Assembly (NCBI GenBank): GCA_035552175.1
Contig: DASZLW010000098.1
Location: forward strand, 1-33,687
Direction of reading: 5' to 3'
DNA: 33,687 bases
DNA from: Gaiellaceae bacterium
Lineage (GTDB): Bacteria > Actinomycetota > Thermoleophilia > Gaiellales > Gaiellaceae
Below are positions 1 through 33,687 of the stretch, piece by piece; the stretch's first letter is position 1, and each line of letters opens with the position of its first letter. The notes beneath the pieces were generated by a model. That model saw nothing but the letters and a program-made list of their open reading frames with translations, did not search any database and was not told the origin of the DNA. The translations under genes and the position numbers were made by a program.

Positions 1-1626
1 GCGGGGCCGTCGCATGTTCGCCTCGACCGCGTAGCGGAGGCCGTCGTACTGGAGCCACTGCGAAGCGCGCCGCATCGTCTCGAGATCGTCGATCGTCCCA
101 CCGAAGCAGGCCTCGACGAGCGGCGCGTTGTTCCACCAGGCACCAAGATGCTCGTAGACCGGGTTCGAGCGGTCGACCGGCCAGCGGTGCTCCGCGCCGA
201 TGAGCTCTTCGTGGGTGCTGCGGTTGGCCATCCCCTCGACACCGAACTCGCTGTGCAGGATCGCGGTTCCGGCGTCGTAGAGCGCATAGTGCGCCCGCAG
301 CCCCTGGTGCTCCCAGGGACCGTGGACGTCGTGCTGGCCCTGCGGATCGTCCTCGATCAGGTCGAGCCGGTTGAGGAAGCGCGGCCCCGAGGGCGAGGTC
401 GGCAGCCAACCGCGGCCGGGATCGAGGCTGCGCACGACGTCGTGCACGGCGGCGAGCACCGGATGGGCGTCGTCGAGCGGGACGTCGTCTCGTCCCTCGG
501 CCCGCTCGGCCAGCTCGTTGCCTCCGCACCAGAGCGCGAGCGACGGGTGACGGCGGCGGCGCAGCACGACCGCCCGCGCCTCGTCGCGCATGAGACCGAC
601 GAATCCCGGGTCTGCCGCCGGAACGCTGTCGATGCCCGAACTCGAGAGCGCGAGCTCCTGCCAGAGAAGCAGCCCGAGCCGGTCGCAGGCCTCGTAGAGC
701 TCGGTCGTCTCGACGAGGCCGCCGCCCCAGACCCGGAGCAGGTTCACGTGGGCGCGCACGGCGAGACCGAGCAGCCGCTCGAGCTTCGCGGCGCGCGGGA
801 CGCCGTAGAGCGGATCGAGCGGGCACCAGTTCCATCCCTTCAGGTATGTCGGCTGCCCGTTGACGACGAGCCGGTAGGGCAGCACGCCGGGCTCGGGCGG
901 CTCGAACCGGACCGTGCGGAATCCTGCGTACAGCACCTTGCCGCCGAGCTCGTAGGGGTAGAGGTGCTGCCCGCCGAGGCCGTTCGGCCACCAGAGGCGG
1001 GGCTCCTCGACGCGCAGGATCACCTCTCCGTCCGCCTCGACCGTCCCGATCCCGTCCTCGTAGCGGACCTCCGGGAAGAGCTCGGGACCGTCCGCGAGCT
1101 CGACCGGACGCCAGATTCCCTGGTGCACGAGGCGCGGGCAGAAGTCCCAGCCGTAGTTCATCCGCGGCTTGTGGACGCGCACCCGGCTCGTCCGCCCGAC
1201 CTGGGGCTCGCTCGGCGGCGCCGGGTGGACGACGACGGCGAGCAGGTGCTCGCGGCCGTCGTCGAAGGCGGACACGTCCACGTCGAAGGGGCGGAACATC
1301 CCCTCGTTCCGCGCGAGCTCGATCCCGTCGAGGAGCACCGTGCAGGAGTGGTCCACCCCGCCGAACCGAAGCGCCGTGCGCCCGCCGGTCGAGAGACGCC
1401 GGCGGTACACCCAGGCGCGCTCGGGCACCCATTCGAGCAGGAGGCTGTTGCGCTCCCGGTAAGGGGTCGGCACCTCGCCGGCGCGGACGAGATCGTCGAG
1501 GACGCTTCCCGGAACGCGCGCCGGGAGCCACCCCGGAGCGTTCCAGGCCCGGTCGGGCCCGACGTGCCAGCGCCACTCCTCGCCGAGGCAGCCGCGAAGC
1601 TGCCAGCCCTCACCGAGCTCGGTCAC
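1..1626 (-). CDS. GH2 beta-mannosidase-like glycoside hydrolase (N-terminal ~542 codons; C-terminus runs off the left edge)
   Basis: Absent from the ORF track because no stop lies inside the window. Hand translation of the minus strand from GTG at 1626 is open to base 1: VTELGEGWQLRG...RLWWPNGLGGQHLY...NLLRVWGGG...LALWCGGNELAE...ILHSEFGVEG...VEANMRRPR. This gives a sugar-binding N-domain, then a TIM barrel with GH2-type acid/base (GGNE) and nucleophile (SEFG) contexts. The GTG overlaps the TGA of the upstream GH38 gene (GTGA at 1623-1626). Confidence 0.8.
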   Translation of the reverse strand, partial: MTELGEGWQLRGCLGEEWRWHVGPDRAWNAPGWLPARVPGSVLDDLVRAGEVPTPYRERNSLLLEWVPERAWVYRRRLSTGGRTALRFGGVDHSCTVLLDGIELARNEGMFRPFDVDVSAFDDGREHLLAVVVHPAPPSEPQVGRTSRVRVHKPRMNYGWDFCPRLVHQGIWRPVELADGPELFPEVRYEDGIGTVEADGEVILRVEEPRLWWPNGLGGQHLYPYELGGKVLYAGFRTVRFEPPEPGVLPYRLVVNGQPTYLKGWNWCPLDPLYGVPRAAKLERLLGLAVRAHVNLLRVWGGGLVETTELYEACDRLGLLLWQELALSSSGIDSVPAADPGFVGLMRDEARAVVLRRRRHPSLALWCGGNELAERAEGRDDVPLDDAHPVLAAVHDVVRSLDPGRGWLPTSPSGPRFLNRLDLIEDDPQGQHDVHGPWEHQGLRAHYALYDAGTAILHSEFGVEGMANRSTHEELIGAEHRWPVDRSNPVYEHLGAWWNNAPLVEACFGGTIDDLETMRRASQWLQYDGLRYAVEANMRRPR

Positions 1627-4028
1627 GACTCGAGGAGGTCGGTCTCGACCGCGGGGCCCTCGCCCGGCGGGAGCCGGAAGGTCTTGACCTCGCTCGGCCG
1701 GAAGTCCGCCGACCACGTCCGGCCGAAGATCTCGAACGTCGCGCCTCCCTCCCGTCCCTTGCTCTCGTAGGCGCGGAGGACGAGCGAGCCGTCGTCGTCC
1801 TCGGCGCGCTTCACGACCGCCAGCAGCGCCCCCTCGCCCCGGCCGTACGACGAGCGGGCGGGCAGCGGGCCGGCGTGGGAGCTCTCGAGCAGCGGGTACA
1901 CCGGCTGGTTCAGCTCGGCGGCGAGCTCCACGACGCGCGCTTCGCGCCAGTCGCCGGCGTGGGGCACGAGCCGCACGCCGAAGGACTGCCGGCCCTGGTC
2001 CATGTAGTCGTACGTCCCGTCCGGGTCGAGAGTGCGCGGCTCGTGCCACGCCCATACCGGGCTGCGAACGGCCGAGATGCCGATGTCGCCGCCGCGGACG
2101 TCGAACCCGTGCTTCGCGTCGTTGAGGACGGCGAGCCCGGCGCCGCGGCCGGACACGTCGACCCACGCCTGCCCCGGCTGCTCGTCTCCATCCGCCGGCC
2201 GCTGCAGGTGGCCGTACGGGATCTCGTACGTCGCGACCTCGGTCTCGACGCTCGTCGGGTAGCGCAGCTTCAGCAACTTCAGCTGCTCGTGCCAGTCGAG
2301 CTCGACCCGCACGTCGACATGGCGCGCGTCGCTTCCGAGGAGGTAGTCCTCCACGAGCCTCGAGCGGCCGTAGCGGCTCTCGACCCGCAGCCGGCTCCGC
2401 ACCGGGCCGTGCTCGACGACGCTCGCGGAGACCGGCTCGAACTCACCGATCTCGTCGGAGTAGGCGCGGATGCGGTGCCCCCACGTGTCGGACGGGTCGT
2501 CGACGACGACCGCGTGCCGAGCGCCCGGTGCGGCGAGGTCGGCGCCGGTCGCCTTCAGCACGAACCGCGCGAGCCGACCGGTTGCGGGATCGACCTCGAG
2601 GAGCAGATGCTCGTTCTCGAGGGTCGTCCCTTCCGGCAGCGGCGCGGCCGGCTCGCCGGCGGGAGCGAGCCGGTAGGTGGCCCACCCGAGCGACGGCAGC
2701 TCGACCGGGAAGGCCAGACGGCCGCGGGAGCCGCCGAGGGTCGTGTAGCCGAGCGTCGCCTGGACGGGCACCTCGGTCCCGCGCTCGTCGAGGAGGCGCG
2801 CCATCTCGCCCGCAAAGCCCGCGAACTCGAGCTCGACATCCGCCCGCACGGGCCAGGCGTGCGGATTGAAGACCACGACGGGCGTCGTCCCCGGCTCGGC
2901 CGACGTCTCGACCTGACGGGCGATCGCCTGCACCGCGCGGTTGAAGGCGAGCGAAGCGAGCGAGGAGGCGTGCCCGAGCTGGTCTCGTGCATCCTCGTAG
3001 GCCGGCGCGATCGAGGTTCCGGCGATCGTGTCGTGGAACTGGTTGAGCAGCAGCAGCTTCCACCCCTCGGTCAGCTCGGCCAGAGGGTAGGGCTGCCCGG
3101 CGATCGCCTCGGCGAGAACCGAGAGCTTCTCCGCACGCTGCAGCAGGTTCTCCGCGCGACGGTTCCAGCGCTTGATCCCGGAGTGCGACGTGTAGCAGCC
3201 GACACCGTGGTGCTGCAGCTCGCCGCGGTGAGCCGGGACGTCCCCGGGCCTCGAGACGGCGTCGAAGTACGCGCGCACCGAGCTCGGCCGGAGCTCGGGC
3301 AGGCCGTCGGTCGCGTTCAGCCGGGCGATCGAGTCGAGGTTGGCCCTCGTGGGGCCGCCGCCGTGGTTGCCGACGCCGTAGAAGACCATCAGCTCGGCGG
3401 CACCGGCGGGGAGCTGGGCGAGAGCCTTGTCGACGTGGTGCCCGAGGTCCTCGCCGGGGGCGCAGTACTCGTGGGGGATCCTGTAGGCGAGCACGCTCGA
3501 GCCGTCCGGCGACTCCCAGCGGAAGAGCGGTCCCGGCAGCGCGAGCTCGTGCGGGCCGGGTCGCAGGAAGACATAGGAGTCCATCCCTGCGGCACGGAGG
3601 AGCTTCGGGATCGAGGCGTTGTGGCCGAAGGAGTCGAGGTTCGCGCCGGTCGTCGCCGAGATGCCGAACCGCTCCCGCAGGTACCGCTGGCCGTAGAGAG
3701 CATGGCGGGCATACGACTCGCCGGCCGGGATGTTGCAATCCGGCTCGAGCCACCAGCCGCCGATCACCTCCCACCGTCCCTCGGCGATCCGCTCGCGGAT
3801 CCGGTCGAAGAGGTCGGGATCCGTCTCCTCGATCCAGGAGAAGAAGACGACCGAGTCGGACGTGAAGACGAAGTCGGGATACTCCTCCATCCGCTCGAGG
3901 GCCGAGACGAACGTCGCCCGTACCTCCTGGTAGCCCTCCGGCCACTGCCAGAGCCAGACCGGGTCGATGTGCGCGTTCCCGATCATGTGGACGAGTCGCC
4001 GCACCCGGCTCACCGCCCGTCTGCCCAT
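1623..4028 (-). CDS. GH38 alpha-mannosidase
   Basis: 801-aa ORF with the GH38 N-terminal signature HMIGNAHIDPVWLWQWPEGYQE, then FTSDSVVFFSWIEE and GGWWLEPDCNIPAGES. The start is uncertain. Candidates are ATG 4028, ATG 3986, or (my preference) GTG 4013, which forms a GTGA overlap with the SIS gene stop (4010-4012) like the other junctions in this operon. Confidence 0.9.
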   Translation of the reverse strand: MGRRAVSRVRRLVHMIGNAHIDPVWLWQWPEGYQEVRATFVSALERMEEYPDFVFTSDSVVFFSWIEETDPDLFDRIRERIAEGRWEVIGGWWLEPDCNIPAGESYARHALYGQRYLRERFGISATTGANLDSFGHNASIPKLLRAAGMDSYVFLRPGPHELALPGPLFRWESPDGSSVLAYRIPHEYCAPGEDLGHHVDKALAQLPAGAAELMVFYGVGNHGGGPTRANLDSIARLNATDGLPELRPSSVRAYFDAVSRPGDVPAHRGELQHHGVGCYTSHSGIKRWNRRAENLLQRAEKLSVLAEAIAGQPYPLAELTEGWKLLLLNQFHDTIAGTSIAPAYEDARDQLGHASSLASLAFNRAVQAIARQVETSAEPGTTPVVVFNPHAWPVRADVELEFAGFAGEMARLLDERGTEVPVQATLGYTTLGGSRGRLAFPVELPSLGWATYRLAPAGEPAAPLPEGTTLENEHLLLEVDPATGRLARFVLKATGADLAAPGARHAVVVDDPSDTWGHRIRAYSDEIGEFEPVSASVVEHGPVRSRLRVESRYGRSRLVEDYLLGSDARHVDVRVELDWHEQLKLLKLRYPTSVETEVATYEIPYGHLQRPADGDEQPGQAWVDVSGRGAGLAVLNDAKHGFDVRGGDIGISAVRSPVWAWHEPRTLDPDGTYDYMDQGRQSFGVRLVPHAGDWREARVVELAAELNQPVYPLLESSHAGPLPARSSYGRGEGALLAVVKRAEDDDGSLVLRAYESKGREGGATFEIFGRTWSADFRPSEVKTFRLPPGEGPAVETDLLES

Positions 4029-4576
4029 TCGTCGACCGACTCGAGGAGCAGGTGCAGCAGGAGCACGTGCATCTCCTGGACGCGCGCCGTCACGGTCGAC
4101 GGCACGACGAGCGCGTGGTCTGCCTGCTCCGCAGCCGGCATGCCGTCCCCGCCCGTGAAGAGCACCGTCGCCGCCCCTCTTTCACGAGCCGCGGCGAGCC
4201 CCCGGACGACGTTGGCCGAGCGGCCGCTCGTCGTGAACCCGGCGACGACGTCCCCGGGACGTGCGAACGCCCTGACCTGCCGCGCGAAGACCTCGTCGAA
4301 CTCCCAGTCGTTGGCGATGCACGTGAGCACGGTCGGGTCGGCGGCGAGGGACTGCGCCGGCAGCGGGCTGCGGTCGCGTTCGAACCGCGCGACGAGCTCT
4401 TCCGCGAGGTGCAGCGAATCGGCCGCGCTGCCGCCGTTCCCGAACGTGTAGAGACGGCCGCCGCCCTCGAAGCAGGCGATGAGGAGTGCCGTCACCCGCC
4501 CGAGCGCCGGCAGGAGCTCCGCCACCCGCCCCGCAAGCTCCACGTGCTCGATGAGCGACTGCTGGGCGTCAGCCAC
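4010..4576 (-). CDS. SIS-domain phosphosugar isomerase, GmhA/DiaA-like
   Basis: 188-aa ORF starting at GTG. It has the GmhA-type motif FGNGGSAADSLHLAEEL and TTSGRSANV. It overlaps the ROK stop by 8 nt. Confidence 0.85.
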   Translation of the reverse strand: MADAQQSLIEHVELAGRVAELLPALGRVTALLIACFEGGGRLYTFGNGGSAADSLHLAEELVARFERDRSPLPAQSLAADPTVLTCIANDWEFDEVFARQVRAFARPGDVVAGFTTSGRSANVVRGLAAARERGAATVLFTGGDGMPAAEQADHALVVPSTVTARVQEMHVLLLHLLLESVDEWADGR

Positions 4577-5540
4577 GCTCGTCGCCGCCGGCCGGCGTCG
4601 CCTCGTACACGATCGCGGCCGCTCCGGCCACGCCGACTCGCTCGCCGAGGGCGGCGGGCACGATGCGCGCCTCGCCGGCCGGGCTCATCGCCCCGTCACG
4701 CACCGCGGCGCGGAGAGGGCCGAAAAGCCGCTCGCCCGACCGGCTCACCCCGCCCCCGATCACGACGAGCTCCGGCTCGAAGAGGTTCACGATCGACGTG
4801 ACACCGCAGGCGAGCGCCTCGATCGTCTCGTCCCACACCCTGGCCGCGCCCGGATCGCCGTCGCGCGCCGCCGCAGCGACCTCCTCTGCCGTGTCGTAGC
4901 GGAGACCCGCCTCGCGCGCCCGTTCCACGATCGAGGTCCCAGAGACGTAGGCCTCGAGACAACCGGCACGGCCGCAGCTACGGCAGGGGCGGCCGTGCCA
5001 GTCGACCGTGACATGGCCGAGCTCGCCGCCGTTTCCGCCTGCTCCCCGGTAGAGCCGGCCGTCGATGACCGCGCCACCGCCGACCCCGGTCGAGACCGTG
5101 AGGTAGACCATGTTGAGGGTCCCCCGTCCCGCCCCCCAGCGGTGCTCGCCCGCGGCTGCGGCGGTCGCGTCGTTCTCGAGCGTCGCGGTCCGCCCGTAGG
5201 CCCGTTCGGCAAGCTCGGAGACGTGGACGTCCCGCCACCCGCGCAGGTGCGGCGGTGCGATCAGCACGCCCCGCTCGGCGTCGAGCGGCCCCCCGCATCC
5301 GATCCCGACGTCGGAGATCTCGTCCCACGCGACCCCCGACGCGGCGACGGCATCGCGCCCGAGCGTGAAGAGCCGCTCGAGCGTCGGCTCTGCGCCCTCC
5401 TCGGAGTTGCTCGGTGCGACGAGGAAGGAGCGGACGGCTCCATCCGGGCCGACGACCCCTGCGGCCAGCTTCGTCCCACCGATGTCGAGCGCCAGCACCG
5501 GCCGCCGCGCGCCGCTGCCTGTGCGTACTTCCGCCCGCAT
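4569..5540 (-). CDS. ROK-family sugar kinase
   Basis: This is the real part of track ORF 4569..6299. It starts at ATG 5540 (MRAEVRTG...) in an ATGA overlap with the permease stop. Motifs: ALDIGGTKLAAG (ATP-binding), ROK zinc motif GHVTVDWHGRPCRSCGRAGCLEAY. Confidence 0.85.
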   Translation of the reverse strand: MRAEVRTGSGARRPVLALDIGGTKLAAGVVGPDGAVRSFLVAPSNSEEGAEPTLERLFTLGRDAVAASGVAWDEISDVGIGCGGPLDAERGVLIAPPHLRGWRDVHVSELAERAYGRTATLENDATAAAAGEHRWGAGRGTLNMVYLTVSTGVGGGAVIDGRLYRGAGGNGGELGHVTVDWHGRPCRSCGRAGCLEAYVSGTSIVERAREAGLRYDTAEEVAAAARDGDPGAARVWDETIEALACGVTSIVNLFEPELVVIGGGVSRSGERLFGPLRAAVRDGAMSPAGEARIVPAALGERVGVAGAAAIVYEATPAGGDERG

Positions 5541-6478
5541 CAGCCCTTGCGTCCCTGGAGGCTGATCCCCTCGATGAAGTACCGCTGGGCGAGGAAGAAG
5601 ACGAGGATCAACGGGAGCGTCGCGAGGATCGTCGCCGCCAGGATCAGCTCGTAGTCGCCGTTCCCTCCGGTCTGCGGCGAGAACTGCGACAGCAGGCCGT
5701 AGAGGCCGCGGGGGATCGTGAAGCTGCTGTCGGAGTGCAGGTAGATGAGCGAGTTCTGGAGATCGGTCCAGCTCGCCTGGAACTCGAAGATCCCGGTCAC
5801 GATCAGCGCCGGCTTCGCGAGCGGCACCGCGATCCGCCAGAACATCGTGAAGAAATTGTCTCCGTCCATGCGCGCGGCCTCGAAGAGCTCGCGCGGTATC
5901 CCGAGGAAGAACTGGCGCTGCAGGAAGATGTAGAAGCCGAAGCCGAAGATGTTCGTCACCCAGAGCGGGTACTGGGACTCCGCGAGCCCCACGTGGCGGA
6001 AGATCAGGTACCTCGGGATCATCGTCACGGCCGCGGGAAGCATCATCGTCGAGAGCACGCAGCCGAAGAGGAAGTTCCGGCCCGGGAACCGGAAGTACGC
6101 GAATGCGAACGCGGTCAGCGCACTCGAGAACGTCATCGTCACCGACGCGAGCACGGCGATGTAGAAGCTGTTCCAGAACCAGTGGAGGACCGGCGCCACA
6201 TGCCAGATCTCGACGTAGTTGTAGAAACGCCAGTGGGTGGGGATCAGCTTGTTGTCGAAGACGTAGCCCCGGGGCTTGAGTGAGGCGCTCAGCGCCCACA
6301 GGAACGGGTAGATGAAGAGCACGGTCAGGAAGAGCAGGATCGCGATGAAGACCGCGTTCCTGGCCCAGGCCCAGGTGGGGGTGAAGCGCGGCCGGCGCGG
6401 CCCGTGCTCGGCGCCCGCTGCAACCGGGACGAAAGGCGGCGTTGGCGTGTCCGCGAGGCCCGGCGCCTGGCTGCTCAC
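5540..6478 (-). CDS. Carbohydrate ABC transporter permease (MalG/CUT1 type)
   Basis: This is the real part of track ORF 5540..7354, starting at GTG 6478 (VSSQAPG...) in a GTGA overlap with the upstream permease stop. It is hydrophobic and carries the EAA loop FEAARMDGDNFFTMFWRIAVPLAKPAL. Confidence 0.85.
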   Translation of the reverse strand: MSSQAPGLADTPTPPFVPVAAGAEHGPRRPRFTPTWAWARNAVFIAILLFLTVLFIYPFLWALSASLKPRGYVFDNKLIPTHWRFYNYVEIWHVAPVLHWFWNSFYIAVLASVTMTFSSALTAFAFAYFRFPGRNFLFGCVLSTMMLPAAVTMIPRYLIFRHVGLAESQYPLWVTNIFGFGFYIFLQRQFFLGIPRELFEAARMDGDNFFTMFWRIAVPLAKPALIVTGIFEFQASWTDLQNSLIYLHSDSSFTIPRGLYGLLSQFSPQTGGNGDYELILAATILATLPLILVFFLAQRYFIEGISLQGRKG

Positions 6479-7443
6479 TTCGGCTGCCCTCCCGGGTAGT
6501 AGACGAAGCGGCGGCTGCCGATGAACTGCACGGTGGTGATCACCGCGATCACGAGGAAGAGGAGCCAGGCCATCGCCGAGGCGTAACCGATGTGGAAGTC
6601 GACGAACGCCTGCTGGAAGAGGTAGATCACGTAGGTGAGCGACGCGTCGCCGCCGCTCGAGGTGCCGTTCGGGTTGAAGTAGTAGGCGGTGTAGATCTGC
6701 GCGAAGATCTGGATTCCGTTGATCGTGAGGATGATGAAGGTGAAGAAGAGGGCGGGGCTGATCATCGGCAGCGTTACGTCCTTGAATCGACGCCACGCCG
6801 GTGCACCGTCCATCTCGGCGGCCTCGTAGAGCTGGCGCGGGACGCCCTTGATCGCCGCCAGGTAGATGACGACGTTCGCGCCGACCTGCCACAGCATCAT
6901 GAAGACGAGGCCCGGCTTGACCCAGTTCGGGTCGGTCTCCCAGAAGGGCTGCGGGATGTGCACGATCGCGAGCGCCCGGTCGACGAGCCCGTAGGTGCCG
7001 TTGAAGAGCAGGAGGTAGAGGATCCCCTGCGCGACCGGCGGCGTCAGCACGGGCAGGTAGAACGCCGTGCGGAAGAACCCGGCCGCCTGCCCGATCCGCG
7101 AGAGCATCATCGCAAGGCAGAGGGCGAAGACCATCGTGCCGACCACGTAGAGCGGCGTGAAGATCGCCGTGTTCTCGAGCGAGGTCTTGATATAGGGGTC
7201 GTGGACGATCTGGTGGTAGTTGCTCCACCCGACGCCGTGGGTCGTCCCGATCACGCTGTAGTCCGTGAACGAGAGCACGAGGCTCGCGATCATCGGGCCG
7301 AACGAGAAGACGAGGAACCCCACCAGCCACAGCGAGATGAACCCGTAGGCCCACCAGGTCTCGCGCTCCTTGAAACCCGAGGCCCAGCGCCGGACCCTCG
7401 TTCGAGGGCCCGGCGCCCGGATCGTCGTCGTGCCTACCGCCAC
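6475..7443 (-). CDS. Carbohydrate ABC transporter permease (MalF/CUT1 type)
   Basis: 322-aa ORF starting at GTG. It has multiple TM segments and the EAA loop YEAAEMDGAPAWRRFKDVTLPMISPAL. Confidence 0.85.
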   Translation of the reverse strand: MAVGTTTIRAPGPRTRVRRWASGFKERETWWAYGFISLWLVGFLVFSFGPMIASLVLSFTDYSVIGTTHGVGWSNYHQIVHDPYIKTSLENTAIFTPLYVVGTMVFALCLAMMLSRIGQAAGFFRTAFYLPVLTPPVAQGILYLLLFNGTYGLVDRALAIVHIPQPFWETDPNWVKPGLVFMMLWQVGANVVIYLAAIKGVPRQLYEAAEMDGAPAWRRFKDVTLPMISPALFFTFIILTINGIQIFAQIYTAYYFNPNGTSSGGDASLTYVIYLFQQAFVDFHIGYASAMAWLLFLVIAVITTVQFIGSRRFVYYPGGQPK

Positions 7444-7462
7444 GCGCCGGCTCCCGTTCCGC

Positions 7463-8806
7463 CTACTTGGCGGACGAGATCGCGGAGACCGCCTCCTGCT
7501 GGGCCTGATCCAGTGCCTGCTTCGGCGACTGCTGGCCCTGGAGGACGCGGTTGACGGCGTTCGTCCAGTCGGTCTTGATCTCCTCGCCGGCCGGCGAGAC
7601 GGAAATGCCGAACGAGTTGGCCATCACGCGCAGGAGCGTCTTGTACGCAGTGTTCCACTGCGCGTACTTCGGCGACGCCTTGAACACGTGCTTGTAGATG
7701 TCGTTGTCGGCGGTGGTGTTCGCGGTGAAGAGACCGGTGAAGGGCTGTCCCGCTTTGGCAACCTTCGCGGCGCGCTCCTTGGCCGCGGCCATCCACGTGC
7801 TGACCGAGGTCATCGTCTTTGCCCAGGTGCAGGCCGCATCCGGATTCTTCGCGGCCTTGGGGATCACCCACACCGATCCGCCCTCGTAGTTGATCGGCTG
7901 CCCCTGCCGGTTCGTGAACGGCACCGAGGCGATGCTGATCTGCGGCGAGGTCTGCGCGAGCACGTTGTAGTACCAGTCCTCGATCGGGAAAGCTCCGAGC
8001 TGGTTCTTCGCGTACTCGTTCCCGTTCCCGAAGAAGTCGAACGTGTTGCGGAACGACGAGAAGGCGTTCCAGCCGCCCTGCTCCTTGATCAGGCTGACCG
8101 CGTAGGTCAGGGCGGCAACCGTCTTCGGCGCGTTCAGGTAGGGCGTCATGCCGTTCGACGACAGCAGCGGCTGGCCGTTCGCCATCGCCCAGAGCGGCAG
8201 GAACTCGGGCAGCTTCGGATCGAACCCGATGCGCGTGACCTTGCCGTTCGAGATCTGGACGAGCTTCTTCGCGACCTGCGACAGCTTCGCCCAGTTCGTG
8301 GTCGAGATGTCGGAGACCTTGAGTCCCGCGGAGGCGACGACCTGCTTGTTGACGATCAGCGTCCGTGCGTTCTCGAACTCGGGGATCCCGTAGACCTGGC
8401 CGTCGTACGAGACCTCCTGCACCGCCGCCTTGCGGTACTGCGACATGTCGATCTTCTGGGAGCTGATGCACGAGGTGAGCGGCTGGAGCACACCCTTGGC
8501 GGCATACGTCCCGACATCCTGTCGATCCATGTAGACGAGATCGGGGGCGTTGCCGCCGGCGATCGCGGTGAGGAACTGCTGGTCGTTGAACCCGCCGTCC
8601 GGATTCACGATCTTGGCCGGCGACACGGCCTTGGTCGCGATCGCGGCGCGGGTCTGGGCGACGTCGTCGCCCTTGCCGAAGCCCATGATCGTGAGCGTCC
8701 CGCTGTCGTTGACGACGCTCGGGCGGGCGCTTGCGAAGCTCGCCCCGACCAGAATGCAGAGCGCTCCCACCGAGGCGAGCGCGAGGATCTTGCTGCGACC
8801 CGACAT
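7463..8806 (-). CDS. ABC transporter extracellular sugar-binding protein
   Basis: Track ORF 7463..8902 trimmed to ATG 8806, which is preceded by a strong SD (AGGAGGGGG). The N-terminus MSGRSKILALASVGALCILVGASFASA|RP is a Sec signal with an AxA site. It has no canonical lipobox, because the residue before the only Cys is Leu. Confidence 0.85.
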   Translation of the reverse strand: MSGRSKILALASVGALCILVGASFASARPSVVNDSGTLTIMGFGKGDDVAQTRAAIATKAVSPAKIVNPDGGFNDQQFLTAIAGGNAPDLVYMDRQDVGTYAAKGVLQPLTSCISSQKIDMSQYRKAAVQEVSYDGQVYGIPEFENARTLIVNKQVVASAGLKVSDISTTNWAKLSQVAKKLVQISNGKVTRIGFDPKLPEFLPLWAMANGQPLLSSNGMTPYLNAPKTVAALTYAVSLIKEQGGWNAFSSFRNTFDFFGNGNEYAKNQLGAFPIEDWYYNVLAQTSPQISIASVPFTNRQGQPINYEGGSVWVIPKAAKNPDAACTWAKTMTSVSTWMAAAKERAAKVAKAGQPFTGLFTANTTADNDIYKHVFKASPKYAQWNTAYKTLLRVMANSFGISVSPAGEEIKTDWTNAVNRVLQGQQSPKQALDQAQQEAVSAISSAK

Positions 8807-8856
8807 CCGCTTATTCCCCCTCCTGACTAGTGAATCTGGGCCTGCCCGGACTGATA

Positions 8857-8873
8857 TGGCAACGTAACCACAT
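8857..8873. promoter_or_regulatory. Candidate LacI-family operator (TGGCAACGTAACCACAT) upstream of the transporter/hydrolase operon
   Basis: Lies 51-67 nt upstream of the SBP ATG in the 175-bp gap after lacI. 14 of 17 positions are identical to the site at 13559-13575 (shared TGGCAACGT...CACAT). The CG-centred imperfect palindrome is typical of LacI/GalR operators. Confidence 0.4.
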
Positions 8874-8981
8874 TTCCCACACTCCGTCAACCGTTCCGCC
8901 ACCTGGAAGTCGGAACGCCGCCGGGTTCTTCCACATCTCGCCGGAAGTAGTCCTCGGCCGCCGGGGCGGCGACTCGCGGCC

Positions 8982-10022
8982 TCAGCTTCTGCGGCCGGTC
9001 GAGCCCCGGATCACGAGGCTCGGCTGGAGGATCTCGACCGAGCTCACGGGCGAGGGAGCGGCGAGGCGCCGGAGCAGCAGACGGGCCGCGTGGCGGCCGA
9101 GGTCGAGGATCGGCTGGGCGACGACGGTCAGCGGAGGGTCGACCATCTCCATCCACGGGACGTCGTCGAAGCCGACGAGGGACACGTCTTCCGGGATGCG
9201 CAACCCGCGGCGGCGGATGACCCGCCAGGCCTCTTCGGTGAGCAGGTTGTTCGCCGCGAAGACCGCTGTCGCACCGGCGCGATCGAGGAGCCCCTCGATG
9301 CGCTCCGGAATGTCAGGCACGTGAAGCGGGATGCGGAGGACGAGGTCCTCGTCGGGCGGCACACCGGCCCGCGCGAGCGCCTTCCGGTAGCCCTCGAGGC
9401 GACCAACGTCGGTCGTCCAGTCGGTCTCGACGCCGAGGAAGGCGATCCGCCGGTGGCCGAGCCCGAGCAGGTGCTCGGTGGCGTGGGCCGCTCCGCGCTC
9501 GTTGTCGATCACCACCGCATCGCACGGCACCCGGACGAGCCGGCGGTCGACCTCGACCACGGCGACCCCCTGCGAGATGAGGAGCTCGCCGGCCTCCGCG
9601 CCGGCGGGGGTCATGATCACGCCGGGGGCGCGCATCGCGAGGAACGTCCGCGCGCCGGCGACCTCCGCGTCGAGCTCGCTGTTGTCGCCGAGCACCACCA
9701 TCTGATGTCCCGCCTCCCGCAGCACCTGCTCGATCCCGGCTGCGAGCCTGGCGTAGAACGGGTTGGCGAGATCGGAGACGACCACTCCTATCGCCCTGCT
9801 CGTGCGGTGCTTGAGCGTGCGCGCGGATGCGTTCGGGACATACCCGAGCCGGTTCGCCGCCTCGAGCAGGCGCTCGCGAACGGGCGCCGAGACGTAACCG
9901 CGGCCGCTGAGCGCACGCGAGGCCGTGGACGGAGACGTTCCCGCCTCGCGGGCGAGATCGACGAGCGTGACCGGCTGCGGAGACGCGGCGACCGGAGGCG
10001 ATTCGAGGGTCACGGCCGCCAC
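8982..10022 (-). CDS. LacI-family transcriptional regulator
   Basis: 346-aa ORF starting at GTG. The N-terminal HTH is VTLVDLAREAGTSPSTASRALSGRGYVS...ARTLK, followed by a periplasmic-binding-protein-like sugar sensor domain. Its start overlaps the end of the upstream hydrolase gene by 13 nt. Confidence 0.9.
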   Translation of the reverse strand: MAAVTLESPPVAASPQPVTLVDLAREAGTSPSTASRALSGRGYVSAPVRERLLEAANRLGYVPNASARTLKHRTSRAIGVVVSDLANPFYARLAAGIEQVLREAGHQMVVLGDNSELDAEVAGARTFLAMRAPGVIMTPAGAEAGELLISQGVAVVEVDRRLVRVPCDAVVIDNERGAAHATEHLLGLGHRRIAFLGVETDWTTDVGRLEGYRKALARAGVPPDEDLVLRIPLHVPDIPERIEGLLDRAGATAVFAANNLLTEEAWRVIRRRGLRIPEDVSLVGFDDVPWMEMVDPPLTVVAQPILDLGRHAARLLLRRLAAPSPVSSVEILQPSLVIRGSTGRRS

Positions 10023-11728
10023 TCCCGGCGGCCCCAGACCCGGCGGATGGCCTCGTAGTCGTCGTCCTCGAGCGCCTCACCGGTCGCGTCGAGGTGCGTC
10101 GCGTAGTAGAGGGAGGGCACGCCGAGCGCCGGCTTCGCCTCGAGGAACGCGCGCCATGTGCGCCGGTCCGGGAGGCACCAGTCGTCCGTGTCGATGGGCA
10201 GCTCGGGAACGGCGGCGCGGACGACGCCCGCCCGGTAGCGCATCTGGGGCACGACGGCGTCCGTCGGCGGCGGCCCCGGATCGTCGAGGCGGAGCACGTC
10301 GTTGAGCCTGATCATGTCGGTGACGTCGACGAAGGCCGGATGGGGGGTGTGGGTGATCACGAGCGCGTCGGGGTTCGCCTCCTTCACGGCTGCATACACC
10401 AGGGAGAGGAGATCGTGCAAGAGGGCGATCCCCCACCCGCGTCCGTGCGCGACGAGCGCAGAGCCGCTCGGCGTCCGGCCGGTGAAGTCGATCTTCAGGC
10501 CGTCGGCGCCGAGCCCGGAACGGCCGACGAGGCGTCCCATGACCTCCCGGAGCAGCTCCCTCGCAGCCGGATTCGTCGGGTCGATCGCAACCGGGAGCCC
10601 GTCGGGGCGGCGGATGCAGAGCTCGTCCGGGACGCCTTCGGGATCCCACGCCTTCCACCAGAGGAGGACCCGGCTGCCCCGGTCGCGCCGGTCGGCGATC
10701 CAGCGGCGGAGGTCGGGCCACTTCACGGGATCCGGCTCGTTGAGACCGTAGGTCGACTGCCACTTGTCGTCGAGCACGACCGTTCCCGGCTCCACCCCGT
10801 GCTCCTCGAGCGCCTCGAGGAAGGCGTCGTAGTTCTCCTGGGTCGCGAGCTTCGCGGCGGGCCCCCGTCCGAGCCGGGACAAGTGGCACTGCGCCCCCCA
10901 GCCGCAGAAGATCGGCTCGCGCCACCATTCCGGCTCCCGCCTCGTGCGGACGGCGGGCGCCGCACCCAGGCGGACGAGCTCGCCCCGGTGGGCGCGCAGA
11001 CCCTCGTACGCGCTCGCCTGGCCGGGTTGGAGGATGAGCGCCGGGGCCTCGAACCGGCCTCGGACGGTCGTGTGACCCTCGTGCTCGAGCAAGAGATGGA
11101 ACGCGCGGTCACCCGGCACGTACGCCGCGCTGACGAAGCGGAGCTCCGAAACGGCGGCGGCGATCCCGAGCGCGAGCCAGCCCCCGTCGACCGAAGCGTC
11201 CGGGTCGTCGACCTCGTCCGGAGCGAGCGCGACGTAGAGCGGCGGGGGCGTGAAGAACCAGTGCCCGCGGCCCGGCGTCCCGTCGCCGCTGACACCGAGG
11301 ATCGCCGGCTCGCTCGCCCCGCGCAGGATCTTCGCGGGGTCACCGGGGTTGGCCGAAAAGAGCGTGCGGAAGCTTGTGCCGGTCGAGACGAAGCCGGTTC
11401 CCGCCGACGGGAGTAGGCGACCGCCGAGGAGGTGGACGTCGGTGACGTCGCCGGCCCCCTCGACCCAGGCTCGAAGGACGAGCGTCTCCTCACCGCACTC
11501 GAGCCGCAGGCCGGCGCCGGCCCAGGCGGTCGAGGTGCGTTCGACGGCGAGCTCGTCGCCGACGAGCCGGACGTCGTCGACGGCGAGCGTCTCGTCCACG
11601 GCTCCGACCCGGTCGAACGCCGACACGAGGCTCAGCGTCAGCCAGTGCTCGCCGGACGGAGACGAGAGCCTCGCCGCGACTGCACCCGGCAGGAGCTCCA
11701 GGGTGTAACTCCGGCGCTCGAGGATCAC
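10010..11728 (-). CDS. Clan GH-D-like (GH31/GH36/GH27-like) TIM-barrel glycosidase, family unassigned
   Basis: 572-aa ORF starting at GTG in a GTGA overlap with the MBL gene stop. It has a beta-rich N-domain, then VVLDDKWQSTYG and GADGLKIDFTGR. These resemble the DDGW / K-x-D nucleophile contexts of GH36/27 and the FKTDFGE context of GH31. The ORF is confident; the family call is by eye only. Confidence 0.6.
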   Translation of the reverse strand: MILERRSYTLELLPGAVAARLSSPSGEHWLTLSLVSAFDRVGAVDETLAVDDVRLVGDELAVERTSTAWAGAGLRLECGEETLVLRAWVEGAGDVTDVHLLGGRLLPSAGTGFVSTGTSFRTLFSANPGDPAKILRGASEPAILGVSGDGTPGRGHWFFTPPPLYVALAPDEVDDPDASVDGGWLALGIAAAVSELRFVSAAYVPGDRAFHLLLEHEGHTTVRGRFEAPALILQPGQASAYEGLRAHRGELVRLGAAPAVRTRREPEWWREPIFCGWGAQCHLSRLGRGPAAKLATQENYDAFLEALEEHGVEPGTVVLDDKWQSTYGLNEPDPVKWPDLRRWIADRRDRGSRVLLWWKAWDPEGVPDELCIRRPDGLPVAIDPTNPAARELLREVMGRLVGRSGLGADGLKIDFTGRTPSGSALVAHGRGWGIALLHDLLSLVYAAVKEANPDALVITHTPHPAFVDVTDMIRLNDVLRLDDPGPPPTDAVVPQMRYRAGVVRAAVPELPIDTDDWCLPDRRTWRAFLEAKPALGVPSLYYATHLDATGEALEDDDYEAIRRVWGRREWRP

Positions 11729-13533
11729 GTCACGCTCACGAGCGCCTCGGCCTGCTGGCCGAACGGGACGTCGCCGACCGTCACGTCGGCGGCGATCGCG
11801 ACGCGCCTGACCGGGCCTCCCACCGTCACGCGGAACCTCGCGAGCCCCGTGCCGTGCGGCTCGAGCGCGACCTCGCGCGCAGGAGGCTCGCTCGACCAGC
11901 CGTCCGGCAACGCGAGCGTGACGGCGGCACTCTCGGCGCGCGCGAATGGATTCAGCACCTCGACCTCCAGCTCGACCGACGCTCCGGAGGCCGCGTGCGA
12001 GCGGTAGGGAGCGATGCGGGCGCCGAAGCCCTCGGCTCCGAGATCGATCTCGTCCAGAGGCAGGAGGTCGCGGTGGAGGCGGGCGAGTCGCGCCCCGTCC
12101 CGCGTCAGCTCCGCGAGATAGTCGTCCGTCACCTGCCGCGGCGGCCAGTGACCGCTGACGATCAGCTCGGGACGGAGCCGCTCGTAGAGCGCGGCGCTCG
12201 CGACGTAGTCGTCGATCCGGAACCGGTTCCGGTACTGGTAGTTGAGGATGTCCGGCTTCACCCCGGCCGAACCGCCTCCCTGCTGGTCACCCGTCGCGAG
12301 CACGCGCCGCCCGTCGACCTCGAGCTCGATCGCGGCCGCATACAGCGTGTGGCCGGGGAGCGGATGGGCCGTCAACTCGTACTCGTTCCAGGAGACTGCC
12401 GCTCCGAGATCGAGCACCCGGTCGACGGGGATCGGATCGAACCAGAGGCACGGGAGGTCATGCAGCTCGGGCCGTTCGAGCACCGGCGCGACGTTCGCCG
12501 GCGCCCAGACCTCGGTTCCGTGCGTCTCGCGCAGGAGCGGGATCCCCGCGACGTGGTCGTCGTGGTAGTGCGTCGTCACCACGGCCTCGACGCGCTCGAT
12601 CCCGTGGTTTCGTTCGAGCGCGCCGATCGACTCGAGCAGCGGGCGCGTCCAGGCCCGCTCGGCCCCGAGCTCCCAGCCGGTCCAGAGGTCGTAACCCCAG
12701 TCGATGAGGAGCGCGGCGCCCGTGGCCGAGAGCAGCGCGTACGAGGTCGCGACGCTCGTGCGGTTGCGCAGGAGGTGGGGCAGGACGGGCTCCCACGGAT
12801 CGTCGAGCCAGCGCTCGAGGTCCCACGGCTCGGCCTGGCCGCGCCGGAGCTCCATGAGCGCGCCGAGCCGTCTCGAGGTCTCGGCGAGCGCGGCCGCGGG
12901 GTTCTCCATCGGCTCCCCGTGGGCGGGCAGGAGCACGTCCGGCCCGCGGCGGGCGAGCATCCCGCACGAGAGGATCGTCGAGGCCTGCCCCTCGACGCCG
13001 CTGTACGACCACTGGGTCGCGGCGAGCGACCAGACCTTTCCGGCGGCGTAGACGAGGTCGCCGCTGAACGCGACGCGCCTGCCGTCGAGGTCGCCGAGAT
13101 AGCTGACCGAGCCCATCGTGTGGCCCGGGGTCGGCAAGGCGAGGAGCTCGACGCCGCCGTAGTCCTCGTGCCGGTATTCGGCGACGGTGCGCGCGGACGG
13201 AACCGATTCGAGAAGCGAGAAGCGCGCCTGACGGAGCTCGTAGTCGTTCGCGACGCGCGCCCGGCTCCAGCGCTCGCCCGCACGCGTCACGAGCTCCTGC
13301 TCGAAGGGAGGGACCCAGATGCGGGCACCCGCCTCCGCCGCGCGCGCGAGCCCCTGGATCCCGTCGCGGTGGTAGTGGGTGACGAGCACGTCGCTGATCC
13401 CGGCGAGGCCCAGCTCGTCGAGCCGGTCGAGCACGGCGCCGCTTCCGAAATCGATGCAGACGCCGACCTCACCTCGCCGGATCACCCACACGTTGCAGGT
13501 GTCGCGAACACGGACGATCTCCGGGGCCGACAC
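11725..13533 (-). CDS. Tandem metallo-beta-lactamase-fold protein with a C-terminal Ig-like (NEW3/CARDB-like) domain
   Basis: 602-aa ORF starting at GTG. Domain 1 motifs: THYHRDG (the last His of HxHxDH is Gly), PGHT, SGD, AHG. Domain 2 motifs: THYHDDH (intact), PGHT, TGD, SGHW. The tail ...VELEVEVLNPFARAESAAVTLALPDGWSSEP...ARFRVTVGG looks like a beta-sandwich. No signal peptide is present. Confidence 0.8.
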   Translation of the reverse strand: MSAPEIVRVRDTCNVWVIRRGEVGVCIDFGSGAVLDRLDELGLAGISDVLVTHYHRDGIQGLARAAEAGARIWVPPFEQELVTRAGERWSRARVANDYELRQARFSLLESVPSARTVAEYRHEDYGGVELLALPTPGHTMGSVSYLGDLDGRRVAFSGDLVYAAGKVWSLAATQWSYSGVEGQASTILSCGMLARRGPDVLLPAHGEPMENPAAALAETSRRLGALMELRRGQAEPWDLERWLDDPWEPVLPHLLRNRTSVATSYALLSATGAALLIDWGYDLWTGWELGAERAWTRPLLESIGALERNHGIERVEAVVTTHYHDDHVAGIPLLRETHGTEVWAPANVAPVLERPELHDLPCLWFDPIPVDRVLDLGAAVSWNEYELTAHPLPGHTLYAAAIELEVDGRRVLATGDQQGGGSAGVKPDILNYQYRNRFRIDDYVASAALYERLRPELIVSGHWPPRQVTDDYLAELTRDGARLARLHRDLLPLDEIDLGAEGFGARIAPYRSHAASGASVELEVEVLNPFARAESAAVTLALPDGWSSEPPAREVALEPHGTGLARFRVTVGGPVRRVAIAADVTVGDVPFGQQAEALVSVT

Positions 13534-13558
13534 GCGACGAGTCTAGTTCAGGCCGATC

Positions 13559-13575
13559 TGGCAACGTTTGCACAT
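13559..13575. promoter_or_regulatory. Candidate LacI-family operator (TGGCAACGTTTGCACAT) in the 73-bp divergent control region
   Basis: TGGCAACGTTTGCA differs at one position from the generic LacI/GalR consensus TGnAAnCGnTTnCA. It lies 26-42 nt from the MBL GTG and 32-48 nt from the ATPase GTG. A -10-like TAGATT (13594-13599) sits 7 nt before GTG 13607. Confidence 0.45.
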
Positions 13576-13606
13576 CCTTCGGCGGAAAGTGGGTAGATTC
13601 CGGATC

Positions 13607-14785
13607 GTGGGCGAGATCGTTCTCGACGACGTCACGAAGGAGTTTCCCGGTGGCGTGCGGGCGGTCGACGGGGTGGCGATGACGATCGCCGACGGCGAGT
13701 TCATGGTGCTCGTCGGACCGTCCGGCTGCGGCAAGACGACGCTCCTGCGCTCGATCGGAGGGCTCGAGAAGGTCACCTCCGGCCGCGTCGTGATCGACGG
13801 GAACGACGTCACGACTGCAGCGCCCGCGAACCGCGACCTCGCGATGGTGTTCCAGAACTACGCGCTGTACCCGCATATGACCGTGCGCCAGAACCTCGGA
13901 TATGCCCTGCGCGTCCGGCGCACGCCGAAGGCAGAGATCAAGCAACGCGTCGAGTCGGCCGCGAAGCTCCTCGGGCTCGACGGCGTGCTGGATCGGCGTC
14001 CAGGTGCGCTCTCGGGTGGGCAGATGCAGCGGGTTGCGATGGGGCGGGCGATCGTTCGCGAGCCCACGGCGTTCCTGATGGACGAGCCGCTCTCGAACCT
14101 CGACGCGAAGCTGCGGGTGAGCATGCGCACCTCGCTCCAGCAGCTGCACCGCCGGCTCGGCACGACGACCGTCTACGTGACCCACGACCAGGTCGAGGCG
14201 ATGACGCTCGGGCACCGGGTTGCGGTCATGCGCGACGGCCGCGTGCAGCAGGTGGACGAGCCTTCGCGCCTCTACGACGAGCCGGCGAACCTGTTCGTCG
14301 CCGCCTTCATCGGCTCGCCCGCGATGAACCTCGTGCGTGCGGAGATCTCCGGCGACAGCCTGCGCGCCGGCGAGCTCGTGATCCCGCTCGACCACACGCG
14401 CCGCCCCGGCCCGACCGACGGGCCGCAGGTCGTGGCCGGGCTCCGCCCGGAGATCTTCGAGGATGCGGCATTTTCGCCGGGATCGGATCTCCCGCAGATC
14501 GAGGTGCGGGTCGAGGTGCTCGAGAGCGTCGGCTCGGATGCGTTCGTGTTCTTCCAGCTCGATGCCGAGCCCGTGGTGATCGAGGACGCGCGGTCCGACG
14601 AGAAGGAGGACAGCGGGTCGCTGCTCGCCTCCGAGGAGGAGAAGCCGCTCTTCGCCGCCCGAGTCGACCCACGGACGCGGGCGCGCGTCGGAGAGACGCT
14701 CCGGCTCACACTCGACCCGTCGCGGCTGTACTTCTTCTCGCCCGACACCGGTGAGAGCCTGATCCGCCGTGCCGCCGCCGCCTAG
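13607..14785 (+). CDS. Sugar ABC transporter ATP-binding protein (MsiK/MalK/UgpC type)
   Basis: Track ORF 13568..14785 trimmed to GTG 13607 (VGEIVLDDVTKEF), because TTG 13568 lies inside the operator. Motifs: Walker A GPSGCGKTT, signature LSGGQMQRV, Walker B FLMDEPLSNLD, and a C-terminal regulatory domain. Confidence 0.9.
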   Translation: MGEIVLDDVTKEFPGGVRAVDGVAMTIADGEFMVLVGPSGCGKTTLLRSIGGLEKVTSGRVVIDGNDVTTAAPANRDLAMVFQNYALYPHMTVRQNLGYALRVRRTPKAEIKQRVESAAKLLGLDGVLDRRPGALSGGQMQRVAMGRAIVREPTAFLMDEPLSNLDAKLRVSMRTSLQQLHRRLGTTTVYVTHDQVEAMTLGHRVAVMRDGRVQQVDEPSRLYDEPANLFVAAFIGSPAMNLVRAEISGDSLRAGELVIPLDHTRRPGPTDGPQVVAGLRPEIFEDAAFSPGSDLPQIEVRVEVLESVGSDAFVFFQLDAEPVVIEDARSDEKEDSGSLLASEEEKPLFAARVDPRTRARVGETLRLTLDPSRLYFFSPDTGESLIRRAAAA

Positions 14786-15650
14786 CGGACGCCGTGACTC
14801 GACGAGAAACCGTGCGGCTCGGCCGGTGACGCGAGTGGTCTGCGCGGGCCTCGCGACGCGCGACACGATCTGGCGGGTGCCCTCCCATCCCGCGCCTGAC
14901 GGGCGCGTCGTCGCGACCGAGCTCTCGACCGCCGGCGGCGGCCCGGCGGCGACCGCGGCCGTCGCGCTGGCGCGGCTCGGAATCGAGACCGCCTTCGTCG
15001 GGGCGGTCGGCGACGACGAGGCGGGCGCGTTCGTGCGCGAAGGCCTGGCGGGCGAGGGCATCGACGTCTCTCGCCTGGCCGTGGTGGGCGGGGCCCGCAC
15101 GGCCGAGAGCACGATCCTCATCGGCCCGGCGGGCGAGCGGGCGATCGTCCACTTTCCCGGCACCGCGCCGCCGCCGCGGATCGACACCGCCGGCGAGTGG
15201 CTCCATCTCGATCACGTCGGGTTCGCGATGGAGCGCGACGGCAGCGCGCGCGTGTCCCTCGACGGCGGCAATCCGATCGCACCGCTCGACCTCTCGGGGG
15301 TGGCGCTCTACGCACCCACCGAGGAGCGGCTCGTCCAGGACTTCGGCACGCCGCAGGCTGCACTCGACGCCGGGGCAGGCGTTGTCGTCGTGACGCGCGG
15401 GATGGCGGGCAGCGCGGCGACGGATCGTCACGGGACGAGCTTCGACGTGCCGCCGCATCCGGTCGAGGCGGTCAGCACGCTCGGAGCCGGAGACGTCTTC
15501 CACGGCGCGCTTCTCGCCTACATCGCGCGTGGAGCCGCGCTGCCCGAGGCGCTTCGCGCGGCCAACGCCGCGGCCGCGCTCTCATGCCGCGCGCTCGACG
15601 GCCGCTCGGCGATCCCGACGCTCGCCGAGCTCGAGGACGTCATCTCGTGA
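14769..15650 (+). CDS. PfkB-family (ribokinase-like) carbohydrate kinase
   Basis: Motifs: GGGPAATAAVALARLG and the PfkB signature GAGDVFHGALL. GTG 14769 overlaps the ATPase gene by 17 nt. In-frame GTG 14826 (VTRVVCAGLA...) is an equally plausible start. Confidence 0.8.
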   Translation: MPPPPSGRRDSTRNRAARPVTRVVCAGLATRDTIWRVPSHPAPDGRVVATELSTAGGGPAATAAVALARLGIETAFVGAVGDDEAGAFVREGLAGEGIDVSRLAVVGGARTAESTILIGPAGERAIVHFPGTAPPPRIDTAGEWLHLDHVGFAMERDGSARVSLDGGNPIAPLDLSGVALYAPTEERLVQDFGTPQAALDAGAGVVVVTRGMAGSAATDRHGTSFDVPPHPVEAVSTLGAGDVFHGALLAYIARGAALPEALRAANAAAALSCRALDGRSAIPTLAELEDVIS

Positions 15651-17203
15651 GCCTCGCGGGCGACGCCGCCGGATCGCCGTGGTGGGCCGAGGCGGTCTTC
15701 TACGAGATCTACGTCCGCAGCTTCGCCGACGGGAACGGGGACGGCGTCGGCGACCTCGCCGGCATCCGCTCCCACCTGCGGTACCTGTCCGAGCTCGGCG
15801 TGGACGCCCTCTGGCTGACGCCCTTCTACCCTTCCCCCGGCGCAGACCACGGCTACGACGTCGCCGACTACGTGGGCGTCGACCCCCTGTTCGGGACGCT
15901 CGACGACTTCGACGCGCTCGTCGCCGACGCGCATGGGATGGGCCTGAGGCTGATCGTGGACATCGTCCCGAACCACACGTCGAACGAGCACCCGTGGTTC
16001 CGGAACGCCCTCGAGGACACCTCTCATCCCGATCGGTCGCGGTATTTCTTCCGGCCGGGACACGGCGACCGGCCCCCCAACAACTGGCCTTCGAACTGGG
16101 GCGGCCCGGCGTGGACGAGGGAGTCGCCGGGCGGCGAGTGGTACCTGCACCTCTTCTCCCCGGAGCAGCCCGATCTCGACTGGGAGAGCGACCTCGTGCG
16201 TGACGACTTCGAGCGGATCCTGAGGTTCTGGCTCGACCGCGGGGTGGACGGCTTCCGGATCGACGTGGCCGCGGCGCTCTACAAGGACGCGACGCTGCAG
16301 GACGAGGACGAGCCGTTTCCGGAGGCCGCCTTCACGACCGAGTGGCGCCGCGCAGTCGACCAGCCCGCGGTCCACGACGTCTACCGTCGCTGGCGGCGCA
16401 TCGTGGGCGAGTACGACGCGGACCCGGTGCTCGTGGGCGAGGTCGTCTTCTCCGACCCCGCGCGCCTCGCGCCGTATGTGCGGCCGGACGAGCTCCACCT
16501 GGCCTTCAACTTCACGCTGCTCTTCGAGGACTGGGATGCCGCGGCCATCCGCTCGGCTATCGACCGGTCGCTTGCCGCGCTTGCCGGGGTCGGCGCGCCG
16601 CCCACCTGGGTCTTCGAAAACCACGACGTCACCCGGCTTCCCACCCGCTACGGAGGCGGCAAGAGGGGACTGCGCAAAGCGCGAGCCGCCGCCCTGCTGC
16701 TGCTCGCGCTCCCGGGCCCGGTGTTCGTCTACCAGGGCCAGGAGCTCGGGCTCGAGGAGGTCGAGCTCCCTGACGCGGTGCGGCAGGATCCGATCTTCCG
16801 TCGCTCGAACGGCACCCGCCTCGGCCGCGACGGCTGCCGCGTGCCGATCCCGTGGAGCGGGGGCGCTCCGGGATTCGGGTTCACGACCGGCTCGCCCTGG
16901 CTGCCGATGCCTCCGGACTGGACCGGGAAGACGGTTCACGCGCAGACGAGATCGCCCGGCTCCCCGCTCGAGCTCTACCGGCGCGCGCTCGAGCTTCGAC
17001 GCGGCATCTCGGGGCCGCTGCGCTGGCTCGACGCGCCCGCCGGCGCGCTCGTGCTCGCACGCGGCGAGCTCGTCTGCGCCGTCAACCTCGCCGACGACCC
17101 GTTGAGGCTTCCGCCCGGCGAGGTCGTACTCGCGAGCGAGGCTCCGGCCGACGGCGCGCTGCTCCCGGGCACGGCGGCCTGGATCACCGGCGCGAGCCGC
17201 TGA
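15647..17203 (+). CDS. GH13 alpha-glucosidase / oligo-1,6-glucosidase-like
   Basis: This is the real part of track ORF 15197..17203, starting at GTG 15647 in a GTGA overlap with the kinase stop. Motifs: WWAEAVFYEIYVRSFADGNGDGVGDL, DIVPNHTSNEHPWF, GVDGFRIDVA, VGEV, FENHDVTR (GH13 regions I-IV). Confidence 0.9.
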   Translation: MSLAGDAAGSPWWAEAVFYEIYVRSFADGNGDGVGDLAGIRSHLRYLSELGVDALWLTPFYPSPGADHGYDVADYVGVDPLFGTLDDFDALVADAHGMGLRLIVDIVPNHTSNEHPWFRNALEDTSHPDRSRYFFRPGHGDRPPNNWPSNWGGPAWTRESPGGEWYLHLFSPEQPDLDWESDLVRDDFERILRFWLDRGVDGFRIDVAAALYKDATLQDEDEPFPEAAFTTEWRRAVDQPAVHDVYRRWRRIVGEYDADPVLVGEVVFSDPARLAPYVRPDELHLAFNFTLLFEDWDAAAIRSAIDRSLAALAGVGAPPTWVFENHDVTRLPTRYGGGKRGLRKARAAALLLLALPGPVFVYQGQELGLEEVELPDAVRQDPIFRRSNGTRLGRDGCRVPIPWSGGAPGFGFTTGSPWLPMPPDWTGKTVHAQTRSPGSPLELYRRALELRRGISGPLRWLDAPAGALVLARGELVCAVNLADDPLRLPPGEVVLASEAPADGALLPGTAAWITGASR

Positions 17204-17228
17204 GGGCCGGCGCCTCGGGGCGCCCTCA
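17201..17228. terminator. Weak bidirectional hairpin between convergent genes
   Basis: TGAGGGC (17201-17207) and GCCCTCA (17222-17228) form a perfect 7-bp inverted repeat around a GC-rich 14-nt loop. The arms contain the stop codons of the GH13 gene and of galT. There is no U-tract. Confidence 0.3.
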
Positions 17229-18356
17229 GGCCGGGGGCTCGCCGTGGTCCACGACCATGAGGTGGCCGGGCTCGACGGGCGGCCGCTCGATCTCGAGGCC
17301 GGCGAGCCGGCGGGCAGCCGCTTCGGGCTCGACGTCGTCGAGGAAGAGCCCGAGCCCGGTCTCGCTGCTCGCCCGGATCTTGACCTGCTGCGAGCTCCGG
17401 TTGAGCGGATAGAGCTCGAAGCAGAGGTGCCAGTCAGGCTGATCGCGCGGCGCTTCCTGGGCGACCATCATGTAGGGGGCGGGGAAGCCGAGGAGCGCGT
17501 CGAGGCGTCGGACGGCCTCGTCCAGGGCGACGATCAGGTCGATCTGCTCCGACGGCTCGAGGTCGCCGAGCCGGCCGGCACCGTGCCGCCTGGCGCGCAC
17601 GGCGAGCTGGTAGGGCCAGCGAGGCGCGAACGGGACCGAGACGACGAAGCCGGCGTTCGCGGCGATCAACCGGGGCGACAGCTCATCCGTCCCGACGGCG
17701 GCGCAGGAGAGGCACTCGCCTCGTCCACGGGCTCGATGATGCGCCTCGGCTTTGGCGGCGATCACCGGCGGGATGTGATCGACCGCGTAGATCTGGCCGT
17801 GGGGATGGGAGATCGTCGCGCCCACCGCCGCGCCCCGGTTCTCGAAGATCGAGACGTACGCGTGCGCCGGATCGGCCCAGAGCTCGCGGGACCGGTCGGT
17901 CCAGACGGCGAGCACGCGGCCGAGCTCGGTCGGCGACAGATCGCCGAAGCTGGCGTCGTGGCGTTCGGTGTACAGCACGATCTCCGCGCGGCCGCGGGCA
18001 GGACCGGTCGGTCCCTCGAGCGAGGGCGGCGGCGGCGGGTCGGGCCGAAGCGGCGGGAACCGGTTGTCGAACACCGCCGCGTCGTACGGAAACGGCACCT
18101 CGAACCCGCCCGGGCAGAACGGGCAACGGGCGCCGTCGGGGGCCGGGCCGCTCTCGGCGGGCCGCACGTTACGGGCCGGCGAGATCACGACCCAGCTCCC
18201 GGTGAACACGTCGAGCCGCCTGTGCACCCCCACGGTCTCTACCTCGGCGTCGGCTTTCCGGTCGGGGAGGCGCCCCCTCAGCGGGCCGTAGACGAGCAGG
18301 CGCCGCCCGTCGGAATGTCGGAGCTCGTGCCGCTCGAGCGAGAGCGGGACGCTCAT
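17226..18356 (-). CDS. galT: Galactose-1-phosphate uridylyltransferase
   Basis: Track ORF 17226..18410 trimmed to ATG 18356 (MSVPLSLERHEL), which forms an ATGA overlap with the galK stop. Motifs: zinc motif RCPFCPGG and HIT-type active site ISHPHGQIYA. Confidence 0.85.
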   Translation of the reverse strand: MSVPLSLERHELRHSDGRRLLVYGPLRGRLPDRKADAEVETVGVHRRLDVFTGSWVVISPARNVRPAESGPAPDGARCPFCPGGFEVPFPYDAAVFDNRFPPLRPDPPPPPSLEGPTGPARGRAEIVLYTERHDASFGDLSPTELGRVLAVWTDRSRELWADPAHAYVSIFENRGAAVGATISHPHGQIYAVDHIPPVIAAKAEAHHRARGRGECLSCAAVGTDELSPRLIAANAGFVVSVPFAPRWPYQLAVRARRHGAGRLGDLEPSEQIDLIVALDEAVRRLDALLGFPAPYMMVAQEAPRDQPDWHLCFELYPLNRSSQQVKIRASSETGLGLFLDDVEPEAAARRLAGLEIERPPVEPGHLMVVDHGEPPA

Positions 18357-19477
18357 CCGGACACCAGGCCGGCTCGCGACGCGGCGGCCGCGCCGTCGAC
18401 GGTCGGGCACACGAGGGCGGTTCCCTTCCGCCGGGCTCGGGCCTCGTAGGCCTGGCTGACGGAGGCGGCGAACGCCTCGGCGCGCGATGACTCGGAGAGG
18501 GCGAGCACCGAGCCGCCGAATCCGCCGCCCGTCAACCGGGCGCCGATCGCGCCGTTCTCGTAGGCGAGGTCGACGAGCAGGTCGAGCTCGGGGGTCGAGA
18601 CCTCGTAGTCGTCACGCAGGCTCTGGTGGCTCGCGCGCATGAGCTCGCCGATCCGACGGCCGTCTGCTCCACCGGGCGACTCGAGGGCACGGACGAGATC
18701 GCGAACCCGCTCGTTCTCCGACACGACGTGCCGGAGCCGGCGGGTCGCGAGCTCGTCGAGCCCCCGGCCGCGCGAGGCCGCCATGGCCTCGTCAAGCGTG
18801 AGCTCCGAGGGAAGCCTCCCCTCGAGCGCGACAAGCGCTCGTTCGAGCTCGGCGCGCCGGGTCGCATACCCCGAGCTGGCGTTCGAGTGCCGGACGCCGG
18901 AGTCGAAGACGACGATCGCCGCCTCTTCGGGGAGGCGAACGAGACTCCACTGCTCCGTCGTACAGTCGAGGAGCAGGGCGTGCCCGCGGACGGAGAGCAG
19001 CGACGCAGCCGGATCCATCAGCCCGCACGGGACGCCGAGGGCGTCGTTCTCGGCATCGCGCGCGAGCCGAGCCAGCGCGAGCGGCGAGAGCTCGAAGCCG
19101 GCCGCCCGGCACAGAGCGAGGCCGACCGCGACCGTGAGCGCCGCCGACGACGAGAGCCCGGCTCCGATCGGAACGGTCGAAGCGATCGTCCCTTCGATCC
19201 CGACCGGAGCTCGTCCCTGCTCGTCGAGAAAGCGCGCGACGGCCGCGATGCAGCGCCCCCAGCCGGGCAGGTCCCCGGTCCCGCTCCCGTCGGGTGCGAG
19301 CTCGACGGATTCCTCGAGCGCCAGCGAACGGAGCGCGATGCGGTCCGGTGCAACCGAGCCGCTGATCGTGACGCCGAGGGCGATCGCGGCGGGAAGCACC
19401 AGGCCTCCCGAGTAGTCCGTGTGCTCCCCGATGAGGTTCACACGGCCGGGCGCAAAGATCGCGTAGGTCGGTCCCAT
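18353..19477 (-). CDS. galK: Galactokinase
   Basis: Motifs: galactokinase signature APGRVNLIGEHTDYSGG, GHMP motif PIGAGLSSSAALTVAV, C-terminal LTGGGFGGS. Confidence 0.9.
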   Translation of the reverse strand: MGPTYAIFAPGRVNLIGEHTDYSGGLVLPAAIALGVTISGSVAPDRIALRSLALEESVELAPDGSGTGDLPGWGRCIAAVARFLDEQGRAPVGIEGTIASTVPIGAGLSSSAALTVAVGLALCRAAGFELSPLALARLARDAENDALGVPCGLMDPAASLLSVRGHALLLDCTTEQWSLVRLPEEAAIVVFDSGVRHSNASSGYATRRAELERALVALEGRLPSELTLDEAMAASRGRGLDELATRRLRHVVSENERVRDLVRALESPGGADGRRIGELMRASHQSLRDDYEVSTPELDLLVDLAYENGAIGARLTGGGFGGSVLALSESSRAEAFAASVSQAYEARARRKGTALVCPTVDGAAAASRAGLVSG

Positions 19478-19597
19478 CGCGCCCTATCGTTCCACGCGCC
19501 GAGGGCATCCGGCCGGCCGCTCAGCGGTAGGTCGAGGCGGCATGCCCGCGCGGCCCTCCTGCCGAAGGCGATCGGTTCTCCCCTGGAGCACGGCTTC

Positions 19598-20386
19598 TCA
19601 CGCGTGTTTACTCGCAGCGACCGAGACGCTCTCGATGCCGTAGGTGTTGCAGGCGTCCAGGGCGCGATCGGAGACGAACTCGTAGCTGTTCTTGCGCACC
19701 GTCTCGGCGTGGAAGCCGGCTGCTTCGATCGCGTGGAGGTAGCTGTCGAGTGGAATGGCGCCCGCGATGCAGGCAGCCCATAGCTCGACCTTGCGCCGGG
19801 TGTTCTCTTTGAGCGGCCTGGCGCTCACGATGTCGGCAAGGACGAGTCGACCGCCGGGCCGGAGCACGCGCGCGGCTTCGCGGAAGACTCGGTCCTTCAC
19901 GGGTGAGAGGTTGACGACGCCGTTGGAGACGACTGCGTCGAAGGAGCCGTCGGCGAACGGCAGGGTGTCGATGCTCGCGTTCACGAAGGAGACGCGGGCG
20001 AAGCCGGAGGAGTCGCAGAGGGCTGTCGCCTTGTCGATCTGCTCGTCGGTGAAGTCGATCCCGACGACCCGTCCGTTCTCGCCGACCTGCACGGCTGCGC
20101 AGAAGGCGTCCGTACCGGTGCCCGAGCCGAGATCGAGCACGTGGTCGCCGGGGGCGAGTGCGGCGAGGTCGAGGTGATAGCCGACGCCTGCGAAGGATGC
20201 GAGCGCGGCGGCCGGGATGGCGTCGAGCAGCGTCGCCGGGTAGCCGCAGCGGATGGCGACCGCACGACCGATCTCGAAGTGCAGGTCGGCGGACTCGTTG
20301 CGTGCGACCCGGCGGTACATGTCCTTGACGTGACGCTCGAGCGCTCCTCGATCGACCAGCGTCGTTGCGTCGCTTTGCGCGTTCAT
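19598..20386 (-). CDS. ArsM-like class I SAM-dependent methyltransferase
   Basis: Track ORF 19598..20572 trimmed to ATG 20386 (MNAQSD...), which is preceded by a GGAGAGAAGC SD. SAM motif I is VLDLGSGTGTDA. ArsM-like contexts RCGYP and LWAACIAGA are present, but the SNC(V/I)xNL cysteine reads VSNGVVNLS. Confidence 0.75.
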   Translation of the reverse strand: MNAQSDATTLVDRGALERHVKDMYRRVARNESADLHFEIGRAVAIRCGYPATLLDAIPAAALASFAGVGYHLDLAALAPGDHVLDLGSGTGTDAFCAAVQVGENGRVVGIDFTDEQIDKATALCDSSGFARVSFVNASIDTLPFADGSFDAVVSNGVVNLSPVKDRVFREAARVLRPGGRLVLADIVSARPLKENTRRKVELWAACIAGAIPLDSYLHAIEAAGFHAETVRKNSYEFVSDRALDACNTYGIESVSVAASKHA

Positions 20387-20456
20387 GCTTCTCTCCATTC
20401 TCGGTTCGAGTTGATTGCGGACGTCGTCCTTCGCTCGTCGTGGTGTCGAACCGGCT

Positions 20457-21266
20457 TCAATGCGTGCGCGCGACCGCCTCGAGGTAGGTCGCGGGGATCG
20501 CCGTGGCGCCGCTGCCGAGGCGGTCGAACCGCTCGACCAGCGCGACGATGTCCGCCTCGAGCTTGCTCGCACCGTCGGCGTCGAGGGCGGCGAACGCCTT
20601 CACGGTCGGGCCGTACCAGGTGCGGAAGAACGTGACGAAGTCCTCGGGCGAGGCGAACCGGAACGTGAACGTGCGCTCGACGACCTCCAGCCACGCGAGC
20701 CGGTCGCCGATCAGGTCACGCAGGTGCGCCTCGGTTCCCCATCGGAGGGGCGAGACGACACCGGGCGGGGGCGCGACGTGCGCTCCCACGGTGTGGAACA
20801 GTTCGCCGATGAACCCGTCCGGAGTCCAGTTCGCGAGCGCGATCGTCCCGCCGGGCCGCGCGACACGCACCAGTTCGGCTGCGGCGCGCTCGTGGTCGGG
20901 CGCGAACATGCAGCCGAAGACCGAGGTGACGGCGTCGAATGCGCCGTCCGCGAACGGCAGCGCTTCAGCGTCGCCCTCGATCAGCTCGACCTGGAGCCCC
21001 TCGGCTGCGGCGCGAGCGCGACCGCGCTCGAGCAGCGACGGGACGTAGTCGACGCCGACGGCGATGCAGCCGTGGCGGGCGGCGGCGATAGCCGCGTTCC
21101 CGCTGCCGGTCGCGACGTCGAGCACGCGCCATCCCGCGTGAAGGTCGGCGGCGTCGCAGAGCTGTTCCGCGACGAGGACGATCCTCGCCGCGACGACCCC
21201 GAAATCTCCGCTCGACCATGTTTCGCGTTGACGTGTCTTGATTGCCGTCAGGTCTGTGTGAAGCAT
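20457..21266 (-). CDS. Class I SAM-dependent methyltransferase (Methyltransf_11-like)
   Basis: Track ORF 20457..21401 trimmed to ATG 21266 (MLHTDLTAIK...), which is preceded by an AAGGAGGA SD. Motif I is VLDVATGSGNAA. FDAVTSVFGCMF and RPGGTIALANW are also present. Confidence 0.8.
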   Translation of the reverse strand: MLHTDLTAIKTRQRETWSSGDFGVVAARIVLVAEQLCDAADLHAGWRVLDVATGSGNAAIAAARHGCIAVGVDYVPSLLERGRARAAAEGLQVELIEGDAEALPFADGAFDAVTSVFGCMFAPDHERAAAELVRVARPGGTIALANWTPDGFIGELFHTVGAHVAPPPGVVSPLRWGTEAHLRDLIGDRLAWLEVVERTFTFRFASPEDFVTFFRTWYGPTVKAFAALDADGASKLEADIVALVERFDRLGSGATAIPATYLEAVARTH

Positions 21267-21432
21267 CTCGTCCTCCTTGGCTCTCTCCTCGCACGAGTCA
21301 GTTCGTGCGTCTCCCGACTGTAGGAGCGAGGGTCGCGGCGAGCGTCGGCGGCAACTACCCAACTTTTGGGCTGCGATACCTAACTTCGGCGCCGGCTTCA
21401 CGGAGCGCGAAGTCGCGGTCTATCGTTGCTTC

Positions 21433-23988
21433 GTGGATCTCCTGGAACGCGAAGCCGCGCTCGCGACGCTCACGGACGCGCGCGACGCCGCCGCGCAGGG
21501 TCACGGCTCGGTCGTCGTCGTCAGCGGTGAGCCGGGCATCGGCAAGACGGCCCTCGTGACGCAGTTCGTCGGCAGCCTTCCGTCCCAGGGTCGGGCGCTC
21601 GTCGGAGCGTGCGACGACCTCTCGGTACCGCGTCCCCTCGGGCCTGTCCGCGACCTCGTCGGCGCGGTCTCCGGGGCCCTCGAACGTGCGCTTGCGACGT
21701 CGGAGCCGCCGCATGTCATCCAGGGCCTGCTGCTCGAGGAGCTTGCGGCCCCGCCGCGACCGACGGTGCTCGTCGTCGAAGATGTGCACTGGGCCGACGA
21801 CGCGACACTCGATTCGCTCGCTGTCGTGGCTCGGCGCATCGCCTCTCTGCCTGCGCTGCTCGTCGTCACGATGCGCCCGGGCGAGGCCCGTTCCGGCTCG
21901 GCGCTCGACGCCGCTCTCGCCCACGCCCGGTTCGTCGAGCTCGAGCCGCTCTCGGAGGCGGGAGTGGCCACCCTCGCGGGGAAGGATGGGAGCGAGGTCC
22001 ACGCCGCGAGCGGCGGCAACCCGTTCTACGTCACGGAGCTGCTCGCCGTCGGCGCCGCGGACGAGCTGCCGCGGACGGTTTCGACCGCTGTTCTCGGACA
22101 CGCCGCACGACTCGATATCGCCTCGCAACAGCTTGTCGAGCTGGTTTCGGTCGTGCCGTCGCGCGTCCGCACGTCGGTGCTCGACGCGGTTGTTCCCGAT
22201 TGGCCGGCCGCCGCGGAGGAACCGGAGCGCCGCCTGCTGCTCCGCGTCAGCTCGACGCACGTGCACTTCAAGCACGAGCTGGCCCGAAACGCGATCCGGT
22301 CGAACCTCCCGATCGCGCGACGCCGCACCCTGCATGCGCAGATCCTCGCCGCGCTGCTCGCCGCGGACGGCGATCCCTCCGACATCGTGCACCATGCGGA
22401 AGCTGCGGGCGACGTCGACGTCGTCGCCGATCACGTGCTGATCGCTGCGCGCCGCGCCGCCGCGCTCGAGTCGAACCGGGAGGCCTACTCCCACTACCGA
22501 CGTGCCACCGCGTTCCTCGACCGCCAAGACCCTGGTGATCGCGCCGCGGTGCTCGAGGAGCTGGCGACGACCGCGTACCTCGTCGGGCACCTCGACGACG
22601 CACTCGACGCGATCAAGGCCGCGATCGGGATCCACGACGACCTGGGAGATCAGGCCGCGCTCGGGCGCTGCTTGCGCATGCTCTCGCGCTACAGGTGGTT
22701 TGCCGGCGACGGCGAGCTCGCATGGGAAAAAGCGCTGGAGGCGGTCGCGATCCTCGAGCCCCTCGGCGAGAGTGCCGAGCTCGCGCGTGCATACAGCGAG
22801 CTCTCCCAACTGGCGATGCTCGCCGACAACGACGACGAGACGCGCGCCTGGGGACAACGGGCGCTCGAGCTCTCGTCGAAGTTCGGCGACGAGGCGACGC
22901 GTTCGCACACCTGCGTCAACCTGGCGATGATGGAGCCTCATCTCGACGGCCGCGATGTAGCCGCCCTGCGCGAGGCGCACGACCTCGCGCGGACAGCAGG
23001 CGAATCGCACGAAGCGTCGCGAGCGCTGACGAACCTCGCCTTCCTTCTGATGTCGTGGGTCGAGCCCGAGCATGCGATCGCCGCCATCCGCGATGCGCGC
23101 GCGTTCGCGGAGCAGCACGAGGAGCAGCAGTTCATCGCCTACGTGGCCATTGCCGAGGCCTGGTTGCAGCTGCGAACGGGCGCGTGGGACGAGGCCGAGG
23201 AGATCGCGAAGAGCGAGATCGAGTGCGGGACCAGCGTCATCCAGCTGGTCGCGAAGACGCTCCTCGCAGAAAGCGCAGTCCGTCAGGGTCACGCCGACGC
23301 GGCGGAGCGTCTCGCGGACGTCGTCGCGCAGGCCGGCCGAACCAACGAGCCGCAACGGATCATCCCGGTGCTCGAGCTGCAGATCGAGCACGCGCTGCTC
23401 GAAGGTGCCGCTCTCCCGGAGCACCTGATCGAGCGGACGATCGAGGGCTTCCGCGCGTACGGACGCTGCCGCGGCTGGCTCGCCGCTCGCGCCGTCGCCT
23501 GGGCGAGGGTTGCCGGCGTCGCCGTCCCGTTCGAGGGCCCGATGCCGGCCCCCCACGCTGCGATGTTCGTCGGAGATTGGCGGGGAGCCGCCGACGCGTT
23601 CGGCGACATCGGCTGGCGCTACGACCGTGGTCTCATGCTGTCGCTCCTCGACGACGAGCCGGCACTCACCGAAGCCGTGGCGATCGCGCGCGACCTCGGA
23701 GCACAGCCGCTCCTGTCGCGCGCCGCAGGCCGACTGCGCGAGCTCGGGCTACGCGTCCCGCAGGGGCCGCGGCAAGCAACGCGCGCGAACCCGGCCGGGC
23801 TGACGACCCGGCAGCTCGACGTCCTCAACCTCCTCGGCGAAGGCCTCACGAACGCCCAGATCGCCGAGCGCCTCGTCGTGTCGCCGCGGACAGTGGAGCA
23901 CCACGTCGCGGCGGTCCTCACCAAGCTCGGCGCGCGGACACGGCGTGAGGCAGGACGCCGTGCCGCGGAATACCAGCCGGCCGGATAG
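21433..23988 (+). CDS. Large ATP-binding LuxR-family regulator (LAL/MalT-like: AAA ATPase + TPR-like repeats + LuxR HTH)
   Basis: Motifs: Walker A GEPGIGKTALV, Walker B LVVEDVHWADDATL, a long helical repeat region, and the C-terminal HTH LTTRQLDVLNLLGEGLTNAQIAERLVVSPRTVEHHVAAVLTKLG. The track start TTG 21277 would leave only 10 bp to the divergent gene. GTG 21433 (VDLLEREAALATL) leaves a 166-bp control region and gives a typical LAL N-terminus. Confidence 0.85.
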   Translation: MDLLEREAALATLTDARDAAAQGHGSVVVVSGEPGIGKTALVTQFVGSLPSQGRALVGACDDLSVPRPLGPVRDLVGAVSGALERALATSEPPHVIQGLLLEELAAPPRPTVLVVEDVHWADDATLDSLAVVARRIASLPALLVVTMRPGEARSGSALDAALAHARFVELEPLSEAGVATLAGKDGSEVHAASGGNPFYVTELLAVGAADELPRTVSTAVLGHAARLDIASQQLVELVSVVPSRVRTSVLDAVVPDWPAAAEEPERRLLLRVSSTHVHFKHELARNAIRSNLPIARRRTLHAQILAALLAADGDPSDIVHHAEAAGDVDVVADHVLIAARRAAALESNREAYSHYRRATAFLDRQDPGDRAAVLEELATTAYLVGHLDDALDAIKAAIGIHDDLGDQAALGRCLRMLSRYRWFAGDGELAWEKALEAVAILEPLGESAELARAYSELSQLAMLADNDDETRAWGQRALELSSKFGDEATRSHTCVNLAMMEPHLDGRDVAALREAHDLARTAGESHEASRALTNLAFLLMSWVEPEHAIAAIRDARAFAEQHEEQQFIAYVAIAEAWLQLRTGAWDEAEEIAKSEIECGTSVIQLVAKTLLAESAVRQGHADAAERLADVVAQAGRTNEPQRIIPVLELQIEHALLEGAALPEHLIERTIEGFRAYGRCRGWLAARAVAWARVAGVAVPFEGPMPAPHAAMFVGDWRGAADAFGDIGWRYDRGLMLSLLDDEPALTEAVAIARDLGAQPLLSRAAGRLRELGLRVPQGPRQATRANPAGLTTRQLDVLNLLGEGLTNAQIAERLVVSPRTVEHHVAAVLTKLGARTRREAGRRAAEYQPAG

Positions 23989-23998
23989 GCGGGGTGAC

Positions 23999-24391
23999 CT
24001 AGCCAACCCGCTCTGCGAGTTCGCCGATGATTCCCTCCAGGCCGCGGACGCAGCAGAGCCGGTAGGTGTCCTCGTAGTTCTCGACCTCGCCGACGAGCTC
24101 TGCCCCGCCCGATTGCAGGTCGGCGAGGACGGCCTCGATGTCGTCGACCGCGAAAGCGAGATGGCGGATGCCCGGTGTGTTCGCCGGCGCATGCTGGTCG
24201 TCGCCCGGGTGCGACGGCGAGTGGAACTTGATCAGTCGAGCTGCCCGTGACCGTCCGGCGGTTTGAACGAACGCAAACTCCGTTCGTACGCCCTCGGGCC
24301 CACGATGCGATCCACCCAACGGCCCTCGACCGCTCGCTTGCCTCGCAGCTCGAGTCCGTCGAGCGCCCCGGAGGTCAGACGCTCGAGGCAA
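23999..24391 (-). pseudogene. VOC/glyoxalase-family gene remnant (C-terminal module intact, N-terminal half disrupted)
   Basis: The open frame gives LIKFHSPSHPGDDQHAPANTPGIRHLAFAVDDIEAVLADLQSGGAELVGEVENYEDTYRL..., a typical second VOC module. Upstream VOC-like segments alternate between two frames: LELRGKRAVEGRWVDRIVG and PDGHGQL in one, EGVRTEFAFVQT and LIKFHSP in the other. The expected first beta-strand region is occupied by the end of the upstream cNMP-binding gene. Confidence 0.5.
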
Positions 24392-25349
24392 GGCGAGCGT
24401 GTGGGCGCAGCGTTTGCCGCAACGTCGCCGTGAGGTCTCGGAGGATCACGTCGAGGAAAACCTCGGCGATGGTGTCCTCCCGCTCGAACAGCTGCATGAA
24501 GGGTTCGTGCGGCAAGACGAGCAGAAGCGCTCGCTCGCGCGTGATTGCGGTGACCGGAGACGGGCGATCGTCGATGAGACCTTCGTAGCCGAACGCCTTT
24601 CCCGGTCCGGCAAGCCCCACGCGGATGCGCCGGTCTCCGCGAACCAGCACCTTCTCGACCGCTCCGTTGATCGTGAGGTAGCAGGCCGCCGATGGCGCCC
24701 CTTCGGTCAGGAGCGTGCGCCCGCGCGGGCACAGCGCATACCTCCCGGACGTCAGGAAGCCCCAGAGCGCCACAGGATCGAACTCGTGGAAGGTCGCCAT
24801 CCGACTCAGGTACTTGCTGTCGGGTGGACCGCGGAACTCGAGGTTTGCAAAGGCCCGTTCCGCATCGTCGTCCTGACGGCCGGGACGCTCGTTGCCGAGG
24901 GTGGCGGCGAGGTGACCGAGCTGATTGCGCAGGCGCATCGTGAACTGCGAAGCGAGCCGCCGCCTCAGGCGGAACGCCGCCGGATCTCGACGCGCGAGCA
25001 ACGCCGCGAAGTCGCGCCGCGCGAGAGCGAGCACCGTCGCCGTGCTCGTGACCCGAACGCTCATCGTGTGCTCGCCGCCATCGAGCAGGCCGATCTCGCC
25101 GACGATCTCGCCTGGACCCGACGTCCCGATCTCCACGAGGCGATCACCGGGGGCGTGAAGCAAGGCTGCGACGTTCCCATCGACGATGAAGACGAGTTCC
25201 CGCGCCCGGTCTCCCTGACGCCAGAGGATCTCGCCCTCTTGCACCGTGCGGCGACGCACCAGGCGCGCAAGCTCCGCCAGGTCAGCTTCGTCTCGGCCTT
25301 CCAGCAGCGGAACGGTCCCGAGAAAGTCGGCGGTCTCGCGGTCAGACAT
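24375..25349 (-). CDS. Tandem cyclic-nucleotide-binding (CAP-effector) domain protein with no output domain
   Basis: Track ORF 24375..25373 (TTG) trimmed to ATG 25349 (MSDRETADFLGTVPLLEG), which overlaps the upstream gene stop by 8 nt (ATGTCTGA). It has two CNB folds. The cassette regions read GEIVGEIGLLDGGEHTMSVRV and GKAFGYEGLIDDRPSPVTAIT. Confidence 0.8.
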   Translation of the reverse strand: MSDRETADFLGTVPLLEGRDEADLAELARLVRRRTVQEGEILWRQGDRARELVFIVDGNVAALLHAPGDRLVEIGTSGPGEIVGEIGLLDGGEHTMSVRVTSTATVLALARRDFAALLARRDPAAFRLRRRLASQFTMRLRNQLGHLAATLGNERPGRQDDDAERAFANLEFRGPPDSKYLSRMATFHEFDPVALWGFLTSGRYALCPRGRTLLTEGAPSAACYLTINGAVEKVLVRGDRRIRVGLAGPGKAFGYEGLIDDRPSPVTAITRERALLLVLPHEPFMQLFEREDTIAEVFLDVILRDLTATLRQTLRPHARLASSV

Positions 25350-26262
25350 CGAGATCGCGCGTCTCGAAGTCAAGCCCGGAGCCCGTGAGCTCTGCGGTCA
25401 GCATCGAGTACTCGGGCACCTCGAGCCAACTCGACTGGTCGGTCGTCAACGGCTCCGAGGCGATGATCACCGAGCGCGGTACGTCGGCCGCTGTCATCTG
25501 CCAGTCACCGTCGCCCTGGTCGTACTGCCCGCCGAGCGCATACCACAGACTCACGAACGGAAGGTCGGTCTCGAGCATCTCGTCCTCCGCGGGGTACCAG
25601 CCGTAGTCGAACGAAAAGCGGGTCGCTACGAGAACGCGGCCGGTGCTGAGAAAGAGGTTGACCGGGGACGACGTTTCAATGCTGTGGGCAGCGCGTACCG
25701 TGCGGAGGATCCGGAGCGCGCGTGCGGTCGCGTCGGCGAGCTCTCGCGTCTCCGGCGTCCCGTACGGGTCGTCCAGTTGCGACAGGATCAGCGCGTAGAT
25801 CCACTCGGAATCGGTTGTCCCTTCGATGCGCTGTGCGAGCTCGGGTCGCACGTGCTCGACGAGGGAGTAGCGCATGCGCGCGAACTGGCGGAGATGGCCG
25901 TTGTGTGCGAGGACGACGCGGGCGCCGGGGAAGCGGAAGGGGTGCAGGTTTGTGTTGGCGACAACCACCTCATCCGAGTAGGTGACTCCGCGAACGTGGG
26001 CGACGAGGCACGTCGGCGCGACCTTGGCGGAAAGAAAGCGCAGATTGCGGTCGAACGACGGGAGCGTCGTGGTCCTGTAGGTGAACGGCTCCTCAGGGTG
26101 GAGGGAGGTTGGATCCCACGCCTGCATGCCGAAGCCGGCCAGGTTGAGAAAGGTGTTCATCATGCGCGGGCTATACGACTGCGCCACGAGACTGTTGTCG
26201 GCGTCAAACAGCAGGTTCCGCACCGGGAGCGGCTCACCGAGATATGCGAGGACGCGGCACAT
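25342..26262 (-). CDS. Class II (Ntn) glutamine amidotransferase-like amidohydrolase, EgtC/YafJ-like
   Basis: 306-aa ORF starting at ATG. Met-Cys2 (MCRVLAYLGEP) provides the Ntn nucleophile. Also present: VAHVRG, LAHNGHL, TTDSEWIY, IIASEPL. The overall pattern resembles EgtC-type gamma-glutamyl amidohydrolases. Confidence 0.8.
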   Translation of the reverse strand: MCRVLAYLGEPLPVRNLLFDADNSLVAQSYSPRMMNTFLNLAGFGMQAWDPTSLHPEEPFTYRTTTLPSFDRNLRFLSAKVAPTCLVAHVRGVTYSDEVVVANTNLHPFRFPGARVVLAHNGHLRQFARMRYSLVEHVRPELAQRIEGTTDSEWIYALILSQLDDPYGTPETRELADATARALRILRTVRAAHSIETSSPVNLFLSTGRVLVATRFSFDYGWYPAEDEMLETDLPFVSLWYALGGQYDQGDGDWQMTAADVPRSVIIASEPLTTDQSSWLEVPEYSMLTAELTGSGLDFETRDLDV

Positions 26263-26313
26263 GCGTCGATGGTAGGGCTAACATGGATCGAATGTCGCTG
26301 TGAGGAGGACCGG

Positions 26314-26487
26314 ATGAAACGATTCGTCTGCAACGATGTGGTACCGGGCTGCACGTTTGTGACGCAGCGCGAGGGCGACGAGGAGCTGTGGGTGGAAATT
26401 GAGTCGCACGCACGTGACACCCACGGGATGGACGAGGTGCCGCCCGAAGTCGCGGAGACGATCCGCGACGTGATCACCGAGGTTTAG
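26314..26487 (+). CDS. DUF1059-family small protein (57 aa)
   Basis: Only the last 58 codons of track ORF 25246..26487 are credible. ATG 26314 is preceded by a [56 protein letters not shown] matches the DUF1059 pattern (xxFxCxDVVPGC...H...HG). Confidence 0.75.
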
Positions 26488-27599
26488 GTCCCGAAGCCCG
26501 CGGCCGGGAACGCGCCGCGTTCGAGGAACGTCTCGAGCGCCTCGAGGTACGGTTCCAGGTCGAGGCCCTCTTCACGCACCCAGGCGTCGCTGTAGTACGT
26601 GCCGGCATAGCGTTCGCCGCTGTCGCAGATCAGGGTGACGATGCTCCCGCGCTCGCCCCGCGACAGCATCTCGGCCACCAGCAGCAAGGCGCCCCAGACG
26701 TTGGTTCCGGTGGAGCCGCCGACGCTGCGTCCCGTGCGGGCGTGTACGAGGCGCATCGTCGCGATCGAGGCGGCGTCGGGCACCCGGATCATGCGGTCGA
26801 CGATGTTCGGTAGGAACGACGCCTCCAGCCTCTGCCGTCCGATCCCCTCGATGCGTGACGGCCCGCCGGAGAACTCGGAGGGGTCGCCCGACCAGGCTGA
26901 GTAGAAGATCGAGTCCTCCGGGTCGACGACGCACATCAGCGTGGGGTAGTGGCCGAAGCGCGCGTAGCGGCCGATTGTTGCGCTCGTCCCGCCGGTCCCG
27001 GCGCCGACAACGATCCACGCAGGAACGGGGTAACGCTCCTGCGCCATCTGGTTGAAGATCGACTCGGCGATGTTGTTGTTGCCCCGCCAGTCGGTCGCGC
27101 GCTCCGCATACGTGAACTGATCGAGAAAGTATCCGCCCGACTCGTCTGCGAGCCGACGCGCCTCGTCGTACACCGTCGTCGGGTCCTCGACGAGATGGCA
27201 CGCACCTCCGTAACCTTCGATCAACGCGACCTTCTCGGGGCTCGTCGACGTCGGCATGACGGCGACGTACGGCAGCTCCAAGAACCGCGCGAAGTACGCC
27301 TCGGAAATGGCCGTCGAGCCGCTCGAGGCCTCGGCGATCGTCGTCCGCTCGGTGATCCACCCGTTGCAGAGTCCGTACAGGAACAGCGAGCGCGCAAGGC
27401 GGTGCTTGAGGGATCCCGTCGGGTGGACGGATTCGTCCTTCAGGTAGAGGTCGATCCCCCACGCAGCGGGTAGCGGAAAGGTATGCAGGTGCGTATCGGC
27501 CGAGCGGTTGGCGTCAGCCTCGAGACGACGCACGGCCTCGTCCGCCCACACCCTCGAACCAAGCCTCTCCCGCCGATTCACCGCTGCCGTCATGAACAC
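26484..27599 (-). CDS. PLP-dependent enzyme of the cysteine synthase / tryptophan-synthase-beta (PALP) fold, divergent subgroup
   Basis: 371-aa ORF with GTG 27599 or ATG 27593 as start. The Schiff-base lysine context is [17 protein letters not shown] (canonical cysteine synthases have GS-x-KDR). The phosphate-binding loop is [14 protein letters not shown]. Its TAA overlaps the TAG of the convergent DUF1059 gene. Confidence 0.85.
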
Positions 27600-27614
27600 A
27601 GTCTCGCTCAGGGC

Positions 27615-29333
27615 TCAGGAGCTTGCCAACCGTGCGGCCGCCACCGCGTTCGCCTCCGCGTGCGCCCGCGAATGTCCCGTTACTGTAGCGAGGAAGTCAT
27701 CGCGCTCGAGCGCGTAGAGCCTGGTAACGCTCTCGGCCCGGACCGTCGCCGTTCGCGGGACGTCGCGGAGCAGGGCGATCTCACCGAAAAAGTCACCCGG
27801 GCCCAAGTGGATGCTCCGCGAGCCGAGGTCGATCACCACATCGCCGGTGTCGATGACGTAAAAACGGTCTCCGGTCGCGCCGGCGCGAACAATCTCGTCC
27901 CCCGGAGCGACATCGAGTTGGATGAGATGGGAGGCGATTTGCTGCTTCGCAACCAGTGACATCGGAGCGAAAAGGGCGACGCCTTCGATCAAGCCGAGTT
28001 GTTCGGACGGAGCAACTTCCGCGTCGATTTCGTGCAGGCGACGATAGATGACCAGGACGAGAACCGGCAGGACGGCGCCGACGATGATCAGGGCCGGCCG
28101 AAGCCCAACCAGGCTCAGAAGGGCGGGCGCGACGGACGAGCCGAGCGCTACCGCTCCCATTGCAAGACCCCATGTCAGGCCGAGCACACGCGTCAGCACC
28201 GCGTTGGGGACGGTTCGCTGCAGGAGCGTAAATCCCGCGACGTCGACGATGGTGTTCGCGGCGCCGACCGCGGCGAGTAGGACAACGACCGGAATCGGAT
28301 AGGAAAGCGGCGCGACCAGCATGATCGGTACACCCCAAAAGACGAGCCCCCAAGCGAAGGGCGGCGCGAGCCGCTCGCCGCGGAGCGAGACTGCGCCGAG
28401 CGCACCGATCAGGCCGCCTGCCCCGATCGCGGCCGTCAGGTAGCCCACCCCGGCGGCTCCACGGTGGAGCACCTGATAGGAAATGACGACGAGCAAGACG
28501 TTAAGGCAGCCGCGGATGAACGTCTGCGACGCGATCAGGCCCACGAGGAGGCGCGCGCGCGGCACCTCGCCGATTGCCTCGAAGCCTTGCCAAACCCCGA
28601 GACCTGCATCGGTCGAGGGCCTGGGAACGCTGCCCTCGACCGACACGCGGGCCAGAACCGCGGCCGAAGCGAGCAGGACGAGCGCCGCGACCACGAAGAC
28701 CGCCGTGGTGTCGGCGAGGGCGACCAGCACACCCGCACCTAGCGGCCCGAGCAGGGTGCCGAGGCTCTCGATCGTCGAGGTCGCACCGTTCGCGGCGATC
28801 AACTCTTGCGCAGTTCGCGAAAGTGATGGAAGCAGTGCGACAAGCGCCGGGCGGAAGAGCGTGGAGCAGATGCCGACCGCAGCTGCGGCACCGAAGACGA
28901 CGATCCGGTCGTCCAACAGAGCTCCCACGGCCGAAACGACGAGAGCCGCCCCGCCGATGAGTGCGAGCCCGAGCAGAAACCGCTCCCGCCGAAAACGATC
29001 GCCGAGGGAGGATGCGAACGGTGCGATGACGGCCGTCGGGAGCAATCGCACGACGCCCGCGGCGCCGACCGCCGTTGATCCGCCGTGGCTGTACGCAAAG
29101 ACGCCGAGAGCCACGAAGTGCGCCCACTCAGCCGAGATCGTCGCGCCCCAGGCCAGTTCTGCGCGCCGGATGTCGCCGTTCGAAGCGGCGACGCGCAGAG
29201 ACTTGATCACCTGACGGAAACGATCCATCAGGCGGTTCGTTCCGACACGACAGCGTCTGAGGACGGCAACGACGAGCCCGTCGCCCTGGTTTCGCGAAGC
29301 CGGTCGACAGATGACGACATCACGCTCGATCAT
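27615..29333 (-). CDS. MFS transporter (EntS/MFS_3-like) fused to a C-terminal canonical cNMP-binding domain
   Basis: About 12 hydrophobic segments, then LFAPMSLVAKQQIASHL...GDRFYVIDTGDVVI...GPGDFFGEIALLRDVPRTATVRAES...ALERDDFLATV. The phosphate-binding cassette FGE..A..PR(T)A is textbook. The start is either ATG 29333 or ATG 29228 (MDRFRQVIKSL). Confidence 0.8.
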   Translation of the reverse strand: MIERDVVICRPASRNQGDGLVVAVLRRCRVGTNRLMDRFRQVIKSLRVAASNGDIRRAELAWGATISAEWAHFVALGVFAYSHGGSTAVGAAGVVRLLPTAVIAPFASSLGDRFRRERFLLGLALIGGAALVVSAVGALLDDRIVVFGAAAAVGICSTLFRPALVALLPSLSRTAQELIAANGATSTIESLGTLLGPLGAGVLVALADTTAVFVVAALVLLASAAVLARVSVEGSVPRPSTDAGLGVWQGFEAIGEVPRARLLVGLIASQTFIRGCLNVLLVVISYQVLHRGAAGVGYLTAAIGAGGLIGALGAVSLRGERLAPPFAWGLVFWGVPIMLVAPLSYPIPVVVLLAAVGAANTIVDVAGFTLLQRTVPNAVLTRVLGLTWGLAMGAVALGSSVAPALLSLVGLRPALIIVGAVLPVLVLVIYRRLHEIDAEVAPSEQLGLIEGVALFAPMSLVAKQQIASHLIQLDVAPGDEIVRAGATGDRFYVIDTGDVVIDLGSRSIHLGPGDFFGEIALLRDVPRTATVRAESVTRLYALERDDFLATVTGHSRAHAEANAVAAARLASS

Positions 29334-29652
29334 GGAGCCCTACCCTTTGCTTGTCCACCGGATTCAGGGCAGTCCGCAAGGTGAACCGGCTTCCTGATCC
29401 GCGACCGCGAGAGGAGGACAGCGGCTCGTCCGACGGGGTACCCGCGAGATTCCCATTCGGAGTCACGATCTCGCCGAACGTGCCGCTCGGATACCGCACC
29501 TGGTAACCCGAGGTGCCAGTCACTTCGATAACGACAACCCACTGCGGCTCGCCATTGCCCGCCCGAGCCGCCACGGGAGCGATCACCCATGGAGGGCGTC
29601 GGGGTTGGCGTCCCTGTCCGCCCTGGGCTCGGACTTGGTTTCGTTTCCGCAT
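29320..29652 (-). CDS. Hypothetical 110-aa protein (weak call)
   Basis: ATG-initiated ORF with a basic N-terminus and a plausible core PQWVVVIEVTGTSGYQVRYPSGTFGEIVTPNGNLAGTP. Third-position G+C is about 68% by hand count, clearly below neighbouring genes. No homology is recognised. It overlaps ATG 29333 of the MFS gene by 14 nt. Confidence 0.35.
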   Translation of the reverse strand: MRKRNQVRAQGGQGRQPRRPPWVIAPVAARAGNGEPQWVVVIEVTGTSGYQVRYPSGTFGEIVTPNGNLAGTPSDEPLSSSRGRGSGSRFTLRTALNPVDKQRVGLHDRA

Positions 29653-29681
29653 CCGCGGATTCCAGGTTGTTGACGCGCGCT

Positions 29682-29723
29682 AGCTGAATAGACACCACAC
29701 GAGCTGAATAGACACCACACGAG
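29682..29723. repeat. Perfect tandem duplication of a 20-bp unit (AGCTGAATAGACACCACACG x2.1)
   Basis: 29682-29701 and 29702-29721 are identical, and the next 2 nt continue the unit. It lies 33 bp beyond the 3' end of tRNA-Lys and 30 bp upstream of ATG 29652. Confidence 0.95.
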
Positions 29724-29755
29724 GCCAAGAAATGGCTTTGCGCAGGGATTTCTGA

Positions 29756-29828
29756 TGGGCCGGGCAGGGATCGAACCTGCGACCTTGGGATTAAAAGTCC
29801 CCTGCTCTACCAACTGAGCTACCGGCCC
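29756..29828 (-). tRNA. tRNA-Lys (anticodon UUU)
   Basis: The reverse complement GGGCCGGTAGCTCAGTTGGTAGAGCAGGGGACTTTTAATCCCAAGGTCGCAGGTTCGATCCCTGCCCGGCCCA folds as a 73-nt cloverleaf. It has a 7-bp acceptor stem, GCTC/GAGC D stem, anticodon loop CTTTTAA, T arm GCAGG-TTCGATC-CCTGC and discriminator A. CCA is not encoded. Confidence 0.95.
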
Positions 29829-29842
29829 GCGATACTGCTTCT

Positions 29843-30070
29843 GTGGGGAAAGGGTACGCAGAAGGGTCCGCGGTCGAGGAGCGGCTCGCGGCTCTCGAAC
29901 GCGGGGACGACGCGCTTCTCGCTCGCGATGCTGGGCGGGCTGCGGTTTACGGGAGCACGGAGGTTGAGCACGAGCGGCACTTCATCGGGTGGGCCGACGA
30001 GGTCGACGCCGATGCCCTCTTCGCCTCCGGGGAAGCCTGGGGCATCCAGATCGTCCACCGCGGCGGCTGA
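29843..30070 (+). CDS. Hypothetical 75-aa ORF (very weak call)
   Basis: GTG-initiated ORF in the 325-bp gap between tRNA-Lys and the 67-aa ORF. Third-position G+C is about 81%, but the mirror frame on the minus strand scores the same. No motif is recognised. Confidence 0.2.
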   Translation: MGKGYAEGSAVEERLAALERGDDALLARDAGRAAVYGSTEVEHERHFIGWADEVDADALFASGEAWGIQIVHRGG

Positions 30071-30153
30071 ACGTATCCGTCGAAGTCCTCGCTGTCCGCG
30101 TCGGGCGCGGTTCCGGACTACGTCCAGGAGCCGTCCCGGGCACGAGACGTCGC

Positions 30154-30357
30154 TCAGAACGTGGCCTCCCACTCGTCGATGAGGCGCTCGACGTGGCGGC
30201 GCTGCGCCGCGGAGAACTCGAAGCACGCGACGATCCGGCGGGCCTCCGCGACGTCGGCGTTCTCGATCGCCGCCTCGAGACGCTCGCGCAGCGGCTCGTG
30301 CTGACGCAGCTGCCGTCGAAGCCAGCGCTGGAGGCTCACCTGCTCGGCGCGCGTCAT
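30154..30357 (-). CDS. Hypothetical 67-aa helical protein, translationally coupled to the GNAT gene
   Basis: This is the last part of track ORF 30154..30708. ATG 30357 forms an ATGA overlap with the GNAT stop. The sequence is MTRAEQVSLQRWLRRQLRQHEPLRERLEAAIENADVAEARRIVACFEFSAAQRRHVERLIDEWEATF. Confidence 0.55.
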   Translation of the reverse strand: MTRAEQVSLQRWLRRQLRQHEPLRERLEAAIENADVAEARRIVACFEFSAAQRRHVERLIDEWEATF

Positions 30358-31217
30358 AGCGGAAGGAGCCAGATCGTCTCGGTGCCGACGGTCGAGAAGC
30401 CGAGCCGTTCGTACAATCTGACCGCGCCGGTCGGGTTCGACGCATCGACCTTCAGGCCGACGGTCGCGACCCCGCGACGCGAGAATTCGGAGAGCCCCTG
30501 ACCGACGAGGGCCGCGCCGAGACCACGACCGCGCTCGGCCGCTGAGACCGCAATGTCCTTCAGCCAGCCGGAGTTCCAGTGAAGCGCGCACCCGGCGAGC
30601 TCGCCCGACCGCTCGGCGATCCACCACACGCGTGGATCGAACTCGGAGTCGCCGATCATCCAGCTCACCCAGGCATCGTGCGCCATCGGCACGTAGCGGG
30701 CATCCCACGCCAGGTACGAGTCGTCGAGGAGGCGGTGCACCGATTCGGCGTCGGCAGGCTCGAACGTGCGTATCGCGATCCCCTCGGGCGGCAGCCGTTC
30801 CGGGAGGGGCTTCCCGAGCGGCCGCCGCATCAGCAGCGTCACACGGTCGAGCCGGAACGGATGCCGCTCGGCGAAGCCGGCGAGGGGGCTCGCCTCCGAG
30901 AGCACGGTGAGCGTCAGCGACCCGAAGCCGAGCTCGCGGGCTCGCGCCGAGAGCCGTTCGAGGAGCTCGTCGGCAACCACGTCACCGGCGGCTGCGAGGA
31001 CGAGCTCCTGCCTGATCGTGACGGCGCCGTAACCGACGAGCCGCCCCGCTTCCTCGACAACGAGGTTGTCCCGACCAAGCACGAACCCGGGAACCTTCCA
31101 TTCCGACCGGAGATGCTCGGCGCGGACCCCGGCGACCCCCGACGCGGCCCGGTTCTGCGCCCCGAGCAGCTCGACGACCGCATCGAGATCCTCCCATTTC
31201 GTTGCACGCACGAGCAT
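30354..31217 (-). CDS. Double-GNAT acetyltransferase, MshD (mycothiol synthase)-like architecture
   Basis: 287-aa ORF starting at ATG with two GNAT modules. The C-terminal module carries the acetyl-CoA motif RGRGLGAALV and KVDASNPTGAVRLYERLGF. Confidence 0.75.
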   Translation of the reverse strand: MLVRATKWEDLDAVVELLGAQNRAASGVAGVRAEHLRSEWKVPGFVLGRDNLVVEEAGRLVGYGAVTIRQELVLAAAGDVVADELLERLSARARELGFGSLTLTVLSEASPLAGFAERHPFRLDRVTLLMRRPLGKPLPERLPPEGIAIRTFEPADAESVHRLLDDSYLAWDARYVPMAHDAWVSWMIGDSEFDPRVWWIAERSGELAGCALHWNSGWLKDIAVSAAERGRGLGAALVGQGLSEFSRRGVATVGLKVDASNPTGAVRLYERLGFSTVGTETIWLLPL

Positions 31218-31255
31218 GGGCGGATTCTGGCAACGCGCCGGTACTCTCCGCTCAG

Positions 31256-31328
31256 GCCCCCATCGTCTAGTGGCCTAGGACTCCGGCCTTTCACGCCGGC
31301 AGCACGGGTTCGAATCCCGTTGGGGGTA
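31256..31328 (+). tRNA. tRNA-Glu (anticodon UUC)
   Basis: GCCCCCATCGTCTAGTGGCCTAGGACTCCGGCCTTTCACGCCGGCAGCACGGGTTCGAATCCCGTTGGGGGTA folds as a 73-nt cloverleaf. It has the anticodon stem CCGGC/GCCGG, loop CTTTCAC, T arm ACGGG-TTCGAAT-CCCGT and a G1-U72 wobble. Its 5' end is only 38 bp from the divergent GNAT start. Confidence 0.95.
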
Positions 31329-31340
31329 TCAAATGTCACA

Positions 31341-31365
31341 TAGTAGAGCCGTTTCGGCTCTACTA
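31341..31365 (+). terminator. Perfect 10-bp stem-loop directly after tRNA-Glu
   Basis: TAGTAGAGCC-GTTTC-GGCTCTACTA begins 13 nt after the tRNA 3' end. There is no U-tract. It could be a processing or termination structure, or part of the attL region. Confidence 0.35.
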
Positions 31366-31449
31366 CACGGGTCATTCGTGACAGTTGGGACGGGCTCGAG
31401 CATGCGGTGCATACACGCTCACCGGGCAGCGACGAAGCGCTGGACAACT

Positions 31450-31494
31450 GGCAGAGAGAGGGTTCACCTGGCAATGATGCGCCCTCTCTCTGCC
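31450..31494. repeat. Perfect 13-bp inverted repeat with 19-nt spacer (GGCAGAGAGAGGG ... CCCTCTCTCTGCC)
   Basis: The arms 31450-31462 and 31482-31494 are exact reverse complements. The repeat sits in non-coding debris between tRNA-Glu and the recombinase remnant. Confidence 0.9.
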
Positions 31495-31504
31495 TACCGA
31501 GTGA

Positions 31505-31760
31505 GGTCAAGAGTTCGACGGCTCGCACTTCCGTGCAGCTCCGCTGTTCCGCCGAGCGCTGAAGGCGGGGAATCTGCTAATCGCCGAGATGACGGCGCGC
31601 GAGGCCGGCAGGCTCGACCTCGGTGAGGCGCTCGAACTCACAGCGTTGATCTCGCTGAACGATCGAGAGCGCGGCCGGCGTGCCGCGATGCGGTGGCTCC
31701 GCTGGTGCCTCGACGCTCGTGAGCCGACGCTCGACGAGACGACAATGGTCGAACCGCCGG
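31505..31760 (+). pseudogene. Fragment of a small alpha-helical actinobacterial hypothetical protein (truncated)
   Basis: The frame is open from 31505: ...FRRALKAGNLLIAEMTAREAGRLDLGEALELTALISLNDRERGRRAAMRWLRWCLDAREPTLDETTMV. There is no credible start or SD, the C-terminus is lost, and it runs into the recombinase remnant. The track fuses it artificially to the Fic ORF. Confidence 0.35.
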
Positions 31761-31902
31761 ATCTCGCTTCTGCAGCTAAGTGGACAGCCGTGGGCGAGGA
31801 TCGGCGAGGAGGTCGGACAGCGGGAACCCTGCCGCGACCGCCAACACGTACACGCACGTGCTCACGGACGAGAGGGAACTCGAATACGAACGGATCCAGT
31901 GA
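31749..31902 (+). pseudogene. Tyrosine recombinase/integrase C-terminal remnant with a frameshift
   Basis: One frame reads SNRRISLLQLSGQPWARIGEEVGQ (31749-31820). After a +1 shift near 31821, the next reads GNPAATANTYTHVLTDERELEYERIQ* (stop 31900-31902). Together these resemble the integrase box II end (HDLRHRRISLL...W.RIGE.VGQ...TANTYTHVL with the catalytic Tyr). Everything N-terminal of this is missing. Confidence 0.55.
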
Positions 31903-31943
31903 GGGCTCACCCGCGGGGATGGGTACCGGGCCAGAACCGGAAG

Positions 31944-31994
31944 TTGAAAACTCTCGGTTGCTTTTCAAGTATCAAGAGATAAACTTGAAAACTG
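31944..31994 (+). promoter_or_regulatory. AT-rich Fic upstream region with three TTGAAAA-type boxes
   Basis: TTGAAAACT occurs at 31944-31952 and again at 31985-31993, ending 3 nt before the Fic ATG. An inverted copy CTTTTCAAG lies at 31961-31969. A possible promoter is -35 TTGAAA with -10 AAGTAT at 17-nt spacing. There is no SD before ATG 31997. Confidence 0.35.
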
Positions 31995-31996
31995 CC

Positions 31997-33169
31997 ATGG
32001 ACATCGCAAGGTTTCGATCATCTCCTGTGGGCAGCCTCGTACCAATCGTCGTTGCCGACGGAGACAAGGAGTGGCGCCACTCGGCGTTCGTGCCGAGCCC
32101 TCTTCCAAAGGAGCTTGAGCTTAAACAGGCCACATGGACGGCGGTAACAGAGGCCTCTGCCGCGCTCGCGCGCCTCGACGGTGCAGCGCACAGACTTCCG
32201 AACCCGTACTTGCTCGTCCGTCCAGCCCTGACGAAGGAGGCTGTCAGCACCTCTGCGCTTGAGGGCACCTACGCCGCGATCGAAGACGTTCTTCAGGCTG
32301 AACTGCTCGAAGAATCGGAACTCACCGCCTCGACAGCTGAGGTGCGCAACTACGTGCTTGCCGCCGAGAAGGGGATCGATCTCATTAAGAAACTGCCGGT
32401 CTGCCGACGCCTTGCGAGGGAGGTCCACGGGGTGCTGATGCGAGGGTCGAGGGGCGACCACGCCGAAATCGGCAATTTCAGGCGCCGGCAAAACTGGATC
32501 GGCACGAGGCGCAGCTCGCCAGTGACAGAGTCTCTGTTCGTGCCGCCGCCTCCTGGCGACGAGCTCGATCGCGGACTCGACGCCTGGGAACGCTGGGTCA
32601 ACGACGCTGGGATAGGGCTGCCATCACTCATTCGCGTGGCCTTGGCGCACTATCAGTTCGAGACGCTTCACCCCTTCATCGACGGCAACGGGCGTGTTGG
32701 CCGCCTTCTCATTGTGCTGACCCTGATGGAACATGGCGATCTGAAGATTCCCCTACTGAACGTCTCTCCCTTTTTCGAGGACGCTCGAGACGAATACATA
32801 GACCACCTTCGAAGCGTGAGCGAAACGGGCGACTTCCAGCCTTGGGTCGTTTTCTTCGCTGAAGCGATTCAAAAGCAGTCGATCGACGCTCTTGAGAAGG
32901 CTGACGAACTCATTAGCCTTCGTGACGAGCTGGTGCGGGTCGTTCACGAGCAACGCGTGCGCGGCGTAGCGCTGAGGATCACGGAGGACTTGATCGGATA
33001 CCCATTTATCACTCCCACACGGGCCGCGGTCAAGTTCGATGTCAGCTACCAGGCCGCGAACTCGGCTATCGCACGACTCGTGGAGATAGGCATCCTTCGC
33101 GAGGCGACCGGAGGCTCCTACGGCCGGATGTTCATGTCGCCGCGCGTTCTAGCTGTGATCAACCGGTAG
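31997..33169 (+). CDS. Fic-family protein (class II, N-terminal Fic_N with inhibitory motif, C-terminal winged HTH)
   Basis: Track ORF 31589..33169 trimmed to ATG 31997 (MDIARFRSSPVG). The canonical active site is HPFIDGNGRVGRLL. The N-terminal inhibitory motif (S/T)xxxE(G/N) appears as TSALEG. The C-terminal wHTH-like region is ITPTRAAVKFDVSYQAANSAIARLVEIGILRE. Confidence 0.9.
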   Translation: MDIARFRSSPVGSLVPIVVADGDKEWRHSAFVPSPLPKELELKQATWTAVTEASAALARLDGAAHRLPNPYLLVRPALTKEAVSTSALEGTYAAIEDVLQAELLEESELTASTAEVRNYVLAAEKGIDLIKKLPVCRRLAREVHGVLMRGSRGDHAEIGNFRRRQNWIGTRRSSPVTESLFVPPPPGDELDRGLDAWERWVNDAGIGLPSLIRVALAHYQFETLHPFIDGNGRVGRLLIVLTLMEHGDLKIPLLNVSPFFEDARDEYIDHLRSVSETGDFQPWVVFFAEAIQKQSIDALEKADELISLRDELVRVVHEQRVRGVALRITEDLIGYPFITPTRAAVKFDVSYQAANSAIARLVEIGILREATGGSYGRMFMSPRVLAVINR

Positions 33170-33275
33170 GCGCAACCTTGTCTTCATTGAGCAGGGACAT
33201 CTGCGCAGGTTTCGTGCCCGCGAGGTGCATACACGGGTGTAACCGAAGCGGCAGAAATACGCGATTTGCAGGTCT

Positions 33276-33296
33276 GTTCGATTCCCGTTGGGCGTA
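33276..33296 (+). repeat. attR-like partial copy of the tRNA-Glu 3' end
   Basis: GTTCGATTCCCGTTGGGCGTA versus the tRNA sequence GTTCGAATCCCGTTGGGGGTA, 19 of 21 identical and in direct orientation. It lies 107 nt downstream of the Fic stop. Confidence 0.6.
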
Positions 33297-33553
33297 GCAA
33301 GAGGCTTGGCGTGGAGCCGACTTGGCTCAACTACGCGGTGTCACAGTTGCCAGAAATATGCCGGGTTTGGGCACGACGTGCAGATTCCGGTGCAACCCTC
33401 GACCAACGATTCCCGAGATCAGGCCCGCGAGGATGCAGCGGGAACCTTGTCGAGGCCATCCATACTCGATCGACCTGGGGAGGGGCAACGGCCTTCGAAG
33501 CGGTCTGACTTACGAGTGACGACGAATCGCCCGGACGGGGAGCAGAGAGGGTC

Positions 33554-33687
33554 TCAGATCCCGTAGAGCGGCGGCTCGAGCGCGATCTCCGCGTCGATGA
33601 CGCGCCGGCGGAAGCCGATCGCGATCGCGTGAGCTCTGTTACGGGCACCGAACTTCGGGAGGATCGACCGCACGTGGCTCTTGACGG
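33554..33687 (-). CDS. LuxR/FixJ-type HTH protein, C-terminal end only (gene continues past the right edge)
   Basis: Hand translation of the minus strand gives ...VKSHVRSILPKFGARNRAHAIAIGFRRRVIDAEIALEPPLYGI*, with the stop at 33554-33556. This matches the third and fourth helices of the LuxR-type DNA-binding domain. Track ORF 33331..33648 is in a different frame and is not credible. Confidence 0.7.
   Translation of the reverse strand, partial: VKSHVRSILPKFGARNRAHAIAIGFRRRVIDAEIALEPPLYGI

Follow-up and report, generated by a model that had tools for sequence, protein, structure and literature searches.

The known bacterial effectors of cyclic nucleotides (cNMPs) are, for the most part, either transcription factors or else enzymes and channels to which a cNMP-binding (CNB) domain is fused; in the mycobacterial cAMP-regulated acetyltransferase Pat, for instance, a CNB domain is fused to a GNAT domain and regulates it in cis. 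The regulatory subunit of protein kinase A (PKA-R) is a separate sensor, with two tandem CNB folds and no catalytic domain of its own, acting on a separately encoded enzyme in the R:C holoenzyme. In the cAMP-independent PKA-R of trypanosomatids, the cassette Arg has been replaced by polar residues, and the sites bind purine nucleosides and are still allosteric (PMC10959531). The CNB fold (CBD) of the actinobacterial Family 2B encapsulins (EshA/Sg Enc) has Trp in place of the cassette Arg and was found experimentally not to bind cAMP (PMC11550324).

Here, two overlapping genes were analyzed in a window of 33,687 nucleotides from a Gaiellaceae bacterium (the whole stretch of DNA under study; contig DASZLW010000098.1). 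They encode a GATase-fold amidohydrolase (GATase) and a tandem CNB protein (CNB2), which may together form a signal-controlled enzyme.

The gene pair and its products

25342..26262, minus strand: GATase, an EgtC-like stand-alone class II (Ntn) GATase-fold amidohydrolase of 306 aa with predicted nucleophile Cys2
24375..25349, minus strand: CNB2, a tandem cNMP-binding-fold protein of 324 aa with PKA-R-like architecture and no output domain
25342..25349, minus strand: 8-nt overlap ATGTCTGA, the GATase stop lying inside the CNB2 start
26269..26274, minus strand: -10-like hexamer TACCAT, ending 7 nt 5′ of the GATase ATG
24990..25250, minus strand: CNB domain A, residues 34-120 aligned to profile positions 2-88 at equal lengths, 64 bits alone
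24480..24728, minus strand: CNB domain B, residues 208-290 aligned to profile positions 5-88, 50.5 bits alone

The sequence-only reading of this DNA had described a 306-aa, MC-initiated GATase that contains LAHNGHL and ends 8 nt inside the start of the downstream gene. Both points are borne out, by the translated ORF (start MCRVLAYLG, with VVLAHNGHL present) and by the letters at 25342-25349, where the CNB2 ATG is embedded in the junction GAT CTC GAT GTC TGA. The CNB2 ORF spans 24375-25373 on the minus strand, and its 324 residues are counted from the ATG at 25349 (MSDRETADF...). From its sequence, the 8-nt overlap is predicted to couple translation of CNB2 to that of the GATase. At the position of the window's TACCAT, TACGAT is present in most of 45 printed spacers, and the placement of this -10-like box implies a leaderless GATase-CNB2 transcript with a putative start just downstream. 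No strong Shine-Dalgarno sequence precedes CNB2 which, together with the conserved box, fits coupled 1:1 synthesis of the two proteins.

The GATase matches Pfam GATase_4 (2.2e-13; 50.2 bits against a cutoff of 23) and scores 140.3 bits against the NCBIfam EgtC model TIGR03442, under its equivalog cutoff of 218.65. Phmmer matched it to 3mdn (1.5e-17) and to EgtC 4zfj (1.3e-6) with MCR, VR, HNG, and TDSE aligned, so that the MC start, R91, N121-G122, and D151 coincide with those of both class II (Ntn) structures. The AF2 model (pLDDT 90.9) has EgtC 4zfl as its best Foldseek match (E 2e-16; TM 0.84 normalized to the target), a comparison based on a predicted structure. Across phyla, in 18-30 diverse homologs, R91, N121, G122, and D151 show no variation, and C2 almost none. 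Arg91, Asn121-Gly122, and Asp151 are the likely glutamine/γ-glutamyl binding set, and given these residues, the near-invariant Cys2, and the EgtC-like fold, the enzyme looks catalytically intact.

The GATase shares with EgtC (PDB 4zfj, 4zfk, and 4zfl) a stand-alone class II fold, the N-terminal Cys nucleophile, and the glutamine-binding Arg, Asn-Gly, and Asp; it differs in being ~70 residues longer (306 vs ~235 aa) and only about 20% identical, and it belongs to a separate family that is 48-53% identical across phyla and linked to a CNB protein. Its original designation as an amidotransferase holds for the class II fold, but the transferase label is loose: the protein is a single domain of 306 aa with no synthase or acceptor domain, its conserved neighbor is the CNB protein, and it resembles a stand-alone hydrolase. 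A true EgtC in an ergothioneine cluster was ruled out by the sub-equivalog score and by the window's gene content, which includes no egtA, egtB, egtD, or egtE and, among its ORFs, no EgtB (FGE-sulfatase/DinB) or EgtD-type genes; EgtC is nevertheless the closest enzyme analog.

For CNB2, Pfam finds only cNMP_binding, in two stretches (3.9e-32 and 110.5 bits for the whole protein), and each half separately passes the PF00027 gathering score of 27.5, in agreement with the earlier description of a 324-aa protein consisting of two CNB folds only. No HTH_Crp_2, other HTH, or other Pfam domain was found in CNB2. Its best 50 Foldseek matches are all PKA-R or PKG tandem CNBs aligned over ~285-385 columns, led by the CNB-A/B tandems of 6rsx (1.6e-16), 5j3u, 1rl3, and 2qcs (~300 columns), with 6flo and 6hyq also among the matches. 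The AF2 model is of moderate quality, with a pLDDT of 69 (<50 at the site-A cassette), and the TM-scores to PKA-R and PKG are low (about 0.3), reflecting an inter-domain orientation that is different or poorly modeled.

CNB2 shares with PKA-R its two tandem CNB folds and the lack of a catalytic domain, and the proposed logic is likewise that of the R:C holoenzyme, in which the putative interaction would join a separate sensor subunit to a separately encoded enzyme. In contrast to PKA-R, CNB2 has no N-terminal dimerization/docking domain (the first CNB match begins at residue 34, leaving a short N-terminus without room for one), and identity is about 13-19%. The partner is an Ntn amidohydrolase rather than a kinase: Pfam scans of the window ORFs detected no protein-kinase domain, no inhibitor/pseudosubstrate sequence was noted, and where PKA and PKG have a kinase partner or domain, CNB2 is consistently paired with a GATase_4 protein.

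Other assignments were considered for CNB2. Homologs carry the name CRP/FNR transcription factor in JGI annotations, an identity ruled out here by the lack of an HTH, the region past domain A being a second CNB fold; the NCBIfam CRP score is 45.5 bits against a cutoff of 266. The best NCBIfam match is encap_f2b, at 63.9 bits far under its cutoff of 400, and the one CNB of a Family 2B encapsulin is an insertion within an HK97-fold shell protein, whereas CNB2 has no shell domain. Pat matches weakly (39.8 bits); like the pair, it is an actinobacterial enzyme under CNB control, but its one CNB is canonical and fused to an enzyme of another class. A Pycsar/CBASS-type anti-phage system was rejected, as PADLOC gave only weak matches in the CNB regions (PycTIR and effector models, ~36 bits) and there is no cyclase, TIR, or transmembrane part; the GATase had no PADLOC match.

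Phosphate-binding cassettes of the two sites

~25059-25112, minus strand: cassette A, GEIGLLDGGEHTMS, with Glu85 kept and His94 at the Arg position
~24549-24602, minus strand: cassette region B, GKAFGYEGLIDDRPSPVT, with Tyr255 for Glu and Ser264 for Arg

Domain B of PKA RIα served as a control, placing the cassette Glu at PF00027 position 53 and the Arg at position 62 on the assumption of no gap between the cassette and the end of the match; on the same assumption, these positions fall on E85 and H94 of domain A and on Y255 and S264 of domain B. The same residues were obtained by phmmer alignment to solved CNB domains (4ev0 GEMSLLDEGERSAS vs window GEIGLLDGGEHTMS) and by MAFFT alignment to RIα. 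Neither domain has both the Glu (for the ribose 2′-OH) and the Arg (for the cyclic phosphate) of the canonical cassette G-E-x-x-L...R-[STA]-A, and the substitutions first read from an ungapped alignment to the CNB of the nearby MFS protein (Arg to His and Ala to Met in A; Glu to Tyr and Arg to Ser in B) stand. Calling domain A degenerate is apt for Arg and Ala, the only two residues that differ, but not for the cassette Gly, Glu, and Thr, which are retained. Site B, unlike the sites of PKA-R, lacks both cassette residues. The trypanosomatid PKA-R resembles CNB2 in its tandem CNBs and its polar replacements of the cassette Arg; it differs in being eukaryotic, in having a kinase partner, and in an added Glu at the RIα-A202/A326 positions, where the window CNB2 has Gly87 and Ser257.

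Among 78 Thermoleophilia orthologs, position 94 is His in 66, Arg in 6, Thr in 3, Gln in 2, and Asn in 1; E85 is kept in 75 and Y255 in 76, position 264 is Ser in 68 and Ala in 9, and FG 253-254 and R271-E272-R273 are invariant or nearly so. The domain B cassette region is the best-conserved part of CNB2, and a C-terminal RPxARLA helix is conserved as well. These patterns indicate that the cassette residues are under selection and not in decay. In GATase-linked relatives, site A is mostly canonical (GE...R[ST]A[ST]), as in L087 and L173, while the cassette Glu never occurs in site B. His at the site-A Arg position is a derived state in Thermoleophilia; it is also present in a SAR324 homolog. 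The statement that both cassettes are degenerate thus applies to Thermoleophilia, with its Arg-to-His change in site A, but not family-wide, since site A is usually canonical and site B alone is consistently non-canonical. From these residues, it is reasonable to expect that standard cAMP/cGMP binding is absent at site B; its absence at site A is only plausible, as His could still contact phosphate.

Conservation of the pairing and its neighborhood

A search built on an 8-sequence alignment covered 80 Thermoleophilia genomes, one per species, from Gaiellales, Solirubrobacterales, Miltoncostaeaceae, and Thermoleophilaceae. The GATase lies directly upstream of CNB2 in 78 of them, and automatic calling found the same 8-nt junction, GATGTCTGA, in 75 of the 80 related loci. 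Outside this clade, nine of ten sampled GATase representatives have a CNB gene adjacent or two genes away, encoding 323-365 aa where intact and in one case a 766-aa fusion. Myxococcales and SAR324 are among the source names of these matches:

Loci with a nearby CNB gene outside the clade: L163, L164 (Myxococcales), L167/168 (fused to amine oxidase), L169, L170 (SAR324), L171, L172, L173, L174

The pair occurs in four gene orders, including GATase before CNB2 (L083-L087 and L096), CNB2 before GATase (L100), and convergent (L097); L173 has an 8-nt overlap in reversed order (ATGTGTAG). In L083-L087, L096, L100, and L097, the CNB2 relative has no more than 24-42% identity to its window counterpart and yet adjoins a GATase. 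The adjacency and overlap are thus strongly conserved in Thermoleophilia, and the pairing extends to other phyla in other orders, which is what the idea of a regulatory subunit predicts. Exceptions are the GATase lineage L165/166, which has no CNB neighbor, and the Thermoleophilia locus L060, where CNB2 is kept and the adjacent GATase lost. Pairwise distances of GATase and CNB2 correlate with r = 0.80, and the partial r is 0.65 given the neighboring Cds1-like protein, compared to 0.12 for GATase-Cds1 given CNB2; shared phylogeny, as well as paralogy in the control gene, can inflate such mirror-tree correlations. CNB2 evolves ~2x faster (mean distance 0.43 vs 0.21 for the GATase).

No natural GATase-CNB fusion was found among the homologs listed; a 401-aa candidate (P0194) proved to be a frameshift artifact. 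In another homolog (P0372), a tandem CNB is fused to kinase, globin, and Aminotran_5 domains. In line with the initial supposition, no described system was found to match the pair: no curated NCBIfam model reaches its cutoff for either protein, and no published description was found in searches of the literature on the pairing, YafJ/GATase_4, DUF1059, or bacterial tandem cAMP-binding proteins.

26314..26487, plus strand: DUF1059 small Cys/His protein of 57 aa, a divergent, conserved neighbor (Pfam DUF1059, 3e-18)
26484..27599, minus strand: Cds1-like PLP (fold type II) L-cysteine desulfhydrase homolog (NCBIfam Cds1 NF052478, 595.6 bits vs a cutoff of 600)
27615..29333, minus strand: MFS transporter with a C-terminal canonical CNB (GEIALLRDVPRTAT), part of the variable context

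By tblastn, DUF1059 has a match in 75 of the 80 Thermoleophilia loci, in most of them immediately upstream and divergent, and the Cds1-like gene has one in 64 of 80; in the distant loci L097 and L163, the latter gene directly precedes the GATase in the same orientation. Besides these two, the neighbors of the pair vary between lineages. The canonical CNB noted earlier on the nearby MFS protein is indeed encoded at 27615-29333 and carries GDFFGEIALLRDVPRTATVRA; two CNB+Pyr_redox_2 fusions take the place of this gene in L001, and the L163 neighborhood encodes a 963-aa CNB protein and a cyclase. Inspection for a shared operator between DUF1059 and the GATase showed nothing beyond -10-like boxes and a GCTGACGA motif that is unexplained.

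Function of the pair and alternative explanations

The favored explanation, with a probability of roughly 0.55, is that GATase and CNB2 form a module in which a trans-acting, PKA-R-like ligand-sensing subunit controls a γ-glutamyl amidohydrolase. In the manner of EgtC, the GATase would cleave γ-linked glutamate off a small-molecule substrate (or hydrolyze a glutamine-like amide); as a low-confidence guess, the substrate is a γ-glutamyl-cysteine-type compound that feeds the Cds1-like enzyme. CNB2, its dedicated tandem-CNB partner in trans, would be made in fixed proportion to the GATase from a leaderless, translationally coupled mRNA, and it would bind the enzyme and alter its activity when a small ligand occupies site A. 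This ligand was presumably a 3′,5′-cyclic nucleotide ancestrally, and in Thermoleophilia, with His for the phosphate-binding Arg, it may be altered or bind more weakly. Site B would be a conserved pseudo-site without standard nucleotide binding, serving in docking or as an allosteric relay. A point against the module is that neither window site has the cassette Arg, so that cNMPs may fail to bind; a lack of response to cAMP has been reported for CNB folds missing this Arg (PMC11550324).

Recurrence of the pair in several bacterial phyla suggests a new signal-controlled enzyme. More tentatively, at somewhat less than even odds, it may be the founding example of a widespread bacterial “R-subunit” system in which a free-standing tandem CNB binds a separate Ntn γ-glutamyl amidohydrolase in trans and gates it by a second messenger (for most lineages a cNMP bound in site A, for Thermoleophilia maybe a new ligand). 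If true, PKA-style holoenzyme logic would extend outside kinases and eukaryotes and be tied to glutamate/cysteine-thiol metabolism, and a free-standing PKA-R-like tandem CNB serving a separate metabolic enzyme would be a different wiring of second-messenger control. The pairing would then offer a first functional handle on the ~305-aa “class II glutamine amidotransferase” family, which has >3,000 clusters at 90% identity, and on the tandem-CNB partner family now named CRP/FNR regulators in JGI annotations. Natural variation of the phosphate-binding residue (Arg, His, Thr, Gln, Asn, and Cys) provides a ready series for the evolution of CNB ligand specificity within one orthologous system, and the association with a Cds1-type cysteine desulfhydrase may point to signal-controlled thiol/glutamate turnover in abundant uncultured soil Actinomycetota.

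It is also conceivable, though rather unlikely, that within the same architecture CNB2 of Thermoleophilia, and perhaps site B throughout the family, senses some small molecule that is not a cyclic nucleotide and thereby exerts feedback or feed-forward control of the amidohydrolase; candidate ligands are nucleosides, substrates or products of the pathway, glutamate, 2-oxoglutarate, and thiols. The conserved replacement of Arg at both window sites (His94 and Ser264) would fit, as would the greater conservation of the substituted site B relative to site A, suggesting retained function. There are precedents in CNB folds that lack the Arg and bind heme, chlorophenolacetate, 2-oxoglutarate, or peptides (PMC11550324) and in the nucleoside-binding PKA-R of trypanosomatids, with its polar Arg replacements (PMC10959531), to which the fold matches 6flo and 6hyq relate. 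However, site A is fully canonical in most GATase-linked relatives, Arg is still present at position 94 in six Thermoleophilia orthologs, the His could yet contact phosphate, and the trypanosomatid signature Glu (RIα-A202 position) is absent, Gly87 being found in the window. Were both pockets dead, CNB2 could be a ligand-independent structural partner that folds, stabilizes, or assembles the amidohydrolase, for which Dug2, the non-catalytic partner of the yeast class II GATase-like Dug3, would be an analog. Loss of the cassette Arg from both window sites, the ~2x faster evolution of CNB2, and a translational coupling and co-occurrence tight enough for an obligate subunit are consistent with this idea. 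It is nonetheless improbable: the Gly-Glu core of site A is kept, and in most other lineages this site is fully canonical, which is hard to explain without ligand binding, the solved EgtC and 3mdn-type structures have no such partner, and one GATase lineage does without it.

Long odds are likewise given to co-expression without interaction, whereby CNB2, as a general receptor or buffer of small molecules, would act on other targets (Cds1, CNB-fused transporter/oxidoreductases, or unlinked ones) and adjacency would reflect shared regulation only. Other CNB-fused proteins do lie nearby (MFS-CNB in the window, the two CNB-Pyr_redox_2 proteins of L001, and the 963-aa CNB protein of L163 with its cyclase), and L060 retains CNB2 without the GATase. 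The module explanation accounts better for an adjacency that is specific to the GATase and holds in several phyla and in four gene orders, although every other neighbor changes, for an overlap conserved at the nucleotide level, and for a partial correlation that favors GATase-CNB2 over either protein with Cds1.

The gene pair and its neighbourhood

The pair lies in a window of 65-74% G+C. Soil metagenomes, together with MAGs labelled Gaiellaceae or Thermoleophilia, supply its closest homologues. It encodes a class II (Ntn) amidohydrolase-like protein (GATase) and a protein of two cNMP-binding folds (CNB2), arranged as follows.

25342-26262, minus strand: GATase ORF, 306 aa, starting MCRVLAYLG, with VVLAHNGHL inside
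24375-25373, minus strand: CNB2 ORF, 324 aa (MSDRETADF...) from the ATG at 25349
25342-25349, minus strand: 8-nt GATase/CNB2 overlap, ATGTCTGA, with the ATG embedded in ...GAT CTC GAT GTC TGA
26269-26274: -10-like hexamer TACCAT, ending 7 nt before the GATase start codon
26314-26487, plus strand: DUF1059 gene, 57 aa, divergent, upstream of the pair
26484-27599, minus strand: Cds1-like PLP enzyme (NCBIfam Cds1, 595.6 bits; cut-off 600)
27615-29333, minus strand: MFS transporter with a canonical C-terminal CNB domain, upstream of the pair

Elsewhere, the window carries sugar-utilisation genes, methyltransferases and a LuxR/AAA_16 regulator; no ergothioneine genes were found among its ORFs.

Scanning a single genome for each GTDB species yielded 80 loci (CNB2 identity 49-81%), all with Thermoleophilia-type context (Gaiellales, Solirubrobacterales, Miltoncostaeaceae and Thermoleophilaceae, with a few odd bin labels). 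The 8-nt overlap reported in the sequence-only reading is legible in the junction at 25342-25349, and both adjacency and overlap recur across genomes: GATase is immediately upstream of CNB2 in 78 of the 80 loci, and the junction GATGTCTGA, hence the overlap, was called automatically in 75, with three of the other five visibly retaining the motif. The two exceptions are L072, too short to judge, and L060 (4437-6935), which keeps the Cds1-like, DUF1059 and CNB2 genes with a spacer of ~190 nt and no GATase between. By tblastn, DUF1059 was matched in 75/80 loci, mostly immediately upstream and divergent, and the Cds1-like gene in 64/80. A -10-like hexamer, TACGAT, ends 7 nt before the GATase start in most of 45 spacers inspected, a spacing with the geometry of a leaderless actinobacterial transcript from a predicted start. 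The DUF1059-GATase spacers (window 26263-26313; L003-L082) are 44 to 111 nt long, and all contain a TACGAT-like box at the position for a leaderless GATase mRNA as well as a TAGTAT-like box and AGGAGG for DUF1059; a GCTGACGA motif recurs in the ~99-nt class.

The Cds1-like and DUF1059 genes overlap tail to tail by 4 nt (window 26484-26487), and because the same convergent overlap recurs in the related loci L001 (6821-6824) and L002 (6816-6819), the 57-aa Cys/His protein is regarded as a fixed member of the neighbourhood. In the Thermoleophilia MAG locus L007, the whole Cds1-like/DUF1059/GATase/CNB2 module occurs twice in tandem (about 400-3680 and 3700-6972). A second tandem-CNB paralogue (28-31% identical) lies directly 3' of CNB2 in some Solirubrobacterales-type loci (L074 7152-8063; L080 6972-7844; L073 3037-3777; L079 7527-7982); that of L074 has a canonical site B (GEVALVDGGPRSAT) and a site A with His. 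Apparent GATase or CNB2 frameshifts in several long-read MAG contigs (L001/L031 about 7782-7784 (5782-5784), L026, L079) look like assembly errors rather than pseudogenes, since both flanking frames stay highly conserved. In the close relative L001 (2195-5297), two fusions of CNB with pyridine-nucleotide-disulfide oxidoreductase domains replace the window's MFS+CNB gene; redox or transport proteins with fused CNB domains cluster around the module. The 3' end of CNB2 overlaps by 17 nt a 130-aa ORF (23999-24391, minus strand) with weak glyoxalase/VOC matches (residues 42-111), which may be a truncated or mis-started VOC gene; no VOC gene lies directly 3' of CNB2 in L001 or L002. At 31001-33687, where a Fic/DOC protein is encoded (31589-33169, plus strand), G+C falls to 0.60-0.64, and this stretch may be acquired DNA.

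Predicted enzyme and tandem-CNB partner

GATase belongs to Pfam family GATase_4, and its closest solved sequences are 3mdn (1.5e-17) and EgtC 4zfj (1.3e-6), with which its MCR, VR(G/S), HNG and (T/V)DSE motifs align. Class II amidotransferases use an N-terminal Cys nucleophile, with Arg, Asn-Gly and Asp holding the glutamine or gamma-glutamyl moiety, and the GATase motifs are this nucleophile and binding set. The AlphaFold2 model is confident (pLDDT 90.9); EgtC chains fill the top of its PDB match list (E 2e-16, TM 0.84 normalised to EgtC), with 3mdn next. Since no acceptor domain is present, we read GATase as a predicted stand-alone amidohydrolase of the EgtC type, not an amidotransferase. 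Although it has the fold and aligned pocket motifs of EgtC, identity with true EgtC was rejected: EgtC is its best NCBIfam match at only 140 bits vs a cut-off of 218.65, and the window lacks ergothioneine genes. GATases form a distinct family, about 304-307 aa long and unusually well conserved: identity between its Thermoleophilia members and those labelled Myxococcales, Deltaproteobacteria, SAR324 or Pseudomonadota is 48-53%, and across these phyla R91, N121, G122 and D151 are invariant and C2 almost so. A second EgtC-like paralogue (163 bits on TIGR03442, under the cut-off), found at L018 1165-3653 a few kb from the module, adjoins a glutamate decarboxylase gene.

In CNB2, cNMP_binding is the sole Pfam match, in two stretches that each pass the gathering score alone (residues 34-120, 64 bits; residues 208-290, 50.5 bits). 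The Pfam scan detected no HTH, so a CRP/FNR-type regulator was rejected, and JGI over-annotates homologues by naming them "CRP/FNR family transcriptional regulator". AlphaFold2 models CNB2 with moderate confidence (pLDDT 69; site-A cassette <50), which still suffices for Foldseek: the top 50 matches are the paired CNB-A/B domains of PKA regulatory subunits and of PKG, aligned over both domains (e.g., 6rsx at 1.6e-16), and CNB2 shares their tandem layout.

The cassettes were read in three independent ways, namely phmmer against solved CNB domains, MAFFT with PKA RIalpha, and Pfam coordinates calibrated with RIalpha-B (cassette Glu at profile position 53, Arg at 62), and all three concur. Domain A reads G84-E85-I-G-L-L-D-G-G-E-H94-T95-M96, with Glu retained, Arg replaced by His and the next Ala by Met; domain B reads F-G254-Y255-E-G-L-I-D-D-R-P-S264-P, with Glu replaced by Tyr and Arg by Ser. 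The His, Met, Tyr and Ser calls of the sequence-only reading were therefore correct, and the PF00027 profile alignment that it had proposed finds no intact Arg/Glu pair at those positions. In 78 Thermoleophilia CNB2 orthologues, E85 is retained 75 times and Y255 76 times, and the residue counts are H66/R6/T3/Q2/N1 at position 94 and S68/A9 at position 264. FG (253-254) and R271-E272-R273 hardly vary or do not vary at all, and no part of CNB2 is better conserved than domain B. The cassette residues show conservation rather than decay.

When all GATase-linked partners are compared, site A mostly follows the canonical pattern (GE[LIM]xL...R[STAW]A[ST]), and site B always has another residue in place of the cassette Glu (Y, H, T, S, A, Q, F, L or I) and varies at the Arg position. 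The earlier statement that both cassettes are degenerate thus holds for the Thermoleophilia clade but not for the family, in which only site B is always non-canonical. His at the site-A Arg position marks that clade and is also seen in L170, the SAR324 homologue; in L171 the residue is Cys. Tandem-CNB proteins of ~330 aa that are more distant often have canonical cassettes at both sites. With site A mostly canonical and site B never carrying Glu, the ancestral state would most simply be a working nucleotide site A plus a conserved pseudo-site B, and the window CNB2 a derived form, changed at the phosphate contact of site A as well.

The pair across phyla

A metagenome scan seeded with divergent tandem-CNB proteins recovered CNB2 relatives only 24-42% identical to the window protein that are still GATase neighbours. 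A second sample took ten GATase representatives that share about 50% identity with the window enzyme. In nine of them a CNB gene adjoins the GATase gene or lies two genes from it, and only L165/166 has no such neighbour; these neighbours are 323-365 aa where intact, and full-length two-domain alignment to CNB2 was confirmed for eight of the nine.

Gene arrangement at related loci
L083-L087: GATase then CNB2
L096: GATase then CNB2, gap 16 nt
L097: Cds1-like then GATase on one strand, convergent with CNB2
L100: reversed order
L163: cyclase-domain gene also nearby
L164: Myxococcales MAG, convergent
L167/168: tandem CNB fused to amine oxidase, directly upstream of GATase
L169: CNB directly upstream
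L170: SAR324, convergent
L171: convergent
L172: CNB two genes away
L173: CNB then GATase, 8-nt overlap ATGTGTAG
L174: convergent

Adjacency is kept across four gene orders and across phyla while all other neighbours change, which is strong evidence of a functional link specific to GATase and CNB2. Mirror-tree distances, weak on their own, agree (GATase-CNB2 r = 0.80, partial r = 0.65 given Cds1; GATase-Cds1 given CNB2, only 0.12). A homologous protein of 1413 aa, P0372, joins protein kinase, globin and Aminotran_5 domains to a full-length tandem-CNB copy (31% identity over query residues 13-321).

Proposed regulation and substrate

Domain identities, residue states and the conservation of both pair and overlap are direct results. 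The best-supported reading of them makes CNB2 a sensor subunit that acts in trans and is dedicated to the amidohydrolase, for which we infer both physical binding and the sign of regulation. A single leaderless mRNA with translational coupling would give rise to both proteins, a putative ligand at site A would alter GATase activity, and site B would serve as a docking or relay module, a separate sensor-subunit logic resembling that of the PKA R:C holoenzyme. Interaction, ligand and substrate are all deduced from genomics, and this is where the reading is least certain.

As for the ligand, CNB folds without the cassette Arg generally give no cAMP response and may bind other ligands (PMC11550324), and trypanosomatid PKA-R, with polar residues at the Arg position, binds purine nucleosides (PMC10959531), but its extra marker Glu is absent from the window CNB2 sites; His94 could still contact phosphate, so that CNB2 may or may not bind a cNMP. 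The same architecture with a non-nucleotide ligand is possible, if unlikely. That CNB2 is a ligand-independent structural subunit seems improbable, set beside the usually canonical site A of its relatives. Co-expression alone, with CNB2 acting on other targets, is similarly improbable: L060, where CNB2 persists without an adjacent enzyme, speaks for it, but the adjacency kept through four gene orders speaks against it. An anti-phage reading of the pair was tested and rejected.

As a low-confidence guess, the substrate would be a gamma-glutamyl-cysteine-type compound, as hinted by the EgtC-like pocket residues, by the recurrent Cds1-type cysteine desulfhydrase neighbour (Cds1 function in PMC8389258) and by the fusion of P0372 to an Aminotran_5 domain.

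Both folds are well known and CNB-controlled enzymes are a known kind, but their conserved combination across phyla, an EgtC-like Ntn hydrolase beside a free-standing tandem CNB protein of the PKA-R type, appears to be undescribed: literature searches found no description of the pair, which the sequence-only reading had not recognised either, and neither protein attains the cut-off of any curated NCBIfam model. In the distant lineage of L163 (12102-12915 and 8177-11068), the genes after a PALP-GATase-CNB group encode a CNB protein of 963 aa and a class III cyclase (SAM/AAA/Guanylate_cyc), and this cyclase could be a local source of cyclic nucleotide.
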